Below, one piece after another: positions 1-64,000 of a stretch of 64,000 nt of DNA. The position numbers were made by a program, and so were the translations under genes. Source of the stretch: Enterobacteria phage Aplg8; the sequence record NC_054902.1, one strand, 5' to 3'. The notes beneath the pieces are model-generated. The model searched no databases. It was not told where the DNA came from and saw nothing but the letters and a program-made list of their open reading frames with translations. Numbering within the stretch: the first letter of the stretch is position 1; each line of letters starts with the position of its first letter.

Positions 1-90
1 TAAGGCCAAGAATGGAACTAATAGTTCATTATAGACTAAAGCCTCACGCTCACGTTCGGCCTCTACTACGTTCTGAAGATTATGACTCAT
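1..90 (-). CDS. hypothetical protein, N-terminal fragment (gene continues past window start)
   Basis: ATG at 90..88 (minus) just after stop of upstream ORF; reads MSHNLQNVVEAEREREALVYNELLV to the window edge. Confidence 0.3.
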   Translation of the reverse strand, partial: MSHNLQNVVEAEREREALVYNELLVPFLAL

Positions 91-379
91 ATTGTTCCTT
101 ATAACTATCAATGTAGTCCTGTATGTCGAAGAATGACATTTCATATTCTAGGACATTAAGAGCCCGTTCTTCAGTATAGTCAGAACCAAAGACGATAGTG
201 ATTTCACCAGGCTTCATATGGTTGAAATCGACACTAAAAGGAATACGAGAACAGACTTCATCTTCCATATCTACGATAACACTACGACACACTTCTCGGT
301 TAACCTGATAAAGCTCTGCAAGTTCTTCACAACGAATAACAAGTTCAGTGGCAGGATTTTCTTTGATTTTAGTAAACAT
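80..379 (-). CDS. hypothetical acidic protein (weak candidate for Arn-like anti-restriction protein)
   Basis: 99-aa Asp/Glu-rich ORF, five ORFs below motA where T4 carries arn; identity not verified. Confidence 0.4.
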   Translation of the reverse strand: MFTKIKENPATELVIRCEELAELYQVNREVCRSVIVDMEDEVCSRIPFSVDFNHMKPGEITIVFGSDYTEERALNVLEYEMSFFDIQDYIDSYKEQYES

Positions 380-453
380 AGTCTTTACCCTTATGTTTTT
401 GTTTGCGTTTAGATTGAAGTTCTGATTTCTTCTTGTACTTATGGACAGAAGCC

Positions 454-681
454 TTATTGAAATCGTGTTTTGCTACAAGATTGTTCATAATGATTTATAA
501 CCTCGTTTAAACATTTACTAGTGAAAGAAAACTTTTTAGCCACAGAGCATTCGATAATGTGCTCTTTCAAATCTTTAGAGTTAGTATAACCCATCTCAGT
601 AATAAAGTGGCGAATTAAAGCTTTATTCTTATCATTAACAGAATTAAAATAATCTGCTTTAGAATCAATTATTCTCATCAT
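454..681 (-). CDS. hypothetical protein
   Basis: 75-aa ORF in arn-motA interval; tight packing with neighbours; no recognisable motif. Confidence 0.4.
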   Translation of the reverse strand: MMRIIDSKADYFNSVNDKNKALIRHFITEMGYTNSKDLKEHIIECSVAKKFSFTSKCLNEVINHYEQSCSKTRFQ

Positions 682-946
682 CTAATTTCCTTAATTGATA
701 CTGCAACGAGCTAATAATTTCTTCGTTCATTTTAATATACATGTCGCGCAAGAAAGGTTTTAACCCGTCACGAATAATTGCTAACGTATCACCTTTACAT
801 AAATTAACCAAATAAGGATGGTCTAAAGCATCCCAACCAGGCTGATTAGCATACATACCATAATTTTCTTCCATCATAGCATTCAGGCGTTTGATATGAT
901 TAATGTTGGCTTCAATAGCATCAATCTGGAGTTGTTTAAGATTCAT
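665..946 (-). CDS. hypothetical protein
   Basis: 93-aa ORF, overlaps neighbours by a few nt as typical for T4 operons. Confidence 0.45.
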   Translation of the reverse strand: MNLKQLQIDAIEANINHIKRLNAMMEENYGMYANQPGWDALDHPYLVNLCKGDTLAIIRDGLKPFLRDMYIKMNEEIISSLQYQLRKLDDENN

Positions 947-1407
947 TAGTAAAGGTCCTCAGAGTAAAGTTCTTTTTCACTACCACCACGTTCAATACGT
1001 ACTTGTCCAGCGTAAGTTGCAATAATCATTGCTTCTTCACGTGTCCAATAATTACTATATTGGTCAATAAACCCTTGGTCATCATCACAAACTTGTTGAG
1101 TAACTAATTGAGGTTTAACTACATCTAAAACTTCTGCCATATCTTTAGAATAATGACGAGCACCTGGAATAATAAGAGTTCGTCCATCTTTTAATTTAAA
1201 ACGGTTGGCTGCACAGACAATTCGTCGTTGATACTTTTGGTTTTCATCCCAGTACGCAGTCTGCCAACAGATTTCAGGAACTTCTTTCAGAATATCTTCT
1301 TCTGTGCATTTATAACCATGCGCTTTAAATTTTTCAACAAGACTTTCTGGAGTTTCACGAGATAAAGGAACATTCAGCATTTTTAAACGATTAACAAACG
1401 GGTTCAT
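946..1407 (-). CDS. hypothetical protein
   Basis: 153-aa ORF, stop/start juxtaposed with flanking ORFs. Confidence 0.5.
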
Positions 1408-1733
1408 TTAAACCATCCTTTAATACGTTGCCACAAAGTTTTCTGTTGAGCTTTGTTAACACCAATTGAACGAATAACTGGTTGAGATTCCTGGAATTCT
1501 TTATAATCAGCAAGGTAAATTTCATAAGCCGCTTGAACAAAAGTACTAATCGCTGCCATAAAGTTCTTGCGAATTCCCATAGAGGCTTCAGAACCACCAC
1601 GGATGATTAAATATTTACCAGTCTTAATCTTTACAATAGTTCCAAGATAAGCTCCATGGTACCAAATATCCCAACCCTCTTGAGTAGGTTCTGCACAACG
1701 ACGAAGTTCATTGACAATTTCTAACTTGTTCAT
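1404..1733 (-). CDS. hypothetical protein
   Basis: 109-aa ORF immediately below motA. Confidence 0.5.
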
Positions 1734-1743
1734 TATTTATTCC

Positions 1744-2379
1744 TCACAGTTCAGATGCTACAGTGATTACAGCTTCAATGTTTTCTACTGAGCGTTTAAT
1801 GTCAAGATACACATTACCGTTTTTAGCGATTTTACATGACATTCCGATATCAGTAAATTTCTGAATATGATGTTCCATCATTTTGTATCCAAAAATTCGC
1901 ATGTTTCCATTGTTGTTAATTTCAAAATTACGAATTCCGTGAGTGCGTTTTTCTAAAATAGCGAGATAGTTACTGCGATAAGTTTCGACCTTTTTAAGAA
2001 CAAATCCATTTTCATCTAAAAGTTTTAACATGAGGTCTTTATCTTCTTCCATATCAGAAGTAATCTCACGAGCTTTACGAGTTGCTCGTTTTTTCAGCAG
2101 TTCCGGAGCATTTTCCTGCGCGTATAAAGTTGCTGCGTTTGAAATAATATCCTGAGCTTCACCTGTAATGATTAATCCATCACCAGATTTCTCCACCAGG
2201 CCTTTTTTAATCAATACCCCAATATTACTATTAACTACTGCGTTACCTAAATCTGGATGCACCTCACGAACTTCTGCAGCTGTAATGAAATCTTTCTTAG
2301 CAATGGTAATTAAAATCGCAGCAGTTTTTTCATTCAGAACATCGTTAGAAGCTTTGATGATGTAAGTTACTTTAGACAT
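1744..2379 (-). CDS. motA: MotA, activator of middle transcription
   Basis: 211 aa; sequence MSKVTYIIKASNDVLNEKTA...ITIAKKDFITAAEVREVHPDLG recognised as T4 MotA; same length as T4 MotA. Confidence 0.93.
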   Translation of the reverse strand: MSKVTYIIKASNDVLNEKTAAILITIAKKDFITAAEVREVHPDLGNAVVNSNIGVLIKKGLVEKSGDGLIITGEAQDIISNAATLYAQENAPELLKKRATRKAREITSDMEEDKDLMLKLLDENGFVLKKVETYRSNYLAILEKRTHGIRNFEINNNGNMRIFGYKMMEHHIQKFTDIGMSCKIAKNGNVYLDIKRSVENIEAVITVASEL

Positions 2380-2420
2380 TTTCTAATCTCCGTAATTCTG
2401 TATCAGTAGTTGATAGTTGT

Positions 2421-2450
2421 ATAGTACCACAGTATGCTTTGGTTGTAAAC
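2421..2450 (-). promoter_or_regulatory. early promoter (GTTTAC -35, 18-bp spacer, TACTAT -10) upstream of motA
   Basis: minus-strand GTTTAC at 2450..2445 and TACTAT at 2426..2421, followed by conserved CAACTATCAACTAC leader shared with 5 other sites. Confidence 0.6.
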
Positions 2451-2470
2451 CGTTTTGTGAAAAAAATTTT

Positions 2471-2502
2471 TGAAATAAAAAAGGGAGAGCCGAGGCTCTC
2501 CC
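2471..2502 (-). terminator. intrinsic terminator (GC-rich hairpin + U tract) after small ORF below gene 52
   Basis: inverted repeat gggagagcc/ggctctccc 2483..2502 followed on mRNA strand by UUUUUUAUUU. Confidence 0.6.
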
Positions 2503-2507
2503 TAAAA

Positions 2508-2657
2508 TTACTGCATGACTGTGATAACTGTCATGATAACACGTTGAATTCCGAACGCAAGAAGACCTCCTGCTACGGCTGGAACAACACCTAAACCCGC
2601 CAGTAAAATGCTACCGGATACTAATGCAGCGCTTGTAATACCTATGAATGGACTCAT
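2508..2657 (-). CDS. small hydrophobic protein (49 aa)
   Basis: hand-translated MSPFIGITSAALVSGSILLAGLGVVPAVAGG...; its ATG overlaps gene 52 TGA stop (ATGA). Confidence 0.45.
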   Translation of the reverse strand: MSPFIGITSAALVSGSILLAGLGVVPAVAGGLLAFGIQRVIMTVITVMQ

Positions 2658-3982
2658 TTGATTTCCTCTAAATCTTTAGTGTATTCGGTAACTACATCAG
2701 TAGTTTTCCAATATTCGTTTTCTTCTTTCTTAGCTTTAGCTTCTTCAGCAAGTTTCTTTGCTTCGTCGGAAGTCATATGAAAAATATTCATTCCGACTAG
2801 TTTATCAACATAAGAAGAATACATCTCAATTTTAGAAAGTTCTTCGGTCAGTTCTTTACGAGTTTTACCTTGAACAACAATTTCACCTGAAATTACTTTC
2901 TTAATGAAATGTGCCTTGGCAAAGGCTAAACGAAAAGCTGACTCAGTTTCTTTGATTTTGTTATCAATTCGTTTTTGGACATAAGTTTTACGAACTTCAA
3001 CAAAGTCTTTAATTAAATCAACTACGTTATCGTAAACTTGCAGTTTTCCTTTCTCATTAATGACGGTAATATTCTGAGAACGACGCTCAATCAACCCGAA
3101 GTCTTTCATAATTTTTGCATGGCGTTCTTCTTCATTATCGCTCAAAGAATATTCTTTACGGAATTTAACTTTGAATCCAAAACCATGCTCACCACAAGCA
3201 TCATCCCATGTAATGAAGCCTTTATCTTCAAGTGGGTCTAAGATTTTACTCACATAAGTTTCACGATCATACTTATACGGAATCTCAGTGATATGCATTT
3301 GAGTTCGTGAAGTAAACTTATATGTTCCACGAATTTCATATTGCCCATCAATTTCAACGACTTCACCACGAAATTCTGGGAATTCTACCTTCGGTTTAGT
3401 TACTTTCTTTCCTTGAAGAGCTTGCAGTACAGCTTTCTTAACAGAAGAAACACTATGAGGAAGAATGTAAGTTGCATAACCAGTTGCAATACCGGAAACG
3501 CCATTAAGAAGAACAGTAGGAATAATAGGCAAATAGAAAGCAGGCGGAATGTGTTCTTTATCTTGATGTACCGGAGCATATTCAGTATCTTTATATACGT
3601 TATAGAAATTTTTACTTACACGAGCAAAAATATAACGACTTGCTGCTGCTTTTTGGACGGTACGAGAACCGAAGTTTCCTTGACCATCTAACAAAGGAAA
3701 GTTATTATTCCAAGTGTTAGCCATCAAAGCCCCCGCATCTTGTGCAGAGTTTTCACCATGGTGATATCCAAGGTCCGCTACACCACCTGCAATAGAAGCG
3801 AGTTTGTGAAACTTATCTTTATTTCCTCGTGCCAAATCAAGAGCTCGAGCAATAACAAATCGTTGAACTGGCTTAAATCCATCAATCATATTTGGAATAG
3901 CACGATTTTCAACCGTGTACATAGCATAAGCCAATGCTTCATTATCAATGATACTTTTTAAATCGCGATTATTCAGTTGCAT
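2654..3982 (-). CDS. 52: DNA topoisomerase II medium subunit gp52 (GyrA-like)
   Basis: 442 aa, same length as T4 gp52; GyrA/ParC-like N-terminal motifs (FKPVQRFVI...); position between motA and rIIB. Confidence 0.9.
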   Translation of the reverse strand: MQLNNRDLKSIIDNEALAYAMYTVENRAIPNMIDGFKPVQRFVIARALDLARGNKDKFHKLASIAGGVADLGYHHGENSAQDAGALMANTWNNNFPLLDGQGNFGSRTVQKAAASRYIFARVSKNFYNVYKDTEYAPVHQDKEHIPPAFYLPIIPTVLLNGVSGIATGYATYILPHSVSSVKKAVLQALQGKKVTKPKVEFPEFRGEVVEIDGQYEIRGTYKFTSRTQMHITEIPYKYDRETYVSKILDPLEDKGFITWDDACGEHGFGFKVKFRKEYSLSDNEEERHAKIMKDFGLIERRSQNITVINEKGKLQVYDNVVDLIKDFVEVRKTYVQKRIDNKIKETESAFRLAFAKAHFIKKVISGEIVVQGKTRKELTEELSKIEMYSSYVDKLVGMNIFHMTSDEAKKLAEEAKAKKEENEYWKTTDVVTEYTKDLEEIK

Positions 3983-3986
3983 AAAT

Positions 3987-4127
3987 TTACCATACTAGTG
4001 AATGTAGTGCCATAATAACATCAGAAATGAAAAGCACGACTTGAATTAATCCAAACATTACTCCATAATATAGTGCTATTAATAAAATAGCAAGGGCTAA
4101 TGAATAGCCCAAGATTTTCTTAATCAT
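3987..4127 (-). CDS. small hydrophobic membrane protein (46 aa)
   Basis: hand-translated MIKKILGYSLALAILLIALYYGVMFGLIQVV...; fills gap upstream of gene 52. Confidence 0.35.
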   Translation of the reverse strand: MIKKILGYSLALAILLIALYYGVMFGLIQVVLFISDVIMALHSLVW

Positions 4128-4278
4128 TAGTAGATAACAACACAAATGTTAAATATGCACACATACCCTGAGCTAAAGCTTGCGAAAACACACTGCTGGC
4201 ATCAATACAGATAGTTAAAACACATGCTACTATCCAACAAATAAATGAAATAACTCCTAATAATTTTGCAATATTCAT
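4120..4278 (-). CDS. small membrane protein, paralogue of Ac (52.1-like)
   Basis: MNIAKLLGVISFICWIVACVLTICIDASSVFSQALAQG...; GAGGAG SD 6 nt upstream; shares SVF.QA.AQG motif with ac product. Confidence 0.55.
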   Translation of the reverse strand: MNIAKLLGVISFICWIVACVLTICIDASSVFSQALAQGMCAYLTFVLLSTND

Positions 4279-4288
4279 AATATTCTCC

Positions 4289-4444
4289 TCAACTATTTTT
4301 AGAACCAATGTACGCGAATAATGATAAAATCGCTAATACGCCCTGAGCTGATGCTTGCAAAAATACTGAAGTTTCTCCAGTTATTACTGTTCCGATGCAT
4401 AAAAAGAACCAACAGAAAAAGGCTATACCGTGAACAAATTTCAT
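4289..4444 (-). CDS. ac: Ac-like small membrane protein (acridine sensitivity locus), 51 aa
   Basis: hand-translated MKFVHGIAFFCWFFLCIGTVITGETSVFLQASAQGVLAILSLFAYIGSKNS; position between 52 and stp as in T4. Confidence 0.6.
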   Translation of the reverse strand: MKFVHGIAFFCWFFLCIGTVITGETSVFLQASAQGVLAILSLFAYIGSKNS

Positions 4445-4451
4445 ATTTTCC

Positions 4452-4532
4452 TCACTGGCGTCCGAAGACGCCTTTGGTTTTAAGATTGTTACGATAGAAC
4501 TGCATCACGTGTTCGTTGTGGAAATTACTCAT
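4452..4532 (-). CDS. stp: Stp peptide (26 aa), activator of host PrrC anticodon nuclease
   Basis: hand-translated [26 protein letters not shown] matches T4 Stp as remembered; ATG overlaps ndd stop (TAATG). Confidence 0.85.
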
Positions 4533-4990
4533 TAATATGCCTGCAAAACGAATTTAAAGTTATCAGCCAACATACGGTTCATTTCTTCAAGTGTTTGATA
4601 CTCAGAATGATGATTACGAGTAAACGCCAAAGCTAACTGACCTTTACCAAATCCTGTCGTCAGAGGTTTCATCTTAGAAGCAGGCAGATAAAATACTGTG
4701 TATGGAACATTGTTATTTGCAATAGTACGTGCAAGCTGAGACCGACGTTGACGAATATGACTTAGAACTGCACTGAATCCTTGCTTAGAACGCTGATTAC
4801 CTACATAAAATCGTGCAGACACGCATGGATTACTAAATGGACGACCATCTAATTTACTTACTAAAAAGTAAAATCCAGGTTTAGATAAAATATCTTTATG
4901 CGGAGTTCCCAAAAACCATTCACCACCCTTGATTGTACCAATAACAGTAGCACCTGCGTTGTTCAGATCAGTAACAGTCATATATTTCAT
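4532..4990 (-). CDS. ndd: Ndd nucleoid disruption protein
   Basis: 152 aa from [13 protein letters not shown] with GAGGAAA SD; position after stp as in T4; track ORF start trimmed to SD-supported ATG. Confidence 0.8.
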
Positions 4991-5048
4991 ATTAATTTCC
5001 TCTAAATTATTTTCTACTCCAAGGCCGCATGAATACGCGGCCATTAAA

Positions 5049-5264
5049 TTAATCGTCACAGTCGACGCTCAATTCCCAAAACTCTTCTACGGTATAAGTT
5101 TCAGTATCATTTTCAATACAGAAACGTTCATTACTGTTATTTGCTAAAGTAGCATTAACTGTCGGTTTCTCGCTAGTGCTCTTAAGAGGTGAAATACGAA
5201 TTAACTGATCACCGTTATCTAAACAGAAAATTTCACCAACTTTTACATCTTTAAAACTTTTCAT
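5049..5264 (-). CDS. hypothetical protein (ndd.1 position)
   Basis: 71-aa ORF, acidic C-terminus. Confidence 0.5.
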
Positions 5265-5379
5265 AATTCACCTCAAGGAGTATAAAATCCAAATGCAGTT
5301 GTTGACCATCCCATCCAATACGGAAAATTTGCACCAATGTAAAACATAAGAATATAAAACCAAATGTTTAGTAAATTCA

Positions 5380-5598
5380 TCATTTTACACCATTCCAAAT
5401 TGTTTCAACTACGGATTTTAAACCATTTTGATGAATATCCATTCCGACTACCGCCATCAAATAGATTCCAACTACAACTGAACCTAAGGCAAAAATCAGC
5501 ATGAAAATGAATAAAGCCGGAAAAATATTATCGAAAAACCATTCAATAAATGTAAAAGCACTGCGTTTACGCTTCATATTTTCCTCACATAAATCCAA
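5380..5598 (-). CDS. hypothetical membrane protein
   Basis: 72-aa ORF with long hydrophobic segment. Confidence 0.45.
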   Translation of the reverse strand: MDLCEENMKRKRSAFTFIEWFFDNIFPALFIFMLIFALGSVVVGIYLMAVVGMDIHQNGLKSVVETIWNGVK

Positions 5599-5698
5599 AG
5601 TAAACGTTTAATACATCAATCATTAAAACGATTGGGAATATACTCAAAACTACTAGTATTATAACTACATTCCATATAGCTTTAACAATCTTTTTCAT
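5585..5698 (-). CDS. small hydrophobic protein (37 aa)
   Basis: MKKIVKAIWNVVIILVVLSIF...; GGAGGAACAG SD; track ORF N-terminus is read-through of promoter/leader. Confidence 0.45.
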   Translation of the reverse strand: MKKIVKAIWNVVIILVVLSIFPIVLMIDVLNVYFGFM

Positions 5699-5726
5699 TT
5701 TCTGTTCCTCCGTAGTTGATAGGGTA

Positions 5727-5756
5727 ATAGTACCACGGAAGAACAGTCTTGTAAAC
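5727..5756 (-). promoter_or_regulatory. early promoter
   Basis: GTTTAC (5756..5751) - 18 bp - TACTAT (5732..5727) on minus strand. Confidence 0.55.
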
Positions 5757-5941
5757 AACTTTTTTAAAAATATTCGTAATAAATGTGAATACCAACTACT
5801 ACCGCTGAAACCTGTGCAACCCACCACGCACAAGCAATAAGTACAGAATTCAAAATTTTCATAATAACCTCATCACAAAAGTAAATGTTAAACAAATTAC
5901 TGGAATACTAATTAACCAAACAAAACACCACCATAGTGAAC

Positions 5942-6205
5942 TCATAACTCAATCTCAGCGATTTTCATTTCATTACTATTAATAGCCGCTTTAAGACTAT
6001 CTGAAAGAATTACATTCCAGTGGTCATTCATATGACCATTAACTAAGCGTGTAATTTCTTCAGGAGTTGAAAAATAAGGCTGATCAGACTCCCAATGCGA
6101 TAATCCTAAGCGAGTATAAATCATGCCTTCATCATCACTAGAATATTCAACTGACACAAACTCATCAGTTATTTTATGTTTAGCGTAATAAAATTTAAAT
6201 TTCAT
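5942..6205 (-). CDS. hypothetical protein
   Basis: 87 aa from MKFKFYYAKHK; upstream part of track ORF is promoter/leader read-through. Confidence 0.5.
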   Translation of the reverse strand: MKFKFYYAKHKITDEFVSVEYSSDDEGMIYTRLGLSHWESDQPYFSTPEEITRLVNGHMNDHWNVILSDSLKAAINSNEMKIAEIEL

Positions 6206-6239
6206 TTTATTCTCCAAATCCGTATCAGTTGATAGTTGT

Positions 6240-6269
6240 ATAGTACCACGGTCCTTGTGGTACGTAAAC
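6240..6269 (-). promoter_or_regulatory. early promoter
   Basis: GTTTAC (6269..6264) - 18 bp - TACTAT (6245..6240); conserved leader CAACTATCAACTGATACGG. Confidence 0.55.
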
Positions 6270-6285
6270 TGTTTTGTGAAATTTT

Positions 6286-6843
6286 TTAAATGGAAAGATA
6301 CCATCCGTTGTAGTTGCTTTTTCTTACAACCCTACGAAGGTCTTCTCTGTCACCGATGAACTTCGGAGTGTACTGGATGACACCTGGATGAATTTCTTTA
6401 GTGTTGAATATAATTATACAGTCAGCGACTTGATGATTTAGAATGGGCCCTAGATTTATTCCAGAACCATATGGATACTCTCCGCTGCATCCTGTTGTTA
6501 CCGAAATCCAACGTGAGTCAGTTTGATGTGTCTTAACTTCTACGCGAAGCCCGCAATATTTTGGATGCGCCAATACATCCCATGCATATGTGTACGGATC
6601 ATCGACATCTTCTTGGCCTTTATTGACATATCCGCTTAGCCAATCTGCCACAAAAAACTCTGCGTACACAGCGATACGGCATCTTTCGATAACTTCTGCC
6701 TTATCCTGGTTCGGGTTTTGTTTTAAAGAGTATCTTACAGTATCAGCAATTTTGACCTTCATTTCATTGGTTAAATCGCTGTTCGATAGAGTAAATGTCG
6801 GAATCTGAAATAGTCTCTGTAACCCAGGATTCGTTTTCTGCAT
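6286..6843 (-). CDS. denB: DenB, endonuclease IV (dC-DNA specific)
   Basis: 185 aa, same size and position (just left of rIIB) as T4 denB. Confidence 0.7.
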   Translation of the reverse strand: MQKTNPGLQRLFQIPTFTLSNSDLTNEMKVKIADTVRYSLKQNPNQDKAEVIERCRIAVYAEFFVADWLSGYVNKGQEDVDDPYTYAWDVLAHPKYCGLRVEVKTHQTDSRWISVTTGCSGEYPYGSGINLGPILNHQVADCIIIFNTKEIHPGVIQYTPKFIGDREDLRRVVRKSNYNGWYLSI

Positions 6844-6926
6844 TTAAACTTTCCTTTATGTCGGAATCACTGATATTCATATAAATCATAATTTCTCTTA
6901 AAACAAAAGGGCCGAAGCCCCTTATT

Positions 6927-7121
6927 TTATTTGAATTGTGCAATTCTTTTCTCTAGACACTCAGCATAAGATTTCATTGAGATGAACTGTGAAAGCAGCA
7001 GTTCTTGCTCAACTGCACTAACCGTTAGAAACTTTGTGCTTTCTAAAAATTTGCTCAGTGCATTAATTTTGAGCATTAATTGATCGTATTCTTCTTTTAC
7101 TCGTGCTTGATAACCTAACAT
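6927..7121 (-). CDS. hypothetical protein
   Basis: 64-aa ORF between denB and rIIB, flanked by UUCG hairpins. Confidence 0.5.
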   Translation of the reverse strand: MLGYQARVKEEYDQLMLKINALSKFLESTKFLTVSAVEQELLLSQFISMKSYAECLEKRIAQFK

Positions 7122-7149
7122 AATTTTCCTTAGTTAAGGGCCGAAGCCC

Positions 7150-8088
7150 TTATTTAAATTGTTCAGTAACGTCTTCAACTACTTCGTATTGGCAGGTACG
7201 CATTTTAGCATCGTTGTAATCAATCGGAATTGATACTACATCACGTGGATGTACTTTAACTTTTACAACTCGGCTAGTTGAACTGCCAAAGTGACGAATA
7301 TAAGATTTAGAACACACATGCAGACCACGAGAACAAGTTTGTGTATCATCGTCATTCACACGAGTACGCGGCATTTTAACTACTTTACCAGGACTGTTAT
7401 CAAAGGTGTTTGAGTGACAGTCAAAGTAGTTGTCACGAACTACTTTCCAAGCATAGAAGTAACCATCTTCTGTAATTTCAATATCGTTTGCTACCAAGAA
7501 ATCAAAGAGTCGAGATACCGCTTTCTGGCTTGGGTTTTCCAGCAGATTTTCCAAGAACGGAAAATAAAATTCAAAGTTTTCACCTTTTTCCATCGAATCG
7601 AGAATACGATCAACTAAACCAGACCGTAATTCGATATTTTGATAGAACAAGCTTCCGCCTTCAATTCGAACATCGCCGGAAATATATTTTTCAACAGCGC
7701 GACGAACATTAATTTTTTGTGCCGCTTCTTCCAGCTTATCCGCTACAAGCAGATTAAGAATTTCCTGGAAGTTTGAATGAGTATTAGGAGTTGCGTTATA
7801 AGTTACACCGTCAACAGTAATTGAAATGAATTTTTTAGATGCATTCCAAATAATGTCAGATTTAGCAACTGGAGCAATAACTTCATCGCTATTAACTTTA
7901 ACTGTAATATCACCGCTAATAGTAACTTTAGGGTGTTTAGCTTCTTCAGCATTTTTCAAAACACGACGGATTGTGTCAACCGATACATCCTTCCAATAAG
8001 CTAATTCCTGCTGAGTGTAATTACCGCTTGAATACAGTTTAACAATTTCAGCTTGTTCGTTTTTGGTCAGGCATTTAATATTGTACAT
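7150..8088 (-). CDS. rIIB: rIIB protein
   Basis: 312 aa (T4 rIIB length); adjacent to rIIA; MYNIKCLTKNEQAEIVKLY N-terminus. Confidence 0.9.
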   Translation of the reverse strand: MYNIKCLTKNEQAEIVKLYSSGNYTQQELAYWKDVSVDTIRRVLKNAEEAKHPKVTISGDITVKVNSDEVIAPVAKSDIIWNASKKFISITVDGVTYNATPNTHSNFQEILNLLVADKLEEAAQKINVRRAVEKYISGDVRIEGGSLFYQNIELRSGLVDRILDSMEKGENFEFYFPFLENLLENPSQKAVSRLFDFLVANDIEITEDGYFYAWKVVRDNYFDCHSNTFDNSPGKVVKMPRTRVNDDDTQTCSRGLHVCSKSYIRHFGSSTSRVVKVKVHPRDVVSIPIDYNDAKMRTCQYEVVEDVTEQFK

Positions 8089-8099
8089 AATTTTCCTTA

Positions 8100-10277
8100 T
8101 TAGGCCGCAAGGGCCTTCATAGTTTTAGCGATTTGGGAAACTTCATCATCACTTAAAGAACTGCGATATCCGATGAAGTCGGAAACAATACGGAATTTCT
8201 TGGTAAACTCAGCAACCATTTTATCACTGTTTTTTGAAGCATTATTTGATAATACATCAAAAAGATTAGTTACTGTCCAGATGTCATGACCGATGGTATC
8301 TTTTCCACCATTAAAATATACACCGCGCAATGAACTAACTATATTAGCGAGTCGTGTATATTCTTCAGAAACTTCATCTGTACTGAAGTACTTCATCATA
8401 AAATCTAGTTCAGGATACTTGATAATTTTATCAATATATCGTTGAGCTGAACTTGAATAACCTACATACTTATCATAATCTACATCATCAAAAGCATCTA
8501 CATATAAATCACGCAAAGCTTCAAAAATACATTGGCACTGACCAAGCTCTTTTACCTTTTTCTGCAAAAGCGGACGAATAACATAAAATTCATTAATGCC
8601 AATAAGATTAGCCATACGAATCAAAATATTCATAGATGGATGACAAAGTGATGTAGTACCATCCATAGAGAAAATATCAGAACGATGCATATACGCTACA
8701 TAACCAGTAATTTCATCTGCTTCTGACGTAAGTGTAAATAGTTCCTCTTTTTCCCAGCGCCCGTCTTTAATTTCAAACTTAAATGCTGTAGCAGCTTTAG
8801 GACGAGGAGCTTTACTTTTAACTACCTTTGGAATATAGCTTTTAACTAAAGCTTCAATTTCTGACAAATAATGAATGTTAACTTCATCACTTTCAAACAT
8901 CGCCATAATATCAGGAAGTAAATCAATCTGCGATTCTACTTCTGGGTTAATAAACAAAAGGCGTTCGTTATGATGAATATTCAAAGTGTTATTAAATTCA
9001 CTATCATCTAACGCATGTGCTAATCCACGAACAATATTAACACGATTTTTAATATTATCAATAACGATATTAATTTTTGTTGTATTAATACCAAACAGAC
9101 GATAACTTGATGCAACGGCTGAAGTTTCATGACTTTGCTTAATGCGCTTCAGTCGAGGGTCAAGATTTACTTCATACACAACTCCTGCATTGCATAACTT
9201 ACTGTCAGGTTCAAACATGCTCTGCATCTTTTTATATGACAGATTTTTAGTCGTGAATTTGACTGAATTACTAATCATATAATCTCGAGCAGAATACCCC
9301 ATCTTCATTAATTCACGATATGTGTGACGAGGAGATGTAGATTCTTTAAATCGTTTTACATCTTCATTAAATGCTTTCTCACTAAGCTCTTTAACTCGTT
9401 CAATAATATTTTTACGAGTGCGATCATCTAATGAAAGAGCTTCACGTGATGGAGCAATATCAAGTGAACCCATTGGAAATTTAATGTAATTCACTTCATT
9501 ACGAATGCTTAGCCAGTTACGGTCTCTAATAACACCATCGATAGGATAAACAATACCACCATAGATAGCATATAATCCACCACGATCAGGCCAGTATCTT
9601 TCTGGATTTACACCGTAATAGTCATCAAAATCCGGAAAATAGTCAATTTCACGGTCAAGACCATTAATGATAGCCAAATCTTTGAACGGCCGCATGATAT
9701 AAGAAACTTCATAAGCAAAGTTTCTAAAGTCTTTTTCTTCAACTGGAACTACGATTTCAATACCAGTTTTATCATCTGGACCCATTTCTTTTACGAATGT
9801 AGGTTTAATCTGTGGTCCATCGCCATCCATGTAAGCTACATAACCACGAATTTCACCTTTATGATACGAAGTAATACTAAATGTATCAGTATAACTAAAC
9901 GGAGATTTAGAACCTAAACCAAACCCGCCAATAAAGTCATTAGATTCAGCCTTAGATGAACTGAAGTATGAATTATACAGACCAGGAGAATTATCATCAC
10001 CCTGAATATCAAAATCACTCATACCCGGACCAAAATCTCGACAAACAAATCGTGGATCTAATCGTCCTGGAACTTGAATGATAAATTTTTCAGGATTTCC
10101 ATTAAGTGCATGAGCATCAATCATGTTAGTAATCAATTCACGGACTACTGCGCGAATCTTGTTTGTATACAAATCAGATGACAGAATTTTAAATACTTTA
10201 GGATTTGCTGCGATGCTAAATGCTTTTGATTTAGAACCATTGCCAAGAATTGTTTCTTTTTCAGTGGTGATAATCAT
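8100..10277 (-). CDS. rIIA: rIIA protein
   Basis: 725 aa (T4 rIIA length); HATPase-like N-terminal domain; 11-nt rIIA-rIIB junction. Confidence 0.92.
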
Positions 10278-10287
10278 AATTTCCTCA

Positions 10288-10491
10288 TTAATTCATATTA
10301 CGCTTAATAACTTCAGCAACTTCTAGTAGTTCATCTTTAGTTGCGGTGTCTGATTGAATTTTATCTCTAATATCCTTAAAGCGGTTTTTAAACTCTTCGG
10401 CTTCTCCCATATCGAAAAAGCGTTGAATGATTCTATATTCTCGATGAACTGCTTTATCAAAAAGTTCTAAATTTACTTTATATGATTTCAT
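10288..10491 (-). CDS. hypothetical protein rIIA.1
   Basis: 67-aa ORF directly upstream of rIIA, as in T4. Confidence 0.6.
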
Positions 10492-10516
10492 TTCAATATC
10501 CTCATTTGCCCAATTA

Positions 10517-10546
10517 ATTATACCACATCCTTGTGGTAAAGTAAAC
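10517..10546 (-). promoter_or_regulatory. early promoter (GTTTAC / TATAAT)
   Basis: minus-strand GTTTACTTTACCACAAGGATGTGGTATAAT; -35 at 10546..10541, -10 at 10522..10517. Confidence 0.7.
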
Positions 10547-12366
10547 TACTGGCTCATCCATTCTTTGCGAAGGTCAGCATTATCTCCCATGAGCATTTCA
10601 AAAAGCTCTTTCCAGTTCTCAGGAAGTTTAACAACATCATATACTGGATTTTGAATCATCTCACGATATTCAGATTTTTCCAAAGAGCCAAGTCCTTTAA
10701 TATAACGGATGCTATGTTTAGGTAGAGCATCTTTGGCACTCTCATATTCAGCGACTGTATAAAACCATTCTTGTTTTTTACCGACCTGAGCGATGATTAC
10801 AGGAGTTTTGACAAAGCGAATTCGTCCTTGCTCAAACAATTCTGGCCAATTACTAAAAAACCCGAGCAGAGAAGGATAAATGCTTCCTAGACCATCATGG
10901 TCAGCATCAGTCATAATAGCAATATTGCGATAATTCAAGTTTTCAGCTTTTTCACCAAGAACTAGACCAGTGATTGCGCAAATATCAAATAGTTCTTTGT
11001 TTTTAAGCATATCGGCATATGACATACCCCAGCTATTAAGAACTTTACCGCGCAATGGATAACCACCATGAAGTTCTTTATCGCGAACATCAATAAGATA
11101 TCCGATAGCTGAATCACCCTCAGTCAAGAACAATGTAGTGTCAGCATCTTTACCGCAAAGATTCGCTTTGATATGTTTGTGAACCTTAGCTTTAGAAGCC
11201 TTTTTAGCTGCTTTAGTTTCTGCTGCTTTTTCTGCCGCCAATTTACGAGCCAAAGCAGCTTCAATAATCGGCATTAAAATTGCTTCATTATTTAGAATAG
11301 CGCGTGAAATCTTTTTAGCATCAAGTTGAATATGACTACGGATTTCACCAAATGGAGAAGTCAAACGCTCTTTAGTTTGAGAATCAAATCGCATGTTTTT
11401 CATATCACGAACAAACATAACGATAGTCAAACATTCTTTGACACGCGCTTTGGTTACATCAATTTTGAACTTACGTTTGATTTGTGGAATAAGGTCTTCA
11501 CAAATATCATCCATAACACAGTCAATGTGATGGCCACCATTCTTAGTATGAATGTTATTGACGTATGTTAATTGACGAAAACCATCCGGTGAACGACCAA
11601 CCGCAATAGAACAATTTTCTTGTTCTTGAACGATAGCATGTTCATCATATTGGCGTGCGTATTTCTTAAAATTACCCTGAACCTTTTTACCATTAAAGGT
11701 AAATTGAATATCAGGATAAACAACAGCAAGTGTTTGGAGACGATCTAGTGTAATGTCAAGATAAACTTGGGACAGCTCATTAGTTTCAAATGACATAAAA
11801 TCAGGAATGAAAGTAACACGAGTTCCTTTCCATTTTCCAGGAATATCTTCCCATGATTTATTTTCCATGCCATTTGAGCAACGAACTACAATATTATTTT
11901 GACCATCGCCAGTTTCACCGACAAACATCACAGAAAAAATGTTTGTCAAACTAGAACCAACACCGTTCATACCGCCAGTGACGCGTTCTTTATCATCACC
12001 GAAGTTACCACCTGCTTTTGGAATAGTCCATGCGGCAACAGGACCAGGAATTTCTTCACCGGTAGGTGTTTTAACCATCGCTTGTGGAATACCGCGACCG
12101 TTATCTTCAACTGTTACTTGATTGTTTTTAATAGTAACATTAATTTTATTTGCGAATTTAAACTTAGTACGAATACCTTCATCTACTGAGTTATCGATAA
12201 TTTCATCAATAAGCTTAACAAGACCAGGTACATACTGAACACTTTCCCATTTACCAAACAGAAAGCGCTCATGCATTTCATTAGCAGAAGAGCCAATGTA
12301 CATGCCACTACGCTTTTTGATATGTTCAATATCGCTCAGAATTTTAATTTCATTCTTAATCATCAC
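10546..12366 (-). CDS. 39: DNA topoisomerase II large subunit (GyrB-like), uninterrupted gene 39 (39+60 fused)
   Basis: 606 aa; N-terminal GHKL ATPase matches T4 gp39, C-terminal 120 aa match T4 gp60 (...NVAIMTDADHDGLGSIYPSLLGFFSNWPELF...) in one frame. Confidence 0.93.
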   Translation of the reverse strand: MMIKNEIKILSDIEHIKKRSGMYIGSSANEMHERFLFGKWESVQYVPGLVKLIDEIIDNSVDEGIRTKFKFANKINVTIKNNQVTVEDNGRGIPQAMVKTPTGEEIPGPVAAWTIPKAGGNFGDDKERVTGGMNGVGSSLTNIFSVMFVGETGDGQNNIVVRCSNGMENKSWEDIPGKWKGTRVTFIPDFMSFETNELSQVYLDITLDRLQTLAVVYPDIQFTFNGKKVQGNFKKYARQYDEHAIVQEQENCSIAVGRSPDGFRQLTYVNNIHTKNGGHHIDCVMDDICEDLIPQIKRKFKIDVTKARVKECLTIVMFVRDMKNMRFDSQTKERLTSPFGEIRSHIQLDAKKISRAILNNEAILMPIIEAALARKLAAEKAAETKAAKKASKAKVHKHIKANLCGKDADTTLFLTEGDSAIGYLIDVRDKELHGGYPLRGKVLNSWGMSYADMLKNKELFDICAITGLVLGEKAENLNYRNIAIMTDADHDGLGSIYPSLLGFFSNWPELFEQGRIRFVKTPVIIAQVGKKQEWFYTVAEYESAKDALPKHSIRYIKGLGSLEKSEYREMIQNPVYDVVKLPENWKELFEMLMGDNADLRKEWMSQ

Positions 12367-12390
12367 TTATCCTCGTTTGGTTTCGGGAAT

Positions 12391-12417
12391 ATTATACTCC
12401 GGTAATCATAAAGCTAA
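12391..12417 (-). promoter_or_regulatory. MotA-dependent middle promoter upstream of gene 39
   Basis: minus-strand TTAGCTTTA (MotA-box-like) - 12 bp - TATAAT. Confidence 0.5.
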
Positions 12418-12433
12418 AGGCCCGAAGGCCTTT
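12416..12433 (-). other. UUCG-tetraloop RNA hairpin (AAAGGCC UUCG GGCCUUU)
   Basis: perfect 7-bp inverted repeat with cgaa loop on plus strand, intercistronic. Confidence 0.65.
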
Positions 12434-12702
12434 TATTTAAAACGAATAGTTGAATCCTTAAAGAACAGCCCAGAACATACTGTTCCTTCTACTTTCTGCC
12501 CAGTAGGTCCAATAGCACGAAATCCAGTATGTTGGAAATCATTTTCAGAACAACCAAACCAATTATATCCAGTGATTTCAATATTAGTAAAACCACTTGA
12601 AGATAAAACTTTGGTTGCATTATCAGCATCAGTACATCCTGCTAAAGACACTGCTAATACTAATGCCGCGATAGAACGATTAATATATTTCATAATTTTC
12701 AC
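12433..12702 (-). CDS. putative lipoprotein
   Basis: 89 aa; signal peptide with lipobox LAGC near N-terminus. Confidence 0.55.
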   Translation of the reverse strand: MKIMKYINRSIAALVLAVSLAGCTDADNATKVLSSSGFTNIEITGYNWFGCSENDFQHTGFRAIGPTGQKVEGTVCSGLFFKDSTIRFK

Positions 12703-13070
12703 TCAAATTTAATGGCTTGAAGAAGACTAATAATTCTCAAGCGACTTCTTTCATCTTTAACTGTAAAAGAAAGAGGGTCACCAGATTTCATAGTAATAGT
12801 ACATTCAAAATCAAAATCTTCTGTGACTTCTTCGAAGAAGTCAAATTCTTCATCATAAATTAGAACATTACTCTGACAACTATGAAGAATTTTTCCATCA
12901 TTTCCAGATGCTGTACTAATCATTGTAACATTATGACCTTTCATATCTTCAACGATAAATTCACTAGTCAATATTACGGCATTAATAGAACTATTCCTAT
13001 TACTAGCAGAAAGTAGATATTTCTGTTCTTCACCTTCACGAATACGATATTTCTTACCGATTTTAAACAT
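12699..13070 (-). CDS. hypothetical protein
   Basis: 123-aa ORF, 4-nt overlap with downstream gene. Confidence 0.55.
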   Translation of the reverse strand: MFKIGKKYRIREGEEQKYLLSASNRNSSINAVILTSEFIVEDMKGHNVTMISTASGNDGKILHSCQSNVLIYDEEFDFFEEVTEDFDFECTITMKSGDPLSFTVKDERSRLRIISLLQAIKFE

Positions 13071-13072
13071 AA

Positions 13073-13249
13073 TTACCCTTTAAGTAAGTCGTAAAATCCA
13101 CCATTCACATGCTTAGGAGCAGAAGGCCGACGAATAGACAGACGATGACATTTAGGGCAAACATCATTTTCTCGTTCAGAAATCTTTTTAATTTTTTCAT
13201 ATTCATGCCCGCAATCTTCGGATTGGCATTTATAATCATACATTGGCAT
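13073..13249 (-). CDS. FmdB-like zinc-ribbon micro-protein (58 aa)
   Basis: hand-translated MPMYDYKCQSEDCGHEYEKIKKISERENDVCPKCHRLSIRR...; two CxxC pairs. Confidence 0.5.
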   Translation of the reverse strand: MPMYDYKCQSEDCGHEYEKIKKISERENDVCPKCHRLSIRRPSAPKHVNGGFYDLLKG

Positions 13250-13251
13250 AA

Positions 13252-13677
13252 TTATTCCTTAAAGTGAGCTTTCAACATCTGATACAAGGACCATGCATGT
13301 TCATTATTTTCAATAGTAACTTTCATGACTGGGAATTCTGTGAAATCTTCTATTTGTTCTTGCTCTTTCTCTTCCTGCTCTTGCTCTTCAACTGCCTGAT
13401 ATGGATTTTCCACTTCATCAAAGAACCCAGCTTCGTTAGTAGAAAGCCAAATAAAGTTTTCGTCAAGGATATCACCATGTGTTGCATATCCAACTGTGCC
13501 AGTAGATGTCACAATTTTAGTAGGACGACCAAGATGGTCAACATCTAAAATTTTAAAAGGATGCATACCTAAACGGCGTGCATAGATTCCGTTATCAGTA
13601 TGATCTTTAATAAAATTTTCTTGAGCTTGTTTATTTTTAAATTGATACCATTTATTAACTTCAAATCTAATAGCCAT
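13252..13677 (-). CDS. goF: GoF-like protein (mRNA metabolism modulator)
   Basis: 141 aa, matching T4 goF length and position; acidic [11 protein letters not shown] tract. Confidence 0.55.
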
Positions 13678-13892
13678 TAATAAATTTCCTTCCAGTAAGT
13701 TGTACCGTCTTCAGTGATTTCACGGAATACACCATAAATCGGTTGTTTATCACCAACCTTTTCATACACATAAACCGAAGTCAAGTGAGTAAACTTGATG
13801 GTGTGTTCCTTTTGAACTACTACCAAATCTGGATCGAATAATACATCTTCAAATTCGTCATTAGTGCAATTCTGAACAATTTTACGTTTCAT
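13677..13892 (-). CDS. cef: Cef-like protein (modifier of suppressor tRNAs)
   Basis: 71 aa from MKRKIVQNC with GAGGAAA SD; size and position match T4 cef. Confidence 0.5.
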
Positions 13893-13905
13893 TACAATTT
13901 CCTCA

Positions 13906-14187
13906 TTAATTGAACAGTGGAGCAATGCGTTTCAGAAGAGTAGCAGCACCTTTGGCGAATTTTACATCATGAAAAACAGTTTCTTCTTCCGTTACAACAC
14001 GAGCTTTAATGTTTTCACAATCCCAATTTTTGCGAACAATCTTCAAAAGCTGCAGTAAATCTTTACATTCAGCAATATCGATAACACATCCACGAGAATC
14101 TTCCATTATCGCACGATAACCGTAAGCCATACCATAATTGTTGAAAGATTGCTCGATGATAATTAAGTTTTCCATTTTATTCTCCAA
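13906..14187 (-). CDS. hypothetical protein
   Basis: 93-aa ORF downstream of an early promoter-like element. Confidence 0.5.
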   Translation of the reverse strand: MENKMENLIIIEQSFNNYGMAYGYRAIMEDSRGCVIDIAECKDLLQLLKIVRKNWDCENIKARVVTEEETVFHDVKFAKGAATLLKRIAPLFN

Positions 14188-14282
14188 GTTGTTTTCTGTA
14201 TCAGTAGTTGATATTGATATAGTACCATAATCAACTACTGATGTATATAGTTTTATGAAAAAATTTTAAACTTTATGCAAAT

Positions 14283-14702
14283 TTATGCTAAAGCTGCTTC
14301 GCACCATTTTTTAATTTGGAATTCAGGAACTACCATGAACTGGCCTGCAAAAACAATATTGTAGAGCTTGACACCATCTTCTACCCAACGGTCCGAAATA
14401 AAACCAGCGACTTGATTCGTTGTCCATGGAGTTCCATCTGTTGCCGCCGCAATTGTGAATTTATGGTCTTTTACAACTAAAACTGAAGAACAAAGTTTCC
14501 ATTTAAATGCGCTTTCTTCTGGCTCAATGAACTGACTTGAGACATAACCAATGTTACCATCAGCGTCACGAACTTTAACCTCGTTACGACCAAAAACTGG
14601 ATCACTTACAGAAAGAACTTCAACCAGCTTTCCTGCAACTTTAGAACGAGAAGCAACGGATACATATACGTAATCACCAGTAGAGAGATTTACAATATTC
14701 AT
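14283..14702 (-). CDS. hypothetical protein, member of three-gene paralogue family
   Basis: 139 aa; C-terminal motif FISDRWVEDGVKLYNIVFAGQFMVVPE shared with next two ORFs. Confidence 0.6.
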   Translation of the reverse strand: MNIVNLSTGDYVYVSVASRSKVAGKLVEVLSVSDPVFGRNEVKVRDADGNIGYVSSQFIEPEESAFKWKLCSSVLVVKDHKFTIAAATDGTPWTTNQVAGFISDRWVEDGVKLYNIVFAGQFMVVPEFQIKKWCEAALA

Positions 14703-14711
14703 AATAATTCC

Positions 14712-15185
14712 TTAAGCTTTACGAGGAGAAGCATAACGAGTGATTTCAGATTCTTCAACAACCCGGAAGTCACCTAAAAATACAATATTGTATAGCTTTT
14801 TACCGTCTTCAATCCATTGGTCTGTGATGAAGCCACACATCCTATCAGTTTTACTTGGACCAGCGAAATCATCAATATAATCGAATTCTTCATCAGTTAC
14901 AAATTCAACGCCTTTACACAACGCCCATTTAAATTGTGCATTAGACTCAGTGGATTCAACTTCTTCAACAGAAGCAAAATGAGAGCTAACACGAGTTTCC
15001 AGAAATTTAGGACTTACGTAAGCGTACTGAGTTTCAGTTTTTCCAGAACTAGGAATGATTCGAACTTTAACTTCTATAACACGACCAGTACCATTAGTAC
15101 GAAGTCCTACCACTTCAACTAGACGACCTGCAGCTTTAGAACGAGATGCAGACGATACACGCTTAATTTCACCGATAGTAATCAT
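14712..15185 (-). CDS. hypothetical protein, paralogue family member
   Basis: 157 aa; C-terminal motif FITDQWIEDGKKLYNIVFLGDFRVV. Confidence 0.6.
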   Translation of the reverse strand: MITIGEIKRVSSASRSKAAGRLVEVVGLRTNGTGRVIEVKVRIIPSSGKTETQYAYVSPKFLETRVSSHFASVEEVESTESNAQFKWALCKGVEFVTDEEFDYIDDFAGPSKTDRMCGFITDQWIEDGKKLYNIVFLGDFRVVEESEITRYASPRKA

Positions 15186-15257
15186 AATTTTTCTCTCTTT
15201 GCTGTTAAGATTTATTCTCCATGAGAGCCATTATAACAGGCTCTCTATAAAGTAAAC

Positions 15258-15752
15258 TTAATTAAGGATATTAATTACTGCACTACGTGGAACTACACTA
15301 AAATCACCTGCATGAACAACGTTCAGAAGTTCAACACCGTCTTCAATCCACTGATCAGTTACCCATCCACTCACTGGACCTGCGAACGGACGTCGAATTG
15401 AAACAGCTTTACACAACAAATCAGTAGGCTCAATAGGCTTAACCAGAGTACCGTACATACAAGCGATATCCATATCAATACAGATGTCTTTAACGGGTTC
15501 TACTTCTTCAATCAACAGTTCAAAGTCGGTGCTTGGAAGGGCGGTAGTAGAAATTGTACCGTATGAATTTTTAATTTCTAAGAATAACCAAGGGCCTTCA
15601 GCTTGTTTGATGAAGTTAACAATAGTGAAACTATTACCTTGAGTGGCGCCTAAAATTTCACAAAACTTTTCATAAGCTCGCACTGAAGCACCATACCAGT
15701 TGATTTGCTTTTCGTCTTTCAGGATGTAAGTAGCTGTAGTACTGATATTCAT
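15258..15752 (-). CDS. hypothetical protein, paralogue family member (MotB position)
   Basis: 164 aa; C-terminal motif WVTDQWIEDGVELLNVVHAGDFSVVP. Confidence 0.6.
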   Translation of the reverse strand: MNISTTATYILKDEKQINWYGASVRAYEKFCEILGATQGNSFTIVNFIKQAEGPWLFLEIKNSYGTISTTALPSTDFELLIEEVEPVKDICIDMDIACMYGTLVKPIEPTDLLCKAVSIRRPFAGPVSGWVTDQWIEDGVELLNVVHAGDFSVVPRSAVINILN

Positions 15753-15764
15753 GATGTTTTCCCC

Positions 15765-16268
15765 TTAATCTAAGGTAATAAAGCCTTTTAATTCGGCATG
15801 TGACTTGCGGAACATTACTTGATGACCGCCAATGATAACTTGGTCATCAGGTACTTCGTATACAGCGAGATAAAATCCTTTAGAAGCTAATTCTTCACGC
15901 TCTTCTCGTGTGAACCATCTCATCATATCATATTCGCTAGCGAAAGCAAAATGATAAAGAGCTATAAACCATCCTGGAATATAGTGATCTACGCCTACAT
16001 ATTCTTCTTTCTCAAAATTAGTATTAATTGCTATATTAGCATTTTTAACTAATAATTTGTCTTCATGCGGCACAGGAATTCTTTTATTATCATTACTATG
16101 ATGCATAAAATTAGGTCTGTCATAACCTACGTGTAATAACCACTCTTCACTCCATGAATCTATTATACTCCTGTACGGAGTTATTTGAACACAAAGATCT
16201 CGACGTATTGTTATAGCATCTTCATAATTAAGAATACTAAATGATGATTCAACACGATAAATTTTCAT
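15765..16268 (-). CDS. hypothetical protein
   Basis: 167 aa from MKIYRVESSF; track ORF N-terminus is upstream leader. Confidence 0.5.
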   Translation of the reverse strand: MKIYRVESSFSILNYEDAITIRRDLCVQITPYRSIIDSWSEEWLLHVGYDRPNFMHHSNDNKRIPVPHEDKLLVKNANIAINTNFEKEEYVGVDHYIPGWFIALYHFAFASEYDMMRWFTREEREELASKGFYLAVYEVPDDQVIIGGHQVMFRKSHAELKGFITLD

Positions 16269-16331
16269 TTTATTATCCTCAGTAGCTATGGTGTTATAAT
16301 ACCACAACTAACCGAGGAAGTAAACAACTTT

Positions 16332-17015
16332 TTATCGTTTTGTTGGAAGAGACAGAGGATCGCACTCTTCCTCTGACGGAGCATCTTCAAGACCCATAGC
16401 GTATCGCAAAGCATACTTCATCATCAGGATGTCTTTCGCACAGTCATGAATAGAATCATGCGCAACGAATCCATCTAAGGTTCCCTTTGGAAGAGGACAT
16501 GTTGTCATATCACGAACAAGCAGAAGTGCTTCAATTCTGGTACGAATATCACGCTGATTCCAGAATTTACATGGTTCTAACTTAAATGTGTCAAGCTCAT
16601 TCTCAGAAACACCATTAAGACGTTGAATATCACGAATGAGATCGACTAAAATTGGAAAATCAAACGACATTCCACGGCACCAGCCTTGAGATTTCCAAGG
16701 ATCGATATTATGTGCATTGATGTAATCATTAAATTTTGCAATACCGTCGATAGTGCTTACATCTTCATCGGATGGTGCAATATTTTTTCGAGCTTCAGGA
16801 GATTGATTTTTCCACCATTCGATAGTGCTTTTAGTAAAAAGACGATGTCCTTTTTGGCTTTTTAAATCAAATTTGATTTTAATGCCACGTGAAACTAATT
16901 CATCAAACGTTTCAACTACTTCTGGGTTAGGGTCAAAAGCAATTACAGCCAAATCAATAACAGCTGCTTTTTCACCGCTTCCCATTGTTTCAAAATCTAT
17001 AATAAAATCAAACAT
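16332..17015 (-). CDS. dexA: DexA exonuclease A (DnaQ-like 3'-5' exonuclease)
   Basis: 227 aa (T4 DexA length); DEDD-type exonuclease motifs (FDFETMG..., HDSIHDCAKD); position next to dda. Confidence 0.85.
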   Translation of the reverse strand: MFDFIIDFETMGSGEKAAVIDLAVIAFDPNPEVVETFDELVSRGIKIKFDLKSQKGHRLFTKSTIEWWKNQSPEARKNIAPSDEDVSTIDGIAKFNDYINAHNIDPWKSQGWCRGMSFDFPILVDLIRDIQRLNGVSENELDTFKLEPCKFWNQRDIRTRIEALLLVRDMTTCPLPKGTLDGFVAHDSIHDCAKDILMMKYALRYAMGLEDAPSEEECDPLSLPTKR

Positions 17016-17257
17016 TAAATTTTCCTTGCTAAATCGCGAATTTGACCTACAGTATAATCTTGGATATAAACTTTATTAATAGGCTCATCAATAAATTTTG
17101 CCATAGATTCAATATCTTTTTGCATCTCTTCAAGACTGTATATTATCTTTAAAGCTTTTTCGCGAATAGTAATATTTTCAGGACCAGAATTTTTCTCAAT
17201 GACAGCTTTAACATTTGTCATAAGAGATTTAAACTGCTGCAAACTTAATTCAATCAT
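17015..17257 (-). CDS. small hypothetical protein (tandem paralogue a)
   Basis: 80 aa from MIELSLQQF; start overlaps stop of upstream ORF (ATGATTGA). Confidence 0.45.
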   Translation of the reverse strand: MIELSLQQFKSLMTNVKAVIEKNSGPENITIREKALKIIYSLEEMQKDIESMAKFIDEPINKVYIQDYTVGQIRDLARKI

Positions 17258-17510
17258 TAATAACCGCCTTATAAAGATGGCTAATTTCACCTAAAATGTA
17301 ATCACTGATTGTAACAGTTTTTACTTCACCACAAAAGAATTCTAACGCAATTAAATCTCGTTCAATTTCTTCTAATTGAAGCATTAACTTGCCAGATTCA
17401 ATTTTTACATTTCTACGATTTTTACTATAAGCTATTTCATAAATTTCGCTCACTTTATCTTGAAGCAGATAAAACTGGTCTTTAGTTATTTCCACGAATA
17501 GCTTCCTCAA
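17250..17510 (-). CDS. small hypothetical protein (tandem paralogue b)
   Basis: 86 aa; shares QF...LEE...DY..G.I pattern with ORF a. Confidence 0.45.
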   Translation of the reverse strand: MRKLFVEITKDQFYLLQDKVSEIYEIAYSKNRRNVKIESGKLMLQLEEIERDLIALEFFCGEVKTVTISDYILGEISHLYKAVIND

Positions 17511-17742
17511 ATTTAATTAGTAATTTACAGACACTTTCATCTAGTGTAATTACCGTATCTGTATTACTGTGATATGATTGTTTTTCAATTCGTTTAATTG
17601 CTAATATAGTATCACTTATAAGATAAAGCTTATGAAGGAGCTCAGCTCCTGTTACCATAACATCGAGATTATCTTGCTTATTAGTATGCTTCCTTATACC
17701 ATCTATTAGACGATTTAAATATTTTGAATTGATGTTAATCAT
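17482..17742 (-). CDS. small hypothetical protein
   Basis: 86-aa ORF between dda and dexA. Confidence 0.45.
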   Translation of the reverse strand: MININSKYLNRLIDGIRKHTNKQDNLDVMVTGAELLHKLYLISDTILAIKRIEKQSYHSNTDTVITLDESVCKLLIKFEEAIRGNN

Positions 17743-17748
17743 ATAGCC

Positions 17749-19068
17749 TCACACATAAAACACATCATAACGACCACGTGTTACACCAACATAAAGAAGT
17801 TGTTGAGCTAGTTCAGCATCTGCATAATGAATACAAGGCGTATAAATGAAAGCACGGTCTACAGACATACCCTGAGCTTTATGGAATGTTGATGCAGGAA
17901 GTGCTTTCACTTTACTAAACTGTGATTTAGCATCCCAAAAATCACTCCACGGAGCCTTTCCGCCTTTATTCCAATTTTTATAAGTTTCTGCCGTTTTACC
18001 TAAAAACAGGTTAAACTTATATAGCTCTTCATCAGATGAAATTATTTTAATCTTTTCACGATAATATTCATCATCGCCGTAAGTTTCTACTGTTAAATCC
18101 CAATGACGAATTAAGTATTCTCCAGGAACACCACGAGCTTTAACAAACGTTGATGTATACTCTGCTTCTATAATACGAACTAATTGTCCATTATTAAAAA
18201 TAATTTCTGATACAGGCTTTCCATCAATTTTATATGTTTTAATTAATGGTTCCTGCATTACAATAATTTCACCAACAATAAAATCTTTATCAGTTTCAAA
18301 AATCTTTTTACGAATAATATTGTTTAACTTGTCAACAGATTTATTCGTAAATGCCATTACGCGATTTTCAAACAAATCATCTAGTGATTTGACGATTGAA
18401 AAATAATTTACCATAAAATCGCGTAAAGCGGTATCACCAGTAAATCCACGTACTCCATGCCCGTCAACAACTTTATCATAAATCCACTTACCGTTACGAA
18501 CGTCAGTAGCTACATCAATAATAGGAGCATTACTGCGTTTAACTTCAGTGAGTTCACACTGATAAAAATCTTTATGCGTAAAGAATGGACTGATATAAGC
18601 AGTATTTTCTCCTGGGTCAACAGGTCTAATTTGCTTATTATCACCTATTCCAATTATAGTACACCACGGCGGGATAGTTGAAAGCAGAATTTTAAATAGC
18701 TTTCTATCATACATTGACACTTCATCGCAGATTAATACTCTGCATTTAGCTAAATCTGGTACTTCCTTCTGCTCAAAGAGGACATTTTCTTCATATGTTA
18801 CCGGGTTAATTTTGAGAATACTGTGAATAGTACTCGCTTCTTTCCCTGATAGTTTTGAAAGAATCTTTTTAGCTGCATGAGTAGGAGCTGCTAAAATAAT
18901 GCCAGTTTCGCCCGTAGATATTAAGGCTTCAATGATGAACTTAGTAAGAGTAGTCTTACCAGTACCAGCAGGTCCATTAATAGTTACATGATGTTTCTTT
19001 TCTTTAATAGCCCTCATAACAATGTTAAAGGCATTTTTCTGGCCTTCAGTCAAATCATCAAATGTCAT
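17749..19068 (-). CDS. dda: Dda DNA helicase (SF1B)
   Basis: 439 aa (T4 Dda length); Walker A GPAGTGKT; helicase motifs. Confidence 0.92.
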   Translation of the reverse strand: MTFDDLTEGQKNAFNIVMRAIKEKKHHVTINGPAGTGKTTLTKFIIEALISTGETGIILAAPTHAAKKILSKLSGKEASTIHSILKINPVTYEENVLFEQKEVPDLAKCRVLICDEVSMYDRKLFKILLSTIPPWCTIIGIGDNKQIRPVDPGENTAYISPFFTHKDFYQCELTEVKRSNAPIIDVATDVRNGKWIYDKVVDGHGVRGFTGDTALRDFMVNYFSIVKSLDDLFENRVMAFTNKSVDKLNNIIRKKIFETDKDFIVGEIIVMQEPLIKTYKIDGKPVSEIIFNNGQLVRIIEAEYTSTFVKARGVPGEYLIRHWDLTVETYGDDEYYREKIKIISSDEELYKFNLFLGKTAETYKNWNKGGKAPWSDFWDAKSQFSKVKALPASTFHKAQGMSVDRAFIYTPCIHYADAELAQQLLYVGVTRGRYDVFYV

Positions 19069-19376
19069 CGTAAATTCCCTGCAATTGGTATACTAACAAT
19101 ACGCCCAGTATCTAAAATTCGCCGATATAATCTTTGTGTGTCTACATCAGGCTTAACATGTTTAACTTCTATTTTATTAAACCAAAACTTGCGTGGAGTC
19201 TCAACTAATCTTGGAATTCCCTTACCTAAAGCTAATCGATACTGCTCTTTAAGAGTAGTAAATACTTTATCAGCAATATTCCATTCAAAAAATACAGCAG
19301 GACGATGTTCATCAAGCGGAACTGGCGCCGTAAATCCGTCTTTGTCTCGGTAAACTATCGCATATACATAAACCAT
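19065..19376 (-). CDS. hypothetical protein (dda.1 position)
   Basis: 103-aa ORF with 4-nt overlap on dda. Confidence 0.55.
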   Translation of the reverse strand: MVYVYAIVYRDKDGFTAPVPLDEHRPAVFFEWNIADKVFTTLKEQYRLALGKGIPRLVETPRKFWFNKIEVKHVKPDVDTQRLYRRILDTGRIVSIPIAGNLR

Positions 19377-19377
19377 A

Positions 19378-20133
19378 TTATCCTCGGATAAGTTTAAAAA
19401 TTGAACAATTTAGCGGGTATCCTCTTTTCAGTTTAAGTTTATCAATAAAAGACAAGTTTTGATACCGCTCTACACCTTGAATAATTTTATCACACATATC
19501 ATATTGCATTTCTGCTTCTGACAACTTTTTCACAATTTTCCAATCCGAGCCTTTAAGAAGAACGTTCAGTTTAACAACTTCAGCGCCTTCTGCTATGCGA
19601 GAACCATCAATACGAGCTTTAAGTGCTATAATTCTTAGCTTAATGTCAGAGGTCTGTTTTGATTTAGAAAGCTGAGAAATGTGTTCAATTCGGTTTTCAC
19701 GTTTTTTCTGTATAGCTTTAATTTGATTATAAGTCTTTTTGATTTTAGCCCATTTCTTTTCATCTAAATTTAGTTTATGAACTTTTTTCGCAGATGAACG
19801 ACCAATTCGCAAAGCAAACAAATCACGTTTTTCAATTAACTCCTCTAAAGTATAATCAGAACGAAATGTATTATACTTTTTCTTTACTGCAATAACATTC
19901 CCTTTAATGTATCCAACGTTATTATCAAAACGTTCTAATGATAATTTCTCTCCTTCAATACGATTATCAAAAGGTTCTCCCGAGTAAGCACAAACTTTTT
20001 GATCTAAAATGTTCTTAATGTAATTGAAGTCTAAGTTAAAATCTTTAGAACGTCTTTTTGCAGATGCCTGAGTATGCTCTAAACGACGTTTAATTTTACG
20101 AATTTGGTTATTAGACATATTATGCAGTTTCAT
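19378..20133 (-). CDS. srd: Srd-like protein (sigma-factor-like)
   Basis: 251 aa, very basic; size and position after dda.1 match T4 srd. Confidence 0.6.
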   Translation of the reverse strand: MKLHNMSNNQIRKIKRRLEHTQASAKRRSKDFNLDFNYIKNILDQKVCAYSGEPFDNRIEGEKLSLERFDNNVGYIKGNVIAVKKKYNTFRSDYTLEELIEKRDLFALRIGRSSAKKVHKLNLDEKKWAKIKKTYNQIKAIQKKRENRIEHISQLSKSKQTSDIKLRIIALKARIDGSRIAEGAEVVKLNVLLKGSDWKIVKKLSEAEMQYDMCDKIIQGVERYQNLSFIDKLKLKRGYPLNCSIFKLIRG

Positions 20134-20255
20134 ATTTTTATCACATCTTACGGACGATTGACTACTATACTATAACATTTTTACTTTAACTTGTAAACAA
20201 CTTTATGTAAAAATGCTTTAAAAATTTCATGGTATAATGAATCTAAGTCCTTCCA

Positions 20256-20858
20256 TTATAGATTAAATCCTTCAAAATCAAGAGTATAGATAGTGTATGT
20301 TGAATACTTTTTGTACTCATATCTATCTGCAATTTTAAATACACTTCCAGCTGGTATCATTACTTCTTGTTCATCTGAAACTAATTCCATATTACGATAA
20401 CGATGGCTATCCGGAAACTTAAAGTTTGGATTGTATTCTTTACAGCGTAGAGCTTTTATAGCATACTCCTGGAAATTGAATACCATAGGAGCTTTGAATT
20501 CAAAAATAACTTGTGTGTTGTATTCTAATCCAGAAGCAAAATGTAGAGCTATATTTTTATCATATGAAGCTGATACTACTTTATCAAATGTAATAATATC
20601 AATTCCTTGATTTAACACCTGCTTAGTCTCAACTGGAACACCTCTCCAAAGAGGTTTATCGTTTGGAACCAAACGAGATTTGATTATTTCATTTAACCAA
20701 GTATGGTCATCTGGCTTATTAGTAATACAATGAATTAAAAGTTCAATTTCAGATAAATTAAACCCTTCAGAAAGTAATTCTTCACGAATAGAAGCACGCA
20801 CCGATGCATCCATTGATTTTATTTTAAAATCTTTTAGTTGCATTACTGAGTATTTCAT
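20256..20858 (-). CDS. modA: ModA ADP-ribosyltransferase
   Basis: 200 aa; tandem with 207-aa paralogue; position srd-modA-modB as in T4. Confidence 0.7.
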   Translation of the reverse strand: MKYSVMQLKDFKIKSMDASVRASIREELLSEGFNLSEIELLIHCITNKPDDHTWLNEIIKSRLVPNDKPLWRGVPVETKQVLNQGIDIITFDKVVSASYDKNIALHFASGLEYNTQVIFEFKAPMVFNFQEYAIKALRCKEYNPNFKFPDSHRYRNMELVSDEQEVMIPAGSVFKIADRYEYKKYSTYTIYTLDFEGFNL

Positions 20859-21478
20859 TCAACTACCTCAATATCATAAACTTTAAATGTTCCAAATGAA
20901 TCGTGTAATTTTTCTTTTGAAATAGAAGTTATTTTATACTTTCCAATTGGAATCATCCATTCTTGTTCATGTGCAATCATCATTAAGTTATCAGTACGTT
21001 CTGAATCTAATCCATCAGTATCTTCATATGTATACTTAAACTCAGTATTAGGAGAAGAAAGTATAATATCGCTGATATGGTCAGAGTAATTAAAAGCTTT
21101 ATCCGTTTTTAAGCGAAGTACTATTTCAGTGAAATATTCAGCATAAGAAAAAGAACACGCTGTATGCAAACTAGTAGTAAATGAATCTACTCTGTTCGTT
21201 GAAAACACTTCTCCAACTTGTAAATCTTTAATGAGTTCTTTTGTCGATTTTGATATACCACGATATAGCTGATACGGCGATTTAGTTAAATGCTTTTTAA
21301 CGATTTTATTCAACTGTTGGTGAAGAGCTTCATTCTTTTTGGCTTCCATACATTGCCAAAGAACTGACTGTTCAAAGTCAGTAAATTTTTCACAGACCTT
21401 TTTATACATATCATATTGAAAATCAACACTTTCAGCTTTTATAGATAGCTGTTCAACATCTGCAAGATTAATAATCAT
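20855..21478 (-). CDS. modB: ModB ADP-ribosyltransferase
   Basis: 207 aa; overlaps modA by 4 nt. Confidence 0.7.
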   Translation of the reverse strand: MIINLADVEQLSIKAESVDFQYDMYKKVCEKFTDFEQSVLWQCMEAKKNEALHQQLNKIVKKHLTKSPYQLYRGISKSTKELIKDLQVGEVFSTNRVDSFTTSLHTACSFSYAEYFTEIVLRLKTDKAFNYSDHISDIILSSPNTEFKYTYEDTDGLDSERTDNLMMIAHEQEWMIPIGKYKITSISKEKLHDSFGTFKVYDIEVVE

Positions 21479-21545
21479 GATAGCCTCCGTATACTTCAGA
21501 AGCTATCATATCATTGTTAGGAAGGAAAGTAAACAACTTTTTGAA

Positions 21546-21728
21546 TTATTTTGCCCAGGGAGCCCAGGGCGGAGGGTCAAGATGGTATGAAGCTAGTTCT
21601 TCTAGAAGAGCATCTGGGGCTTCAATTCCATAATTCTGTAATACTATACGGTATTCTTTCTTATAATCACTAGAATCATTCTGGATATTCGTAGAATGAT
21701 TATCTTCTAACATCTCAAATAAATCCAT
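21546..21728 (-). CDS. hypothetical protein
   Basis: 60-aa ORF. Confidence 0.4.
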   Translation of the reverse strand: MDLFEMLEDNHSTNIQNDSSDYKKEYRIVLQNYGIEAPDALLEELASYHLDPPPWAPWAK

Positions 21729-21736
21729 ACTAATTC

Positions 21737-22207
21737 CTAGCGATAAAAACCAAATTGACGATTAGCTTCAATAATCTTTCTTTCTTCTTCGGACATTCTC
21801 CAACGTAGTCCAACATCAAAATGAGCCCAGACCATCTTAACAAATGCATTTATATCTTTAATATCTTCAATAATGAATGTTTTACTTTTAGAAGGTTGAC
21901 TCGCTAATTTAACTTTATCGTCTTCAAACATGTCAAAAAGACCATATTCATGAGCTCTTTTATAGCCTTTAATAGTTAAAGCTTCAGAAGAAGAAAATGG
22001 TGAATCTGTATTCTGCAAAATATCTTCAGTATGCTTTATAATTAGAATAATATTTTCTGGATATTTTCTTTCTTTTATATCTTTAATTAAAATATCCGGA
22101 TTTTCTGCTAAAGGAATAATTAACGAGCATTTTTTATCAAGTGTATTTACTGATTTACCTTCTTTAGACATAAATCCTATTGAATACAGTTTTGCTACTT
22201 CAATCAT
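21737..22207 (-). CDS. hypothetical protein
   Basis: 156-aa ORF. Confidence 0.5.
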
Positions 22208-22364
22208 GTGATTTCCTCTTGCCTACTAATGGACCATCAGGAATTTTGTTTTCCTGGATATATTTCTCATTTTCTTCCATCATTTTACTACCGATTTTAA
22301 GAAGCAAATCTAAGGCTTCATTTGCTTTATCCTTAGCCTCTTCTAACGTCATGTTCTTGTTCAT
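22200..22364 (-). CDS. small hypothetical protein (54 aa)
   Basis: hand-translated [27 protein letters not shown]...; ATGA overlaps at both ends. Confidence 0.4.
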
Positions 22365-22564
22365 GATTTATCCCCATAGATGTCTCTCATCAATTTAAGC
22401 ACTGAGCGTTCTAATTTCTTTTCTTTCTCAGCACTAATCATTGATTTCATCCATTCTTCTGATTCGTTCTGCATTTCTTTATTTGCCTGTTCAACCCAAC
22501 CATCATCAATATACATTGAGTTTGGTCTACTGAACCATTCAAGCATCTTCTTCAGAACTTTCAT
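22361..22564 (-). CDS. hypothetical protein
   Basis: 67-aa ORF. Confidence 0.45.
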
Positions 22565-23024
22565 TTGTTTTACCTAAAACAATAGTAGGAGCATCGTCAA
22601 ATTCATGAATTTTTAGCAATTTTGGATTTAAATTATTCCATACATAATAAATAAAGTATGATAAAGCATCTTCACTCGCAATTATAAATTTATTTCCTTC
22701 ATTTATTTTCCAGTCATATACTGAATCGTACGAATAAAAAGATAAAGGATTACCATTATATTGTTCTGCGCTAACATTAATGTATTCGGATTTAGTAAAT
22801 GCTTCAATTGCTCTAAACGGACTATTTGGCACAGTTTCAATAATTCCGATCTTTTTAAGTTTTATTTCAACATCTTCTGGAACTGGCATTGAAACGAAAT
22901 TTTCTACGAGATACATAGGGTTACAATAACCCCTATCAATCACTACGGCTACAGTAATTGGAACATCTTTAGCAAACGACATGCTATTACTGCTAATATA
23001 CATTTCAAACAAAATCGCTTCCAT
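22539..23024 (-). CDS. mrh: Mrh-like protein
   Basis: 161 aa from MEAILFEMY with GAGGAAAA SD; length equals T4 Mrh. Confidence 0.45.
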
Positions 23025-23032
23025 AATTTTCC

Positions 23033-23374
23033 TCAATCGCAAGATGTAGATGAACAACCAGAATCACAAGAACTTCCACATGAATCACCTGCCCATACAT
23101 GAACAGGAACATTGGTGTCATATGAATCAGAACTAGACTGTGTATTTTGTGTGTTAGATGATGCAGTAGGTGTTGACCAGCGCCAAGGATTTTTATAATA
23201 TTCTTGGGCTTCTTCATAAGTCATAGTAACTGCTTCTACTGTTCCATCTCCCATATAAACATACTCAACTACAGTTAAAGGAAGGTAGTCATTTGAAATA
23301 GGAACTACACCTTCTCCAGGAGTCGTAGAGAAAAAATCCGTAAAGAAACTTTTAAACCAATTAAAAATAAACAT
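23033..23374 (-). CDS. hypothetical protein with Cys/Ser-rich C-terminal tail
   Basis: 113 aa ending ...[20 protein letters not shown]. Confidence 0.5.
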
Positions 23375-23580
23375 TACAAAAAGCCTCTTTTGAATTCGAC
23401 TTGCTTCTCACCATAATCATATCGAATCTCTGCATTAAATTCGACAGAACCATCTGCGTACATCATAAATGAATGCACAACAACTTCTGTAGACCATGGT
23501 TGTAGTTCATATTTCTTCATTACATGCCGTGAAATGATAATATCTAAATCTTCATTTGGTTTAATCCAACGATTTAACAT
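23374..23580 (-). CDS. hypothetical protein
   Basis: 68-aa ORF downstream of an early promoter (GTTTAC...TATAAT at about 23595..23630). Confidence 0.5.
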   Translation of the reverse strand: MLNRWIKPNEDLDIIISRHVMKKYELQPWSTEVVVHSFMMYADGSVEFNAEIRYDYGEKQVEFKRGFL

Positions 23581-23644
23581 AGTGCTCTCCTCTATAAGAT
23601 AATTCTATTATACCATACTCATTTTGGAAAGTAAACCATTTAAA

Positions 23645-23671
23645 TGAAAAAAGGACTCCCGAAGGAGTCCT
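23645..23671 (-). terminator. intrinsic terminator after soc
   Basis: hairpin aggactcc-cgaa-ggagtcct 23652..23671 followed on mRNA by UUUUUU. Confidence 0.6.
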
Positions 23672-23676
23672 TGAAT

Positions 23677-23922
23677 TTATTCACCAGTTACTTTCCACAA
23701 ATCTTCATTTGCAGCAATCCATTCAGTACGTTGATTTTCTTCATATACTGTAGAATATGCTGCTTTTTCTGAAGGGAATGTCTGATAATGAGCACCAGAA
23801 ATTTTGTGAACGTCAGAATAAAGAGGGAAAGCTACAGAAATTTCCTTTCCTTCAATTTTCTTATTTCCATCTAATTTCTGCTCAAATGTTTTGATATTAA
23901 CATAACCGCGAGTACTAGCCAT
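23677..23922 (-). CDS. soc: Soc small outer capsid protein
   Basis: MASTRGYVNIKTFEQKLDGNKKIEGKEISVAFPLYSD... recognised as T4 Soc; 81 codons. Confidence 0.93.
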   Translation of the reverse strand: MASTRGYVNIKTFEQKLDGNKKIEGKEISVAFPLYSDVHKISGAHYQTFPSEKAAYSTVYEENQRTEWIAANEDLWKVTGE

Positions 23923-23935
23923 GTAATTCTCCTTT

Positions 23936-23943
23936 TATTTAAA
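23936..23943 (-). promoter_or_regulatory. late promoter-like TTTAAATA box upstream of soc
   Basis: minus-strand TTTAAATAAAAGGAGAATTACATG; one mismatch to the TATAAATA late consensus. Confidence 0.45.
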
Positions 23944-24148
23944 TTACATGATTATTTATAATAAATTCTCGCGGAACGTTAAAATACCCAATTTTAGTTA
24001 ATATAACAATATCGCCGTTAATAATTACCGGAGAATAATCGGCTGGAGCATTAAATTTCCAATGGGCTCTAATATTATATCCATCAGAACCAAATGCTCG
24101 ACTAGCCGGTCTCCCGGCTTTTTGCCACGCGTAGAAATCAAATTTCAT
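23939..24148 (-). CDS. hypothetical protein (soc.1 position)
   Basis: 69-aa ORF between soc and 56, where T4 carries segF. Confidence 0.5.
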   Translation of the reverse strand: MKFDFYAWQKAGRPASRAFGSDGYNIRAHWKFNAPADYSPVIINGDIVILTKIGYFNVPREFIINNHVI

Positions 24149-24339
24149 TTTGAATGATCTATAATTAATTTTAAATCTTCTTCACTGACAAAAATTTCGT
24201 CAGGACCTTCTATAACTTCAACCATACGAAGTTGATTAGTTAAGAGCTCACATACGAGCTCCTTGTTATAATCTTTAAATAGCTGGTCAATACGTTTCTT
24301 GCGGGCTTTCTTAAGCTGGCGTTTATTTAAACGAGCCAT
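24145..24339 (-). CDS. hypothetical protein (soc.2 position)
   Basis: 64-aa ORF. Confidence 0.5.
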   Translation of the reverse strand: MARLNKRQLKKARKKRIDQLFKDYNKELVCELLTNQLRMVEVIEGPDEIFVSEEDLKLIIDHSK

Positions 24340-24857
24340 TAATAGCCTCTGTCTTGACGAGCGAAGTTTTCAGCATTTTTCAGATAATAAAGTTTAAATA
24401 TTTCTTCAGCTGACATTCCAAGAGCAATGAATTTATTCATGAAAAAGTGAAATTGATCAATCAGTTCAAATTTAATTTCAAGTTGATCTTCAGGAGATAA
24501 ATCTTGAATTTTCTTGGATTGCATTTCAGAATAACGTTTCTTCCAAGGTTTCCATACAGCAGAAGCTTCTTTTTCACCATTACTCATACCACCAAGAGAA
24601 GTATATAGCTCGCGAGTTTCGTCTGCGATATAATCGTCTTGGTTTCGCAGCCAAGCAAGAACTTCTCCTGCAGTTTCAAGTGAATCAGGATGACGATTTG
24701 TTTCTGGTTTATCATTAGCCAAACGAATCTGTAAATGCCGCTGCATATCAAGCATAACCTGCAGTGGGTCAATATTGTGCATAATATTCTCAGCATATGC
24801 ACGATTTGCTTTATCAACACCTTCGATCAAATGAGCACATTCATTAAAGTAAGCCAT
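24339..24857 (-). CDS. 56: gp56 dCTPase/dUTPase (MazG-like NTP pyrophosphatase)
   Basis: 172 codons from MAYFNECAHLIEG; MazG-like motifs; C-terminus ...YYLKNAENFARQDRGY. Confidence 0.85.
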   Translation of the reverse strand: MAYFNECAHLIEGVDKANRAYAENIMHNIDPLQVMLDMQRHLQIRLANDKPETNRHPDSLETAGEVLAWLRNQDDYIADETRELYTSLGGMSNGEKEASAVWKPWKKRYSEMQSKKIQDLSPEDQLEIKFELIDQFHFFMNKFIALGMSAEEIFKLYYLKNAENFARQDRGY

Positions 24858-24891
24858 TATTTTTCCTTTCAATTCATGGGTTAGTAGATTA

Positions 24892-24917
24892 ATTATACAA
24901 TAAATATATAAAGCAAT
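24892..24917 (-). promoter_or_regulatory. MotA-dependent middle promoter for gene 56
   Basis: minus-strand ATTGCTTTA (perfect MotA box) - 11 bp - TATAAT. Confidence 0.65.
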
Positions 24918-24928
24918 AAGGAGGACAT

Positions 24929-25129
24929 ATGATACAAAAATTAATGGCACTTGTTAATGCCATAAAAGGTAATAAGAAACGTATAGCTTTTACTATTTCT
25001 GCTATGGTAGGAATTTTACTCTGGAACTTTATTTTATCACCTGTTGCAATTGCACATGGTATTAATATTCCAGTAGTTACTCTTGATACATTCGTAGATT
25101 TAGCATTTGCTTTAGTTGGGTTAATTTAA
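24929..25129 (+). CDS. small hydrophobic protein (66 aa), plus-strand
   Basis: AAGGAGG SD 5 nt before ATG; AATAAATA late-promoter-like box at 24897..24904; two hydrophobic segments; fills otherwise non-coding 56-61 gap. Confidence 0.5.
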   Translation: MIQKLMALVNAIKGNKKRIAFTISAMVGILLWNFILSPVAIAHGINIPVVTLDTFVDLAFALVGLI

Positions 25130-26154
25130 ATCTTAGCATATTTAGATAACCTCATTTTAGCCATCAACCCCTGGGCAATATTATTTTTCATATATTCCAT
25201 AATTTGTTCAGGGGTTGCACCTTCCTTTCTAATCATATCATTAACATCTTTTGATTTCCAGGGAGATTTATCCCAAAACATAACTCTTTCTCCTGCATCA
25301 ACTAATTTAGTCATTCGTTTGATAGTGTCAGGATGACGAGGTTCATTATCTAAAACCCACACACGTCTATCTTTAAATGGAACAACTTCTAGGTCTAATT
25401 GACCACCCGTAATAGCTATACCATTTTCAATAAAAAGTGAATCTATAGGTCCTTCTAGAACATATACATCACCATCTTTAACTCGTTCGACTCCATAGAT
25501 TTTTGTTGCTTCAGGATAAGCTTTGATGGTGATATATTTTTGGGGAGCATCTTTCTTTAATGCACGTCCTTGAAAAGACTCAGCTTTTCCATTAGCATTA
25601 TAAATTGGAATAACAAGACGAGGCTCAGAAATTTCCTTTTTGTATGTTCCCGGTGCTATGCTATTAACTAATTTAGGCCATTCGGTTGTAAACCAAAGAT
25701 ATTTCCATTTATCCTTTGGAATACAACGAGCTTTTACATATTTTATAATTGGATGGTCTTCCGCCAGTTTATCTAATCTAACACATGACGGAAGAGATTT
25801 AATTATTTTCTTCTCAGGTTGCTTAGGAAGTTCTTTAGGTTTTTCTACTGGACGACTTTTACCTTTTTCTTTTCTTATTTCAAAGATATACTCACGATAT
25901 AAATCAGGTTCAAACTCCTTTAAATATATTCCGATTGGTGCATGATAATTACAGTTATAACAATGAATATTTCCTTCATTATTATCACCATAATACCATC
26001 CACGAGCTTTATTCTGGTCGGTTTTTGAATCTCCACAAACAGGACATCTAAACCGCAATTTAAAAGTTGAACTATTATTTACTTGTGTGAATTTAGGTAA
26101 ATGAGCTAATGCACGGTATGCAAACTCATTATCAATCCAAGGTATTGATGACAT
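25126..26154 (-). CDS. 61: gp61 DNA primase
   Basis: 342 aa (T4 gp61 length); N-terminal zinc ribbon CPVCGD...CYNC; Toprim-like core. Confidence 0.9.
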   Translation of the reverse strand: MSSIPWIDNEFAYRALAHLPKFTQVNNSSTFKLRFRCPVCGDSKTDQNKARGWYYGDNNEGNIHCYNCNYHAPIGIYLKEFEPDLYREYIFEIRKEKGKSRPVEKPKELPKQPEKKIIKSLPSCVRLDKLAEDHPIIKYVKARCIPKDKWKYLWFTTEWPKLVNSIAPGTYKKEISEPRLVIPIYNANGKAESFQGRALKKDAPQKYITIKAYPEATKIYGVERVKDGDVYVLEGPIDSLFIENGIAITGGQLDLEVVPFKDRRVWVLDNEPRHPDTIKRMTKLVDAGERVMFWDKSPWKSKDVNDMIRKEGATPEQIMEYMKNNIAQGLMAKMRLSKYAKI

Positions 26155-26156
26155 TT

Positions 26157-26321
26157 TTACTCTTCTTTTTCTTTAGATTCCTCTTTCTTCTTTTTAGGAA
26201 TCTGTTCAGGACCTTTATTTACTACAGCACCTGACGTTGTTCCAGTAGAGATATTTTCAGGATTACCGCCTGAATCTCCAGCGACCATATCTTCTTTAAT
26301 AAATTCTTTATATGTTTTCAT
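26157..26321 (-). CDS. hypothetical protein (61.1 position), 54 aa
   Basis: hand-translated MKTYKEFIKEDMVAGDSGGNPEN...KKKKEESKEKEE. Confidence 0.45.
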   Translation of the reverse strand: MKTYKEFIKEDMVAGDSGGNPENISTGTTSGAVVNKGPEQIPKKKKEESKEKEE

Positions 26322-26322
26322 A

Positions 26323-26949
26323 TTAACCTCTATTCATAAAAGCATTAAAAATTTGGTCATCAATAGAAACATTTACTTTAGACTGTTTTTCAGATGGCAA
26401 TTCATATCCACATATTACAATTTTGTGATCAATATCAAAATATACAGAAGCAATATGATTAATGATGTTTTCAGTAAAGTCTAAATCAACATCAATATCT
26501 TTTTGACCACAGCCCAAAGGATAAATAATGCGAGTAATTCGATTATCTTTAACAAAGATTCCACCGACATACTCTGTACTGCGTTTAAAGTCTACACGCC
26601 GACGAAATGAAAAATATTCAGGCTCTTTATGAGCTCGGCTCATAGGACACAACGAATAACTAGAATAAGAGATGTCAAATCCTACGCCTTCGATATGAGC
26701 CAAAGTGTCATGATTAAACCAATTATAATCGTACGCCAAATCCATTAGATTATAATATGTAAAAGGCACCGGATTAACATCATTAGTCACAAGCATGTAA
26801 TTAGCAACTGCTATAATTTCATTGTTTTTAACGAATACAAACCGTGATTGATGCGAATGACCTGGACCCGCGTTTTCACGATTAATGATATAACACTGGG
26901 CACCTTTATATTTGTATGTATCTTTGCACTTGTGCATTTGATAGAGCAT
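26323..26949 (-). CDS. hypothetical protein at the T4 61.2 position (possibly AdfA-like anti-DarT factor)
   Basis: 208-aa ORF; assignment positional only. Confidence 0.55.
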   Translation of the reverse strand: MLYQMHKCKDTYKYKGAQCYIINRENAGPGHSHQSRFVFVKNNEIIAVANYMLVTNDVNPVPFTYYNLMDLAYDYNWFNHDTLAHIEGVGFDISYSSYSLCPMSRAHKEPEYFSFRRRVDFKRSTEYVGGIFVKDNRITRIIYPLGCGQKDIDVDLDFTENIINHIASVYFDIDHKIVICGYELPSEKQSKVNVSIDDQIFNAFMNRG

Positions 26950-27242
26950 TATTCACCTACCACTTCAGCGATGATATTTTTGTTATTAAAGTTTTTATCG
27001 CAATACAGAACATAATTATACTGCATTACACCACCAGACTTAAGTTGTTTTTGCACTTCAGCTTTCATTTCAGGACGATCACGCTCAACGATATTCATAA
27101 TATCCGCTTCAATTTGAGTTTCAACTTCAGTCTGATCCGCAGTCATAGACCATTCGCACAAATCTTTATCATAACCTGCCATAGCAGGCTGAGCAGCGCA
27201 AGAAGCTAAAGCAAAAATTGTAGCAAAGATAAATTTTTTCAT
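26949..27242 (-). CDS. sp: Sp (spackle) periplasmic protein
   Basis: 97 aa with N-terminal signal peptide MKKFIFATIFALASCAAQPAMA; matches T4 Sp size and position. Confidence 0.75.
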   Translation of the reverse strand: MKKFIFATIFALASCAAQPAMAGYDKDLCEWSMTADQTEVETQIEADIMNIVERDRPEMKAEVQKQLKSGGVMQYNYVLYCDKNFNNKNIIAEVVGE

Positions 27243-27270
27243 GATAATCTCCTCAGTAGTTTATGTTTAT

Positions 27271-27300
27271 ATAGTATCTCAATTTCCAACAAAAGTAAAC
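27271..27300 (-). promoter_or_regulatory. early promoter
   Basis: GTTTAC (27300..27295) - 18 bp - TACTAT (27276..27271). Confidence 0.55.
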
Positions 27301-27302
27301 AG

Positions 27303-27557
27303 TTATTTTAAAATTTCTGCGTAATCACATGTTACAAACTGTTTCTCTAGCTTGACGATTTTACGAAAGTATCTTTTACATTGACGAATCTGTCGCTTAG
27401 TAGGGCGCACAGCAAACTTAATAAATTCCACTCGACCAAATGGAGGGCTTTCTTCTGATGGAATATCTAACACCAATTCCCACGTATCTGCAATAAGTGC
27501 TTTGAATTGCGTATTTTTCCTGACGTTATACGGAGTAGGTTTAAATAAAACAATATG
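27303..27557 (-). CDS. hypothetical protein at the T4 61.4 position (possibly TifA-like)
   Basis: 84 aa from MHIVLFKPT with GAGGA SD; lies between sp and dmd. Confidence 0.5.
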   Translation of the reverse strand, partial: HIVLFKPTPYNVRKNTQFKALIADTWELVLDIPSEESPPFGRVEFIKFAVRPTKRQIRQCKRYFRKIVKLEKQFVTCDYAEILK

Positions 27558-27561
27558 CATA

Positions 27562-27744
27562 TTATCCTCGGCAATCCACTTCACATACTTTCTTGTCATC
27601 AATGAAAGCTTTAACTAATGCTTTATTAACTTCAGCATATTGAGTAGTAGCCCATTGAACGTCATCTTTCATCATTGTGGTTTCTTTAGTAAACATGCTT
27701 TCATTCTTAAACCACCCCATAAAAACTACCTTTACCAATTCCAT
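27562..27744 (-). CDS. dmd: Dmd, antitoxin against host RnlA/LsoA
   Basis: 60 aa, MELVKVVFMGWFKNESMFTKE...; size and position immediately below gene 41 match T4 dmd. Confidence 0.8.
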   Translation of the reverse strand: MELVKVVFMGWFKNESMFTKETTMMKDDVQWATTQYAEVNKALVKAFIDDKKVCEVDCRG

Positions 27745-27773
27745 AACAATCTCCTCATTTAACCAACAAGACT

Positions 27774-27803
27774 ACTATACCATAGTCTTGTCAGCTTGTA
27801 AAC
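27774..27803 (-). promoter_or_regulatory. early promoter overlapping gene 41 stop
   Basis: GTTTAC (27803..27798) - 18 bp - TATAGT (27779..27774). Confidence 0.55.
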
Positions 27804-29230
27804 TAAAATTTTAATTCATTCGCCAAAGCATCTAACTGAGCTCGAGTGGATTCATTTCTTTGATAGCGATTCTGCTCAGCCTGAATCTGTTGTGAACCTG
27901 CTACTTCGTTCACTTCAGTTGGAGTAGAATCTTGTTCAATTTCTACCCATTTCTGATTTCCTTTTTGAACACCCATCAAAAACTTATTCCATTTGTTCTT
28001 ATCGCCATATCGTGATTTGATTTGCTTAATGAGTTGTTGTTCAGCAGCTGCTAGCTCCTCGGTTTCAATGACCGCAAGCATAAAATCAGCTGTTGCTGGA
28101 AGACCAGCAGATTCTGCAATATCGCTCATGTTAACATCAGAAGAGTCCCAAGCTTGTTTACCGACCTGTGCTGCAGTCCAAAGAACAGTTTCGGTTTCAA
28201 CAGCAAGAGCACGCAATTCCTCTGCAATAGCTTTAACAGTTGTGTAACTATTTTCTGAATAAACTCGGATGCGACAAGATTTACAAATACCTAGATAGTC
28301 GACAATAATGATTGTTGGAACAAAATTCTTTTTGAGCTTCAATTCATTCAAGAGAGACCTGAATGTATTAGCGTCTGCTCCACCAGTAGGATACTGTTTA
28401 ACGATTAAACGACCGAGGGTAGATTTCTCACGCCATTTTTCCATTTTTCCTTTATACTCGGCGTAAGAAATATGTCCATCATCAATATCGTCAAGAGAAA
28501 CATCGAGCATATTAGCATCAATACGTTTAGCACAGACTTCTTCTGCCATTTCCATGGAGATATAAAGAACGTTATGACCAAGCTGCAAATAATCTGCTGC
28601 TAATGAACAAAGTCCTAATGATTTACCAACGTTAACGCCAGCCATTAAAACGTTCAGTGTTCCAGTCTCAGCTCCGCCTTTAGTAATTTTGTTTAGAATT
28701 CTGAGTTTAAATGGAACCTTACGAGCTTTATTCATATAAGATAGCCAACGCGCTTCGTAGTCATCCATCCAATCATGACCAACGTAACTATCAAATGAAA
28801 TTGATAATGCTTGGCGCATGATGTCAGGAATAGCACCAACATCCGGCATTTTCTTATTTCGTTTTTCCGGAGGAAGTTCAGCATTAGTTTGAATTTCGAT
28901 TATTTTAGACGTAGCATTAAACATCGCCCTTTGCTGAACATATTTTTCTGTTTCTTTTACTAACCAACTGTGGTCTTCCGGAGAATCAGCTAGTTTTGAA
29001 ATAAGTGTTTTTACACCAGAATATTCTGTTTCAGTAAATGAACTATTTTCTAATGCAACATTTAACGCATTAATAGATGGAACGCTATGGTACTCATTAA
29101 CATGAGATTTAATTAATTTGAATGTATTTTTAGCTGGACCACTTTCAAAATATTCTGAATCCATATATGGCCAAACTTTTGAAAAATAAGCTTGATCAAA
29201 TATAAGATGAGAAAGAATAATTTCTACCAC
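27803..29230 (-). CDS. 41: gp41 replicative DNA helicase (DnaB-like)
   Basis: 475 aa (T4 gp41 length); Walker A GVNVGKS; DnaB-family architecture. Confidence 0.92.
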   Translation of the reverse strand: MVEIILSHLIFDQAYFSKVWPYMDSEYFESGPAKNTFKLIKSHVNEYHSVPSINALNVALENSSFTETEYSGVKTLISKLADSPEDHSWLVKETEKYVQQRAMFNATSKIIEIQTNAELPPEKRNKKMPDVGAIPDIMRQALSISFDSYVGHDWMDDYEARWLSYMNKARKVPFKLRILNKITKGGAETGTLNVLMAGVNVGKSLGLCSLAADYLQLGHNVLYISMEMAEEVCAKRIDANMLDVSLDDIDDGHISYAEYKGKMEKWREKSTLGRLIVKQYPTGGADANTFRSLLNELKLKKNFVPTIIIVDYLGICKSCRIRVYSENSYTTVKAIAEELRALAVETETVLWTAAQVGKQAWDSSDVNMSDIAESAGLPATADFMLAVIETEELAAAEQQLIKQIKSRYGDKNKWNKFLMGVQKGNQKWVEIEQDSTPTEVNEVAGSQQIQAEQNRYQRNESTRAQLDALANELKF

Positions 29231-29239
29231 ACTTACTCC

Positions 29240-29602
29240 TTAAAAGAATTTAAACTTTTTCTTTGACCTTTTATTAAATGCATCTTGTAGTTGCATTGTA
29301 ATACATTTTTCTACATGAGGAGCTAACTCAGCTTTTCTTTCTTGGTCAAGAACAGCAAAGTCCATTACAACCTTTCCATCAACCCAATCCAGTTTAGTTA
29401 CATACACTATATGTGTAGAACCATCTTCTAGTTTAATGACAATCTCCTGGATAACATTTTCCATGGCAGATTTAATTATCTTAAGAGATTCATTAAAAAG
29501 ACGTTCTTTTCTTTCTTCTTCCCCCTCCGAAGAGGGGGATTCGTCGATAATTTCTAGATCTAAATCTAAATCATCTTTATTCATTAAATTCTTCCATATC
29601 AC
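29240..29602 (-). CDS. 40: gp40 head vertex assembly chaperone
   Basis: 120-aa ORF between uvsX and 41 as in T4; contains an internal UUCG hairpin. Confidence 0.65.
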   Translation of the reverse strand: MIWKNLMNKDDLDLDLEIIDESPSSEGEEERKERLFNESLKIIKSAMENVIQEIVIKLEDGSTHIVYVTKLDWVDGKVVMDFAVLDQERKAELAPHVEKCITMQLQDAFNKRSKKKFKFF

Positions 29603-30758
29603 TTAACTGTTCGAGGTCAGTTTCTAAATCAGCTGCTGATTTACTTTTACTTTCTGGAGATTTAAATTTTTCAACCTTTGAGTTAATCAATTCATCAACT
29701 TCAGCTTCAACAATTTCATTACTATCAATAGCACCTAATTGATAAGCACGTTTAATAGCATCTCGGAATGGTTGATGCTTAAATAAAGGACCCCAGAATG
29801 TAGTGCAGTTGGTATCTTTTGCACGCCAAGATTTTTCTTCGCGAATCATCTCGCCGGTTTCTTCGTCAAGAAATTCACGAGCATACCAGCCATTTTTAGG
29901 TTTTACTACAAATCCTAATTCTAGAGCCATATCTAACAATCCAGAATAAGGATCGATACCACCGTCAAATTTAACATCAATAAAGAATTTACTTTTTTCT
30001 TTAACGGTACGAGATTTTTCTACATTTAGAACAAATTGATACCCCTGAAGATCAGAACCATCTTTAATCTGGCGTTTACCGATAATGAATACAGTATCAG
30101 CCGAATACATTACGCCTGTACCACCTGTCATCACGGTTTTACTAAACATTTCAATTGTTTCAATTGTATGGTTAACCGCAACGCACGGAATATTTTTAAT
30201 GCTAAAATAAGGAGTAACAATACGGAATAATGACTTCAGTGATTTAGCACGAGTCATATCTGCCACAGATTTTTCATTCAAGGCATCTTCCGTTTCTTTC
30301 TTAGAAGCCATATTACCAATTGAGTCGATGAATACTATAACCTTTTCACCACGCTCAATAGCTTCAAGCTGATTCACCATATCAATTTTCAGCTGTTCAA
30401 CTGACTGGATTGGCGTATGAATTACTCGTTCCGGGTCAACTCCCATGGATCGCAAATAAGCTGGAGTAATACCAAATTCGCTATCATAGAATAGACAAAC
30501 CGCGTCAGGATATTTGTTCAAATACGCCGCAACCATAGTCAAAGACATATTTGATTTAAAGTGTTTAGAAGGACCTGCAAAAATAGTTAAACCAGACTGC
30601 ATGCCGCCATCAATCGCACCAGAAATAGCAATATTAAGCATTGGGATTTTTGTACGGATTACATCCTTTTCATTAAAGAATTTAGATGTAGTCAGTTCAG
30701 CAGTCATTTTAGAAGTGGAAGCTTTAATCAAACGGGATTTTAAATCTGCAATAGACAT
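29577..30758 (-). CDS. uvsX: UvsX recombinase (RecA-like)
   Basis: 393 aa; sequence ...KIPMLNIAISGAIDGGMQSGLTIFAGPSKHFKS... matches T4 UvsX. Confidence 0.93.
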   Translation of the reverse strand: MSIADLKSRLIKASTSKMTAELTTSKFFNEKDVIRTKIPMLNIAISGAIDGGMQSGLTIFAGPSKHFKSNMSLTMVAAYLNKYPDAVCLFYDSEFGITPAYLRSMGVDPERVIHTPIQSVEQLKIDMVNQLEAIERGEKVIVFIDSIGNMASKKETEDALNEKSVADMTRAKSLKSLFRIVTPYFSIKNIPCVAVNHTIETIEMFSKTVMTGGTGVMYSADTVFIIGKRQIKDGSDLQGYQFVLNVEKSRTVKEKSKFFIDVKFDGGIDPYSGLLDMALELGFVVKPKNGWYAREFLDEETGEMIREEKSWRAKDTNCTTFWGPLFKHQPFRDAIKRAYQLGAIDSNEIVEAEVDELINSKVEKFKSPESKSKSAADLETDLEQLSDMEEFNE

Positions 30759-30835
30759 TCATTTTTTCCATAGGCATCATTATATTTTCCTCACTGGTTA
30801 AAGATAGAGTAATTATAACACAATAAATTTAGGCA

Positions 30836-31684
30836 TTAATCAACTGCTATTGGATGAATAGCATTAAACTTATGAAATGCTTCTGATTTTTCTTTACGCG
30901 AAACACACATGCGAAGAACCTTTAATGGCTCGTCTTCTTCACCCAACGATTTTCGTTTTTCAATATTCGACGTTTTCCAACGAGCTTGCTCTGGAAACTC
31001 TCTATTGATTTGCTCAAGCGCTCTATTATGTTTAGAATTACTACGAATTGAACTACACCCACCAGGAGCTTGCGCTTTACCTGATACAACCAGATATTTG
31101 AACAAGGCCAAATGCGGATAACCTTGATTAATTAAATTGAGAAATGCATACATATCTTCGCACAAATCAATTTTTCCATACCCAATTTGTTCTGTCGTAA
31201 GTTTTCCGAGGTCATACCATGTATTCGTGAATCCATATGAATTTTCACGATAATTACCCCAAGATGAAGTAATTTTAAAAATAGGTAGACGAGCATGGCC
31301 ATGATAATACCCGCAATCCATGGCATCCTCAACATATTGAATCAATTCATAGAACTGTTCACGAGTCAATTGATTGACTTTATCTACGCAACGACGATCA
31401 TCTCTTTTTCGCATTGAACTCATACGAATAGTAGTATCATCGTCAATCATCCAGATTCGTTGGCCTGCATACATATCAGTAATTGCTTTACGAGTACCGG
31501 CAATTCCGTTTACATCATCAGGAATAGTTATAATTTTAGCTCTAGACCCATAGGCATCATAATAAGCTTTTTCTTCATGTTCACGCACTACAATATGGGG
31601 TTCATAATCAGTCGGAAACATATCAAGGGCAGAAACTGCCCCTACACGTTGATAACTTGGAATTACGAATTGAATCATTTCCAC
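30836..31684 (-). CDS. GT-A fold glycosyltransferase, probable beta-glucosyl-HMC-alpha-glucosyltransferase (T2/T6-type)
   Basis: 282 aa with DxD-like IDDDT motif; occupies uvsX-42 slot where T4 has 351-aa beta-gt. Confidence 0.6.
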   Translation of the reverse strand: MEMIQFVIPSYQRVGAVSALDMFPTDYEPHIVVREHEEKAYYDAYGSRAKIITIPDDVNGIAGTRKAITDMYAGQRIWMIDDDTTIRMSSMRKRDDRRCVDKVNQLTREQFYELIQYVEDAMDCGYYHGHARLPIFKITSSWGNYRENSYGFTNTWYDLGKLTTEQIGYGKIDLCEDMYAFLNLINQGYPHLALFKYLVVSGKAQAPGGCSSIRSNSKHNRALEQINREFPEQARWKTSNIEKRKSLGEEDEPLKVLRMCVSRKEKSEAFHKFNAIHPIAVD

Positions 31685-32415
31685 TCACCGTTATAATCTT
31701 TTTTCACAATATGAGTTTCGCCAGTATTCCACCAATGATCAACCAAGTAAAAATGACGAGAATATACATGAAGACTTCCAACATTCCATATAATAGAACC
31801 TGCTTTATACTGACGAGTTGAATCGCCGGCATTCAAATCAGATACTAATTTATCTAATACGTATTTTTGCCATGCATAATCATTACGGAATCCGAAGACC
31901 ACGTCATTTGAGCGCATGCTTACTACTGCATTGACTTTCTTATCACGAATCAGGTACTGTACTGTATTAGTACACATGAAATCTGACATACCATCTTTAT
32001 TGTAGTCAAATTGCATGGATGGACGAGTATAAATCATGATACCACGTCGAGAATCAGGATTTTGACCAAGTTCAGCTAAACACATATCATACTGGGCATA
32101 GTTATCTTCTGACCAAATAGCCCAACCATAATTCGAGTTAATTTCGCCTTTAGAAGATGCTACCTGCTGCCAAATCTTTGGTGTTTCGCCTGGAATATCT
32201 TTGACAAACAGACTTTGAGACTTGTACCATTCAAGTTCACGCTGAATGTATTCATCATTAAGAGCGCCAAAAATAAAGGGTTCATCTGCTACAAATGATG
32301 CGCCAATAATTTCAATAGTTTTAACACCGGTTTTATCAACTACGAAATCTTTTTCTTTTAATGCAAGCCCCAAATGAAGACGGATTTCTTCAACTGTCAT
32401 AGAGTCACTAATCAT
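31675..32415 (-). CDS. 42: gp42 dCMP hydroxymethylase
   Basis: 246 aa (T4 gp42 length); thymidylate-synthase-like fold. Confidence 0.88.
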   Translation of the reverse strand: MISDSMTVEEIRLHLGLALKEKDFVVDKTGVKTIEIIGASFVADEPFIFGALNDEYIQRELEWYKSQSLFVKDIPGETPKIWQQVASSKGEINSNYGWAIWSEDNYAQYDMCLAELGQNPDSRRGIMIYTRPSMQFDYNKDGMSDFMCTNTVQYLIRDKKVNAVVSMRSNDVVFGFRNDYAWQKYVLDKLVSDLNAGDSTRQYKAGSIIWNVGSLHVYSRHFYLVDHWWNTGETHIVKKDYNGEWK

Positions 32416-32568
32416 TTAAACCTCAATTGATACATTCATATTTAAATTGTAACAGTAATAAACCCCACCCTATGATAAGAGTTGGAATCATAGCAGGAAC
32501 TGTTACGCTATAGTATATACTTATTATAACCATCAAGATTAAAAGCAACACTGTTATAATTTTGCTTT

Positions 32569-32820
32569 TCATTCTTTCTCTCTGATGATAATTACCTGAT
32601 TTGGCTGTGCAGACTTTTTAGTTTCACCAGCAATTGACCAAATAAATGTAATAAACCAACCAATAATTGACCAGTTAAACAGTAAAGATGTGAAAAAGAT
32701 TCCTACTGTCGATTTTGACCCACGCATCAAGGCGATAAACCATGGAAGCATGTATATAATAATAGCCAACACACCTGAAACTAAAACCATAAAAATTGAA
32801 CCTGCTACTAAAGTTTCCAT
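32569..32820 (-). CDS. imm: Imm superinfection immunity membrane protein
   Basis: 83 aa with two TM helices; between 42 and 43 as in T4. Confidence 0.7.
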   Translation of the reverse strand: METLVAGSIFMVLVSGVLAIIIYMLPWFIALMRGSKSTVGIFFTSLLFNWSIIGWFITFIWSIAGETKKSAQPNQVIIIREKE

Positions 32821-32827
32821 GTTTTCC

Positions 32828-33208
32828 TCACTTAGTCAAATTTTTTACACATGAATTATAAGAATTCACTACATACTCCATCGGAGCATTTTTACCAGTA
32901 CGCCATTGGTAATTATTAGCCCAATTAGCCCAAATTTCGGCGCAGTAGTTTTCAATTTTTTCTTCGCGTGTAATTACATCAGAATTACGATATGCTTGAG
33001 CAGATTCATCTGGACGAATAGCTTCGTCAAAATTCGCCTGCATTTGTTCGACTGTTTGCTTTGGAGCTTCTTTATAACACTTGACATTAGGATTATAAAA
33101 TTTGCTTGAACAGTTTACAATTTTTCCTACATCAGACTGATTTACTACCGGTCCTTGAGCTATACAACCAGTAAGACCTAATGCAATAACCAAAATAGCG
33201 ATTTTCAT
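32828..33208 (-). CDS. putative lipoprotein
   Basis: 126 aa; signal peptide with lipobox LTGC. Confidence 0.55.
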   Translation of the reverse strand: MKIAILVIALGLTGCIAQGPVVNQSDVGKIVNCSSKFYNPNVKCYKEAPKQTVEQMQANFDEAIRPDESAQAYRNSDVITREEKIENYCAEIWANWANNYQWRTGKNAPMEYVVNSYNSCVKNLTK

Positions 33209-33218
33209 AATAATTTCC

Positions 33219-33455
33219 TCAAATGCAAGTAGTAATTACTCCAGTAGTGCTTATGCAGGTATTACCCATTTGCACACCTAAAGATCCATTTGTATTCACA
33301 TGAAGATTATCATCAATTTTAACTGATATTTTACCATTAGTGTGAATAACGGTGCTAGATTCAATCACAGGTTGAGTATCATTTTCAACACTAACAAATG
33401 GAACTGCTGCTAATGCAACTAAACAAACTGCTAAGCATCCCATAACAATTTTCAT
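33219..33455 (-). CDS. secreted/membrane-anchored small protein
   Basis: 78 aa from MKIVMGCLAVCLVALAAVPFVSV; N-terminal signal sequence. Confidence 0.5.
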   Translation of the reverse strand: MKIVMGCLAVCLVALAAVPFVSVENDTQPVIESSTVIHTNGKISVKIDDNLHVNTNGSLGVQMGNTCISTTGVITTCI

Positions 33456-33489
33456 TTTATTCTCCAAATCCGTATTAGTTGATAGTTGT

Positions 33490-33519
33490 ATAGTACCATG
33501 GAAGAACAGTCTTGTAAAC
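33490..33519 (-). promoter_or_regulatory. early promoter
   Basis: GTTTAC (33519..33514) - 18 bp - TACTAT (33495..33490); conserved leader. Confidence 0.55.
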
Positions 33520-33599
33520 AGTTTTGTGAAAATTTTTTAGGGAATTCTAAAGGTCCAGAATCATCTGTTTTTCATAAGTATAGATTTATATTACTTGTA

Positions 33600-33623
33600 T
33601 GAAAAAGGGACCCGGAGGTCCCC
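33600..33623 (-). terminator. terminator-like hairpin after gene 43
   Basis: gggacc-cgga-ggtccc stem-loop 33607..33622 followed on mRNA by UUUUUC. Confidence 0.5.
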
Positions 33624-33635
33624 AGATTTATTCTA

Positions 33636-36332
33636 TCAGCCAAACAGGAAGTCTAACGAAGCTTTTTCTTCATAGTCCATACCAGCCGATTCACACATAC
33701 CCGCAAGCGGTTTAACAAACGATTTTTGGAACAAAGTTGAGTAGTCAATCCAAGACAGTACGTCAGAACGAATTTCTTTTGGAAGTTCTGTGCCCGACGG
33801 CCAAGCAATACACTTGTCACCAAATGGATTTCCTTCACGTAATGGAAGAACCATTACTTTATTTCCATCCAAAATTGGAGCTACACCCAGACCATTAACA
33901 GCTCGACGATAAGTTAGCACACCACGAATATGGAACGGGCATTTAAATCCTGGCCAACCTTTATCATCATATTTCGCTATATCGTTCGCAGTTTTTACTT
34001 CAGCAATAACTTTATAGTCAAGTTGACGATATTCTTTCTCGAAGTTCTTGTAATATTCTTGGACAGACTCTTCACCTTCCTGAAGAATACGACGAATACT
34101 TTCTTCGAGAGCTTCTTGCACTGCTTTTGGTGTTGAACTCTGCTGAGTTTCCATACCCATGATTTTTAGATGCGGTTCAGCAAATCGCTTATCTTCCATA
34201 TCATAAACGTTCAGAGCATAACGCTTTTTCGCTTTCCAAAATCCGCCAACGCCTTTTGAACCAAGTGGAGGGCAAGAAATAGCTTCACGGTCCATATGCA
34301 TCAGATGCTCGCGGTTATTCATATAATCACATAACTCACGATATGCAACATCAATCATAGGTTCCATCTTTTTCTTACCGAACTGATTCATGAATTCAAC
34401 TAAATCGTTCTGCTCTTTGAATCGGTCAAGACCAACTTTTTCAATAACTTTATCTACACAAACATATACCGAATCAGTATCACCTGCTGCGATGAAATCT
34501 TCGCCATTAGTTCCACATACTTTATTCAGATACTCATTAATTTTACGAGCAATCCACTGAATACCGACTTGACCAAAAATTGTAATAGCAGTAGCATTTC
34601 GCAAATCATAGTAGCGGAAATGAATATTACCAAGAGCACCGTAAAGGCTGTTAATAAGAATTTTACGGTTCAGCTGATTTGTATTAGCAAGTGTAGCCGC
34701 TTTTTCACATTCTTCAATCAAACTATTGAGAACAGATTCAGTATAATTCGATAGTTCATTTAAGAAATCATCACTGAACTTAACATATCGTTCAACTTCA
34801 GGTTTAGTTGAACAAGACCCTGCGCCTTTCATAATAATCTTTTTAATAGCTTCGGCATTCATTTCTTCAGCGAACATTTTCTTTTTCCAATCTTTACGCT
34901 GGAAAAATACTTTAGCGATTTCCTTTGGAATGATACCTTCTTGATGCTTATCATACATCCATCCATTCGGAGAACAAGAATATTCATCACTCGGTTTAGG
35001 AGCTGTTCCTGCGATATATTCATGAATTGGATGAACTTTAAACTGCCCACGAATAGTCTCAGGACTAATGTTAACCTGACGAATAATGCTCGGATACAGA
35101 GACGTCAAGTCAAAACTCATAATATATCGACGAGCAATTGGTTTAGGTTCAAACACAAATGCACCCGGAAAACTCTGTTTAACATGCGAACCTTGTTGAG
35201 GAATAACCTTATGTTCACCTTTCAATGAGTTAAAAATAATAGCATCCCAGGTTTTAATAGGACTCATTACACCGGAAAAAGGCATTTTAGCGTAATAAGA
35301 CATACTTAAAACTAGATCGATAAACCCGCGAATTTTATCAATTGCTTGAACTGATTCTACGTCAATGATGTTATAACTAATGTATCGTTGATGATTAGTC
35401 TCACGAAGTTTATTAATAGGACCGTCGTATGGTAATTTACCTTTTTTGGTTTCATGTTGAGCAACTGATTCCAAAGAGAATGACGGCAAATTAGTAAAAG
35501 CGAATTTCTTGTACAAATCTAAATAATCAAGAATAGATACGCCATCAATAGAATAAATTTCTTTGCTACCGTACATATTTTGAATTAATTTAGATTTTAC
35601 TCGACCGATTGGAGAGAAGCGTTTCATACTACGTTCACCGAGAACCATTTTAACGCGATTCATGATATACGGAACGTCAAATCCCTCAATATTCCAACCG
35701 GTAAAAATAGCAGGTCGTTTCTGTTCCCAAAGATTAATATATTCCATGAGCATATCACGCTCATTATCGAATGGCATATAAATTACTCGGTCAAGAATTT
35801 CTTGAGGAACTTCATCACCACCTTCACAGTCAAGCTTAGCAGCTAACTTTGCATCCCATTTTGATACTGAACCATACATTGAATTCAAAAGGTCGAAAAC
35901 ATAAAAACGATCATCAATTGAATCGTAATGAGTGATAGCATCAATTTCATATTCAGCTTTCATTGGGTCAGGAAATTTATCACCAGTAACCTCAATGTCA
36001 CAGTTAGCTACACGAACAAATTTTCGGTCATAAACAATTTCTGAACCGTATGTATCACTGATATAAGCGAGTTTAAAATCGTTCATACCGAGAGCTTCGA
36101 GACCGATGTCTTCCATTCGTTTCATCCAATCTCGAGCATCTTTCATTGATGAAAATTTTTGAGGAGCGCAATTTTTACCATAGATGTCTTTGTACTTTGA
36201 CTCTTCCTTACAATGCCTAAACATAGTCGGAAGATATTCTACTTCACGAGTACGTTCCTTTCCGTTTTCATCAATATAACGTTCAACAATGTTATTTCCG
36301 ACTGTTTCGATAGAGATATAAAATTCTTTCAT
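33636..36332 (-). CDS. 43: gp43 DNA polymerase (family B)
   Basis: 898 aa (T4 gp43 length); MKEFYISIETVGNNIVERYIDENGKERTREVEYLPTMF N-terminus; exo and pol motifs (YGDTDS). Confidence 0.95.
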   Translation of the reverse strand: MKEFYISIETVGNNIVERYIDENGKERTREVEYLPTMFRHCKEESKYKDIYGKNCAPQKFSSMKDARDWMKRMEDIGLEALGMNDFKLAYISDTYGSEIVYDRKFVRVANCDIEVTGDKFPDPMKAEYEIDAITHYDSIDDRFYVFDLLNSMYGSVSKWDAKLAAKLDCEGGDEVPQEILDRVIYMPFDNERDMLMEYINLWEQKRPAIFTGWNIEGFDVPYIMNRVKMVLGERSMKRFSPIGRVKSKLIQNMYGSKEIYSIDGVSILDYLDLYKKFAFTNLPSFSLESVAQHETKKGKLPYDGPINKLRETNHQRYISYNIIDVESVQAIDKIRGFIDLVLSMSYYAKMPFSGVMSPIKTWDAIIFNSLKGEHKVIPQQGSHVKQSFPGAFVFEPKPIARRYIMSFDLTSLYPSIIRQVNISPETIRGQFKVHPIHEYIAGTAPKPSDEYSCSPNGWMYDKHQEGIIPKEIAKVFFQRKDWKKKMFAEEMNAEAIKKIIMKGAGSCSTKPEVERYVKFSDDFLNELSNYTESVLNSLIEECEKAATLANTNQLNRKILINSLYGALGNIHFRYYDLRNATAITIFGQVGIQWIARKINEYLNKVCGTNGEDFIAAGDTDSVYVCVDKVIEKVGLDRFKEQNDLVEFMNQFGKKKMEPMIDVAYRELCDYMNNREHLMHMDREAISCPPLGSKGVGGFWKAKKRYALNVYDMEDKRFAEPHLKIMGMETQQSSTPKAVQEALEESIRRILQEGEESVQEYYKNFEKEYRQLDYKVIAEVKTANDIAKYDDKGWPGFKCPFHIRGVLTYRRAVNGLGVAPILDGNKVMVLPLREGNPFGDKCIAWPSGTELPKEIRSDVLSWIDYSTLFQKSFVKPLAGMCESAGMDYEEKASLDFLFG

Positions 36333-36350
36333 AGATATTCCTTAGTTTAT

Positions 36351-36368
36351 AGCCCGAGTTATTAGGCT
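36351..36368 (-). promoter_or_regulatory. gene 43 translational operator hairpin
   Basis: mRNA GAGCCUAAUAACUCGGGCUAUAAACUAAGGAAUAUCUAUG: 5-bp stem, 8-nt loop abutting SD. Confidence 0.65.
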
Positions 36369-36392
36369 CTTGATATATTATACTCCAAATAA

Positions 36393-36406
36393 GGGGCCGA
36401 AGCCCC
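36393..36406 (-). other. UUCG-tetraloop RNA hairpin between regA and 43
   Basis: ggggc-cgaa-gcccc inverted repeat; TATAAT -10 element follows at 36382..36377 (minus). Confidence 0.6.
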
Positions 36407-36410
36407 TTGC

Positions 36411-36779
36411 TTAATTACCAATCGTATATTTAGGAACGAGTTTCCATTCATGTTTTTGTTTAAAAGAAATAACTCGGAAGTTATTAGTTAAATCTTTCAT
36501 AAAAGTTCTTTGACCAGGAACGATTTCAATCAGTCCCCAATCTTCTAACAACCATGCAATCGAATCACGACGAACTTCATCTTCTTCTGTCATTTCAACT
36601 TGACGGCCATCCATACGAAGCATTTCTTTAAAATGAACGATATAGTATAGTCCTTTTTTCTGAAGAATATGACAGGACTGATACAGAACTTTATCTTTAT
36701 TATTAGCAATTCCCATACGAGTCAAAGTTTCTTTTACTTTCAGAAAATCTTCAGGTTTTTTAAGAGTAATTTCAATCAT
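36411..36779 (-). CDS. regA: RegA translational repressor
   Basis: 122 aa (T4 RegA length); position between 43 and 62. Confidence 0.85.
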   Translation of the reverse strand: MIEITLKKPEDFLKVKETLTRMGIANNKDKVLYQSCHILQKKGLYYIVHFKEMLRMDGRQVEMTEEDEVRRDSIAWLLEDWGLIEIVPGQRTFMKDLTNNFRVISFKQKHEWKLVPKYTIGN

Positions 36780-36780
36780 T

Positions 36781-37344
36781 TTACCATTCCAATGCTAGTT
36801 TTTTGAGTTGTTTCTGTTCTTTTACGTTCTTAGTCACTTCTTTCAAAAAATCATCCGTGACTAAACCTTTTAGTTCTTTTAATACTAAAGGAAGTTTTCC
36901 ATTTTTAGTAAGAATTGATTTATAGTTAATTGCATCATTTGTATTAACTTGATACCGCTTAGCAAGTAACTTAATAATCAATACTTCGGTGGAATCTTCA
37001 ACTAGTTTTGCCCATTTACCATATCTTTTACCACGAGGAACTGCAGCCATTAGATAATTAAAATGGGCTTCATCACTTAAGCCTGATCCAATTAAATTCA
37101 TAGCATATACGGCTGGCATGCACTCTGGAAATTGTGATAATGCATTTTCAACCATGAATTTTGAATAATCTTTTTGAGCAATAGAGCATTTAGTTTTATT
37201 ATTAATAGCTCCAATTATTTCAAAAAATTCATTTTCAGCTTTTTCTTTAAAAGAATCAGCAGCGGATTGGACAGCTGTCCAATCTTTAGAATACCAAGCA
37301 ACTTGATGCTCGTTTAATTGAATATCATCTTCAAATAAGCTCAT
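36781..37344 (-). CDS. 62: gp62 clamp loader small subunit
   Basis: 187 aa from [22 protein letters not shown]. Confidence 0.9.
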
Positions 37345-37345
37345 A

Positions 37346-38305
37346 TCACTTCCACTGCATTTCACATGCTAACTGAATGAAAAGATAAGCTAAATGCAAT
37401 TCAGTATTAGCTGCAATACCATGATACTGATTATTTTCGCCGACAATTTCGTACATACGAATAATACTCTGTGGAGTTACACGTGAATAGATTTCTTCGG
37501 CAAGTTTACCCACGAACCACGAATAATCGGCTGCATATTTTGGTGCTAAAGCTCTGAGTTGTTTAACATCTTTATTTTTGAGAGACTCAAGAACATCATC
37601 AATAGCACCACGATCGTTAGTAACCAGTGATAAAATACCAGCATCCAAAACACCTTTAGATGAATAACTATCGAGCTCGCCAATAGTTTTACGAAAATCA
37701 GGAAAATTCTTTTTAACCAAAGCTGCTACAACTTTCATATCAGCTATAGCAATACCTTCATGTTTACAGATTTCAGTCAATCGACGAATCATCTGCTTCA
37801 TCATTTCAATTTTATCTTCATCGGTCGGTTGACCGAACGTAATAACTCGGCAGCGTGACTGAAGTGGTTTAATAATACCATCAATATTGTTAGCAGTAAT
37901 AATAATACTACAGTTCGAACTATAAGCTTCCATAAAGGAACGAAGATGTCGCTGAGACTCTGCTAATCCTGAGCGGTCAAATTCATCAATAACGATTACT
38001 TTTTGACGCCCATCAAATGAAGCGGCGCTAGCAAAATTAGTCAAAGGACCACGAACGAAATCAATTTTACAGTCTGATCCATTTACAAACATCATATCAG
38101 CATTTACATCATGACACAATGCTTTCGCTACAGTTGTTTTACCTGTTCCTGGAGAAGGAGAATGAAGAATAATATGTGGAATCTTACCTTTACTTGTAAT
38201 AGATTTAAAGGTTTCTTTATCAAAGGCGGGAAGAATACATTCATCGATAGTAGATGGACGATATTTCTGTTCAAGAATGTGTTCTTTTTCATTTACGGTA
38301 ATCAT
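37346..38305 (-). CDS. 44: gp44 clamp loader ATPase subunit (RFC-like AAA+)
   Basis: 319 aa from [22 protein letters not shown]; Walker A GTGKTT. Confidence 0.92.
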
Positions 38306-38340
38306 AATTTCCTCATTCAAGTTTTAGTGTAAATTATAAA

Positions 38341-38352
38341 GGGCCGAAGCCC
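38341..38352 (-). other. UUCG-tetraloop RNA hairpin between 45 and 44
   Basis: gggc-cgaa-gccc inverted repeat. Confidence 0.55.
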
Positions 38353-38356
38353 TCTA

Positions 38357-39043
38357 TTAAAAATCGTGGGTAGAATCAGCTTCAAGAGCTACTACATAAT
38401 TCGCGTGTTCACCTTCAAATTTAGCAGCACCTTGTTTACCTTTTGCCCAGAGCAGAAGTTTATAATTTCCTGGTTGCATTTTCATATTTGCCATATTGAT
38501 AATGAAATTAAATGTATTTTCACCATCATAATCACCAAGAGTCAAAGAATATTTAACACGGGTAAGAGCAGAATCTTCTACTTTATTAAAACCGTTAATT
38601 ACGATTTTACCTTCTTTTACCGTGATAGCAATTGTATCAATCTGCAGACCACGAGATACACGCAACAGCTGTTGAAGGTCTTCAGCTTTAATTTCAGTAA
38701 CAACAGATGCTACCGGGAATGGAATTGGTTTATTAGGAGCAACTACTGTACTCGGATCGGCTGCTGGCCAAAAAATTGTTGAACGGGCATCAGCAATTTT
38801 AATATTACCATCTTCTGACTGGGAAATTTCTGCATCGTCATTAACTAGAGACAGAATACCGAGAAAACCGTTCAAATCGTAAATCGCTACATCAAAATCA
38901 ATAGTGTCAGAAATATTTGCTTCCGCATAAGTTGTACCATTAACTGCGCGAGTCATAATAAATTGACCGGATTTAAGCATAATACCAGAGTTAATAGTAG
39001 CGAAATTTTTAAGCAGAGCAGTAGTATCTTTAGACAGTTTCAT
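38357..39043 (-). CDS. 45: gp45 sliding clamp
   Basis: 228 aa (T4 gp45 length); MKLSKDTTALLKNFATINSGIML N-terminus. Confidence 0.92.
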   Translation of the reverse strand: MKLSKDTTALLKNFATINSGIMLKSGQFIMTRAVNGTTYAEANISDTIDFDVAIYDLNGFLGILSLVNDDAEISQSEDGNIKIADARSTIFWPAADPSTVVAPNKPIPFPVASVVTEIKAEDLQQLLRVSRGLQIDTIAITVKEGKIVINGFNKVEDSALTRVKYSLTLGDYDGENTFNFIINMANMKMQPGNYKLLLWAKGKQGAAKFEGEHANYVVALEADSTHDF

Positions 39044-39098
39044 GTAATTTCCTTCAATTCAAATGAGATTTAATTTTATAACTAATTTAATAAAGCAA

Positions 39099-39488
39099 TT
39101 AACGATTAAAATCAGCCGCAATTGTTTCCGCAACAATTTGAGCAGCAACAATTAGACGTTCATCTGCATTACCACAATAATCATCTTCAAGGCGTTCACC
39201 ACATGAAGTCATAATAAATTTAGCACCGGCGTTTAGAGATTCTGTAGTATGTTTGCGCATTAGTTCAATCCATTTATTACTTACTTCACGATCGATAGCT
39301 TCATAATACGCATGACGAGCAGGTGCAGATTTAATTTTGTTCTGAATAACTTCCATTGCGTTATCAGAAAGAGACAAAACCCATGCTCGACGGATTTTAT
39401 TTTGGTTTTGTGGATTTGATTCAGAACGCACGTGTTTTGGCTGAATATCTTTTACATCAACAGTATAATTCACAGTAATTTTAGTCAT
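39099..39488 (-). CDS. rpbA: RpbA RNA polymerase-binding protein
   Basis: 129 aa (T4 RpbA length), immediately after 45. Confidence 0.75.
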
Positions 39489-39497
39489 AATACACCT

Positions 39498-39689
39498 TTA
39501 GTCATAATAATCAGTAACAGTCCAAGCTTCATTTCTATTGGACATTATTTTTGTATATTCTGCTTTAAATGCATTCCTAAGCATATATTCAGTAACTATA
39601 TGCTCTTCATTAGAAAAATTATTTCTCAGAATATATCGTTTTATTTCAGGAAAAGTTAATAGATGCTGTCCAGTTGAATATTCTGCCAC
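39498..39689 (-). CDS. hypothetical protein (45.2 position)
   Basis: 63-aa ORF. Confidence 0.5.
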   Translation of the reverse strand: MAEYSTGQHLLTFPEIKRYILRNNFSNEEHIVTEYMLRNAFKAEYTKIMSNRNEAWTVTDYYD

Positions 39690-39699
39690 AGTTCCTCCG

Positions 39700-39707
39700 T
39701 ATAAATA
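39700..39707 (+). promoter_or_regulatory. late promoter TATAAATA (plus strand) for the HNH gene
   Basis: exact TATAAATA 33 nt upstream of ATG at 39741, with AAGGA SD in between. Confidence 0.6.
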
Positions 39708-39740
39708 TGTTTATCACTCGCTGTATCAAAAGGATATGTT

Positions 39741-40457
39741 ATGAATTATAAACTAATTTATGAAAAGTTAATCTCTAATGCTAAATCTCGAAAACTTGAT
39801 TGCTATACTGAATCTCATCACATTATACCACGCTGTTTAAATGGCAGCGATGATGCCTCAAACTTAGTAGATTTAACACCAGAAGAGCACTATGTAGCTC
39901 ATCAACTTTTAGTAAAAATTTATCCTTCTGAACCAAAATTAGTCTATGCTGCTAACATGATGACAGTTTCCACGAAATACGCTAAACGTAACAATAAAAC
40001 TTTCGGTTGGATTCGTCGTAAACTCTGGGAAATAGAAAAGAATAAAGAATTCTCCCAGGAGACACGAAAGAAAATGTCTGATGCAGTAGCTAATAAAGCA
40101 AGACTAACTTGTCCACATTGCGGTAAGTCCGGATTAAGCGGGAATATGAATCGATGGCATTTTGATAACTGCCCGAATCACCCTAATCCTAAAGTTAGAC
40201 CACCGATGTCTAAAGAACACAGAAATAATATCTCAAACGGGCTTAAAGCAATCATTCTTGAAGAAACATCCTGCGAATTCTGCGGAATGATAGGCAAGAA
40301 ATGCGTTATCGCAGCGCATAGAAATTTCTGCAAGAAAAATCCAAATGGACGCAAGAAAACTGAAAAGACTGGTACTTGCGTCCATTGTGGTAAAGTTACC
40401 ACTTTCGGAAATTTATCAAGATGGCATAATGATAACTGTAAATATAAACCTAGCTAA
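39741..40457 (+). mobile_element. free-standing HNH homing endonuclease gene (Mob-like), convergent with gene 46
   Basis: 238 aa; HNH motif ESHHIIPRCLNGSDDASNLVDLTPEEHYVAHQ; three C-terminal zinc-ribbon repeats CxxC...RWHxDNC; only long plus-strand ORF among minus-strand early genes. Confidence 0.8.
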
Positions 40458-42138
40458 TCTTAGCTAAACTAAATCTACCAACTTTTTCCATTTGAATATG
40501 CTGACCATATTCTTGTGGGTCATGGTCTTTATGCGAAATTATGAAGAAGTTGGTATCCTTCAAACCATCTAAAATTTTAGCTACATTTTTAATACCTTCA
40601 GCATCAAATGCACCGTCATACACTTCATCAAGAAATAAACAACTTATTTTAACACCTGAAACTTTTTCAGCAATATCACGCCAAGTAAATAAAAGAGCAA
40701 TATCAATTCGTGCTTTTTCACCTTGACTGAATGAAGCATAACTAAAATCTTCACGACCACGGGATTTAATTGTCTCATTAAATTCTTCATCTAATGTAAA
40801 CACATAATCCGCTTCCATTATTTTAAGATAATGGTTAATCTGCTTATTAAATAATGGAATGTACTTTTTAATAATAGCACCTTTAATACCAGAATCTTTG
40901 AGCATATCAGTCAAAATTCCTCGGTGGTATTTTTCCATTACTAAATTAGTTTTTGTCTTAACAATTTTATCAAGTTCTTCTTGAAGCAGTGCTATTTCAT
41001 CAGCATGGTCAATAAACTCAGAAGATGCTTTTTCTATAGCTGCTTTAACTTTTTTAGCTTTATCTACCGTCGTGATTAGAGATTGCTTTTTATTGCGAAT
41101 ATCATTTGCCAACGACTGCTGAGTTTTAATATTATCTCGGTATTCATCAACAAGAACTTTTAAATTATCACGGTGTGTTGAAAGCTGTTCAAACGAATGC
41201 GTACATTCAGAAACTTTATCTTTAATTTTAGAAACAACTTTATCACCGGAACTTAATTGTGACAAGCAGGTTGGACATAATCCACCTTCGTGATACATAT
41301 TAATGACTTTATTATACGAGTCAATTTTTGATTTAATTAAAACTGCTTCTTGACCGATTTTATTAAATGCATCAGTCGGGTCTTCATCCAAAACAATATT
41401 AACTAATCTTTCATTAGCTTCTTCTATTTCCGATTTTAGCGTTCTAGCTTCTTTTGCCAAATCATCATACATATTTTGTAGACGAGTAAGGTTGTCACCC
41501 GTTAATTTTTTCTGGCGTTCAACGTTATCATTATATATTTTAATTTGTTGGATAATACTATCTTTTTTAACATCAAGCACTTGGTTTTGTGAATTTAATT
41601 CACGTATTAGTGCTTTATTAAGCTTATCCATTTCAGCTAATGTTCCTACCTCAAGCAGGTCTTCCACAAGCTTTCTTCGCGCAGGGGTCGACAAACCCAT
41701 GAAAGGGGTATACCCTGCTGTACCAAGGACAACAATCTGCTTGAAACTGGCATATGACATTCCGATAAGCTGTTCAAATTCTGCTTGGAAATCTTTACTG
41801 CTGGCAGATTCATTAAGACGTGTACCGTTAACGGTGATTTCGAAAACGTTTGGTTTTTGTCCTCTTTTGATATAGTACTTTTTCTCATCATATTCCATCC
41901 ACAATTCAACTAAAAGTTCTTTCTTATTTGTGCTGTTTATTAATTGACCTTTCTTTACATCACGAAATGGCTTGCCAAAAAGCCCAAATGTGATGGCTTC
42001 TAACATAGTAGACTTACCACCGCCATTTCGTCCAGTAATAAGAGTTTTTTGAACCTTATCTAATTGAATGTCAACTCCATTTTGACCAACTGACATTATA
42101 TTTTTATATTTTACTCTATTAAGTTTAAATGATTTCAT
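40450..42138 (-). CDS. 46: gp46 recombination nuclease subunit (Rad50/SbcC-like ATPase)
   Basis: 562 aa; Walker A GRNGGGKST, coiled-coil with CPTC zinc hook, signature/Walker B near C-terminus. Confidence 0.92.
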   Translation of the reverse strand: MKSFKLNRVKYKNIMSVGQNGVDIQLDKVQKTLITGRNGGGKSTMLEAITFGLFGKPFRDVKKGQLINSTNKKELLVELWMEYDEKKYYIKRGQKPNVFEITVNGTRLNESASSKDFQAEFEQLIGMSYASFKQIVVLGTAGYTPFMGLSTPARRKLVEDLLEVGTLAEMDKLNKALIRELNSQNQVLDVKKDSIIQQIKIYNDNVERQKKLTGDNLTRLQNMYDDLAKEARTLKSEIEEANERLVNIVLDEDPTDAFNKIGQEAVLIKSKIDSYNKVINMYHEGGLCPTCLSQLSSGDKVVSKIKDKVSECTHSFEQLSTHRDNLKVLVDEYRDNIKTQQSLANDIRNKKQSLITTVDKAKKVKAAIEKASSEFIDHADEIALLQEELDKIVKTKTNLVMEKYHRGILTDMLKDSGIKGAIIKKYIPLFNKQINHYLKIMEADYVFTLDEEFNETIKSRGREDFSYASFSQGEKARIDIALLFTWRDIAEKVSGVKISCLFLDEVYDGAFDAEGIKNVAKILDGLKDTNFFIISHKDHDPQEYGQHIQMEKVGRFSLAKIS

Positions 42139-42153
42139 TTTGTATCCAATTGT

Positions 42154-43008
42154 TCACAATGAAGAAAATTCTTTAACTAAAGCCTGTAATGAAGCCTCTA
42201 TTGGATATCCATTCTTAACTAACATTTTCCTAAACATTACATGTTTAGGACGATTATATGATATCCACAATTCATACAATTTATCTTTATTATCCCAATG
42301 ATAGCCTTTTCGTCGAGATGCTATATGAGCTTTTCTAATCTCCGGATTTTTCCAACTAGCAGCTACTGAATTTGATATAGCTATTTTATATTCAGGTTTT
42401 GATAAAGCAGCACGAACAGCCTTTTGGTGTTTAATTTTATTTTCTTCGTTATTAAACCATTCCCTTGAAGCCATTGAAATTTTTTGTTTTGTTTTAAAAT
42501 TATTTAATCTTTCTTTATTATCTTTCCTATTTTTTGCTACTGAAAAATATTTTAATGCCCTTTCTCTAGCAGCATTTCTATTTTGCGGATTTGAATAATA
42601 CTGTTGAAGCCTTTTTGATATTGTGTCACTTACATCTTGTTTTATAAAACTATATTCAGCAGCTATTAAATCAACTTCGGCTAAAGATAAATTTTTATAT
42701 GTTTTTCCTGACATCATTCTATTTAAAGCATTTAGCATTTTTCCATTTTTACCTTTTGCTAATAAGAAGTGTGCTTTAAAATGATTAAAATGACTTAAAT
42801 TAACTAAATTCCATGTAGATTTTAAATATTCAGGAAATATTGATTTAGGAAGCACGTGGTGTGCTTCCGTTTTACCTGGAGTTTTAACAGTTGAATTCAC
42901 AGAAATAAAATTAATGTAAGACTTGGCGTCTTCTTCACTCAACGCTAATTTTTCAACTAATTCCTTTATTAAAAATTCATCATTAATGTCAAGTTTAAAA
43001 TTCTTCAC
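42154..43008 (-). mobile_element. HNH homing endonuclease gene with NUMOD-like repeats
   Basis: 284 aa; HNH-like TEAHHVLPKS...NLVNLSHFNHFKAH; C-terminal repeated basic helix motifs; inserted between 46 and 47. Confidence 0.7.
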
Positions 43009-43220
43009 AAAAGATTCCTTTTAATGTATCTTTTAGACCATTCTATCATATCATCATAATCTAAAAAGTATTCATCAAATTCAGCCATGCAAACAACGCC
43101 TTGTGCTGTTTTTGATGTAATATAAATTATTCCAACATATCTAGAATCTTCTTCGGTATAATCAATGTTTGCTATGAATTCATCATTAATGTCAAATGTC
43201 GAAAACTTCACAGTATGCAT
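43005..43220 (-). CDS. hypothetical protein (46.1/46.2 position)
   Basis: 71 aa from MHTVKFSTFDINDEF; first codons duplicated at start of the adjacent HNH gene. Confidence 0.45.
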   Translation of the reverse strand: MHTVKFSTFDINDEFIANIDYTEEDSRYVGIIYITSKTAQGVVCMAEFDEYFLDYDDMIEWSKRYIKRNLL

Positions 43221-43455
43221 CCTTAATACAAGATACAGCCATATCTCGTAATGATTTAGGTGTGTCATTATCTAAAATGTTGAAGTTAAAAGATACAGCC
43301 CAGTCAGTGCAGACTGTAACCTTTTTAATACAATTATCTTCAACTTCTAGCGGTTCAAACCAATATTCAATAATTTCTTTATGCCCAATATCATCTTTTA
43401 CTTCGCATTCAAAATGCTGACTCATCATGACATCTTTAAATTCATCAAAAATCAT
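43192..43455 (-). CDS. hypothetical protein (46.1/46.2 position)
   Basis: 87-aa ORF, 4-nt overlap with gene 47. Confidence 0.5.
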   Translation of the reverse strand: MIFDEFKDVMMSQHFECEVKDDIGHKEIIEYWFEPLEVEDNCIKKVTVCTDWAVSFNFNILDNDTPKSLRDMAVSCIKDAYCEVFDI

Positions 43456-44471
43456 TGTGTTGCCTCTACATATAACTGATTTGCATATTGAATAAGTGCT
43501 TCACGATCAGAATCAGTGATGTCTGGAATTGCATTAATGTATTCTTCCATTAACGTCTGAAGAGATTGAACTTCAACTTCTTCACTGTCATCTGACTCGA
43601 CAGAGTTATCAATCTTTGACACAACTCGTAATGAATGCACAACTTTTTCTAGTTCAGATTCGAACTTCGTCAGATTTTTGTCTACCTCAGTTACTATAAC
43701 ACGTACTGATAGATTTGTAAAATCTTTATAGTCAATTTTTCCTTTAAATGGATAATGAATTCTACGATGCCAGGTAGTGTTGTTTGGAATAAATTCCATT
43801 CGTTCTGTTTTTGTATCAAACATCCAGAACCCGCGAGGGTCATTCTCGTCACCTGCAGTTAGTGTCCATGGTGTCCCAATATATCTGACGTTAGCAGCCT
43901 CAGAGATAGTATGGAAGTGACCAGACCACACTTCTTTATAAGTCTTAAGGAAATCAGGTTCAAGACCGTGAGATTTCATTCCTTTATAAAAATAAAATCC
44001 ATTCAGTTCCCAGTGACCAACACAAAAAGAAGCAGAAGAAGTTTTTATGTGCTCGAGAATTTCACCAGTATTTTCTTCACACATCCAAGGAATTAAATCA
44101 ATTAAACATCCGTCAAAATCTACTGTAGTAGGCTTATCATATACTTTAACATTAGGATATTTAGCCAAAAGCTCAGTAGAGGCATTTGGAGTTAAAGTAT
44201 TTTTAAAGTGCATATCATGGTTTCCTACAACAGTATGCAGGGTAATACCAGCATCATCAAGCATTTGAACTATTTCACGAGCGAACTCCATAGTTTTATG
44301 TGTGATTGCTTTTCGCACATCAAAAATATCACCATATTGAATCCAGGTAGTAATTCCATTTTTCTTAGAATATTCTATTGCTTGTTTAATTCCATCTAAC
44401 TGAATGGATTGAACCCACTCATCATCGGCTTTAACGCCTAAATGCCAATCACCTAAATTTAAAATTTTCAT
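43452..44471 (-). CDS. 47: gp47 recombination nuclease subunit (Mre11/SbcD-like)
   Basis: 339 aa (T4 gp47 length); calcineurin-like phosphoesterase motifs (GDWH, GNHD). Confidence 0.92.
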   Translation of the reverse strand: MKILNLGDWHLGVKADDEWVQSIQLDGIKQAIEYSKKNGITTWIQYGDIFDVRKAITHKTMEFAREIVQMLDDAGITLHTVVGNHDMHFKNTLTPNASTELLAKYPNVKVYDKPTTVDFDGCLIDLIPWMCEENTGEILEHIKTSSASFCVGHWELNGFYFYKGMKSHGLEPDFLKTYKEVWSGHFHTISEAANVRYIGTPWTLTAGDENDPRGFWMFDTKTERMEFIPNNTTWHRRIHYPFKGKIDYKDFTNLSVRVIVTEVDKNLTKFESELEKVVHSLRVVSKIDNSVESDDSEEVEVQSLQTLMEEYINAIPDITDSDREALIQYANQLYVEATQ

Positions 44472-44608
44472 ATATCAAGAACCGTCATTGAAATGCAAAA
44501 TAAAATTATTGAAATAAACCCATCTGGTGTGCTAAAGAAACCAATCCAGCATGCTCTAGTGAATAGATAAAATGCGAGAAAAAGTATCACATATCCAAGA
44601 AATATCAT
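44468..44608 (-). CDS. small hydrophobic protein (46 aa)
   Basis: hand-translated MIFLGYVILFLAFYLFTRACWIGFF...; stop overlaps gene 47 ATG. Confidence 0.35.
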   Translation of the reverse strand: MIFLGYVILFLAFYLFTRACWIGFFSTPDGFISIILFCISMTVLDI

Positions 44609-44631
44609 TATATCAAACTCCGTATAAAGCT

Positions 44632-44649
44632 AAAGGGCCGAAGCCCTTT
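44632..44649 (-). other. UUCG-tetraloop RNA hairpin overlapping agt stop
   Basis: aaagggc-cgaa-gcccttt inverted repeat; U-rich on both strands. Confidence 0.6.
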
Positions 44650-45850
44650 ATTTTGTAATAATGTCAAACTGTTCTTTAAAGCAGAAGCTTGAATCTTGAT
44701 GCTGATACAAAAATTCATAAGCTTTTTCGCGTTCACGGTCATAAAGAGTTCGGTCAGATGACAGTTCTTTAATACGTTCAAACGTTGATTCCATGTCATT
44801 TTCATCAAACCAAATGATACCGCTATCATGCGAGGTCAAAGGAGTATTATCAACACGGAATTTTAAATTTTCGCCAGTAGATTTCCAAAATACCGGAATT
44901 GTTCCACATGCACCAAGCTCGAGATGAGTATATTCTAAAGAACGTTGTAGATATTTTTTATCCAACTTACTCAACTGATAACCAAATCCGGATTTACTCA
45001 TGCGTTCAAGCATTTCGCTATTTACATAACGGTCAAGAATTTGCGTTGGCAAATTAGGAGCAATTTTAATTTGGTCTACTTGATGAAGACGATAATACTC
45101 GTATGGAATTCCTTTTTCTTTAATAGGAATGAACGCTGGAGAACGTTCCAGACCTTCCATAATAGTACTTAGTCCTGCAGGTTTAAGATGTTTTTCATGA
45201 AAATCAAACATCTGATAAAAACCTTTCCATGTAGTCGTACGACCAATCCAACGGTTGATATTCATGTTAATTTCAGAAACATCTTTCCAGTAGGTTGACC
45301 GAACCTTCGCAATATCCATAGGAGGCTGAAAGTTATATACTGTCGGTGCTTCTTCAATATCATCAAACAGAGAAACTGTTTCAGGATACCATTCTTTCAT
45401 CAGAACTTTATTAAAATCACCATTATCAGAATGGCTAAAAATAACATCAGCTCGACGAACAGTTTCTTCTAATCCCAAATTTCGGCGCAAAGAAAGAGAA
45501 GAATGGTCATGTTGATAAACTACAACACGAACCGAAGGTTTAATGTTATCAATAATTTTTTTATAGTTATTAATAGTGTCTTCTTCAACCGAAGTAGCAG
45601 GAACTGAATTGATAATTAGAATATCACAATCATTTACCAGCTTAAGTGTTTTATCATATTCTTTTGCCAATAAAACCGGAATTGAAAATGATTTATAATC
45701 ATGCGCGCAATTACGAGTAAATGATTTATCTTTAGCATAAACCAAAGTTACTTCATGACCATTCTTAATAAACCAATCACGTTGCTCAAGAGAAAATTTA
45801 GTTACACCACAACCTTCAAGACCTCGAGCCATAAAAATACATACTTTCAT
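44648..45850 (-). CDS. agt: alpha-glucosyltransferase
   Basis: 400 aa (T4 alpha-gt length); position between 47 and 55. Confidence 0.85.
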   Translation of the reverse strand: MKVCIFMARGLEGCGVTKFSLEQRDWFIKNGHEVTLVYAKDKSFTRNCAHDYKSFSIPVLLAKEYDKTLKLVNDCDILIINSVPATSVEEDTINNYKKIIDNIKPSVRVVVYQHDHSSLSLRRNLGLEETVRRADVIFSHSDNGDFNKVLMKEWYPETVSLFDDIEEAPTVYNFQPPMDIAKVRSTYWKDVSEINMNINRWIGRTTTWKGFYQMFDFHEKHLKPAGLSTIMEGLERSPAFIPIKEKGIPYEYYRLHQVDQIKIAPNLPTQILDRYVNSEMLERMSKSGFGYQLSKLDKKYLQRSLEYTHLELGACGTIPVFWKSTGENLKFRVDNTPLTSHDSGIIWFDENDMESTFERIKELSSDRTLYDREREKAYEFLYQHQDSSFCFKEQFDIITK

Positions 45851-45874
45851 TTAATATCCTCTTTGTTTTGGTTT

Positions 45875-45900
45875 ATTTTACCAAAAATTTATAAAGCAAT
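45875..45900 (-). promoter_or_regulatory. MotA-dependent middle promoter for alpha-gt
   Basis: minus-strand ATTGCTTTA - 11 bp - TAAAAT. Confidence 0.6.
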
Positions 45901-45920
45901 ATAGGAGCCGAAGCTCCTAT
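45901..45920 (-). other. UUCG-tetraloop RNA hairpin
   Basis: ataggagc-cgaa-gctcctat 8-bp inverted repeat immediately upstream of MotA box. Confidence 0.65.
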
Positions 45921-46093
45921 CCACATAATACGCCATACAGAGGCTCGTTAGAACTTTTAAATTTTATGCGCTTATATTTTATAGTTCCTTCTGCTTTAGC
46001 TTTATCATGAGACGCTTTAAAGAGTCTCATCATTTCCTCTTTAGAGGAACGAATTTTATTATAATCTATTTCAGAAGTCTGGGTGTTCATCTT

Positions 46094-46300
46094 TCATAAC
46101 TGCCACCATTTTTTGACTTGATAAGAATCAACCCACACTTTCATATTAGGGTCTGCTCTTACAATAGGAGGATTAACTTCTTTAATTGAACTATCATGGT
46201 ATTCTTTTTCAGAAATTTTCACACAAAGATGACCATTCAAAGATTCAGTAAATCCTGCATTAATTTTAAGACGCTTGAATTTTACGTGTGTAAGCATCAA
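46094..46300 (-). CDS. hypothetical protein
   Basis: 68-aa ORF. Confidence 0.45.
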   Translation of the reverse strand: MMLTHVKFKRLKINAGFTESLNGHLCVKISEKEYHDSSIKEVNPPIVRADPNMKVWVDSYQVKKWWQL

Positions 46301-46583
46301 TCATATCCTCAATTTGCGATCTAGTAGTCTTCCAAAGAATACTGATGAGTTCATCGTTATATGGCTGTTTTAGAATATCCCGACTTTTCTTGATAGCATA
46401 TTCGTATTGAGCAAAATTATTATTTTCAGCTGCAATCTGAGCGTGCTTATAAAGACGATTCAGTTCGCGTTTGTTTTTAGACAATAACTTATTTGCTTTT
46501 CTTTCTGCTTCAAGACGGTTCTTTTCTTCAATAGAAGAAATAAGCTTTTCCACTTCATCATTAATTTCGGGTTTATCAGTCAT
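46266..46583 (-). CDS. hypothetical protein
   Basis: 105-aa ORF, predicted helical. Confidence 0.5.
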   Translation of the reverse strand: MTDKPEINDEVEKLISSIEEKNRLEAERKANKLLSKNKRELNRLYKHAQIAAENNNFAQYEYAIKKSRDILKQPYNDELISILWKTTRSQIEDMIDAYTRKIQAS

Positions 46584-46584
46584 A

Positions 46585-46803
46585 TTATTTCTCTAATATA
46601 AAATAAAAATCATCATCTGTTAAATGATACCGATAGTTTAATTCTACACCATTAGATTTAAAAGCGGTATCATACGGATTTTCTGGATCAATATCAATGT
46701 CAAGAGCTAAAACTTCCCTGAGATACATTTTAAGTAAATAGGGAATAGCTTCAACTTCAGGTATTTCTTCCAAGAATCCGGAGAGGTTAATCGTTAGCCT
46801 CAT
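46585..46803 (-). CDS. hypothetical protein
   Basis: 72-aa ORF directly below gene 55. Confidence 0.5.
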
Positions 46804-47344
46804 ATAAAAAATCCAAACTAGGAGAATCGTCTACAACACTTTTCTTTTCAGCCCCCGGTGTTCTATAGGTTGATTCTTCGTAATGCGTCATTTTATCATA
46901 GATGTCTTGAATAAAAGTTTCATCTACTAACGCAACCATATCGTCGTCACGGCTGTCATAGACATTGTGAACGAAGTAACTATATTTCTTTGCAACTTCC
47001 TTACGTTCTTTTTTAATACGTTGGACGAATGCATTAAAACAAGCTTGAGTTATATATGCATGTGGGTTTTTATATTTCGTTTCATCAAAATTATGAAGCC
47101 CCTTAATAGAAGCTTCTATACCATCTGCAATCATTTCTTGTTTCCAAGACTGGGTGTATCCTGAAAAGTTGAAACGTTTAGATAAGCCTTCTGCAATAAG
47201 CATAATGGCTAATCCGATAGTATCATTCTGACGAACTACTTTATTTGGGTCTTTATTATTTGCTAATTCTGTTTTCCAATCAATAATAGCTTGTAAAAGC
47301 TCTTTATTGTTTACGTAATTATATTTAGGCTTAGTTTCTGACAT
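46787..47344 (-). CDS. 55: gp55 late-transcription sigma factor
   Basis: 185 aa from [23 protein letters not shown]. Confidence 0.9.
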
Positions 47345-47422
47345 TTTCACCTCTTAGCTCAATTCATAGATCTATTATATCATAATATTTGAAGATCTAT
47401 CTTAAAGCATAGAGGATATCAG

Positions 47423-47692
47423 TTATCTAAGTAAACAGTATGCTTGGAACACTTTCTCCATCATCTTTTTAAATTCATGAATATCTATATAATGACTAGT
47501 TAGATCAGCATGATATAAAAAGTCTAAAAACTTTTCATGTGTACTAACATATTCACTTTCATTTAATTCAGAAACATGGCTTTCCCAATATCCAACACCA
47601 GTCTTATTTGGGAAAAATGAAATTTTCATGTATTGGTCAACATAGAAAATGCCATAATTTTCAATAGTAATAGAAATATTAATAAATTTCAT
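47423..47692 (-). CDS. hypothetical protein
   Basis: 89-aa ORF. Confidence 0.45.
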   Translation of the reverse strand: MKFINISITIENYGIFYVDQYMKISFFPNKTGVGYWESHVSELNESEYVSTHEKFLDFLYHADLTSHYIDIHEFKKMMEKVFQAYCLLR

Positions 47693-47904
47693 ACATTCAT
47701 CAACTTAGCCGCTCCAAGAGCTGCATCTAGTGAATCAAATTGGTCAACATATTCAATCAATTCGCCGTAATTGGCATATAACCACCATTGGCTAAATTCA
47801 TACTCAAGGATGAATCCATTTCCTTCAATTTGAGTTAAACCATTGCCGTTTGTATTTACTTCATATCCGGAAAGACGCAAATCGTTAATAAGAGCTTCGT
47901 TCAT
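47689..47904 (-). CDS. hypothetical protein
   Basis: 71-aa ORF. Confidence 0.45.
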   Translation of the reverse strand: MNEALINDLRLSGYEVNTNGNGLTQIEGNGFILEYEFSQWWLYANYGELIEYVDQFDSLDAALGAAKLMNV

Positions 47905-47906
47905 AA

Positions 47907-48233
47907 TTATACCTTAGTAATTTTCAGGTCTGCAAATTTTTTCTTGCGTTGATTTTTCATGCGACGAATAGTTTTATCGGAAATTTCATGCTTTTGATAA
48001 GCTTTAGATTCTACACCAAAAGCTTTAACATCAAATTCTGACAAGATATATTGAACCAACAATTCACGGACAGTATTGCGTCCAATCTTCTGATCATTCT
48101 GTTTCATCATTTGATGAAGCTCTTTTTCCCATTTATCCAAAATTTGAGGAGTTACAATATCGCCTTTTTCTAGCAAAGAAACTACTTTATCATATGCGTA
48201 AGAATTGATGGCGTTTTTAATTTGAATAGTCAT
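47907..48233 (-). CDS. hypothetical protein
   Basis: 108-aa ORF, basic C-terminus. Confidence 0.5.
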   Translation of the reverse strand: MTIQIKNAINSYAYDKVVSLLEKGDIVTPQILDKWEKELHQMMKQNDQKIGRNTVRELLVQYILSEFDVKAFGVESKAYQKHEISDKTIRRMKNQRKKKFADLKITKV

Positions 48234-48285
48234 ACATTATCCTCAATTGCATTAAAATTTTATTATCCAAAAAGGGCCGAAGCCC

Positions 48286-48486
48286 TTAGCTAAACCGTTT
48301 GGCACCCTTCCAGCCTTCGTACATCATTGCGGCTGATATTAATATTGCTCCTGAGCAACTTGAATATTTGTGATTCCAAAACCAGTTTAGAAAAACTTCG
48401 TCATCAATACCTTGGGCTATCATATTTTCAAAGAACTGACGACGAGCTTCAGCAATTCGTTGCGATAATTTAGATTCGGGATTCAT
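48286..48486 (-). CDS. hypothetical protein
   Basis: 66-aa ORF followed by UUCG hairpin at 48274..48285. Confidence 0.45.
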   Translation of the reverse strand: MNPESKLSQRIAEARRQFFENMIAQGIDDEVFLNWFWNHKYSSCSGAILISAAMMYEGWKGAKRFS

Positions 48487-48618
48487 TTAAATTTTCCAGT
48501 TACCATTTTCATCAATAAATTTAATCCAGTCATTTACTGACCACTTAGTTGTATCGCCTTTTGGAGTAACATTTAAAGTATATAGCCCTTGCTTAAAAAG
48601 CATTCGTTTGATATTCAT
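48487..48618 (-). CDS. small hypothetical protein
   Basis: 43 aa from MNIKRMLFKQG; start chosen to avoid 77-nt overlap. Confidence 0.3.
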   Translation of the reverse strand: MNIKRMLFKQGLYTLNVTPKGDTTKWSVNDWIKFIDENGNWKI

Positions 48619-48625
48619 ATTTTCC

Positions 48626-48919
48626 TCAGCTGTAACGATAACACTCGTTTGATTTACGTTTAGCAACTCGTTGAGAAGTATTATAATCAAAATCATCGTC
48701 AATGTAAACTGATTTTTTCAACTTTCTTACTTCACCACGTAATTGGCGATTTAGCTCATCTTTAACTTCTGAATCAATGCCTTTCATTCTACGCCATTTA
48801 TCTGAGCGAAAAATGTTTTCAACCATATCTTTATGACTTACCCCATCAGGGGCTTTACGCTTTCCGAAATAGTCATAATCACGAACTTTCAAGTCTTTAC
48901 GACGATACGTTTTACCCAT
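48626..48919 (-). CDS. hypothetical basic protein
   Basis: 97 aa from MGKTYRRKDLK. Confidence 0.4.
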   Translation of the reverse strand: MGKTYRRKDLKVRDYDYFGKRKAPDGVSHKDMVENIFRSDKWRRMKGIDSEVKDELNRQLRGEVRKLKKSVYIDDDFDYNTSQRVAKRKSNECYRYS

Positions 48920-49094
48920 GGAGTTTAATTTCCTTAGCAACTGAACTAAATACAGCACGATCACAAATCATGTGTTTATGTAACTTGAGTATAATATAGC
49001 AAACTTCAAAACTATTTACATGAGTAACACGAACAGCATTACCATTAATGAGATAATACTGTCCCTTTTTAATTTCTTTATCAACCACAACCAT
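48912..49094 (-). CDS. hypothetical protein
   Basis: 60-aa ORF downstream of early promoter at about 49130..49165. Confidence 0.4.
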   Translation of the reverse strand: MVVVDKEIKKGQYYLINGNAVRVTHVNSFEVCYIILKLHKHMICDRAVFSSVAKEIKLHG

Positions 49095-49252
49095 ATCAAT
49101 TCCTCAAAGGTAATTCATGTGTTAATAATACCACAGTTTGAGCTCGTTGTAAACAACTTTGTGAAAATTATTTTAGGGAATGATAAGAAGGGAACGATAG
49201 CTTAGAATGGTAATATACAGAATGTAAGAAAGAAAGGCCCAGAGGGCCCGTC

Positions 49253-49561
49253 TCAGTCTTCTATGATATCTCTATCATATCCAAGTGAAATGAGAGTTTC
49301 TTTGAAGTGTTTAATGTTCTTTTGTCTAGAATCATTAATGAAAATGACTGGATAACGAATGTTAAGAGATGTGAATCCAGCGCGTTTAGCAAGAGATACA
49401 ATCAGTGGACGATCATACTCAATCTTACCATTATTTGTAAGAACTTTATAGAAAGTAAAAGGAGCATTGAGCTCCTTTAGAAGTTTTGTAACTGATTGAC
49501 ATCCAGGACAACGACCTACTTCATCTGGAATTCCATAGACTTCAATCTTATTTTGTTTCAC
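49253..49561 (-). CDS. nrdH: NrdH-like glutaredoxin
   Basis: 102 aa; CPGC redox motif; adjacent to nrdG/nrdD. Confidence 0.75.
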   Translation of the reverse strand: MKQNKIEVYGIPDEVGRCPGCQSVTKLLKELNAPFTFYKVLTNNGKIEYDRPLIVSLAKRAGFTSLNIRYPVIFINDSRQKNIKHFKETLISLGYDRDIIED

Positions 49562-49563
49562 AA

Positions 49564-49776
49564 CTATTCCTTACTAAGAGCAGCATTCAGCTTGTTAGTA
49601 ATTTTATCCAGACGCTTATTGAACTCACTAGAAGATAAGCCCTTTTCTGGAGAAATTAAACTAATAACGAAAAATACAACAATAAAAGGAATAAGGAAAA
49701 TAGCTCCAACTGCCATAAACAGAAAGAATGTTACAGTTGTAAGAAAATCAGCTAAACCTTTACGAAATTTATACAT
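49564..49776 (-). CDS. small membrane protein
   Basis: 70 aa with central TM segment. Confidence 0.45.
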   Translation of the reverse strand: MYKFRKGLADFLTTVTFFLFMAVGAIFLIPFIVVFFVISLISPEKGLSSSEFNKRLDKITNKLNAALSKE

Positions 49777-49891
49777 ATTTTACCCTTAATTGATTAACCA
49801 AGCATTGATAAGCACTAAACTATATTGCGAATAAAATTCTGGACCAAAATGAAAAATCATATCATTTATAGTATCCATAATGTAATTCAAT

Positions 49892-50362
49892 TTAATCATG
49901 TGTCCACACCCCATCGGTATTTGACCAAAGTCGCTGATTATCTGATCCTCGCCACAGCTTTTTAGTCGGAAGATTTTTCTCATACTTCCCATCAATAATA
50001 ACATCAACATATTTAAGCATTTCTAGTTGTTTAATATCTTCAAACTTATATCCTGTCCACAACCAAATGCTTTTATTGGGATAAAGATTTTTAATAGTTT
50101 GAACCACAGAGTGAATCACGTCTCTGTTATCAGGATAGAGAGGGTCTCCTCCAGTTATAGTTAATCCTTCTATATAATCATTATTCAAACATTCAATTAA
50201 TTGCTCTAGTGTTTCACCAGTGAATGGAATACCATTTCTAGCATTCCATGTTGATTTATTATAACACCCTTCACATTTATGCAAACAACCTGTAACGAAA
50301 AGAACGACCCTGCAACCAGGGCCATTCACAAAATCACAGGGATAAAATCTATCGTAATTCAT
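49892..50362 (-). CDS. nrdG: NrdG anaerobic ribonucleotide reductase activase (radical SAM)
   Basis: 156 aa; Cys cluster CLHKCEGC; overlaps nrdD by 4 nt. Confidence 0.88.
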   Translation of the reverse strand: MNYDRFYPCDFVNGPGCRVVLFVTGCLHKCEGCYNKSTWNARNGIPFTGETLEQLIECLNNDYIEGLTITGGDPLYPDNRDVIHSVVQTIKNLYPNKSIWLWTGYKFEDIKQLEMLKYVDVIIDGKYEKNLPTKKLWRGSDNQRLWSNTDGVWTHD

Positions 50363-52176
50363 TGGTGTTTAACCCTATGCATGATTTCTTTATTTTTACC
50401 GAGATTAAATCCGCGCTCGTTCGGATTTCCCAAATAACCACATGTTCTTCTTATGGTATTCATCTTTTTAGGATCAGTTTCTCCACAAATAGAACAAACA
50501 AATCCGTTTTCAGTAGGAGTCATTTCATGGGTACTTCCGCATGTAAAACACTTATCTACTGGCATGTTAACACCAAAATAATCTAAATGTTGTGCAGCAT
50601 AATCCCACACGGCCTCAAGACCTTTTAAGTTATTTTTCATATCAGGAAGTTCAACATAAGAAATGTGACCACCTGTCGCAATGAAATGATATGGCGCTTC
50701 ACGAGAAATCTTTTCAAACGGAGTAATATTTTCTTCTACTGAAACATGGAAACTGTTAGTGTACCAGCCTTTATCGGTAACATCTTTTACACTTCCATAT
50801 TTTTCTGTATCAAGTTTACAGAAGCGATAACAAAGGTTTTCAGCAGGAGTCGAATACAAACTAAAAGCAAACCCAGTTCTTTCAGCCCACTGTTTAAGAC
50901 GAGCATTCATTTTAGTTAAAATTTCTTGTCCAATGTCACGACCGACAAGAATATTCAATTCATGAATACCAATGTATCCTAAAGACACTGAACTTCTACC
51001 GTTTTTAAATAACTCAATTATGTCGTCATCAGGTTTAAGACGAACCCCGAATGCACCTTCTTGGTAAAGAATAGGAGCAACAGTCGCTTTAACTCCTTTT
51101 AAGGAACTAATTCTACACATCAAAGCTTCAAAACACAGATCCATTCGTTCATTGAATAATTCAACAAATTTCTGTTCATTGAACTGTGTTCCAATATAAG
51201 AATCTAACGCGATGCGAGGAAGATTCAGTGTTACAACACCAAGATTATTACGTCCATCAAGAATTTCATTACCAGTCGAATCTTTCCATACGCTCAAGAA
51301 ACTACGACAACCCATTGGAGAAACAGGAATAGATGAGCCAGTGATAGCTTTATTGTTCTTAGCTGAAATAATATCAGGATACATTCTTTTGCTTGCGCAC
51401 TCTAGAGCAAGCTGCTTAATATCGTAGTTCGGATCGTCTTTATAAAGATTAACACCTTCTTCAACGAACATAACAAGCTTAGGGAAAATAGGAGTTATCC
51501 CATCACGACCGAGACCTTTAATACGATTTTTCAGAATTGCTTTCTGAATCATTCGTTCAGTCCAGTCAGTTCCTGTACCAAATGTAATTGTTACAAAAGG
51601 TGTTTGTCCGTTTGAACTAAAGAGAGTATTTACTTCATATTCATAAGCTTGGAACGCATCGTATACGTCTTTTTCTGTTTTAGATTGGGCATAATTCAAC
51701 GCATCAGCGATTTGCCATTTTTCTGCATCCTCAATATGTTTTGCATAGGTGCGTTTAACATAAGGAGAAAGGACTTTGTCTACATTTGCAAAAGTCGTTC
51801 CACCGTATTGATGGGAAGCAACCTGTGCAGTAATTTGTGCCATAATTGCAGTAGCAACACCGATTGATTTAGGAGTTTCAATCTGTGCATTACCGAGCTT
51901 AAATCCGTTCTCAAGCATTCCTTTTAAATCTACTAAACAGCAATTAGTAAATGGAAGAGCAGGGGAATAATCAATATCATGGAAATGAATAATTCCGCTT
52001 TCATGCGCTTTCATAATAAAAGACGGGACCATATTTTTGGCAATGTGTTTAGACACAATACCAGCCATAAGGTCCCGTTGAGTTGGAAAAACACGAGAAT
52101 CTTTATTAGCATTCTCGTTCAAAAGGTCTTTATTAGTTTTATGAATCAATCCTTCAATTTCTTTTTCAATTGTCAT
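50359..52176 (-). CDS. nrdD: NrdD anaerobic ribonucleoside-triphosphate reductase, uninterrupted (no intron)
   Basis: 605 aa continuous ORF; glycyl-radical motif near C-terminus and C-terminal Zn ribbon CFTCGS...CSICG. Confidence 0.93.
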   Translation of the reverse strand: MTIEKEIEGLIHKTNKDLLNENANKDSRVFPTQRDLMAGIVSKHIAKNMVPSFIMKAHESGIIHFHDIDYSPALPFTNCCLVDLKGMLENGFKLGNAQIETPKSIGVATAIMAQITAQVASHQYGGTTFANVDKVLSPYVKRTYAKHIEDAEKWQIADALNYAQSKTEKDVYDAFQAYEYEVNTLFSSNGQTPFVTITFGTGTDWTERMIQKAILKNRIKGLGRDGITPIFPKLVMFVEEGVNLYKDDPNYDIKQLALECASKRMYPDIISAKNNKAITGSSIPVSPMGCRSFLSVWKDSTGNEILDGRNNLGVVTLNLPRIALDSYIGTQFNEQKFVELFNERMDLCFEALMCRISSLKGVKATVAPILYQEGAFGVRLKPDDDIIELFKNGRSSVSLGYIGIHELNILVGRDIGQEILTKMNARLKQWAERTGFAFSLYSTPAENLCYRFCKLDTEKYGSVKDVTDKGWYTNSFHVSVEENITPFEKISREAPYHFIATGGHISYVELPDMKNNLKGLEAVWDYAAQHLDYFGVNMPVDKCFTCGSTHEMTPTENGFVCSICGETDPKKMNTIRRTCGYLGNPNERGFNLGKNKEIMHRVKHQ

Positions 52177-52646
52177 TTTAAACTCTTTCTAAGCTGCTTC
52201 TTAAATGAAGCTATTAATTGTGTTTTAGTGTCAGATTCATTATATTCAAATCCTCTTTGAAGCATCTCAGCCATCATTTCCTCTTTTCCTAAACGAGAAA
52301 ATTCCTTTGATTTATCTCCAACGAAGTTAGGGTGAATATTATTTTGGGTGTAATCGGATTTTAAATAAGTAAGTAAATTTTCTAACCATTCAAGATAATC
52401 AACGCCTTGTCCCTTTAAGCCGGAACGATTAAATTTGTGCTTCATTTGACCTTCCGCTGCATTGCAGAGATTACAGAGCAATCCACGTACCTTTCCTGCT
52501 TTTTGTCCATTTAATTCATGATCATGGTCAAGGTGATTAGCTTGAACATCAGGATTTAGTTCTCGTTGGCAAATTAAGCATTTACCGTTTTGTGCATTAT
52601 AAAATTTCTGTTTTTCTTCTTTATATAATTTGCCAGTCAATAACAT
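52173..52646 (-). CDS. 49: gp49 endonuclease VII (Holliday junction resolvase)
   Basis: 157 aa; MLLTGKLYKEEKQKFYNAQNGKCLICQRELNPDVQANHLDHDHELNG recognised as T4 endo VII. Confidence 0.95.
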   Translation of the reverse strand: MLLTGKLYKEEKQKFYNAQNGKCLICQRELNPDVQANHLDHDHELNGQKAGKVRGLLCNLCNAAEGQMKHKFNRSGLKGQGVDYLEWLENLLTYLKSDYTQNNIHPNFVGDKSKEFSRLGKEEMMAEMLQRGFEYNESDTKTQLIASFKKQLRKSLK

Positions 52647-52652
52647 AATAAA

Positions 52653-52677
52653 ACCCTTACCTTAAATAGATAAGGGT
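52653..52677 (-). promoter_or_regulatory. gene 49 RBS-sequestering hairpin with adjacent late-promoter-like box
   Basis: mRNA ACCCUUA-11 nt loop-UAAGGGU, 3' arm covers SD 7 nt before AUG; AATAAATA box abuts 5' arm. Confidence 0.55.
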
Positions 52678-52688
52678 ATTTATTATTT

Positions 52689-52865
52689 TCAAGTATTGTA
52701 AAACATTCGATGCAATCGCTTATATTGTCGAATCATCTTTTTAGTAGGACGAGAATAAGTTCCTATACAAGTGGTCATATTAGGGTCAGTAGGACTTCCT
52801 TTAATAAAAAGTTTCCAAACCTTACCACCATTTAACTTTTCAGTATAAATTAATTCGGTTTTCAT
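52689..52865 (-). CDS. small basic protein (58 aa)
   Basis: hand-translated MKTELIYTEKLNGGKVWKLFIKGSPTDPNMTTCIGTYSRPTKK...; TAATG start-stop overlap. Confidence 0.4.
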   Translation of the reverse strand: MKTELIYTEKLNGGKVWKLFIKGSPTDPNMTTCIGTYSRPTKKMIRQYKRLHRMFYNT

Positions 52866-53329
52866 TAAAACGCTCGGTCAGAAAAAGAAATTTGAGTTTC
52901 AAGCCATTCAATATATTCTGCCGCGGCTTGCATTAAATTTCCTTCGTAATCATCAATATCTTTTTTCAACGCCGATTTAGATAATGCATATGAAATGCGT
53001 TCACCCTGAAATCCAGCTTTAGGTTTATGAATAACTTGATCAATTCGTTCTACGACTTCTTCAATTTCGCCATTTTCTGCGGATTCAGTATTCCACAAGC
53101 ACCAATATGTAATTGGCTTATCATAGATGTTAATAATCTTTCCATCAGAAAGTTCAATTTCAATAATTCCAGTGTCAGGCTCTATATCATCTTCACATTC
53201 TTTTGCAAGTTCACGAACTTTAAAGACAGTACCTGCACTAAGTTCCGGCCAGTAATTACACAGCCCTTTATCAGCACGATTAATTCTAAACCACTTATCT
53301 ACTGCAATCATACCCCATCTCCATATCAA
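52865..53329 (-). CDS. hypothetical protein
   Basis: 154-aa ORF. Confidence 0.5.
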   Translation of the reverse strand: MIWRWGMIAVDKWFRINRADKGLCNYWPELSAGTVFKVRELAKECEDDIEPDTGIIEIELSDGKIINIYDKPITYWCLWNTESAENGEIEEVVERIDQVIHKPKAGFQGERISYALSKSALKKDIDDYEGNLMQAAAEYIEWLETQISFSDRAF

Positions 53330-53434
53330 TTAAGTCATTTATCGTCGGTTCATTATATACTGTTTCTTCATCAGTGTAAACCGGTTCTTTCGGCTCTGGC
53401 TCTACAGTTTCCCATCTAGCCGCCCACCAAGGTT

Positions 53435-53755
53435 TTATAGTGTAATCCATTCTCGTACTGTCTGAGTTACTACACGTTCACGGGGCTCGACTAGTTCAAC
53501 AGTCGGAACTGCATAATACCAGTCAGAATGATAAGAACCTGACCGAGATTCATTTACAGCCACATGTACATTATGTTTTGGACTAAAGTAAACACACTGA
53601 CGATATTGACATTTACCATCTTGCACCCAGTCTTCTATTTCGACAGGTTTAAGATAATCGGAAAAATCGAAATCATAGTTTTCCGAAAATGCATCATGGT
53701 CTTCGATGATTTCGCTCAGAACTGCATCAACATCTAATTTATTTTCAATAGTCAT
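53435..53755 (-). CDS. hypothetical protein
   Basis: 106-aa ORF. Confidence 0.5.
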   Translation of the reverse strand: MTIENKLDVDAVLSEIIEDHDAFSENYDFDFSDYLKPVEIEDWVQDGKCQYRQCVYFSPKHNVHVAVNESRSGSYHSDWYYAVPTVELVEPRERVVTQTVREWITL

Positions 53756-53938
53756 TTTTCACCAATTAATTTCGCAATTTATTAAGTTCTTCATCATCAA
53801 TCCAGGATTCTAGTCCTGATGGCAGGTCACATTCAATTTCCCAAAGAAGTTCTTCAATTTTCTGAAGACGATCTAGTTCTTCGGCTGGAATAGTAACCAT
53901 TGACGGAGCTCGTGATACATTAATATCGTAAATCATAT

Positions 53939-54154
53939 TTACCCCAATTTAACCATACAATCGCCGTATTTCCACTTAGAAATAGACTTTTCACCATTAG
54001 AATAATAAACTTCGAGTTTAGCACGATTATTTTTAATTTGAATAACCTTGGCTGTCATCAAAGTTCCATACCCATAATAAACTGCAACTTCATCACCTAC
54101 ATATACCGCGCTTCCGCGGTAATCATGAATATAGTCAGTTCCTTCGAGCATCAT
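53939..54154 (-). CDS. hypothetical protein
   Basis: 71-aa ORF, 4-nt overlap with nrdC. Confidence 0.5.
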   Translation of the reverse strand: MMLEGTDYIHDYRGSAVYVGDEVAVYYGYGTLMTAKVIQIKNNRAKLEVYYSNGEKSISKWKYGDCMVKLG

Positions 54155-54414
54155 TTAAAATATTCTCGCAGTTGGTCAAATCCACCAATATGACTTCCAT
54201 CAGGAGCAAATACCTGAGGCATTGTCAAGCCGATTTGAGTATCACGACCTAGTTTAGTCAGAAGCTCAGCGATTTTCTCATCATCAAAAACACCTTTTTC
54301 CGGCATAATGTTGATAAATTCAAACGGCTGTTTCTTCACAGTCAAAAGACGTTTTGCATTATCGCAATACACGCATTTATGAATGTTGCTATCATAACCA
54401 TATACTTTAAACAT
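54151..54414 (-). CDS. nrdC: NrdC thioredoxin/glutaredoxin
   Basis: 87 aa (T4 NrdC length); CVYC redox motif. Confidence 0.85.
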   Translation of the reverse strand: MFKVYGYDSNIHKCVYCDNAKRLLTVKKQPFEFINIMPEKGVFDDEKIAELLTKLGRDTQIGLTMPQVFAPDGSHIGGFDQLREYFK

Positions 54415-54415
54415 A

Positions 54416-54658
54416 TTATTCCTTAATTCCTAGTACTTGTTTAAAAGTCTCGTCGTAATCAAGACTTTGGCCCGTTTGTTCTTTATGTTTGTATATAATA
54501 TCACTTACTTCTGATAGCATATTTTTATATGAACGAGTTAAAGCAGATTTAAGCACGCTGTATCTATCAGGAAATTTACCATGTTCATTATAATAAGCTA
54601 TTGCTAATTCACGGACTGCCTTTTCAGCAGTCTCCATATATTCTTTACGCTTGGTCAT
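54416..54658 (-). CDS. hypothetical protein
   Basis: 80 aa from [15 protein letters not shown]; start overlaps upstream ORF end. Confidence 0.45.
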
Positions 54659-54941
54659 TTTCTTCTCGGTCAAATCGGTGTTTACAATGGCGACATTTAT
54701 AACGAAGATTATTAGTCTGCCAATGGACCAATTGCACCTGTTCAGTTCCACATTCAGGGCAATTAGGAACGTTTTTAGAAGCCCTTTCGCGACGTTCAAC
54801 CATAGCCATAATAGCATCCCATGCTGGAGGTTTAAAATCTAAATCGTCAGTAACTAGCAGTCCTTTATCAAACCCAGCGCATGGAGTCCATTCAGGAAAA
54901 TCTGAAGCTTCGGCAATATCTTCTAATAAACGCTTTTTCAT
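54645..54941 (-). CDS. zinc-ribbon protein
   Basis: 98 aa; CPECGTE...CRHCKH four-Cys ribbon. Confidence 0.5.
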
Positions 54942-55864
54942 TTCAGTACCTCAATAGCATCACGTAAACCATTTGCTTTGGCGGTTAAAGCCTTAATAAC
55001 TTTAGTATGCTCTTCAATCTGTTTTTCAACTTCAATCAAACGGGCACTGAGATATTCGCGTTCTTCTTTCATAGTATCATTCCCATGATTGGGCTTTGGC
55101 GTAGGTTTAAATTTATTAGGGTCCTTTAACTTAATAACAACTTTAGTTTCAAACAGTGAAAGACCATAATTCGTATTATCATCAAAGGATTCAACTACGT
55201 CCATTTTAGACAATAACGTACGAAGATTATAAGTCAAAGAACGAATCGTTTTATTATGTTTATTAGCTTCACATGGTTTCATATATGGAAGATTTTTATA
55301 TATTTCATGCGGAGCACAAACAATAATTGACAATTCAAATGGTCCATTCTGTGATGATGGAATGAATTTAGCCGTAACCCAATCTTTTACATTTACATTA
55401 ATAGTACGATCATCGCCATGACAAAACAGTCTACGAGAATGCTTAAAAAGCATATTCACATTATTATTAAATTCGTGTGAAAACTCACTGGCAAATTTTT
55501 CTTTACTATTTTTAGAAAACCATTCTTCTAAATAAGTTCTTTTCACGTCATTAATAATATTAAATGTAACAACATTAGCATTTGATACATTAGTCTCAAT
55601 GTAGCTTGGATACATAAATTTTTTAACATTATTAACAGCTATCACAGAAGATAGTAATCGGGAACGTTTGAACCACTCGAGCAAAGAACCAAGAGAATGT
55701 GAATACGCATTTTGTGTATCTTTACAAATATGGTTTTCCCATCCAATATAGTCTAAAAAATCACGAAGAATATTATTGATTGCTGCTCTGTGTCCTATCT
55801 GATAATTACGATGTTTAGTAATAAGACTGTCAAAATAATCAATATAATGTTTACGAGTTTTCAT
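54938..55864 (-). CDS. hypothetical protein, tandem paralogue A (C-terminal coiled coil)
   Basis: 308 aa; heptad-rich C-terminal 45 aa; weak similarity to next three ORFs. Confidence 0.6.
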   Translation of the reverse strand: MKTRKHYIDYFDSLITKHRNYQIGHRAAINNILRDFLDYIGWENHICKDTQNAYSHSLGSLLEWFKRSRLLSSVIAVNNVKKFMYPSYIETNVSNANVVTFNIINDVKRTYLEEWFSKNSKEKFASEFSHEFNNNVNMLFKHSRRLFCHGDDRTINVNVKDWVTAKFIPSSQNGPFELSIIVCAPHEIYKNLPYMKPCEANKHNKTIRSLTYNLRTLLSKMDVVESFDDNTNYGLSLFETKVVIKLKDPNKFKPTPKPNHGNDTMKEEREYLSARLIEVEKQIEEHTKVIKALTAKANGLRDAIEVLK

Positions 55865-55916
55865 GTTCTTCTCACTTGGTTAATGATTTATACTCCGAGC
55901 CATCCTTGGCTTTAAA

Positions 55917-56918
55917 TTACTTAATTAACTGTAAAGCTTGTTCAAGACGATCCAGGCGATTAACAGATTCTTCCCAAATCCTTTTAGCCTGCTCATATTC
56001 TTTCTGCGCTTTATTAGAAATTTCTAGAACTTCTTTATAAGCTTTTTCTAGTGCAATAACTTCTGGACGAATTTCTACAGGTTCAGGCGAATCATCAAGA
56101 CATTCCATTAGTTCCTCAAGGGTAGTTTCTTCTTTAGGAGTATTCACAATTTCATCACATTTTTGTTGGTAAATTTCTTTACTAGTAAGTGAATAAGTAC
56201 ATTTCACTTCACGAAGACTAACTACAATTTTATATCCTTCCCAACCGCATATATTCTTAAAAGGATATGTATGAATATTTTCTACTGTTTCCATACAAAG
56301 TAATGCGGTCTCTAATTGACGAGTTATAGTGCTAGCAATTGAGAAAAATTTATTAATGTTCTTTTGGTTAGTTTCTGGTGTAAAAAATCCATAATTCACA
56401 AAAATAGCTACTTTATTTTTATCAAGCTCATATTCTTTTATGATAATCATATCAGAAGCCAAAGGATGAATTTGACGATAATCGCCATAGCATAATTTAG
56501 AAGCTGATTTTAAAATTTGCTTTTTGAAAAGTCTGAAATTACTAATCCAACGACGAGTAAAAATATTCTCAGGGTCTTCTTTATTATTAAGATGATAAGA
56601 ATTAACATCACCGAACCAATTATATCCTACTACATCTTTAGTTCGTTTAATTTCTTTCCCAAAATTACCAAGAATATCCCGATTAACCAAATATGAAAGA
56701 AGACGAGACTCTTTAAAGGTTTTCTTGATAACATCTTTATCTACACGGCTAGAAATTTTACGAATTTCATGAATAAATTTAGTAGAAGAAACAATACTTG
56801 CATCAACACTATTGAGCCATTGATTGATAATAGAAAGAACGATATTTTGACCAAACATCGGTATAGCTTTATCATCAATAACGCTATTGAATGATTTGAT
56901 ATATTCGTTACGAGTCAT
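55917..56918 (-). CDS. hypothetical protein, tandem paralogue B
   Basis: 333 aa from MTRNEYIKSF with GAGGAG SD; coiled-coil C-terminus. Confidence 0.6.
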   Translation of the reverse strand: MTRNEYIKSFNSVIDDKAIPMFGQNIVLSIINQWLNSVDASIVSSTKFIHEIRKISSRVDKDVIKKTFKESRLLSYLVNRDILGNFGKEIKRTKDVVGYNWFGDVNSYHLNNKEDPENIFTRRWISNFRLFKKQILKSASKLCYGDYRQIHPLASDMIIIKEYELDKNKVAIFVNYGFFTPETNQKNINKFFSIASTITRQLETALLCMETVENIHTYPFKNICGWEGYKIVVSLREVKCTYSLTSKEIYQQKCDEIVNTPKEETTLEELMECLDDSPEPVEIRPEVIALEKAYKEVLEISNKAQKEYEQAKRIWEESVNRLDRLEQALQLIK

Positions 56919-56946
56919 ATTAATCTCCTCAGTAGAAAGTAAGAAC

Positions 56947-56976
56947 ATTATACCACATCCTTGTGGCAAAGTAAAC
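56947..56976 (-). promoter_or_regulatory. early promoter (GTTTAC / TATAAT)
   Basis: minus-strand GTTTACTTTGCCACAAGGATGTGGTATAAT. Confidence 0.7.
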
Positions 56977-57995
56977 TAGTTCAGTGCATTTAGTGCATTG
57001 TTCAGTTTAGAACGTTGCTTCGTGAGATTTTTGACTTTTTCTTGTGCTTTTTCTAGCATCTTTTCAGCTTCTAACACTTCATTGGTCGCTTTAACGAGTT
57101 CATCATCTACTGCCTTAAGGGACTTCTCAATCGCATCCGCGTGCCATTTTTCAACAGGTTTAAGACTCGGATTTTCAATAGGAAGAAAATTCACTTTATT
57201 GAATTTCCATGCATCTTTATTACCTGAACTATACATCCAAAATTTAGGATCATTTGACGAGTAATTAGATAAATTTAAGTTATCTTGCACTTCCTGCTTT
57301 TTCTCTTGCGGGACTTCGTCCTTTCTCAAAAAATCGTATTTAAATGAAACGATCATATCAAGTTCATATGTTGTCGTATCTAATTTAAATCGTTCGAAAT
57401 GCTGCGAAATCTTAGATTGAACAGCAGCAACAACATCCATATACTTAAATGCTTCTGTCAGCTGTGATTTAAGACATTCACAAATTGAAAGAGAATTTTT
57501 TGTATTAGGTTTAAAGCTAATTCGTGCAGTTCTATTATTTTCTTTTAATGGTCTTACTTCCATCTGAAGAGTATAACCATCAAATTTCAGGTTCTTTAAG
57601 TTAATATCAGAACCTTTTAATCGACTAGCCGTCGACAAAATTTGCTTTAATTGTTTACGGAATAGAGCAATAAATCTCCATTCAATACGATAATGATTTG
57701 GATTGAAAAATCCAGATGATAAATCGACCTTACTCTGACCAACACCTTGAACAAATAGAGGATTTTTATAATCAATAGTTTTACAGAAATCGGTGAGCTG
57801 CTCACGAGCAGTCATTTGAGTAATATACCCTGCTTCATTAAAATGACGTAACCATTCACTGCTATTCATATACTTAAAGTGAATGGAACTATTAACTCTA
57901 TCAGGGTCTAAATTATTTTGGCACAAAAATGTCATAACATCACGAGTATAGCTGGCATTACGAACCATATCTTCAATTTGAGAACGAGTTTTCAT
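56976..57995 (-). CDS. hypothetical protein, tandem paralogue C
   Basis: 339 aa; coiled-coil C-terminus. Confidence 0.6.
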   Translation of the reverse strand: MKTRSQIEDMVRNASYTRDVMTFLCQNNLDPDRVNSSIHFKYMNSSEWLRHFNEAGYITQMTAREQLTDFCKTIDYKNPLFVQGVGQSKVDLSSGFFNPNHYRIEWRFIALFRKQLKQILSTASRLKGSDINLKNLKFDGYTLQMEVRPLKENNRTARISFKPNTKNSLSICECLKSQLTEAFKYMDVVAAVQSKISQHFERFKLDTTTYELDMIVSFKYDFLRKDEVPQEKKQEVQDNLNLSNYSSNDPKFWMYSSGNKDAWKFNKVNFLPIENPSLKPVEKWHADAIEKSLKAVDDELVKATNEVLEAEKMLEKAQEKVKNLTKQRSKLNNALNALN

Positions 57996-58003
57996 GGTGT
58001 TCC

Positions 58004-58912
58004 TTAAGATTTAAGTAAATCAACAATTTTAATTAATTTTTCACGCTCAGATTTAGCTTTACTACTCAATCCAGATAGTCTGAAAATTTCATCGTCATAC
58101 TGTTGAATAGAAATATTCAGCTCTTCAATTTGCTTATTAAAATAATCAATTTGCTCAGAATGTTTTTCATTACTGCGAACTGGTACAGGTTTTGTAGGAA
58201 ATTTAGTTAAACTGGATTCATCCGGGCGATAAATTAAAATGCAATTTGAACCAATCGGGCATTTAGCACCAGATGAATATTCTAACGTTCCAGCTTCTTT
58301 TAAAACTTCAAAAGCTAAACAGAGATGATGCCCCATATTAACATAATCTGTAGAGCGAGCTCTGATATAATAATCATCGCCGCGAATACTAAATTTAAAG
58401 CATTTAAGGTCTTCTGTATTATTGGTCTTAAAAATCATTTGTTTATCTAGACCTTTAGCTAATCGAGCGCCTAATGCTAATAATCGTCGTTGATTTTCCC
58501 ACAAATCCGCAATCATTTGATCGAATGACAATTTCGGCATTAGTCTACCATAAAGGTCATATCCTTTATTATAATTGCGAAGAATTTCACTCGCGTTAAT
58601 ACGAGACAACGCTCCAATTTTATTAAGGGCTTTCATGATGCGATTAGATAAACCCATTCCAGACCCGTTTGTTCGTTGTAAATGTTTATCTAATCCAAAC
58701 CCAATATCAACTTTAAATTTATCTAAAATTTCAGCATGAACATCTCTGTCAATAACATTCAAATCCAAAGTTGGGTTAAATCTATGAAAAAATTTATCTG
58801 ACTCTCCACGACGAAGTACAGTCCATTCATTCAATTTTTTATTAACTAAAGATTTAATTACTGCATTGACATTATTAATTACTACTGACATATTTTCCTC
58901 ACTCAATTTCAA
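58004..58912 (-). CDS. hypothetical protein, tandem paralogue D
   Basis: 302 aa; coiled-coil C-terminus. Confidence 0.6.
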   Translation of the reverse strand: MKLSEENMSVVINNVNAVIKSLVNKKLNEWTVLRRGESDKFFHRFNPTLDLNVIDRDVHAEILDKFKVDIGFGLDKHLQRTNGSGMGLSNRIMKALNKIGALSRINASEILRNYNKGYDLYGRLMPKLSFDQMIADLWENQRRLLALGARLAKGLDKQMIFKTNNTEDLKCFKFSIRGDDYYIRARSTDYVNMGHHLCLAFEVLKEAGTLEYSSGAKCPIGSNCILIYRPDESSLTKFPTKPVPVRSNEKHSEQIDYFNKQIEELNISIQQYDDEIFRLSGLSSKAKSEREKLIKIVDLLKS

Positions 58913-59306
58913 TTTTACTAAATACGCAGAATATGATGGAAAAGACTATATAAGCACCACACACAGATTGAACTAATACCATTCCAAAGAACCAAACAAT
59001 ATTATCAAACAATGTCTGTTTTACGTCGAAAGGACGTAAACTTACAGTAATATTATCACCTTTTTCTATTGAAGAATACATCTCCGGTGAAATATATTCG
59101 CTAAATCTATAACCGTCATTTAGTTCATATACGGCAATAAACGATAAACTAGACCCCTTTCCTTGAGTTCCTGTAAAGGTATTAACTACAGTAACATCAT
59201 AATCTTTATAATGCATATAATCATTAATTGCGTAATAACCATATGCAATTACTATACATAAACAACATATCAATAAATTCAATCTTTTAATTATCAACTG
59301 TTTCAT
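58899..59306 (-). CDS. membrane protein (2 TM)
   Basis: 135 aa; hydrophobic N- and C-terminal segments. Confidence 0.5.
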   Translation of the reverse strand: MKQLIIKRLNLLICCLCIVIAYGYYAINDYMHYKDYDVTVVNTFTGTQGKGSSLSFIAVYELNDGYRFSEYISPEMYSSIEKGDNITVSLRPFDVKQTLFDNIVWFFGMVLVQSVCGAYIVFSIIFCVFSKIEIE

Positions 59307-59335
59307 AATAATCTCAATTAAAAGGGCTTAGAACC

Positions 59336-59359
59336 ATTATACCATCCTTGGTATAAAGC
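59336..59359 (-). promoter_or_regulatory. MotA-dependent middle promoter
   Basis: minus-strand CGCTTTA - 12 bp - TATAAT. Confidence 0.5.
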
Positions 59360-59361
59360 GG

Positions 59362-59889
59362 TTATGCGAGTACCGTCTTTAACCGTTCTTCAAACTTCCG
59401 AAGAGTATTCTGGCGTTCAGCTCTTTGCTTTTTGTAAGTTTCAATACGCTCTGAAATGAGAGTGTATCGTTCATTTACTGATTCTTTCATAAAATCAGGA
59501 ATTTCACGAGAAGCTTTAATCTCGTCAAATTTATCAATAACAGCTTGCTCTTCAGCAATTAAGTTATCATACATCAAAATATCTTTCTTGATGAACTCAA
59601 TATCTTCTTGAGTTACACGAGATAATTTAGATGCTTTATCCTTTTTGTACTGTTCATTAGTATCACGAGACCAGTGTAATGTACGATTTTTATTCGTATT
59701 CTTGTAAATTTCTACAATACCGATCTCGTCAATAATAACGATCCAATTCCAACGGGATTTGTAAATTTGTCCTCCATCAACAGTGATTTCACCTCCAATT
59801 GAGATGTCATTAAAGAACTTGCTTTGTGCTTCTGATTTAAATTTACCATCGTTGTAATTTACCAGGTTGAAAATATCTTTAGCGTTCAT
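59362..59889 (-). CDS. hypothetical protein
   Basis: 175 aa from MNAKDIFNLV; track N-terminus is promoter/leader read-through. Confidence 0.5.
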   Translation of the reverse strand: MNAKDIFNLVNYNDGKFKSEAQSKFFNDISIGGEITVDGGQIYKSRWNWIVIIDEIGIVEIYKNTNKNRTLHWSRDTNEQYKKDKASKLSRVTQEDIEFIKKDILMYDNLIAEEQAVIDKFDEIKASREIPDFMKESVNERYTLISERIETYKKQRAERQNTLRKFEERLKTVLA

Positions 59890-59917
59890 TTTGTGTTCCT
59901 CCGTAGTTGATAGTTGT

Positions 59918-59947
59918 ATAGTACCACAGAGGAACGGTCTTGTAAAC
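59918..59947 (-). promoter_or_regulatory. early promoter
   Basis: GTTTAC (59947..59942) - 18 bp - TACTAT (59923..59918). Confidence 0.55.
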
Positions 59948-59949
59948 AA

Positions 59950-60264
59950 CTAAAAGAAACTTCTTTCACAATTTTTTCCACTGAACCACGCACTCACTGC
60001 TTTCTTAGTCTCAGGAGCAGTGTTATCCATAAACCATTCAAAGGCAGCCTTTTTATGATTCTGGAGGGCTTCTCGGGCTTTAATCTGCTCACGGTCTATT
60101 AACATTAACATATGAGCCTTTCTTGTCACCATGGGCTTCTTATGATTTTTTGAATACTCCCAATCATTTGTCCATCGCATCGTTGTTGCGAACTGATGAA
60201 CCGCGTCTTTAATTTTAGTTTCATAAATTTCACGAGCCTTTGAGTATAACATCACTACCTCCAT
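59950..60264 (-). CDS. hypothetical protein
   Basis: 104-aa ORF. Confidence 0.45.
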   Translation of the reverse strand: MEVVMLYSKAREIYETKIKDAVHQFATTMRWTNDWEYSKNHKKPMVTRKAHMLMLIDREQIKAREALQNHKKAAFEWFMDNTAPETKKAVSAWFSGKNCERSFF

Positions 60265-60353
60265 TTACCAGTTTAATTCTAGTCATCTTTTTAATGGCAG
60301 TCCATATAATCTATTTCTGAACTGCCTTTTTGTCATAGAAGTCCTCTTATGAA

Positions 60354-61322
60354 TTATTTCAGAAGAGTAACCTCAGCGATTTCTTCCCAACCGTTTTTGT
60401 CGGTCATAATAAAGTCAGCAAGATAAAGAGCAGTACGCAGTGAAACATTGCGTAAACGATTAACATTGACTTTCATCCATGATAATGCTTTATAAGTTTC
60501 TTCATCAGAAAGACCGCGTTTTTGCATCATGTCAGTTGAAAGAATAACATCTTCAACCCTGACCATAATTTCTTCATTAGTGTGAACACCCAAATCCAAA
60601 TAAACTGAGCGGGACACTAATGCTTGTAAATGTGGAGCAAGTTTAGTACCACGGTCTAATTCGCGGTCAATATCAACGTTTGTGATAAAAACAATCGTTC
60701 CTTTAAATTCAAACTCACGCTCAATGCCTTTTTCTTCTAAGTAAGAAGATGCAGTGCTCCAGCAGACTTTACGGGTCTCTCCAGTGTCCAGAGCAGCTTT
60801 CAAAAGATTAAGAATGTCCATATCAGAGAAAACATCCACATCATCAATCAAAAGGACAGAATTCTCTTCACGATTATTCCAGAGCTGTTCATAAAGACCG
60901 ATACCAGAGATTTTACCGTTAATGCTTTTATATTCAATGTATCCAATATCATTTGCTTTATTTAAAGCTTTATCTAAAGAATACGTTTTACCAATGCCTG
61001 CCGCACCAGAGATAATTAATGAACGAATGTTTCCGTTAATAATACCATTCGTCATCATTCCCATAACATTAAATCTTTTATTAATGCGGGTTTTCATATC
61101 TTCATATGATTCTTTAACTTCTTCAACTTTTACACCATCATATGAAATGTCTGATTTGTAAACCCAAACACCGCGACGCTTACCGTCAATTTCAACAAAA
61201 ACTTTACCATCTCCTTGTGCATCCACCGGAGCATTATCTGGGAACCATTCGCCTAAGAGCTCAAAAGTTCCAGAGATTTCTTTGCCAAAGTAGATACCCT
61301 TATTGATAGTTACAGTTTTCAT
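60354..61322 (-). CDS. AAA+/P-loop ATPase of unknown function
   Basis: 322 aa; Walker A ISGAAGIGKT, Walker B-like LLIDDVD. Confidence 0.7.
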   Translation of the reverse strand: MKTVTINKGIYFGKEISGTFELLGEWFPDNAPVDAQGDGKVFVEIDGKRRGVWVYKSDISYDGVKVEEVKESYEDMKTRINKRFNVMGMMTNGIINGNIRSLIISGAAGIGKTYSLDKALNKANDIGYIEYKSINGKISGIGLYEQLWNNREENSVLLIDDVDVFSDMDILNLLKAALDTGETRKVCWSTASSYLEEKGIEREFEFKGTIVFITNVDIDRELDRGTKLAPHLQALVSRSVYLDLGVHTNEEIMVRVEDVILSTDMMQKRGLSDEETYKALSWMKVNVNRLRNVSLRTALYLADFIMTDKNGWEEIAEVTLLK

Positions 61323-61379
61323 TTTATTCTCCTTTGATTTGATAGGACTACTATAACATAGTCCTATCAGTTTGTATAC

Positions 61380-61580
61380 TTATTTTGACATTTCTTCGAT
61401 GTCACGACGATACCCGTCACGAACTTCACGAAGAGCTTCAAGGCCACACATAGGCTCGATACCAGTAATGTGAACTTGATTAATCTGATACTCTACATCT
61501 TCTAACTGAGCGAAAACATAACGACGTTCAGCTGCACAACCAGATTTAGCTTTACCGAAACGTTTATTCAAAGTAGTCAT
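61380..61580 (-). CDS. hypothetical protein
   Basis: 66-aa ORF with GGAGA SD, downstream of early promoter. Confidence 0.5.
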   Translation of the reverse strand: MTTLNKRFGKAKSGCAAERRYVFAQLEDVEYQINQVHITGIEPMCGLEALREVRDGYRRDIEEMSK

Positions 61581-61618
61581 TTTGTATCTCCAATTTACTC
61601 ATTTGTTTTGATAGGTCT

Positions 61619-61648
61619 ATAGTATCAACAACTACAGACCATGTAAAC
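61619..61648 (-). promoter_or_regulatory. early promoter
   Basis: GTTTAC (61648..61643) - 18 bp - TACTAT (61624..61619). Confidence 0.55.
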
Positions 61649-61667
61649 CGTTTTATGAAAAATTTTT

Positions 61668-61697
61668 GAAATAAAAAAAGGGAGCCCGAAGGCTCCC
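61668..61697 (-). terminator. intrinsic terminator after nucleotidyltransferase gene
   Basis: gggagcc-cgaa-ggctccc hairpin 61680..61697 followed on mRNA by UUUUUUUAUUU; 3 nt after stop. Confidence 0.7.
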
Positions 61698-61699
61698 TA

Positions 61700-62713
61700 T
61701 CATTTATAATAACTTCGGTGGTTTTCAAGATAGACCTTCTCAAGGAAGTCATCCCAGAAACTCATGTCTACTGTTTTAGGCATACCGTTCTTAGAAGCTT
61801 CAGTAGATGCTGCTTCTACTTGATCGACCACATCTTCTAAAAACTCTTGAACAGTTTTAAATGGATGCTTACCCAGCTTCACGTCGAGAATAAATGGAGC
61901 ATCTTGGAGTGGATAAACCAAGTCACCAGTTTTGTAAATTTCCAATAGTTGGAGTCCACCACGGCAAGCATGACTCAGAGCTTTCCAGTCAATACCTTCA
62001 TTGGCTTCGGCCTTACGAGCACGTTCACCATATTCAGCATCTAATTTGTTCAGTGACTGCTTAAGCTCAATAAGAGAAAGCGTTGTCTGATATTTACGAC
62101 CCAGCACTGTATAGAACGTTTGTGGACCTGTTTTCTCATGATTATGGAATACCCATTCACAGAACTCGTTTTCTGGAAGACGATGCTTAATATCTTCAAC
62201 TTTAATGCGACGCTGCTTAATAGAACCATCTTCTTGGTAATCAACCCATTGCTCAGGGATTTGATTAACTACTTTCAATACATCGCGTAATGCAGCCAAA
62301 CGAGAACCCTTGACACCATATTTAGAAGCTTGCTTGCGAACATATCCTAAATAGGATTTCATGTTAGTCGTATAAAAACGAGAACGGTTGTCTTGAATAA
62401 ACTTCCACACGTCAGGCAAATCAGATTTAACCACTAGTTCAGGTGGAGTGTGAAGCATATCCAATGCTACAGTTTCACCATCTGCTGCTAATTTAAAGAA
62501 ATATTTAAGACTGTATAGTTCATGGTCAATATCATCTTTAGTGTTTTTAGATGATGTGTTGTTAGTGTTTTTACTCATATGCTCTTTAACATTTCCGATA
62601 AGAATATCGCGAGCAGGAGGAACAAAGATTTCTTTAAAATCTACATCAGATTCTGGGGTAGAAGTTCCATAAAGATGACTACCAAAATAGCTTTTCATTA
62701 CTGTTTTCATCAT
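61700..62713 (-). CDS. minimal (MNT/pol-beta-type) nucleotidyltransferase domain protein
   Basis: 337 aa; N-terminal motif FGSHLYGTSTPESDVDF fits the GS-x9-13-DxD NTase signature. Confidence 0.6.
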   Translation of the reverse strand: MMKTVMKSYFGSHLYGTSTPESDVDFKEIFVPPARDILIGNVKEHMSKNTNNTSSKNTKDDIDHELYSLKYFFKLAADGETVALDMLHTPPELVVKSDLPDVWKFIQDNRSRFYTTNMKSYLGYVRKQASKYGVKGSRLAALRDVLKVVNQIPEQWVDYQEDGSIKQRRIKVEDIKHRLPENEFCEWVFHNHEKTGPQTFYTVLGRKYQTTLSLIELKQSLNKLDAEYGERARKAEANEGIDWKALSHACRGGLQLLEIYKTGDLVYPLQDAPFILDVKLGKHPFKTVQEFLEDVVDQVEAASTEASKNGMPKTVDMSFWDDFLEKVYLENHRSYYK

Positions 62714-63171
62714 TCAGCCTTATATTCAATAACAGGACATACTTTAGCTTTACGAGCTTTTAAAAATTCAACGATAACCGATTTCTTGGGTTGAATAGGA
62801 GGTAAACCTTTATACGCCCTATCAATATTTTCTACGTGTAAAGCATAATCCTTTTTCCATTTATAATCTTTATATTTTTCACGCAAATGTGCAGGAATAA
62901 CAAATGAACCGATAATAAGTAAAACAACCAAAAGCGCAAGTATAAATGCTGATGGAAGCAAAGTCCATAAACTACCAAAAATAAGCCAACGTTGTAGGCT
63001 TTCTGCACAAATAATTGTTAGCCCTACGAGTATAGCACATCCAAAAATAGAAACGAAAAATGTAGGAATGACAATAGACCAAAAATATGCGCATAGTGTC
63101 TTAGGTCGTTGCCATTCATCGTTAAACAATTTGAATAATTTATAGTGCCAAGAGTTTTCATTAATAATCAT
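62710..63171 (-). CDS. integral membrane protein
   Basis: 153 aa with 3-4 predicted TM helices. Confidence 0.5.
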   Translation of the reverse strand: MIINENSWHYKLFKLFNDEWQRPKTLCAYFWSIVIPTFFVSIFGCAILVGLTIICAESLQRWLIFGSLWTLLPSAFILALLVVLLIIGSFVIPAHLREKYKDYKWKKDYALHVENIDRAYKGLPPIQPKKSVIVEFLKARKAKVCPVIEYKAE

Positions 63172-63173
63172 AA

Positions 63174-63695
63174 TTATCCTCTCATTGAAGGCGTAACAGT
63201 TGTTAAATACTTAATCATAGCTTCAGCTTCTGATTTTGATAATGAAATTTCTCCATTGTTTTGACGAATAGAAATAAAATCCGGATGACGGTCACCACCA
63301 GCTTTTAAAACACACATATAAGTATCAACTTCATCTTCAATATTTGAAATGATTGAAGCAGTTCCACATGAATGCGGTTTTTGATAAATCAATGCAGCTT
63401 TTCTTCCGCCATTTGACTGTTCATAAACTTTTAATACATCAAACAAATCACTTCTTTTATCAATAGCTAAAATGTTATTTTCATCTTCAATGTTAAATCC
63501 TTCGGATACTTCATAAAGTGTCACCCATAAATCGCCAATATCAATAACAGCGTTCACTTTTCCATGACTTTCAAGAGCATGACAAATTTTCTTGATTTCG
63601 TCATAACTCATTTTAATAATATCATCTCCTTGAATAAGAAAGATGTCATTTTTAAATTCAACACGAATTAAACCACTTCCACTTGAAATAAACAT
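63174..63695 (-). CDS. hypothetical protein
   Basis: 173-aa ORF. Confidence 0.5.
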   Translation of the reverse strand: MFISSGSGLIRVEFKNDIFLIQGDDIIKMSYDEIKKICHALESHGKVNAVIDIGDLWVTLYEVSEGFNIEDENNILAIDKRSDLFDVLKVYEQSNGGRKAALIYQKPHSCGTASIISNIEDEVDTYMCVLKAGGDRHPDFISIRQNNGEISLSKSEAEAMIKYLTTVTPSMRG

Positions 63696-63701
63696 ATTTC
63701 C

Positions 63702-63971
63702 TCACTTTGAAATCATAGTTGGAATGACAGAATCAAGATAAGTCTTTAGCGCAATAGCTTCGTCTTTGGTAAATGTGACAATATGTGCTCGAGAATCATC
63801 ATTTTGGCGAACAAGTACGACATCGCCATCTTCATAAGAAGTCTTGACATCCAAAGTCGTAGTATAGTTTGCAGCTACTGGATTAATAATGTTAGCACCG
63901 CGATCTTTAGCCCATTGAAGTTTAGCCTTTTCGGGTGTTTCGACTGTTTCAGATTCTAAGAATTCTTTCAC
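63702..63971 (-). CDS. hypothetical protein
   Basis: 89-aa ORF; C-terminus resembles that of the preceding ORF. Confidence 0.45.
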   Translation of the reverse strand: MKEFLESETVETPEKAKLQWAKDRGANIINPVAANYTTTLDVKTSYEDGDVVLVRQNDDSRAHIVTFTKDEAIALKTYLDSVIPTMISK

Positions 63972-64000
63972 CTTGGCAACGAATGTTGCCCAATTGTTGA

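Follow-up and report, generated by a model that had tools for sequence, protein, structure and literature searches.

The large (GyrB-like) subunit of the type II DNA topoisomerase of Enterobacteria phage Aplg8 is, we conclude with high confidence, encoded by an uninterrupted gene 39, the usual form of this gene in Tequatrovirus. A single open reading frame (ORF) at 10546-12366, on the minus strand of the 64,000-nt stretch of record NC_054902.1 that was analyzed here (the window), accommodates both T4 gp39 aa 1-473 and T4 gp60 aa 31-160. A preliminary description of this DNA had proposed that one uninterrupted frame holds both sequences, and the alignments agree. Nothing in the data speaks against identification as an unsplit T-even gene 39. 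Sequence comparisons also support reading the locus as the pre-insertion ("parental") allele, in which case the change would be an insertion in T4 and not a fusion in Aplg8.

An uninterrupted gene 39 is a long-known situation, to which the T4 split with its ribosome hopping is the rare exception, and the "parental" state has already been described (Uzan & Miller 2010, PMC3014915; Manning & Atkins, bioRxiv 10.1101/2022.08.31.505936). The Aplg8 locus would add one more "parental" empty MobA site to the hundreds of equivalents that are public, and a near-identical T6 gp39 has been solved by cryo-EM. Empty sites of this kind provide the comparison state for the T4 gene 60 bypass and for the spread of homing endonucleases; the main value here lies in correct annotation of the gene.

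The gene and its product

As listed, the ORF counts 606 aa from a GTG at 12366, the length given in the preliminary description. The codon right after this GTG is an ATG (12363) that has GAGG upstream at SD-like spacing, and because T4, T2 and T6 gp39 all begin MIKNEIK, gene 39 is almost certainly 10546-12363 on the minus strand, with an ATG start, 605 aa and a stop codon. The figure of 606 therefore stands for the listed ORF, and the true product is almost certainly one of 605 aa. The GTG was dropped as a start in favor of the ATG on the grounds of SD spacing and of identity with the T4, T2 and T6 N-termini. The gene is 1818 nt long, its stop codon lies at 10546-10548, and its GC content of ~36% runs across it with no break in composition. 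Chance could not plausibly account for a 1.8-kb ORF that, in DNA of 36% GC, is homologous to topoisomerases along its full length. The neighbors are those found in T4, T2 and T6, namely rIIA (8100-10277), rIIA.1 (10288-10491) and a 39.1 homologue.

The gene, its partner, and the domains and motifs of its product are as follows.

10546-12363, minus strand: gene 39, large GyrB-like subunit (T2/T6 gp39 identity, T6 gp39 structure match)
2654-3982, minus strand: gene 52, GyrA-like partner, 442 aa (Pfam DNA_topoisoIV, E=1e-76)
11917-12225, minus strand: GHKL ATPase domain, aa 47-149 (Pfam HATPase_c, E=2e-9, above the gathering score)
aa 54-62: EIIDNSVDE, GHKL ATPase domain (read from the sequence)
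aa 87-93: DNGRGIP, GHKL ATPase domain (read from the sequence)
aa 130-138: GGMNGVGSS, GHKL ATPase domain (read from the sequence)
11212-11616, minus strand: transducer domain, aa 250-384 (Pfam DNA_gyraseB, E=1.5e-13)
aa 328-334: QTK loop SQTKERL, transducer domain (read from the sequence)
10888-11136, minus strand: Toprim domain core, aa 410-492 (Pfam Toprim, E=0.0077, below the gathering score)
aa 413-419: LTEGDSA, acidic motif, Toprim (read from the sequence)
aa 436-440: PLRGK, motif in the gene 39 frame (read from the sequence)
aa 486-491: DADHDG, acidic motif, Toprim (read from the sequence)
10549-10809, minus strand: C-terminal Toprim-associated domain, about aa 519-605 (Pfam TOPRIM_C, E=4.3e-7, above the cut-off)

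The ATPase and transducer domains score well above their Pfam thresholds (HATPase_c, 38.3 bits against a cut-off of 26.4; DNA_gyraseB, 51.1 bits against 27), and the N-box and G-boxes are present. Over aa 410-492 the Pfam Toprim model reaches 16.8 bits, which is sub-threshold against a gathering threshold of 23.1. Despite this score a continuous Toprim domain with the EGDSA Glu and the DxDxD(G) metal-binding motifs is present, since both the motifs and the structural match are clear. All of the listed catalytic motifs lie in one frame, and LTEGDSA and DADHDG are found unbroken in the same ORF. Over residues 1-605, Aplg8 gp39 matched T6 gp39 as solved by cryo-EM (8ylu_C, with five more entries), chains of eukaryotic Topo II, ParE and GyrB align with the Aplg8 protein through the junction region, and NF004189, an NCBIfam GyrB subfamily model, covers residues 4-604 in one stretch (E=2.9e-68). 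The TOPRIM_C region is the counterpart of the C-terminal part of T4 gp60.

The partner gene 52 is collinear with T4 gene 52, and its product is short (442 aa) and lacks the GyrA C-terminal domain. T4 topoisomerase II relaxes DNA instead of supercoiling it. For T6, gp39 and gp52 have been purified and shown to relax DNA in an ATP-dependent manner (PMC11461880). Given 602/605 aa identity with T6 gp39, ATP-dependent DNA relaxation is most likely also the activity of Aplg8 gp39/gp52. By analogy with the T2/T4/T6 literature for both activity and stoichiometry, the two proteins would form a two-subunit (A2B2), ATP-dependent type IIA topoisomerase like those of T2 and T6.

Just upstream of gene 39, at 12405-12435 on the minus strand, a GGCC-UUCG-GGCC tetraloop hairpin precedes a T-rich stretch, after which comes TATAAT. 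A promoter/terminator consensus scan of 10200-12800 did not call the hairpin as a terminator and returned fewer promoter-like sites than were seen in shuffled controls.

The junction compared with T4 genes 39 and 60

The T4 reference was NC_000866, with gene 60 translated across the annotated 50-nt gap. By BLASTP, T4 gp39 aa 1-473 and Aplg8 aa 1-473 are identical at 466/473 positions with no gap, and T4 gp60 aa 27-160 matches Aplg8 aa 472-605 at 128/134. True gp60 homology starts at gp60 M31/N32 (MNYANVAIMTDADHDG...), equivalent to Aplg8 L476/N477, and runs to gp60 residue 160, equivalent to residue 605; E474-N475 of Aplg8 have no T4 counterpart. The preliminary description had assigned the C-terminal 120 aa to a gp60-like part; the homology holds, the length does not, as the gp60-like part comprises 130 aa. 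The junction peptide that it quoted, GEKAENLNYRNIAIMTDADHDGLG, is present at aa 470-493.

At the nucleotide level, blastn aligned Aplg8 8089-10881 with T4 1-2793 at 97.5% identity and Aplg8 10946-12695 with T4 3911-5661 at 96.6%. What lies between these alignments is 64 nt in Aplg8 (10882-10945) and 1117 nt in T4 (T4 2794-3910).

10882-10945, minus strand: 64-nt segment, third base of codon 473 through codon 494 (blastn break points and fine alignment)
10890-10891, minus strand: equivalent of the T4 50-nt gap, between Gly491 (GGT) and Leu492 (CTA), with nothing inserted

The 1117-nt block of T4 consists of a 43-aa gp39 tail, the mobA pseudogene/60.1, a 30-aa gp60 leader, 16 recoded codons, the 50-nt gap and 9 recoded nt. 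According to Manning & Atkins (bioRxiv 10.1101/2022.08.31.505936), the MobA element is 1097-1106 nt long and takes 64 nt out of the "parental" gene. It brings a tail of ~43 aa and a leader of 30 aa, together with the gap and a homologous stretch of 16 aa whose DNA identity is 67-81%; clade 1 elements add another 9 nt. The boundaries that we measured between Aplg8 and T4 are those of their 64-nt replacement. The T4 copy of codons 476-491 (NY.N.AIMTDADHDG) is identical to Aplg8 at 35/48 nt (73%) and the 9 nt after the gap at 4/9, compared with 186/200 and 198/200 in the 200-nt flanks of the block. The T4 insertion is known to fall within the Toprim domain (PMC11461880; bioRxiv 10.1101/2022.08.31.505936), and mapped onto Aplg8, the split of the gene and the 50-nt gap are both located in the domain core. 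Outside the block the proteins are alike, gp39 aa 1-473 being 99% and gp60 aa 31-160 about 97% identical between the two phages. T4 makes three subunits and needs ribosome hopping, whereas Aplg8 needs neither.

At the position of the T4 gap, Aplg8 reads GAT GGT CTA GGA AGC, unbroken, so that no 50-nt gap with a take-off GGA plus stop and a matched landing GGA follows the DADHDG Gly codon. Searches for parts of the cassette covered the entire window. With MobA of phage HY01 as the tblastn query, no mobA was found in the 64 kb, the only matches being two other Mob-family genes at 39741-40457 (38% identity) and 42154-43008 (29%), and between the topoisomerase halves at the Aplg8 site there is no mobA HNH ORF or remnant. 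The T4 gp39 C-terminal tail and gp60 N-terminal leader peptides gave no significant tblastn match in the window, and the 50-nt gap sequence gave none beyond chance words of <=14 nt. When the T4 insert DNA was compared with the whole window, its only match was the 46-nt homologous stretch of gene 39 itself (76% identity). Rfam and tRNA scans of the whole 64-kb window found nothing. The absence of mobA and of the 50-nt hop, as first described, is thus borne out by continuous codons at the gap position and by negative searches across the window. Gene 39 of Aplg8 would be translated conventionally, from the ATG at 12363 to the stop, with no ribosome hopping.

The T4 record itself is unusual at codons 326-328, before the QTK loop, where NC_000866 reads MRLIRQTKERL and Aplg8, T2 and HY01 read MRFDSQTKERL. 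In this record a 1-nt deletion is followed 8 nt later by a 1-nt insertion, and this compensating frameshift seems to be an oddity of the reference record.

Relatives and the origin of the unsplit state

Gene 39 of T2 and of T6 has the same length as that of Aplg8 (1818 nt, 605 aa) and is collinear and ungapped with it; 603/605 aa are identical in T2 and 602/605 in T6. Nucleotide divergence from T2 and T6 is about 3.3%, and residue 479 is His in both and Arg in Aplg8. Alignments with T4 genes 39 and 60 and with T2/T6 gene 39 therefore agree that the C-terminal part is homologous to gp60 and that the gene is collinear with its T2/T6 counterparts. RB51, RB68, GiZh and others share a 90-nt junction identical to that of Aplg8, and in GenBank the RB51 gene is annotated "gp60plus39 DNA topoisomerase subunit", with RB68 likewise 'gp60plus39'. 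Beyond phages, GyrB, ParE and the N-terminal half of eukaryotic Topo II show the same domain order as Aplg8 gp39 (GHKL, transducer, Toprim) and align with it end to end; human TOP2A/B and yeast Top2 match at E values of about 1e-56 to 1e-59. The curated equivalog cut-offs for the cellular enzymes lie far above the scores of Aplg8 gp39, which places it in a distinct phage lineage.

Matches to the 2.6-kb locus came from 578 phage records, of which 491 reach >=95% identity, and only 43 records carry the T4 insert (T4 isolates, RB55, RB59, HY01, vB_EcoM_112 and a few dozen others). An unbroken match to the 90 nt across the insertion site is found in 444 records, and in 23 of these, RB51 among them, the match is exact. 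The 103-aa junction peptide was unbroken in 1919 of the 1996 phage records with a match, where unbroken means >=80% coverage of the peptide in one place (a split phage, such as HY01, gives a half-length match); these records span phages of Escherichia, Klebsiella, Acinetobacter, Aeromonas, Vibrio and others. The unsplit gene is the norm, accounting for about 91% of cases in the genus and about 96% of all, with the T4-type cassette in about 9% of relatives. Over the whole region the closest matches are the Tequatrovirus phages Sf24, GiZh and slur14, at about 96.5% over 25 kb, and the phage collection contains no identical record for the wider region. The earlier view that the phage is T4-like but not T4 fits with 96.6-97.5% identity outside the insert, with best matches to other Tequatrovirus and with T4 endonuclease loci that are empty; the uninterrupted gene 39 marks the window as that of a non-T4 Tequatrovirus.

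We favor an insertion in T4 because the cellular and distant phage homologues are continuous, the recoded segment of T4 is foreign and Aplg8 has no tail remnants. The Aplg8 locus has probably never received, and in any case now lacks, the mobA homing-endonuclease cassette. In T4, this cassette takes the place of 64 nt of Toprim-coding sequence, divides the gene into 39 and 60, and supplies the 50-nt bypassed gap. Preservation of the pre-insertion state, as the preliminary description put it, accords with collinearity with T2/T6 gene 39 and with GyrB models (4-604), with the 1919/1996 records, with the absence of a tail scar and with the 64-nt replacement.

One alternative, which we regard as improbable, is that an ancestor of Aplg8 had the mobA/bypass cassette until it recombined homologously with an unsplit relative and the cassette was cleanly removed, so that the state was restored and not preserved. 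T-even genomes are mosaic and recombine freely, Aplg8 differs from T4 at many homing-endonuclease loci, and spread of the element may be balanced by loss, its progressive decay being documented (Manning & Atkins, bioRxiv 10.1101/2022.08.31.505936). However, Aplg8 bears no scar, as the tail, the leader, the diverged replacement codons and the gap are all absent; 23 other unsplit phages have the very same 64-nt segment; and the unsplit gene is in the large majority in the genus and universal in the outgroups, so that parsimony favors a site that was never occupied. A scarless loss would restore the same ancestral allele, and the claim at the level of the sequence is unaffected.

The bearing of the intact site on MobA depends on work in T2. 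According to Bonocora et al. 2011, as summarized by Manning & Atkins (bioRxiv 10.1101/2022.08.31.505936), intact MobA nicks T2 gene 39 within the 64-nt region, transfers the split and the gap together, the gap protecting against re-cleavage, and still nicks the far more diverged T4 codon copy. The 64-nt segment of Aplg8 differs from that of T2 only in codon 479 (CGC in place of CAT), and just downstream of the segment there is GGG in place of GGA. By homology with T2, 10882-10945 should be an empty homing site that holds the MobA nick site, and, because this target is intact and almost the same as in T2, Aplg8 is predicted to act as a recipient for MobA homing in mixed infection. At codon 479, CGC/Arg is the minority allele relative to CAT/CAC/His; roughly 17 nt separate it from the inferred MobA nick site downstream. 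It is conceivable that the unsplit state is actively maintained, either by scarless loss of a mildly deleterious cassette or by an R479 target allele that reduces MobA cleavage, yet we hold this to be very unlikely, because the 90-nt junction occurs in 23 other phages and the diverged T4 codon copy is still nicked.

The opposite direction of change, in which split genes 39 and 60 would be ancestral and the single gene of T2/T6-like phages a derived fusion, is effectively refuted already, and we give it next to no credence. The paper on the T4 and T6 structures leaves the direction open as 'gene-fusion' or 'gene-separation' (PMC11461880), and secondary fusion has occurred in one clade, the Campylobacter phages (Manning & Atkins, bioRxiv 10.1101/2022.08.31.505936). 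Against this, GyrB/ParE, eukaryotic topoisomerase II and 1919/1996 phage records, distant genera included, are continuous through the junction, and the known secondary fusions keep T4-type tails, which Aplg8 lacks. The T4 block also carries the signature of an insertion, a homing endonuclease together with foreign codons of 73% identity set in flanks of 93-99% identity. That the sequence is T4 DNA from which the insert was removed in assembly or editing has a negligible chance of being correct, as high similarity to T4 is all that speaks for it, and divergence from T4 is about 3% throughout the region, six other T4-specific elements are missing, two non-T4 HNH genes are present and 23 independent phage records have an identical junction.

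Other differences from T4 in the window

Besides mobA, the segF, segA, mobB and mobC genes and the nrdD group I intron with I-TevII are all absent from the Aplg8 stretch; nrdD is intronless, and no intron was detected in the window by Rfam. The loci at which T4 elements are missing, by comparison with T4, and two homing-endonuclease genes absent from T4, are listed below.

23960-24339: empty locus (T4 counterpart 15610-16270)
30746-31693: T4 element absent (T4 counterpart 23555-25497)
45841-45866: empty locus (T4 counterpart 37817-38679)
50342-50362: empty locus (T4 counterpart 42916-43518)
51638-51641: empty locus (T4 counterpart 44814-45850)
39741-40457, plus strand: HNH (Mob-family, phrog_655) homing-endonuclease gene, absent from T4
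42154-43008, minus strand: HNH (Mob-family, phrog_655) homing-endonuclease gene, absent from T4

The two free-standing HNH genes flank gene 46 (40450-42138). The first (39741-40457) is on the strand opposite to its neighbors, and its N-terminal HNH region shares 38% identity with MobA and 44% with MobB. The inserts at 39741-40457 and 42154-43008 were found in 58 and 69 phage records, respectively.

Genes for DNA modification differ as well. At 30836-31684 on the minus strand, Aplg8 encodes a 282-aa beta-glucosyl-HMC-alpha-glucosyltransferase (phrog_842, E=2e-89), a DNA-modification enzyme of the T2/T6 type, where T4 has segA and a beta-glucosyltransferase. The T4 dam gene (DNA adenine methyltransferase; T4 16825-17725) has no counterpart at 24897-24918 or elsewhere in the window. 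Gene 56 (24342-24857) shows 69% protein identity to T4 gp56, compared with roughly 96% for the surrounding genes.

Between the 39.1 and 39.2 homologues, a 123-aa ORF at 12699-13070 on the minus strand is absent from T4 (a 372-nt indel). T6 has this ORF at the same place, and T2 has a different ORF of 105 aa there. The 123-aa product matches phrog_622, a family of unknown function, and has weak similarity to a goF-like family.

Follow-up and report, generated by a model that had tools for sequence, protein, structure and literature searches.

T4 MotB binds DNA tightly and without sequence preference, whether the DNA is modified or unmodified, copurifies with H-NS and StpA, and alters the footprint of H-NS on DNA; when overexpressed, it de-represses part of the H-NS regulon, and it is toxic to E. 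coli and increases burst size two-fold (Patterson-West et al. 2018 and 2021; PMC6070864, PMC7827196). MotB resembles T7 gp5.5 and T4 Arn in its early interference with H-NS–DNA complexes (PMC7827196), but the three have neither sequence nor mechanism in common. The target of gp5.5 is the oligomerisation domain of H-NS, Arn is a DNA mimic, and MotB binds DNA itself. Patterson-West et al. (Viruses 2021, PMC7827196) aligned 102 phage homologues and described a shared C-terminal domain combined with swapped N-terminal domains. According to these authors, either MotB domain could bind DNA, motB and motB.1 are probably related by duplication of one into the other, and several genomes have multiple motB or motB.1 genes. 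Kim et al. (2025, PMC12152347) classed the MotB.1 N-terminal domain with those of GoF and Frd.2, as LSm-like barrels; T4 GoF and Frd.2 have this barrel in common with MotB.1, as reported there, but both lack the MotB C-terminal module. In the same study, MotB.1 showed no phenotype and, in a 119-aa form, no effect in one reporter assay, and AlphaFold3 yielded no confident homo-oligomer for T4 MotB.1.

We compared these systems with three consecutive minus-strand ORFs in a window of 64,000 nucleotides, the whole stretch of DNA from Enterobacteria phage Aplg8 (NC_054902.1) that was analysed. ORF A (14283–14702, 139 aa), ORF B (14712–15185, 157 aa) and ORF C (15258–15752, 164 aa) were recovered at exactly these coordinates, and the genes called across this region all lie on the minus strand. 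Plus-strand ORFs overlapping the three genes (e.g. 14817–15122) were set aside because the minus-strand ORFs match annotated genes and conserved families. On one side, the ORFs are flanked by orf93 (13906–14187, a 93-aa ORF), cef (13677–13925, Pfam T4_Cef), goF (13252–13677) and orf123 (12699–13070), the latter two matching phrog_622; on the other side lie a MotB.2 homologue (15765–16307, 93% identical to T4 MotB.2 over 15765–16268) and, beyond it, dexA (16332–17015). The resulting order, cef–orf93–ORF A–ORF B–ORF C–motB.2–dexA, parallels the T4 order cef–motB–motB.1–motB.2–dexA, which bears out the assignment of this locus to the motB region in the preliminary description. RB51 has the same five-gene arrangement as the window, with the labels RB51ncORF010c, motB and motB.1. 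The 3.2-kb stretch around the three ORFs shares 99.5% DNA identity with Shigella phage Sf23 (Tequatrovirus), whose record annotates all three genes with identical boundaries, and about 700 records of T4-like phages match this stretch. The three ORFs are early genes of a T4-like phage (Tequatrovirus) and occupy the cef–dexA interval, a stretch that varies among such genomes. In T4, the cef–motB spacer is a remnant of orf93 after an internal deletion of ~200 nt, and the sequence 3′ of T4 motB equals that 3′ of ORF A (spacer, 98% identical).

The preliminary description had reported that all three ORFs end in a near-identical motif, and this holds: the module core reads GFISDRWVEDGVKLYNIVFAGQFMVVPE in ORF A (aa 100–127, 14322–14405), GFITDQWIEDGKKLYNIVFLGDFRVVEE in ORF B (aa 118–145, 14751–14834) and GWVTDQWIEDGVELLNVVHAGDFSVVPR in ORF C (aa 129–156, 15285–15368), each on the minus strand. 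In Smith-Waterman comparisons of the C-terminal parts, the observed scores corresponded to z = 32 (A–B), 18.5 (A–C) and 22.5 (B–C), and none of the 2000 shuffles reached them. Neither low-complexity sequence nor failure on re-translation, which the preliminary description had itself raised against the motif, was encountered: the ORFs re-translate, and the 30-residue core contains 16–17 distinct amino acids, with an entropy of 3.7–3.8 bits. Pfam PF17613 (motB) scored 72.1 bits against ORF A, 139.6 bits against ORF B and 35.0 bits against ORF C, all above the curated gathering cut-off of 25 bits, and the match of ORF C is confined to profile positions 78–153, which correspond to the C-terminal domain. 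ORFs A and B belong to phrog_1671 (“MotB-like transcriptional regulator”; ORF A, E = 1e-50, full length), and ORF C to phrog_2333 (E = 1e-82, full length). With z-scores of 18–32, no shuffle among 2000 as high, 16–17 residue types in 30 positions and the PF17613 threshold passed by each ORF, a chance or low-complexity resemblance can be dismissed outright. A profile of the module run against a six-frame translation of the whole 64 kb found three copies only, those in ORFs A, B and C.

On the basis of sequence comparison, we assign ORF B to MotB, ORF A to an extra, diverged copy of MotB, and ORF C to MotB.1, all within PF17613. The features of MotB proper are present here: a KOW-like N-terminal domain with the signature V-S-x-x-S-R-S-K-x-A-G joined to the C-terminal domain, and a location on the early strand with cef to one side and motB.1/motB.2/dexA to the other. 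ORF B, 46% identical to T4 MotB over its full length, is the positional orthologue, and both proteins run from a KOW-like N-terminal domain through a linker to the C-terminal domain. The MotB-type paralogue ORF A is shorter; it is 37% identical to T4 MotB, 100% identical to RB51 ORF010c (RB51ncORF010c) and equivalent to Sf23 gp130. Most of the acidic linker is absent from ORF A, whose N-terminal domain is not basic. As T4 lacks a counterpart of ORF A, the window phage has two tandem MotB-type genes where T4 has one. ORF C is the orthologue of T4 MotB.1 (P39415; category 2 of PMC7827196), sharing 46% identity with its intact 143-aa form, with the same position directly upstream of motB, the same C-terminal domain (PTDLLCKAV...GWVTDQWIEDGVELLNVVHAGDFSVVPRSAV) and a non-KOW N-terminal domain; unlike T4 MotB.1, it carries a 21-residue insertion with a DMDIACMYGTLVKP motif between its two domains.

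The N-terminal halves had been described as different in all three ORFs. This is true of ORF C, whose N-terminal half is unrelated to those of ORFs A and B (z = 0.2 and −1.0), but not of ORFs A and B, which share homologous N-terminal halves (z = 12.9 against shuffles) and are homologous over their full length (BLASTP, 39% identity over 152 residues). Likewise, the proposed domain shuffling around the module applies to the wider family but not to ORF A versus ORF B, which are full-length MotB-type paralogues. As for whether T4 motB.1, motB and motB.2 show the same relationship, MotB and MotB.1 share the module, whereas MotB.2 lacks it; the MotB.2 homologue of the window (15765–16307) gave no match to the module. 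The three-ORF finding is a rediscovery of the MotB/MotB.1 family already described in Pfam, PHROGs and two papers, and adds little to it; the additions made here are a SH3/Tudor-like model of the shared domain, a dN/dS contrast between domains, a frameshift in the T4 reference and a short motif of varying position.

Across the wider family, domain combinations show that the C-terminal domain has been joined to different N-terminal partners by recombination. Over 35 family members, GWVTDQWIEDGVELLNVVHAGDFSVVPRSAV is almost invariant, while the N-terminal parts change completely. The MotB.1-type C-terminal domain stands behind at least five N-terminal arrangements: one LSm-like domain (143–169 aa), a short motif plus one LSm-like domain (177–183 aa), two LSm-like domains (241–250 aa), a MotB-type KOW domain (125–199 aa, in Klebsiella and Enterobacter phages), and almost no N-terminal part (35–43 aa). 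Intermediate forms, among them P0267, P0270 and P0272, show that what chiefly sets MotB-type apart from MotB.1-type C-terminal domains is a variable hairpin inserted between strands 1 and 2. Natural chimeras combine a B-type N-terminal domain with an A-type C-terminal domain (P0085) or a B-type front with an A-type C-terminal end, the crossover lying inside the core motif (P0084), and in one fusion (P0048) the N-terminal 17 residues of MotB.2 are followed by the C-terminal 26 of MotB.1. Searching 50,697 phage records, we found the module at 1679 places in 779 records, with one to three copies per genome; among the records listed, hosts or phage names are almost all enterobacterial (Escherichia, Shigella, Klebsiella, Yersinia, Salmonella, Enterobacter, Citrobacter and Edwardsiella). 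When 1.84 billion cluster representatives were searched exhaustively with a profile, 28 proteins were recovered, and nothing pointed to the module beyond the described T4-like phage family. Two of the 28 matches, a 361-aa repeat protein and a 2408-aa protein, lack the domain layout of the family and look spurious. The short motif, phi-D-x-D-phi-A-x-M-Y-x-x-x-phi-K-P, was matched as a regular expression in 92 of 273 sampled proteins with the module core, and its position varies: it adjoins the C-terminal domain in some proteins, whereas in others it lies at the very start of the protein or separates two LSm-like domains. Its single instance in the window is DMDIACMYGTLVKPI in the linker of ORF C (aa 93–107, 15432–15476, minus strand; pLDDT <50).

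Comparison of ORF C with its RB51 orthologue gave dN 0.008 and dS 0.33 for the C-terminal domain against dN 0.257 and dS 0.74 for the N-terminal domain and linker, that is, dN/dS of ~0.02 versus 0.35; the C-terminal domain is under very strong purifying selection. Within the window, the paralogue cores show pS of 0.69–0.81, near saturation, and pN of only 0.21–0.29, which argues for an old duplication and for protein-level selection, not recent gene conversion, as what has kept the copies alike. It might be supposed instead that neighbouring genes were recently duplicated or converted and that no functional module is being selected, since the genes stand in tandem, T4-like phages recombine readily, and at least one natural chimera (P0084) has its crossover inside the module. 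Against the same pS and pN values, a module DNA identity of only ~70% among the paralogues with a longest identical run of ~15 nt, and the retention of one protein motif across 779 phage genomes including those of Klebsiella, Enterobacter and Edwardsiella phages, we regard such a recent origin as scarcely credible. Decay of ORF A, ORF C or both into non-functional remnants of motB duplications is hardly more plausible and is judged very improbable. T4 does without ORF A, loss of motB.1 has no laboratory phenotype (PMC12152347), and truncated or fused forms occur in databases (P0019, P0047 and P0048); yet ORFs A and C are intact, each with a Shine-Dalgarno sequence, ORF A differs from its RB51 orthologue by a single synonymous change, the C-terminal domain of ORF C has a dN/dS of ~0.02, and the 164-aa form represents a cluster of 181 member sequences.

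Each ORF is preceded by a Shine-Dalgarno sequence; ORF A (AAGGA) starts 9 nt past the stop of ORF B, and ORF C 12 nt past that of motB.2. With such short gaps, co-transcription is likely. A putative early promoter and a predicted hairpin occupy the motB.1–motB spacer (15205–15261, minus strand). Read by eye, the 72-nt spacer before ORF B contains GTTTAC (15252–15257), 16 nt and TATAAT (15230–15235), an arrangement that resembles a T4 early promoter. The TATAAT lies in the loop of the hairpin, whose inner stem spans 15223–15245 (RNA fold −19.2 kcal/mol, z = −3.5); the T4 motB.1–motB spacer has the same fold with a different stem sequence (z = −3.7). A further hairpin with a 13-bp stem lies 3′ of ORF A, before orf93 (14200–14242, minus strand; −22.3 kcal/mol, z = −5.4). 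A generic sigma-70/terminator scan did not rise above background, with 24 promoter-like sites compared with 19.2 ± 3.7 in shuffles, and missed the GTTTAC...TATAAT pair, and Rfam gave no match over 12000–18000.

Each of the three proteins is predicted to consist of two small beta-barrel domains and a disordered linker, with the same C-terminal barrel of ~55–75 residues. ORF A comprises a KOW-like N-terminal domain (aa 1–60, 14523–14702) and a C-terminal domain (aa 64–139, 14286–14513); ORF B, a basic, KOW-like N-terminal domain (aa 1–64, 14994–15185), a disordered linker (aa 65–83, 14937–14993) and a C-terminal domain (aa 84–157, 14715–14936); and ORF C, a beta-rich N-terminal domain, LSm-like in the literature (aa 1–85, 15498–15752), a disordered linker (aa 86–107, 15432–15497) and a C-terminal domain (aa 108–164, 15261–15431), all on the minus strand. 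AlphaFold2 models of ORFs B and C built from family alignments are confident (mean pLDDT 82 and 80, respectively), both with two beta domains and a linker of pLDDT <50 (aa 66–82 in ORF B, aa 86–105 in ORF C). The C-terminal domain is five-stranded in each model, and a three-residue helix falls between strands 4 and 5, with none between strands 3 and 4, an order that is SH3-like and not that of an OB-fold. Thus, the C-terminal domain models as a SH3/Tudor-like five-stranded barrel, rather than as the OB-fold predicted in 2021: the modelled features are those of SH3-like small beta-barrels (five strands, a short 3-10 helix before strand 5, Tudor and KOW structural neighbours), and not those of SCOPe b.40.4.5 (strands 1-2-3, helix, strands 4-5, OB structural neighbours). 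To the SH3-like barrels of NusG/Spt5 KOW, Tudor, PWWP, chromo and BAH domains, the resemblance is one of fold only, at 6–21% identity, and we found no sequence or profile relationship to NusG/Spt5 KOW or to Tudor/PWWP/chromo/BAH barrels. A PDB sequence search with ORF B gave no match at E ≤ 1, and significant E-values in a BFVD fold search were restricted to family members. Derivation of the C-terminal domain by internal duplication of the N-terminal domain of MotB or MotB.1 was considered and rejected (hhalign probabilities of 0.1–1.3%). The neighbouring orf123 showed a weak match (E = 0.0013) to the N-terminal-domain part of phrog_2333.

In ORF B, the N-terminal domain is basic (net charge +6, pI 10.4) and the C-terminal domain acidic (−5, pI 4.6). 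Overall, the C-terminal domains have pI values of 4.6–7.8, those of ORFs B and C being acidic at pI 4.6, and the N-terminal domain of ORF A has a net charge of −1 and a pI of 5.2. The split charge of ORF B, taken with the Tudor-like fold of the C-terminal domain and the extreme constraint on that domain, suggests nucleic-acid contact at the N-terminus and a protein surface at the C-terminus. The variable N-terminal domain would supply the nucleic-acid contact, with the basic KOW-like domain of MotB on DNA, and the N-terminal domain of MotB.1 may contact RNA. The invariant, acidic-to-neutral C-terminal domain would be the common effector, most likely a surface for protein–protein interaction or self-association. 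Through this domain, nucleic acid could be coated cooperatively, or every paralogue could dock on one shared partner from the host or the phage. This mechanism is weakened by the ORF A N-terminal domain, which is not basic, and by the lack of a confident oligomer prediction for T4 MotB.1. The functional data on MotB come from T4 MotB only, to which ORF B is 46% and ORF A 37% identical. Taken as a whole, we consider it highly probable that ORFs A and B are MotB proteins and ORF C is MotB.1, with N-terminal domains that would contact nucleic acid and a C-terminal domain that would act as their common effector.

Alternatively, the shared C-terminal domain of all three proteins might be a cold-shock-like OB-fold that binds DNA non-specifically, with the N-terminal domains only modulating this activity. 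HHpred placed the MotB C-terminal domain (aa 69–149) in SCOPe b.40.4.5, with archaeal eIF5A closest (PMC7827196), and MotB does bind DNA without sequence specificity (PMC6070864). We nevertheless think this unlikely, since the AlphaFold2 models of ORFs B and C show the SH3-like and not the OB order of strands and helix, the C-terminal domains of both are acidic at pI 4.6, and a profile of 23 C-terminal-domain sequences found no PDB sequence at E ≤ 10. A narrower version of the protein-interaction role, in which the C-terminal barrel binds peptides in Tudor/SH3-like fashion instead of nucleic acid and its ligand is the phi-D-x-D-phi-A-x-M-Y...K-P motif, found in disordered stretches of numerous MotB.1-type proteins, or a basic tail of H-NS or StpA, is a long shot at present.

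The T4 reference records NC_000866.4 and AF158101.6 contain one extra G in the motB.1 module (near position 7305 of NC_000866.4), reading ATTGGAAG in place of ATTGAAG. The annotated T4 MotB.1 thus ends in GWVTDQWIGRWR at a stop after 119 aa, inside the module, and the remainder of the module (EDGVELLNVVHAGEYSVVPRSAVVAILN, followed by a stop) lies in the next frame. Thirteen other records of T4, T4T, RB55 and RB59 align over 508 nt rather than 509. In MT984581, the absence of this G is the sole difference, and motB.1 encodes an intact 143-aa protein; this intact sequence (P0159) represents 256 contigs in the protein collection. Kim et al. worked with a MotB.1 synthesised from NC_000866.4, a protein that ran at 13.8 kDa (PMC12152347), and with a construct of this origin, MotB.1 was tested without most of its conserved domain. 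The negative findings published for MotB.1 may thus apply to a protein in which three of the five strands of the most conserved domain are missing.

For the family, the acidic, SH3/Tudor-like C-terminal domain directs experiments to a role in protein interaction, and the contrast between its strong constraint and the fast-changing, swappable N-terminal domains marks the part to target in a search for the common partner. If the peptide-binder reading were true, MotB, MotB.1 and the extra copy would assemble by domain–motif contacts into mixed DNA- and RNA-binding coats, and N-terminal swaps would redirect one shared docking module.

The T4 reference genome (NC_000866.4) contains an extra single G within motB.1 (ATTGGAAG versus ATTGAAG), located at 2792-2830 of the T4 locus L002, or approximately 7291-7330 of the record, with its counterpart at 15330-15345 in the window. 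Because of this base the annotated T4 MotB.1 ends after 119 aa, partway through the conserved module; the extra G is absent from 13 other T4-type records, and MT984581 encodes an intact MotB.1 of 143 aa. The 2025 study of LSm-like domains had motB.1 synthesised from the T4 reference sequence (PMC12152347), so the truncated form was what it assayed.

We also compared the T4 cef/motB spacer (L002 1984-2153) with window 14168-14272 and 13900-13967. The 170-nt spacer is a remnant of a 93-aa ORF (window 13906-14187), with ~200 nt lost internally. Downstream of ORF A, the extra MotB-type copy, lies a hairpin-containing stretch that matches the sequence following T4 motB at 98% identity, indicating that T4 motB fills the slot of ORF B (MotB) and ORF A together. 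The motB.1/motB spacer likewise harbors a hairpin (window 15205-15261 and L002 2643-2725, both minus strand), and an early-promoter-like site has its TATAAT in the hairpin loop. This hairpin is retained in T4, where the stem sequence differs (GGGACC/GGUCCC against GAGAGCC/GGCUCUC), and in both genomes the spacer folds better than shuffled sequences (z of about -3.6).

In the window, goF (13252-13677) and a 123-aa ORF (12699-13070) each match phrog_622 strongly and are therefore paralogues. At the end of the N-terminal domain the two carry a similar motif, FFDEV / FDFFEEV, which resembles the FELLIEEV of ORF C (MotB.1). The 123-aa ORF additionally showed weak matches to the N-terminal region of the PHROG for MotB.1 (E = 0.0013) and to Pfam FRD2 (E = 0.025). 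This pattern fits the published GoF/Frd.2/MotB.1 LSm-like family (PMC12152347). Two database names look like annotation artefacts inherited from gene names or neighbouring genes: "dextranase", the RefSeq name of the 81-aa DexA.2 (5850-6095, 4644-4889 and 4866-5111 in phage loci L001, L002 and L003, respectively), and "putative adenylribosylating enzyme" for P0217, a MotB.1-family protein of a Hafnia phage.

The disordered linker of ORF C (aa 93-107; window 15432-15476, minus strand) carries a conserved short motif, phi-D-x-D-phi-A-x-M-Y...K-P, which could serve as a docking peptide. It occurs in 92 of 273 sampled family proteins, including P0172, P0177, P0201, P0241 and P0270-P0278, at widely different placements relative to the domains; the sections consulted of the two MotB/MotB.1 family papers (PMC7827196, PMC12152347) yielded no mention of it.

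Recombinants occur in nature. P0084 and P0085 combine a MotB-type front with an ORF-A-type C-terminal end, the crossover in P0084 falling within the core motif, and a 43-aa ORF of phage BYEP01 (P0048) is a fusion in which the N-terminus of MotB.2 (MKIYRVESSFSILDYED) is followed by the C-terminus of MotB.1 (EDGVELLNVVH...). In certain Klebsiella and Enterobacter phages, one gene encodes both a KOW N-terminal domain of the MotB type and a C-terminal domain of the MotB.1 type, fused in a single protein (P0008, P0043, P0201, P0241 and P0271-P0278), suggesting that this single gene represents either an ancestral form or a recombinant of the two T4 genes.

Follow-up and report, generated by a model that had tools for sequence, protein, structure and literature searches.

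Three small genes between dda and dexA of a Tequatrovirus: dexA.1 and dexA.2 as in T4, with a probable third paralogue

In phage T4, two small genes are annotated between dda and dexA, namely dexA.1 (NP_049630, 80 aa; UniProt P32285) and dexA.2 (NP_049631, 81 aa; UniProt P39418). Both products were assigned to the early-RNA/middle-protein class by time-resolved omics (PMC9697503 supplement), and peptides of DexA.2 were found by mass spectrometry (PMC10097602). One transcription start site serves dda.1 through dexA.1 (bioRxiv 10.1101/2024.04.04.588121); a single dda-dexA.1 transcription unit is established in T4 only. In CRISPRi-ART, dexA.1 and dexA.2 were scored as 'Not Fit', i.e. knockdown was costless (PMC11879866 supplement), and both genes are dispensable under laboratory conditions. 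Only two T4 proteins were recovered as cGAS conjugates made by CBASS Cap2; DexA.2 is one of them, with the conjugate found at K5 (PMC10097602). A literature search on the proteins of this interval (hereafter the slot) retrieved no functional study, and the PHROGs class of their families is unknown function.

The interval described here was taken from a 64,000-nt stretch of Enterobacteria phage Aplg8 (NC_054902.1; the window). Its source is a Tequatrovirus (T4-like phage): phage DalCa is 99% identical at the nucleotide level, and 505 T4-like records match. A preliminary description had placed three overlapping ORFs of 80-86 codons between dexA and dda and had considered them possibly lineage-specific. 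ORF1 to ORF3 are ordinary, previously annotated T4-family genes, ORF3 as hypothetical protein. The yield is modest, in that two annotated T4 genes and one commonly annotated neighbour were re-identified. Taken as a whole, the identity and gene-family statements for the three ORFs are given a probability of about 0.85.

Arrangement and coding status of the interval

Coordinates, starts and lengths are listed in Table 1.

Table 1. Features of the dda-dexA slot and its flanks, in positions of the window
Feature	Positions	Strand	Start and length, or basis
dexA (exonuclease A), downstream flank of slot	16332-17015	minus	ORF list and T4 annotation
ORF1 (dexA.1 orthologue)	17015-17257	minus	ATG start, 80 aa
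ORF2 (dexA.2 orthologue)	17250-17495	minus	GTG start, 81 aa
ORF3 (probable third divergent paralogue; phrog_4967; RB14ncORF015c)	17482-17742	minus	ATG start, 86 aa
Segment of 232 nt missing from T4, T2, RB55 and IME537	17517-17748	minus	multiple and pairwise alignment
dda (DNA helicase), upstream flank of slot	17749-19068	minus	ORF list and T4 annotation

The dda stop is separated by 6 nt from the ORF3 ATG and is spanned by a GAGG. ORF3 and ORF2 share 14 nt (17482-17495), the ORF2 stop lies over the ORF1 start in an out-of-frame overlap of 8 nt (ATGATTGA, 17250-17257) that was exactly as previously claimed, and the ORF1 stop shares 1 nt with the dexA start (TAATG at 17015). GAGGAAG precedes the GTG start of ORF2, and the same GTG and GAGGAAG are present in T4. 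Longer starts from the ORF list were rejected for ORF1 (GTG at 17290, 91 aa), where the T4 annotation and alignment with the single-copy homologues favoured ATG, and for ORF2 (TTG at 17510, 86 aa), where the T4 annotation and homologue alignments favoured GTG. All three ORFs are real protein-coding genes, coupled in translation and part of a gene string from dda to dexA, and their products are soluble proteins of about 9-10 kDa each. A promoter and terminator scan of 16200-20600 gave no excess over shuffles and nothing noteworthy inside ORF1-ORF3.

Pooled dN/dS was 0.235 for ORF1, 0.116 for ORF2 and 0.175 for ORF3, which indicates that purifying selection acts on all three. Variable sites of ORF1 and ORF2 were concentrated at codon position 3; those of ORF3 were distributed 9/2/10 over codon positions 1/2/3, with positions 1 and 3 about equal. 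Phage sb1 was left out of the selection analysis; with dda in three pieces and ORF3 cut short by a premature stop, its record is suspected of poor sequence quality. Homologues of the three ORFs numbered in the hundreds in database searches. The proposal that three real small ORFs tile the interval was borne out by confirmed coordinates, purifying selection and detection of the T4 orthologues of two of them. Evidence of translation was sought and is present for T4 DexA.1 and DexA.2, the counterparts of ORF1 and ORF2; for ORF3, none was found.

It is highly improbable that any of the three ORFs is not a gene but an open frame arisen by chance in AT-rich DNA. Such an origin would fit their shortness, the want of a functional assignment and the lack of a fitness effect upon knockdown of T4 dexA.1 and dexA.2, but it conflicts with the purifying selection on all three, with the maintenance of the family across genera and with the confident predicted folds; for ORF1 and ORF2 it is effectively refuted by the detection of their T4 orthologues as proteins. 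Even less credit is given to programmed frameshifting at the overlaps, by which a DexA.2-DexA.1 fusion would be made. The phrog_1700 profile indeed spans 160 positions, its first half corresponding to ORF2 (E=4.2e-49) and its second half to ORF1 (E=4.8e-42), and a 159-aa fused protein is annotated in phage ime09. However, this sole fusion stems from a 1-nt deletion just before the stop (GGTT-TTAATG), which may be a sequencing error, and the slippery heptamer is absent at ATTAATGATTGA, on which grounds a programmed ribosomal frameshift pair was rejected. Furthermore, no other protein of ~160 aa was present in 115 family clusters, overlaps of the ATGA type are the standard arrangement for termination-reinitiation, and in T4 two separate proteins are annotated, of which DexA.2, as detected, is reported at 9.5 kDa, matching the unfused protein (PMC10097602).

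Gene family of the three ORFs

The preliminary description had doubted whether T4 has ORFs at this place, and had named known, annotated T4 ORFs as the finding that would count against it. For ORF1 and ORF2 this is what was found: dexA.1 and dexA.2 are annotated at the exact position, with 71/80 identical residues between ORF1 and DexA.1 (about 89%) and 89% protein identity between ORF2 and DexA.2. By sequence comparison, ORF1 and ORF2 are orthologues of dexA.1 and dexA.2 and ancient tandem paralogues of one family (PF26837, phrog_1700). They align with each other over the full length (BLASTP E=1e-7, 25% identity), and Q7, F8, L11, L41, E43, D47, V61, D65, Y66, G69, I71 and L74 are invariant among 22 family members, so that the paralogue-like residue spacing described before for the first two ORFs was recovered as 12 invariant columns. 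Precomputed PF26837 tags were carried by DexA.1-type 80-aa clusters and by cluster representatives with 88-96% identity to ORF2; a local Pfam scan, in a copy of which the PF26837 model is not part, gave no match for ORF1 or ORF2. ORF2 was also matched by the phrog_5263 profile (E=3.1e-8). In Dhakavirus Bp7, the slot is occupied by a single 79-aa gene which is homologous to ORF1 and ORF2 alike.

AlphaFold models were obtained with pLDDT 94 for DexA.2 (ORF2) and pLDDT 85 for ORF3. The order of elements was E2-4, H5-24, H28-55, E60-62, H65-79 in DexA.2 and E2-5, H6-21, H26-52, E64-67, H69-84 in ORF3. Both proteins are thus predicted to follow the order strand-helix-helix-strand-helix, in which a very small sheet of two strands clips a three-helix bundle.

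ORF3 is probably a third, highly diverged paralogue of this superfamily, the copy number of the slot having changed by tandem duplication and deletion. Its full-length, collinear match to the phrog_5263 profile (E=1.8e-5) was lost with reversed ORF3 and with six shuffled versions used as controls, and the same profile matches Bp7 gp116 (4.7e-4) and the slot protein of CC31 (3.2e-28). The alternative is an independent small gene, unrelated to DexA.1 and DexA.2 and inserted beside dda, whose three-helix bundle is coincidental. Such bundles can converge, and several sequence comparisons speak for this alternative: BLASTP found no similarity between ORF3 and DexA.1/DexA.2; hhalign of ORF3 was not significant with either the DexA family (probability 0.2%, E=0.27) or the CC31 family (E=0.017), the profiles being very shallow (Neff about 1.1); and the score of ORF3 with the own superfamily HMM (4.9 bits) was equalled by 73/2000 shuffles (p about 0.04), which is unconvincing alone. 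A word-seeded search with ORF3 gave just 4 near-identical clusters. An exhaustive phmmer search against 1.84 billion representatives essentially returned the own cluster of ORF3, where the PF26837 tag is absent, plus two long multi-stretch proteins that were taken as spurious. A reverse Foldseek search likewise had no ORF3 homologue among its top 50. Against an unrelated origin stand, besides the controlled phrog_5263 match, the length, element order and slot that ORF3 has in common with DexA.2, and its structural neighbours, a set of slot proteins that DexA.2 has as well. In BFVD these were a DexA.2 homologue and slot proteins from further T4-like phages (CC31 slot protein, TM 0.72/0.77; DexA.2 homologue, TM 0.69/0.73), and 6 of the 7 best non-self neighbours of ORF3 were also in the top 14 of DexA.2. 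An unrelated ORF3 is accordingly regarded as unlikely.

ORF3 is not peculiar to the lineage of the present phage. It was found at >=80% identity (i.e. at least 80%) in 307 phage records by tblastn and occurs in some 60% of the Tequatrovirus records, invariably under the product name "hypothetical protein"; the phrog_4967 profile matches it at E=8.4e-59. In RB14 and RB51, the gene is already annotated as 'ncORF'. T4, T2 and RB55 lack ORF3 and have the 232-bp gap in common. In multiple alignment, the distance from dda stop to dexA ATG was 733 nt here vs 501 nt in T4, T2, RB55 and IME537, and the gap boundaries are uncertain by about 3 nt owing to TGA/TAA microhomology. T4 retains a relic of 12 codons that overlaps the dda stop, in which ATG-ATT is joined in frame to the final 10 codons of ORF3 and its stop codon (MIKFEEAIRGNN and stop). 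Because this relic is in frame, the T4 state is read as a deletion, and the 21-bp dda-dexA.2 spacer of T4 is most simply explained as the scar left by loss of ORF3. Of the lineage specificity initially considered, only the absence of ORF3 from T4 was retained, given that ORF1 and ORF2 are T4 genes and that ORF3 is so widely distributed. The synteny check against T4 and T2 that had been proposed gave the same division, with T4 counterparts for ORF1 and ORF2 and with ORF3 missing from both phages.

Product names and possible roles

Scans of all three proteins with local copies of Pfam, NCBIfam and PADLOC gave only sub-threshold noise; the sole PADLOC match was a sub-threshold DndD fragment, and no characterised defence or anti-defence family was hit. 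Sequence-profile searches of the PDB, run with each of the two family alignments, yielded nothing meaningful, and homology of the slot proteins to enzymes or defence-related proteins was not found in these searches. Two product names in circulation were rejected. 'Dextranase', the RefSeq name of DexA.2, is at odds with an 81-aa all-helical protein lacking an above-threshold Pfam or NCBIfam glycosidase match, and was probably derived from the gene symbol 'dexA'. 'Exonuclease', used for DexA.1 and DexA.2 in many GenBank records, is carried over from neighbouring dexA; no nuclease match (e.g. DEDD/DnaQ-like) was obtained, and the predicted structure is a three-helix bundle. Both names are unsupported for 80-aa helical proteins, are probably annotation errors and should not be propagated.

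The slot proteins may be small non-enzymatic proteins, without a catalytic motif, that act by partner binding. As a tentative proposal, they would most likely serve as accessory modulators of host takeover or counter-defence, and not as essential replication factors; individual paralogues may recognise different targets or target variants. This proposal is drawn from laboratory dispensability, variable copy number, fast divergence and host-modulating neighbours (srd, modA/B, motB). A partner-binding or counter-defence mechanism is the weakest step of the present account, held with less than even confidence on circumstantial features. As an expressed and conserved family, the slot proteins are reasonable, though not outstanding, candidates for accessory-gene screens.

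A somewhat less favoured possibility is that the slot proteins serve Dda and/or DexA as accessory subunits or as regulators, kept in fixed proportion by translational coupling. A role tied to one of these two enzymes would fit the deep conservation of the slot at least as well as partner binding or counter-defence does: the family is invariably situated between dda and dexA (T4, Dhakavirus, Karamvirus CC31), its start and stop codons overlap or almost abut those of dda and dexA, and in T4 the slot genes are on one transcript with dda (bioRxiv 10.1101/2024.04.04.588121). Acinetobacter phage Acj9, to which slot conservation possibly reaches, could be added, as it has two small slot ORFs (71 and 92 aa) whose lengths fit BFVD entries of similar predicted fold. 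On the other hand, dda and dexA are adjacent in RB69 with no intervening gene, copies vary from 0 to 3, T4 lost ORF3 yet kept dda and dexA, and coupling is unspecific, since tight packing and overlaps are usual throughout T4-type genomes. A role as Dda or DexA cofactor is for now rated as rather doubtful.

More speculative still, and improbable on present evidence, is the view of the slot proteins as one fast-evolving superfamily, possibly Straboviridae-wide, that engages a host surveillance or defence component. If true, an arms race would lie behind the copy number of 0-3 and the hypervariable surface positions, and the DexA.2-cGAS conjugate would mark a specific CBASS encounter (as trigger, decoy or inhibitor) and not an abundance artefact. 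K5 of DexA.2 adjoins the invariant QF motif. Residues 6-7 of DexA.1 are an example of hypervariable surface positions.

Comparison with T4 and other T4-like phages

With respect to T4 DexA.1 and DexA.2, ORF1 and ORF2 are alike in position, strand, overlaps and the GTG start of dexA.2. Nothing essential differs; the few substitutions lie mainly in helix 1 and in the loop between helix 1 and helix 2. ORF3 corresponds to RB14ncORF015c, RB51 ncORF017c and the phrog_4967 gene, with 92-100% identity across the 307 records. Unlike ORF3 here, the RB14 copy is frameshifted through an 8-bp duplication, and in T2 and RB55, as in T4, only the 12-codon relic is left.

Across T4-like phages, the slot contains no gene in RB69, one in Dhakavirus, one in Karamvirus, two in T4 and three here. 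It is a clean example of copy turnover (0, 1, 2 or 3) in a hyperplastic region. The lone gene in the slot of Karamvirus, CC31p016 (80 aa, phrog_5263), carries PF26837; ORF2 and ORF3 each match the profile of its family, and in structure its BFVD model comes close to both the DexA.2 and the ORF3 model. It differs from the slot proteins described here by a sequence identity of <25% and by its single copy vs three. Generic small three-helix-bundle binder proteins of phages, and designed three-helix bundles in the PDB, have no detectable homology to the slot proteins, and function is therefore not transferable from them. Compared with these, pairing of an N-terminal strand with the strand before helix 3 is peculiar to the slot family.

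The dexA-dda interval and the identity of ORF1 and ORF2

By its sequence, the window was assigned to a T4-like phage of the genus Tequatrovirus; in megablast searches, nucleotides 16900-17850 matched 505 phage records and were 99.1% identical to Escherichia phage DalCa. Three small ORFs fill the interval between dexA and dda (hereafter the slot) with overlaps, exactly as the preliminary description had it. The dda stop codon, spanned by GAGG, is followed after 6 nt by the ATG of ORF3. ORF3 overlaps ORF2 by 14 nt, GAGGAAG lies upstream of the ORF2 start, and the ORF2/ORF1 and ORF1/dexA overlaps comprise 8 nt (ATGATTGA) and 1 nt (TAATG), respectively. Longer forms from a mechanical ORF list were rejected for ORF1 (GTG at 17290), since T4 and single-copy homologues have the shorter start, and for ORF2 (TTG at 17510), since T4 dexA.2 uses the same GTG and single-copy homologues agree.

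Positions of the slot genes and of neighbouring ORFs in the window
Feature	Position	Strand	Start	Length (aa)	Remark
rIIA-sized ORF	8100-10277			725	
606-aa ORF	10546-12366	minus		606	directly after rIIA-sized ORF
157-aa ORF	14712-15185	minus		157	downstream of dexA
164-aa ORF	15258-15752	minus		164	downstream of dexA
dexA	16332-17015	minus			downstream flank of slot
ORF1	17015-17257	minus	ATG	80	
ORF2	17250-17495	minus	GTG	81	
ORF3	17482-17742	minus	ATG	86	
dda	17749-19068	minus			upstream flank of slot

ORF1 was identical to T4 DexA.1 at 71/80 residues and ORF2 was 89% identical to T4 DexA.2; on these matches, both were identified as the known T4 genes dexA.1 and dexA.2. Whether T4 has ORFs in the slot had been doubted, but its record (NC_000866) annotates two of the three between dexA and dda (dexA.1, 8908-9150, 80 aa; dexA.2, 9143-9388, 81 aa), and the three-ORF finding is already known in substance. 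DexA.1-type genes were found in 478 Tequatrovirus-level records. The RefSeq product name "dextranase" for DexA.2 (T4 NP_049631) had no support in Pfam/NCBIfam scans or in the predicted fold; neither domain scans nor the model supported "exonuclease", used in many GenBank records for both 80-aa helical proteins. Either the gene symbol or the adjacent gene is the probable source of these names.

ORF1 and ORF2 aligned end to end with 25% identity (BLASTP E = 1e-7), and the QF ... L.E ... DY..G.I spacing that had suggested paralogy coincides with invariant columns in an alignment of 22 family members (Q7, F8, L11, L41, E43, D47, V61, D65, Y66, G69, I71, L74). Searching 5.8 billion proteins with word seeds, we recovered 115 DexA-family clusters, all 115 with precomputed Pfam PF26837; the Pfam scan of the ORF proteins was empty because the scanned model set did not contain PF26837. 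In phage ime09 (L015 664-1143), a 1-nt deletion joins DexA.2 and DexA.1 into a 159-aa ORF annotated "dexA.1", which explains both this entry and the 160-position phrog_1700 profile. A programmed frameshift fusion was rejected, as there was no slippery site and no other fused member among the 115 clusters.

Pooled Nei-Gojobori estimates were obtained from an alignment of the slot from 14 phages. dN/dS was 0.235 for ORF1 (n = 13 sequences), 0.116 for ORF2 (n = 12) and 0.175 for ORF3 (n = 8); the first, second and third codon positions had 10, 6 and 21 variable sites in ORF1, 8, 4 and 23 in ORF2, and 9, 2 and 10 in ORF3. Published expression evidence covers T4 DexA.1 and DexA.2 only, and no translation data were found for ORF3. 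Both T4 proteins fall into an early-RNA/middle-protein class in a time-resolved transcriptome and proteome (PMC9697503 supplement), and mass spectrometry identified 9.5-kDa DexA.2 that CBASS Cap2 had conjugated to cGAS at K5 (PMC10097602). ORF2 has the same calculated mass (9.5 kDa) and conserves K5. T4 dda.1-dda-dexA.2-dexA.1 apparently has one transcription start site, upstream of dda.1 (bioRxiv 10.1101/2024.04.04.588121), and both dexA.1 and dexA.2 were "Not Fit", i.e. dispensable on laboratory E. coli, in CRISPRi-ART knockdown (PMC11879866 supplement).

DexA.1 residues 6-7 (ORF1 codons 6-7, 17236-17242, minus strand), directly before the invariant QF, are strikingly polymorphic. Either L or W occupies residue 6. 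At residue 7, 48 cluster representatives have H, Q, Y or C, and phage IME537 has W. The C-terminal half is almost invariant.

Relation of ORF3 to DexA.1 and DexA.2

ORF3 was found by tblastn in 307 phage records at >=80% identity. Of the suggestion that the ORFs are lineage-specific, only the lack of a T4 counterpart for ORF3 stands, given this distribution and the presence of ORF1 and ORF2 in T4. ORF3 has its own PHROG family (phrog_4967) and is labelled hypothetical protein nearly everywhere; in RB14 and RB51 it was named "ncORF" years ago. In GiZh (L014 663-915) it is intact but lacks annotation, and in RB14 (L011 ~920-970) an 8-bp duplication (AAATATTT) shifts its frame. In the sb1 record (L006), ORF3 is cut short by a premature stop and dda is fragmented, which suggests that its quality is probably poor.

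No BLASTP similarity was seen between ORF3 and ORF1 or ORF2. Alignment by hhalign was weak with both the DexA family (E = 0.27) and the CC31 family (E = 0.017), an HMM built from both families gave only 4.9 bits, equalled by 73/2000 shuffles, and exhaustive phmmer against 1.84 billion representatives returned only ORF3's own cluster. Three observations speak for homology. The phrog_5263 profile matched ORF3 over its full length (E = 1.8e-5), as well as ORF2 (3.1e-8), gp116 of Dhakavirus (4.7e-4) and CC31p016, the slot protein of Karamvirus (3.2e-28); reversed ORF3 and six shuffles gave no match. AlphaFold models of DexA.2 (E2-4, H5-24, H28-55, E60-62, H65-79; pLDDT 94) and ORF3 (E2-5, H6-21, H26-52, E64-67, H69-84; pLDDT 85) have the same element order. 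Top non-self BFVD neighbours of ORF3 were 76-92-aa proteins of other T4-like phages, including the CC31 slot protein (TM 0.72/0.77) and a DexA.2 homologue (TM 0.69/0.73, probability 1.0). Six of the seven best recurred in the top 14 of the DexA.2 model, with the caveat that this reverse search had no ORF3 homologue in its top 50. We consider ORF3 a divergent third paralogue, with a probability of roughly 0.75.

Copy number of slot genes

The number of slot genes differs among the phages checked: none in RB69 (Mosigvirus), one in Bp7 and UP19 (Dhakavirus; closest to DexA.1) and in CC31 (Karamvirus), two in T4, T2, RB55 and IME537, and three in the window phage and ~60% of Tequatroviruses. Acinetobacter phage Acj9, which belongs to another subfamily (Twarogvirinae; L018 12781-13274, minus strand), has two small ORFs of 71 and 92 aa there, without sequence match to phrog_5263. 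Their lengths match BFVD entries E5EPF5 and E5EPF6, weaker structural neighbours of the DexA.2 model, which hints at a possible link.

All four two-gene phages share an identical 232-bp gap, bordered by TGA/T(A/G)A microhomology, and in T4 only 21 bp separate dexA.2 from dda. T4 retains a 12-codon remnant, ATG ATT AAA TTT GAG GAA GCT ATT CGT GGA AAT AAC TAA (MIKFEEAIRGNN*; NC_000866 9375-9413, L001 4376-4414, minus strand), in which the first two ORF3 codons are fused in frame to the last ten and the stop. Its ATG overlaps the dda stop, and the ten C-terminal residues are part of helix 3 in the ORF3 model. Because of this in-frame relic, deletion in the T4 lineage is more parsimonious than insertion elsewhere, and most simply explains why T4 is missing ORF3. 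ORF3 presence does not follow DexA.2 alleles (GiZh and RB7 combine ORF3 with T2-type DexA.2), which indicates recombinational mosaicism in the region.

Possible roles and neighbouring genes

The three proteins are soluble (9-10 kDa, pI 4.8 to 7.9), and no transmembrane segment or catalytic motif was seen in them. Pfam, NCBIfam and PADLOC gave sub-threshold noise only, PDB sequence-profile searches found nothing, all relevant PHROGs are classed as unknown function, and no functional study of slot proteins was found in the literature. Binding to a partner would be the mode of action of such proteins, and two readings of similar, modest probability compete. One, which we rate slightly below the other, takes them as cofactors for Dda or DexA, or as regulators of these enzymes; the translational coupling and the deeply conserved slot would suit it. 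We lean, tentatively, towards accessory modulators of host takeover or counter-defence, because the slot genes combine dispensability, copy-number turnover and rapid divergence with a conserved fold, because their neighbours srd, modA, modB and motB are host-modulating, and because polymorphism gathers at few positions, e.g. DexA.1 residue 7.

A C-terminal motif of 42 residues, FAGP...TDQWIEDG...GDF.VV, is common to the adjacent 157- and 164-aa ORFs (BLASTP E = 7e-12), which are a second tandem paralogue pair. They occupy the position of T4 motB and motB.1. The 606-aa ORF has the same length as gp39 of RB69, where the large subunit of topoisomerase II is unsplit; for this reason the window phage, judged from length and position only, probably lacks the gene 60/mobA split of T4.

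Follow-up and report, generated by a model that had tools for sequence, protein, structure and literature searches.

What occupies the short interval between gene 56 and gene 61 of this T-even phage, and is it a gene? The original prediction, made from the letters of the 64,000-nucleotide stretch analysed here (the window), placed in a gap of about 270 bp a 66-codon plus-strand open reading frame (ORF) for a small membrane protein with its own late expression signals, and remarked that dam, which T4 carries there, is missing. The window belongs to Tequatrovirus: it shares 99.3% identity with phage RB18 over positions 24300-26200, a region of which 393 phage records cover at least 80%. Gene 56 (dCTPase) runs on the minus strand at 24339-24857, with its ATG at 24857, and gene 61 (DNA primase) follows on the same strand at 25126-26154. 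The gap between them measures 268 bp and contains the ORF, which lies at 24929-25129 on the plus strand, has the translation originally quoted (66 amino acids) and ends in TAA. The ORF is convergent with gene 61, and their stops overlap as described, a TTAA palindrome at 25126-25129 supplying a TAA stop to each strand. The TTAA junction is also present in Mosigvirus and in loci L017 and L025 of our comparison, and in L026 the junction is CTAG, which gives a TAG stop to the ORF and another to the opposite strand. On the far side of gene 56, the minus strand between soc and gene 56 (23939-24339) carries two small ORFs of 69 and 64 amino acids, whose RB18 equivalents are labelled ‘RB18ORF026’ and ‘soc.2’; T4 has the segF homing endonuclease in their place.

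A frame of this kind might be a chance opening in an intergenic spacer. It is short, and it lies in AT-rich DNA, where an open frame of 69 codons has a chance of about 0.01 per frame. In T4 the dam-61 gap contains an intact version with 95% identity (NC_000866.4 17738-17938, equal to L003:4739-4939), which is annotated neither in NC_000866.4 nor in the 1984 record X01416. Against chance stands the presence of the ORF in more than 690 genomes, at least eight lineages of which were examined in detail. In all eight lineages compared, the ORF frame alone is free of stops. Differences between the window and Mosigvirus ORFs number 29, 13 and 42 at codon positions 1, 2 and 3, respectively, and the dN/dS ratio within genera is 0.07-0.43. 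These ratios, together with the single frame that stays open in every lineage, already refute a chance origin, to which we give practically no credence. At the level of sequence, conservation is the decisive evidence that the ORF exceeds chance. Coding on the minus strand was considered and rejected: the -2 frame is open in Tequatrovirus and Mosigvirus, and has one to three stops in Gaprivervirus, L017 and L018.

The distribution of the protein was explored at two depths. A tblastn search with the window protein returned 691 phage records, with identities of 89-100% in Tequatrovirus, about 55% in Mosigvirus and 44-51% in Gaprivervirus. A family profile built from 19 members, searched with HMMER against 1.84 billion cluster representatives, returned nine proteins, four of them distant relatives at about 30% identity; the matches were exclusively small proteins of the same size and motif as the ORF product. 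All full-length profile matches whose context was checked sit in the 56-61 slot. Where context was available, each distant relative is the only gene on the plus strand of the 56-61 interval and converges either on the primase gene itself or on a single gene inserted beside primase; the distant family members match T4-like phages of Klebsiella, Citrobacter and Salmonella. In two of the loci examined, DK-13 and L026, one extra gene separates the ORF from the primase gene, these being the only exceptions encountered. In DK-13 this is a homing endonuclease (L005:3372-4121), located after the ORF and a degraded second copy; in L026 it encodes 124 amino acids. A lack of conservation in relatives, named at the outset as a point that would tell against the ORF, was thus not found, the relatives keeping it in the same slot. 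What has been observed directly is the frame with its expression signals, its conservation, its constant location and the action of purifying selection. The claim of a translated gene agrees with this pattern, and on such comparative evidence the ORF is a genuine protein-coding gene of T-even phages.

It is also a gene already known, as a catalogued hypothetical protein with annotations in hundreds of phage genomes. The product is 100% identical to RB18 YP_010066914.1, and RB14 and RB18 annotate the same ORF as RB32ORF030w, “similar to RB69ORF029w”. Residues 3-66 match positions 2-65 of the 65-position profile of PHROG 2024 (“unknown function”) with an E-value of 2.2e-31, and the ORF is arranged as in that family, alone on the plus strand between 56 and 61 and converging on primase. 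The distant members match PHROG 2024 as well, as does a second copy of the gene in Gaprivervirus. Although the T4 copy is missing from the two T4 records above, another T4 record annotates it as a hypothetical protein. We did not find the ORF in the literature on its names, on T4 ribosome profiling and small ORFs, or on start-site and antisense maps; a T4 omics paper leaves it unmentioned and was built on the reference annotation, which lacks it.

The Gaprivervirus second copy is a tandem paralogue directly 3' of the first in phages of the VR26 type (L012:2201-2401; L005:3235-3375; L006 about 3190-3420). It encodes 66 amino acids, matches PHROG 2024 with an E-value of 3e-27 and has its own Shine-Dalgarno site, with no separate late box within 60 nt upstream; it is truncated or degraded in DK-13 and TH40. 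A six-frame scan of the window with the extended family profile found no paralogue of the ORF.

If the ORF is an established member of the 56-61 interval, has it taken the place of dam? The gene order in T4 is 56, dam, a 309-bp unannotated gap and 61. The absence of dam from the interval in the window was correctly noted, and T4 does carry it between 56 and the ORF. The implied exchange of one for the other does not hold, since T4 has the ORF adjoining dam. As for dam elsewhere in the genome, tblastn with T4 Dam found no homologue in the window (best E-value 0.022), and none was found in RB18 at 55,000-154,999; the few kilobases of RB18 left uncovered are apparently mostly tail-fibre genes. 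About 182 phage records contain Dam (90% identity or more) and about 500 the ORF (80% or more), so that dam behaves as a presence/absence cassette within Tequatrovirus. Its boundaries can be read by comparing window 24858-24928 with L003:3787-3846 and L003:4627-4738. Similarity to the T4 56-dam spacer extends through the MotA box, after which the window sequence passes directly into the Shine-Dalgarno site of the ORF, and an 11-nt sequence, AATTATACAAT, is common to the window and the region upstream of T4 dam. This arrangement suggests that dam was gained or lost by recombination between two promoter regions. GATC occurs 69 times in the window, compared with about 201 expected from base composition alone, in a genome segment that lacks dam at the T4 position.

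We then considered when the gene is likely to be expressed. The strong ribosome-binding site claimed for it is present, a Shine-Dalgarno AAGGAGG at 24918-24924 on the plus strand, separated from the ATG by 4 nt (ACAT) and not by the 5 originally given. The site recurs in all lineages, as AAGGAGG, AAGGAG or CAGGAGG in most and as a weaker TGGAGG in L025. The possibility raised beforehand that AAGGAGG is no more than the complement of the minus-strand promoter is contradicted by its position outside that promoter; T4, whose MotA-type gene 56 promoter is beyond dam, keeps it too. Upstream, the late-promoter-like box was also rightly recognised, although its distance of 25 nt was approximate: AATAAATA, an A(-13) variant of TATAAATA, occupies 24899-24906 on the plus strand, 22 nt from the ATG. 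Transcription is predicted to start near 24912. In T4 the corresponding plus-strand start is predicted about 6 nt after GATAAATA, near NC_000866 position 17,723. The ORF accordingly has the arrangement of a late gene, with no -35 element and with a TATAAATA-type box that precedes the predicted start by about 6 nt.

The box is kept wherever the gene is. A NATAAATA box starts 22-41 nt before the ATG, accompanied by a Shine-Dalgarno site, in each of 25 loci, which represent at least eight different upstream contexts. Its relation to the promoter on the other strand varies: it lies wholly inside the 11-nt spacer of the minus-strand middle promoter in the window, between a MotA-like box and the Shine-Dalgarno site in Mosigvirus, across the MotA box in Gaprivervirus, and in the spacer of the putative dam early promoter P(E)17.40 in T4. 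Such shifts against the promoter of the other strand show that the box has not merely been carried along with the neighbouring DNA, and the comparison provides evidence for a late promoter that would be maintained but mobile among lineages. The claimed late-promoter element thus finds a counterpart, box and Shine-Dalgarno site together, in all lineages examined.

ATAAATA itself is five-fold depleted in the window, with seven sites observed and 38 ± 6 expected: 1734(-), 22647(+), 23953(-), 24900(+), 26521(+), 39701(+) and 52677(-). Three of the six copies other than that of the ORF precede genes that are known to be, or obviously look, late: soc (a perfect TATAAATA), an HNH endonuclease ORF and gene 49 (AATAAATA). 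The HNH-type homing-endonuclease-like ORF (238 amino acids, 39741-40457 on the plus strand) is a lone late-strand gene in the early region, and its box at 39700-39707, about 33 nt before the ORF, is a perfect TATAAATA. The copies at 22647(+) and 26521(+) are antisense to early genes, have no obvious ORF behind them and could be late antisense promoters.

Among the T4 late promoters that have been listed, 32 of 50 are perfect and nine of 50 have A at -13 (PMC2988020). T4 early and middle transcripts all have one polarity, and late transcripts have either (PMC2988020). A plus-strand gene in the early block can therefore only be late, early and middle transcripts having the opposite polarity, and late timing is what we infer for the ORF. 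At -13, where the consensus has T, no lineage does; the base there is A, G or C throughout. A box that is never a perfect TATAAATA may make for a weak promoter, and its recurrence suggests, for lineages that are not independent of one another, a promoter deliberately sub-optimal or kept weak.

The promoter on the other strand is exactly as originally described, a MotA box, 11 nt and TATAAT for gene 56 that overlap the late signals of the ORF. The MotA box consensus is (a/t)(a/t)(a/t)TGCTT(t/c)A, followed after 11-13 bp by a -10 element TAnnnT. In the window, ATTGCTTTA (24917-24909), an 11-nt spacer and TATAAT (24897-24892) make up a minus-strand promoter at 24892-24917 that has the features of a MotA middle promoter. 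The region aligns with the T4 56-dam intergenic region, where X01416 annotates the mot-box and -10 element of P(M)16.53. On this alignment the gene 56 promoter of the window corresponds by homology to P(M)16.53, which in T4 is the oriA promoter.

Such an overlap raises the alternative that the late promoter and its transcript are the selected feature and the peptide is incidental. Late RNA polymerase in the spacer would occlude the gene 56/oriA middle promoter, and the late transcript, running antisense to gene 61, would turn off both primase and origin firing. That the box lies inside the 11-nt spacer in the window, and inside that of the putative dam early promoter in T4, fits this proposal, as does the report that several T4 sites are transcribed on both strands at different times (PMC2988020). 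We found no plus-strand terminator between the ORF and gene 61, which also speaks for it and makes antisense transcripts into gene 61 possible. On the minus strand, a scan of the region located a terminator-like hairpin with a T-run at 24944-24963, inside ORF codons 6-12; with two terminator-like sites found in the region and 1.5 expected, it is not significant alone. Its sequence is not kept in Mosigvirus. The hairpin might weakly terminate transcription that has passed through gene 61, and ‘terminator’ features are annotated there in some deposited records. An RNA function, however, cannot explain why an amino-acid motif persists at 30% identity, why codon position 2 varies little and dN/dS stays below 0.45, why the Shine-Dalgarno site and ATG are kept, or why one frame is universally open; the box, moreover, shifts with respect to the promoter on the other strand. 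We therefore judge it highly improbable that the peptide is incidental. An RNA effect could exist as a second function beside the protein, without replacing the coding explanation.

Returning to the coding gene, we asked what its product might be. The proposal of a small membrane protein fits the presence of one strong hydrophobic helix with a positive-inside bias. The best 19-residue Kyte-Doolittle mean is 1.76-2.62 in all members, and in eight of eight representatives 5-6 K and R residues precede the hydrophobic segment and 0-2 follow it. By the positive-inside rule, this bias predicts an N-in/C-out topology. Judged solely by hydropathy and charge, the product is accordingly predicted to cross the inner membrane once, with a cytoplasmic N-terminus. 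An AlphaFold2 model made with the family alignment has a mean pLDDT of 78 and helices at residues 2-12, 16-42 and 52-63. The C-terminal 25 residues are hydrophobic, with a net charge of -2 and no K or R. Residues invariant in alignment A1 include K13, K17, W32, N33, F34, P38, G44 and P48, along with V56, D57, G64 and L65. The core W-(N/D)-x4-P-x5-G-x3-(P/S)-x4-(D/E) is kept in nearly all distant members. W, P38 and G44 persist even in the most distant of them, as does an acidic side chain near position 53; in the second Gaprivervirus copy the acidic position of the motif is missing.

No relative of assigned function emerged from wider searches. Pfam, NCBIfam and PADLOC scans, including those at E ≤ 10, gave no significant match, a sequence-profile search of the PDB gave no matches, and Foldseek comparison of the AlphaFold2 model with viral structures recovered members of its own family alone. 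An Rfam scan of 24300-25700 gave sub-threshold noise and no family.

The same hydrophobic segment can be read as a signal peptide. Residues 1-42 would then be a long signal peptide of a Sec pre-protein, cut by signal peptidase I after the A-x-A of P-V-A-I-A, before HG, and the remaining ~24 residues (HGINIPVVTLDTFVDLAFALVGLI), hydrophobic and acidic, would be set free on the periplasmic side. In favour of this reading, family members repeatedly show P-x-A-x-[A/T/S] and then [H/Y/K/Q]-G, Pro is found at -6 and small residues at -3 and -1, and the N-region is positively charged. The hydrophobic core, on the other hand, is 18-24 residues long, the length of an anchor and not of a signal peptide; it contains an invariant W-N-F, unexpected in a signal peptide that is to be discarded, and Mosigvirus has Leu at -3. 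An uncleaved anchor is favoured because the core is both long and highly conserved, and we consider cleavage improbable.

A small hydrophobic protein with inferred late expression also invites comparison with a holin, a pinholin or another membrane-depolarising toxin-like peptide; antisense early transcripts would silence it until late in infection in the manner of type I toxins. The relative from vB_EcoM_OE5505 is named ‘Holin’ in UniProt, one distant member has a sub-threshold match to the holin family phrog_11161 (E-value 0.012), one of 19 members has a sub-threshold match to Ldr_toxin (E-value 0.1), and the ORF is wholly overlapped by antisense early and middle transcription units. However, no holin or toxin family is matched significantly, and Pfam and NCBIfam gave no holin match even at E ≤ 10. 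Slightly acidic and hydrophobic, the C-terminus is unlike the charged hydrophilic tail typical of holins, and the gene is not linked to those for endolysin (e), holin (t) or spanins: in RB18, e is at 62.6 kb and the spanins at 133.7-134.3 kb, with the ORF at 16.4 kb. T4 t-null mutants do not lyse, and phage keep accumulating in the cell. The lysis defect of t mutants argues against a second lethal membrane function at native levels. A holin or toxin thus seems very unlikely to us, and we rejected the ‘Holin’ label of vB_EcoM_OE5505 for want of homology, a charged tail or linkage to lysis genes.

With the uncleaved anchor preferred, a mechanism can be outlined. The 66-residue product would insert into the inner membrane as a single-pass protein, with an N-terminal amphipathic helix and the KGNKKR cluster on the cytoplasmic side, one transmembrane helix at about residues 19-42, and the C-terminal ~24 residues, including a short helix, on the periplasmic side. 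A polar Asn within a transmembrane helix is a classic driver of helix association. W32-N33 in the helix, together with the juxtamembrane P38, G44, P48 and D/E53, may promote helix-helix association, which would take place late in infection with another copy of the protein or with a partner membrane protein.

Taken as a whole, the ORF is in our view probably a real, late-transcribed gene for a membrane protein. Confidence does not extend to its role: whichever single process is named, the assignment is at best unlikely to be the right one. The most plausible suggestion, and a speculative one, is a low-abundance accessory factor in envelope or lysis-timing events, and not a lethal pore. A bolder version would make the product a universal late membrane factor of enterobacterial T-even phages that serves an envelope process and whose promoter acts as a switch; we consider it very improbable. 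Were it true, candidate processes would be the sensing or relay of the lysis-inhibition signal, or the anchoring of an assembly step at the inner membrane, and the late box would double as a temporal switch, occluding the oriA/gene 56 promoter and sending antisense transcripts into the primase gene.

Although T4 ranks among the best-studied model viruses, a gene that it carries intact, and that more than 690 relatives in several genera share, is missing from the annotation of its RefSeq entry NC_000866.4. Proteomic and genetic screens based on that annotation cannot see the ORF, and adding it would be a cheap correction. The ORF offers a defined candidate small late membrane protein for assays of lysis timing, superinfection and fitness. 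The late box in the spacer of an opposite-strand middle promoter, which in T4 is the oriA primer promoter, is a compact case for studying interference between temporal promoter classes. In other respects the ORF is an ordinary hypothetical gene, catalogued already.

Several known systems bear comparison. Set beside RB32ORF030w, RB69ORF029w and RB18 YP_010066914.1, the ORF is the same gene in the same position and on the same strand, with no difference; their family, PHROG 2024, has no Pfam or NCBIfam model and no assigned function. The expression signals resemble those of T4 A(-13) late genes such as gene 49, whose box is at 52676-52683 on the minus strand, and of soc, with its perfect TATAAATA. 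All share a layout of box, about 20-45 nt and start codon, isolated inside a block of early genes, and soc, like the ORF, has a clear Shine-Dalgarno site. In contrast to these genes, late transcription of the ORF is a prediction, and its box departs from consensus at -13 in every lineage.

Among membrane proteins, the product is like holins (T4 T, classes I-III and the pinholins) in its small size, predicted membrane location and presumed late expression, but has no sequence or profile similarity to them, and T4 already has an essential holin. Type I toxins such as Hok, Ldr and TisB are likewise encoded by genes for short hydrophobic peptides under antisense transcription, whereas at 66 amino acids the ORF product exceeds most of them, and no dedicated antisense sRNA was identified (the Rfam scan was negative). 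T4 RI antiholin (with its SAR domain), Sp and Imm are small envelope proteins of T-even phages in which, as predicted here, a hydrophobic anchor or signal at the N-terminus is joined to a periplasmic portion. A window-wide profile scan showed no similarity to the three; Sp and Imm are early, and the periplasmic domain of RI is globular with about 75 amino acids, compared with about 24 residues in the ORF product.

Follow-up and report, generated by a model that had tools for sequence, protein, structure and literature searches.

In Enterobacteria phage Aplg8, a run of small genes separates helicase gene 41 from primase gene 61, and the question raised by this locus is whether these genes together make up a counter-defence cluster, which of them would act against host defence systems, and from which promoters they would be transcribed. 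The analysis covered the whole stretch of 64,000 nucleotides taken from sequence record NC_054902.1, hereafter called the window. Four ORFs (dmd, 61.4, sp, and 61.2) sit between the gene 41 helicase and the gene 61 primase on the minus strand, and the compact cluster between primase and helicase that had been proposed from the letters alone (the sequence-only reading) was indeed found in this place. The ends of the interval 26323-27744 coincide with the adfA stop and the dmd ATG, and a fifth small gene, 61.1, lies just outside it. In the order of transcription, all on the minus strand, the genes are 41, dmd, 61.4, sp, 61.2, 61.1, and 61, and the features of the locus are as follows.

27803-29230, minus strand: gene 41, replicative helicase, 475 aa (DnaB_C, E 3.1e-17; synteny with T4 and RB18)
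27774-27803, minus strand: predicted early promoter upstream of dmd, GTTTACA-17-TATAGT with TG (T4-type motif)
27562-27744, minus strand: dmd (61.5), 60 aa (Pfam Dmd PF17587, T4 identity, PDB 5hy3_B)
27303-27560, minus strand: tifA (61.4), 85 aa (Pfam DUF7279, T4 TifA identity)
27271-27300, minus strand: predicted early promoter upstream of sp, GTTTACT-17-TACTAT (T4-type motif)
26949-27242, minus strand: sp (61.3), 97 aa (Pfam T4_Spackle, T4 identity, PDB 6x6o)
26323-26949, minus strand: adfA (61.2), 208 aa (Pfam AdfA PF23813, T4 identity)
26157-26321, minus strand: 61.1, 54 aa (phrog_1823; 96% identical to T4)
25126-26154, minus strand: gene 61, primase, 342 aa (weak DNAG_N Pfam match; synteny with T4 and RB18)

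We regard the locus as very probably a T4-type accessory-gene block between genes 41 and 61 of Tequatrovirus, carrying two early promoters. Judged by its sequence, the window is a T4-like Tequatrovirus genome, and the 24-kb stretch around the block reaches 97.7% as the highest identity to any phage in the collection searched. The 1.75-kb block itself was matched in 561 phage records, of which 328 match 80% or more of its length, and the best DNA match was RB18 (98.6%). All five small proteins (those of dmd, tifA, sp, adfA, and 61.1) exactly match deposited phage proteins, and the identical forms of AdfA, TifA, and Sp are found together in Enterobacteria phage Aplg8. Relative to T4, about 37 changes in the five small genes are synonymous and 11 residues differ, which points to purifying selection, and by these comparisons the ORFs of the block are not chance ORFs. 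A search of the five small proteins against PADLOC and NCBIfam found nothing useful.

Downstream of primase gene 61, where T4 has a dam methyltransferase gene, the window has none. In its place is a hydrophobic 66-aa ORF (24929-25129, plus strand) without a Pfam match, whose position is that of an RB18 ORF annotated as similar to RB69ORF029w / RB32ORF030w, and this plus-strand ORF is followed by gene 56 (dCTPase; 24339-24950, minus strand).

The two genes that had been recognised with confidence from the beginning, dmd and sp, were confirmed by Pfam, by 98-99% identity to T4, and by matches to solved structures. Dmd matches PF17587 over its full length (E 1.8e-45) and is 98% identical to the T4 protein, with one change, I22T (from T4 to the window). 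Its residues 1-60 match PDB entry 5hy3_B, 'Antitoxin Dmd' (9.6e-37), and 5hy3 is a solved structure of Dmd in complex with its toxin. According to a previous study, Dmd directly inhibits the RnlA toxin (and LsoA), and RnlAB is protective only against T4 lacking dmd (PMC9391042).

Spackle, the product of sp, matches T4_Spackle PF25676 over its full length (E 1.3e-44) and PDB entry 6x6o at 8e-62, and is 99% identical to its T4 counterpart, with K53E as the change from T4 to the window. A signal peptide fits this protein, since the mature chain in 7cn6 aligns from residue 23. Spackle has been reported to be periplasmic and to inhibit the gp5 lysozyme domain of superinfecting phage (PMC7677548). 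It is a superinfection exclusion protein, acting phage against phage, and is not a counter-defence factor.

The ORF at the 61.4 position had been assigned to TifA by position and described as 84 aa long. The assignment was borne out, while the length was corrected to 85 aa, counted from the ATG at 27560, which has GAGGA in front of it as a Shine-Dalgarno sequence and makes the ORF exactly as long as T4 gp61.4. A TTG-started 99-aa version of this ORF was rejected as an artefact that overlaps dmd. The 85-aa protein matches Pfam DUF7279 over its full length (PF23945; E 2.6e-20, 72.5 bits against a cut-off of 24.5), and 84 of its 85 residues are identical to T4 gp61.4/TifA; its identity to RB69 TifA is 56%, the figure also given for T4 and RB69 TifA in the TifA papers. 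A PDB sequence search with TifA found nothing. The sole residue difference from T4, A35S (from T4 to the window), is located immediately ahead of a loop that, by prediction, faces ToxN.

According to previous studies, TifA is a protein inhibitor, not an RNA. It was found to bind RNA and to co-precipitate with ToxN, which it traps in a large ribonucleoprotein complex, to a great extent together with 16S rRNA. Residues P53/T54 together with K55/R56/R59 of the C-terminal basic helix were needed for RNA binding, ToxN co-precipitation, and ToxN rescue (PMC10853763). P53, T54, K55, R56, and R59 are all present in the window TifA and invariant in a four-way alignment, and R52 is present as well. Position 41 is Phe, as in T4, and Ser41 or His41 was reported to give stronger ToxN inhibition than Phe41. 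By analogy with T4, the window TifA with its Phe41 is predicted to inhibit ToxN weakly and to be insufficient against high-copy toxIN.

At the nucleotide level, seven of the eight tifA differences from T4 are synonymous. Six of the eight, all synonymous, cluster within about 30 nt (27420-27460, minus strand, codons ~51-61), at or beside codons for the basic RNA-binding helix. This cluster looks like a small recombination patch that would be under strong protein-level constraint.

The 208-aa ORF at the 61.2 position, which the sequence-only reading had connected with AdfA, matches Pfam AdfA PF23813 with an E-value of 1.5e-136 (453 bits against a cut-off of 27), and the match is full length, residues 1-208 corresponding to profile positions 1-211 of 211. 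The protein is 97% identical to T4 gp61.2 and 71% to RB69 AdfA (gp61.2), so it can be named AdfA. Absence of similarity to AdfA and TifA had been put forward as the outcome that would speak against positional orthology; the comparison was run, and it returned clear similarity instead. The changes from T4 to the window are L62P, D66Y, N82T, V84A, F147C, and P190S. The possibility that L62/D66 of T4 AdfA represent a T4-peculiar allele was dropped; D66, N82, and V84 are present in other phages.

As to the activity of AdfA, one position deserves attention. AdfA was defined by escape mutants of RB69. In that phage, DarT1 binding is absent from the protein with Arg164 and strong in the R164H escape variant, the substitution switching on both DarT1 binding and neutralisation; natural homologues with His at the R164 site are of the neutralising type (PMC11257639). 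In the window AdfA, His165 aligns with RB69 R164, and His occupies this column in 14 of the 16 aligned sequences, which were the AdfA of the window itself plus 15 cluster representatives of the family. The window AdfA is accordingly of the His type at this site, and is predicted to represent the DarT1-binding allele.

An AlphaFold2 model of AdfA built from the 16-sequence alignment was mediocre (pLDDT 71, pTM 0.55). A Foldseek comparison of this model with the PDB gave no match at E <= 0.001, with all TM-scores below 0.25, and a PDB sequence search found no solved relative. Both results agree with the published description of AdfA as a protein without known homologues, and structural analogy for AdfA cannot be claimed from this model.

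How well the name 'counter-defence cluster' suits these genes can now be answered: it fits three of the four. Of the earlier claim, the part concerning Dmd, TifA, and AdfA stands, and the part concerning Sp does not, as Spackle serves superinfection exclusion. The stricter term 'anti-TA island', under which all members neutralise toxin-antitoxin systems, fits Dmd, TifA, and AdfA and does not fit Sp. This term comes from a previous study (Srikant, Guegler and Laub 2022, PMC9391042), whose authors proposed it as a possible description of dmd, tifA, and adfA and regarded the genes nearby as candidate antitoxins; in a full-text literature search, the phrase was found only in the work of Srikant et al. 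2022. The cluster is already known, and the present description adds nothing beyond PMC9391042, PMC10853763, and PMC11825919. Its main value lies in annotation: in most deposited relatives, the homologues of adfA and tifA are still called 'hypothetical protein', and the names AdfA and TifA can confidently be given to them. Moreover, the allele states at AdfA His165 and TifA Phe41 allow predictions.

In the proposed course of events, two early promoters would be active right after infection, one transcribing dmd-tifA as the first unit and the other sp-adfA-61.1 as the second, which continues into primase gene 61. Dmd would take the place of the unstable antitoxins of RnlA and LsoA and bind these RNase toxins. 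The basic C-terminal helix of TifA would bind RNA, and the ToxN endoribonuclease would be trapped in an inactive ribonucleoprotein complex. Spackle would be exported to the periplasm and block the gp5 lysozyme of superinfecting T-even phages, and AdfA would bind the DarT1 ADP-ribosyltransferase toxin. The gene identities, key residues, gene junctions, and promoter motifs that enter this scheme were read directly from the DNA of the window, and we infer the activities against RnlA, ToxN, and DarT1 from the published T4 (97-99% identical) and RB69 (56-71%) proteins.

It could be argued that the genes are true orthologues but that the block is not a counter-defence unit in Aplg8, AdfA and TifA being weak or mis-tuned alleles, protection coming from other loci (adfN in the case of DarTG1), and the clustering reflecting no more than shared early expression. 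We consider this unlikely, although several findings lend it some weight. In T4, deletion of adfA had no effect on DarTG1 resistance, even in the absence of adfN, and adfN (gene 30.3) was the effective factor against DarTG1; the authors proposed that AdfA of the T4 type is adapted to a different DarT (PMC11257639). Single-copy T4 tifA overcomes chromosomal toxIN and fails against plasmid-borne toxIN, by which wild-type T4 is blocked despite its tifA, with amplification of dmd-tifA as the sole escape; and Sp has a different purpose altogether. On the other hand, T4 tifA mutants lose plating efficiency about 100-fold on chromosomal toxIN, RB69 is rescued on DarTG1 cells when T4 AdfA is provided in trans (PMC11257639), and Dmd is required against RnlAB, so that each of the three factors has a demonstrated activity in T4 or RB69. 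The same limits regarding toxIN and DarTG1 are to be expected in Aplg8, because its TifA is one residue away from that of T4 and its AdfA is 97% identical. A counter-defence role for Dmd, TifA, and AdfA is still the reading we prefer.

The promoters are where the earlier description had to be changed, as it gave each gene an early promoter of its own, and two motifs were found, before dmd and before sp, not four. The T4 early-promoter motif GTTTAC-N17-19-TANNNT was scanned for in the whole window on both strands. It occurs at 20 sites compared with 2.6 expected, 18 of the 20 on the minus strand, and no shuffle reached 20. Within the block, it is found only at 27774-27803, inside the 58-nt gap before dmd, and at 27271-27300, inside the 60-nt gap before sp. 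Both of these promoter-bearing intergenic gaps are 100% identical to T4, and the two promoters are predicted from motif matches identical to those of T4. Several of the early-promoter sites in the window share near-identical spacers, GTTTACAAGAC(T/C)GTTC(T/C)TC(C/T)(G/A)TGGTACTAT, at 5727, 33490, and 59918.

The gene junctions are tight. The tifA ATG lies 1 nt past the dmd stop (TAATATG), the adfA ATG overlaps the sp stop (TAATG), and the adfA/61.1 and 61.1/61 junctions read TAA-T-ATG and TAA-AA-ATG, respectively. The 1-nt or overlapping junctions leave no room for a promoter there. Since the promoter motif is present only before dmd and sp and the junctions are tight or overlapping, the block would comprise two predicted transcription units, dmd-tifA and sp-adfA-61.1-61. 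In T4, dmd-tifA was likewise described as a two-gene operon whose early promoter precedes dmd, and another promoter was mentioned downstream of tifA (PMC9391042).

It is very improbable that each of the four genes nevertheless has an early promoter of its own, the internal ones being hidden inside the upstream coding sequences. A generic sigma-70 scan does list TTGAAA-16-TATTAT inside sp (27124-27097) and TCGTCA-18-TAAAAT inside tifA, but it returned 20 sites against 18.4 expected by chance and carries no signal, and the T4 early motif was used in its place for this reason. Only dmd and sp are preceded by the T4-specific motif; junctions of 1 nt or with an overlap suggest that the genes are co-transcribed and translationally coupled; and the published location of the tifA promoter is upstream of dmd. 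Two promoters serving two units thus remain the arrangement we favour.

The second of these units would also include 61.1, for which the literature search found no functional study and Pfam gave no match even at lax thresholds. Residues 2-38 of gp61.1 align with residues 57-93 of the T4 major capsid protein gp23, with 16 of 37 positions identical (43%; pairwise E 1e-08). The Smith-Waterman score was 80, compared with 29 +/- 4.5 for shuffled queries, and none of 2000 shuffles reached 80. RB69 gp61.1 matches the same gp23 segment (residues 57-93), and some public records automatically name gp61.1 homologues 'major capsid domain-containing protein'. In the alignment, gp23 Glu65, after which we take gp23 to be cleaved at maturation, corresponds to gp61.1 Glu10, and the [ILVM]-x-E pattern upstream is kept in all 13 gp61.1 homologues aligned. 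By alignment, gp61.1 is a small homologue of gp23 57-93 that spans the maturation cleavage motif. One conjecture, to which we give only a slim chance, is that gp61.1 might be a capsid-protein mimic, acting early as a decoy or competitor for whatever recognises the N-terminal part of gp23; candidates for such a recogniser could be a capsid-sensing host defence or the prohead protease. If true, the mimic would be a further member of the island with a different mechanism.

Among known systems, the 41-61 interval of T4 shares with the block the order, lengths, and junctions of the genes as well as the two intergenic promoter regions. The DNA of the two blocks is collinear without any indel, with 1701 of 1751 nt identical (50 differences), and the block proteins are 96-99% identical. 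Most of the residues in which the window differs from T4 are the commoner alleles among relatives. In RB18 (MH553563), AdfA is identical to that of the window except for the last residue, and RB18 carries an extra 118-aa ORF between adfA and 61.1, which both the window and T4 lack. This extra ORF (MH553563, 3030-3386; phrog_4122) is a paralogue of the C-terminal half of AdfA, with 35% identity over 106 columns (E 1e-08) and the same SIDDQIFNAFMNRG tail. It was found in RB18/RB32-type phages, and an insertion of about 358 bp is present in about half of the top 30 DNA matches listed.

RB69, a Mosigvirus, is a more distant case. As in the window, dmd and tifA are adjacent and sp and adfA are neighbours, all between genes 41 and 61, whereas the proteins are only 56-71% identical to those of the window. 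RB69 has imm and imm.1 inserted between tifA and sp (NC_004928, 4012-4690), by which both exclusion functions come to lie side by side, imm/imm.1 beside sp. Its 41-61 interval also has four extra small ORFs, and together with imm and imm.1 these mark the interval as a plastic accessory-gene region. Such plasticity in T-even phages, including the 118-aa ORF of RB18, makes position alone weak evidence, yet the idea that the 208-aa and 85-aa ORFs are unrelated fillers merely occupying the 61.2 and 61.4 slots has practically no chance of being right, refuted as it is by 97% identity to T4 gp61.2, 84 of 85 residues shared with T4 gp61.4, and the full-length Pfam AdfA match (E 1.5e-136).

Accepting the two ORFs as orthologues of AdfA and TifA, the window and RB69 differ in the alleles they carry. 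The Arg164 of RB69 AdfA marks the form without DarT1 binding; the window AdfA has His at this site. RB69 TifA has His41, lacks the C-terminal 15 residues, and has been reported as the more potent allele, whereas the window TifA has Phe41.
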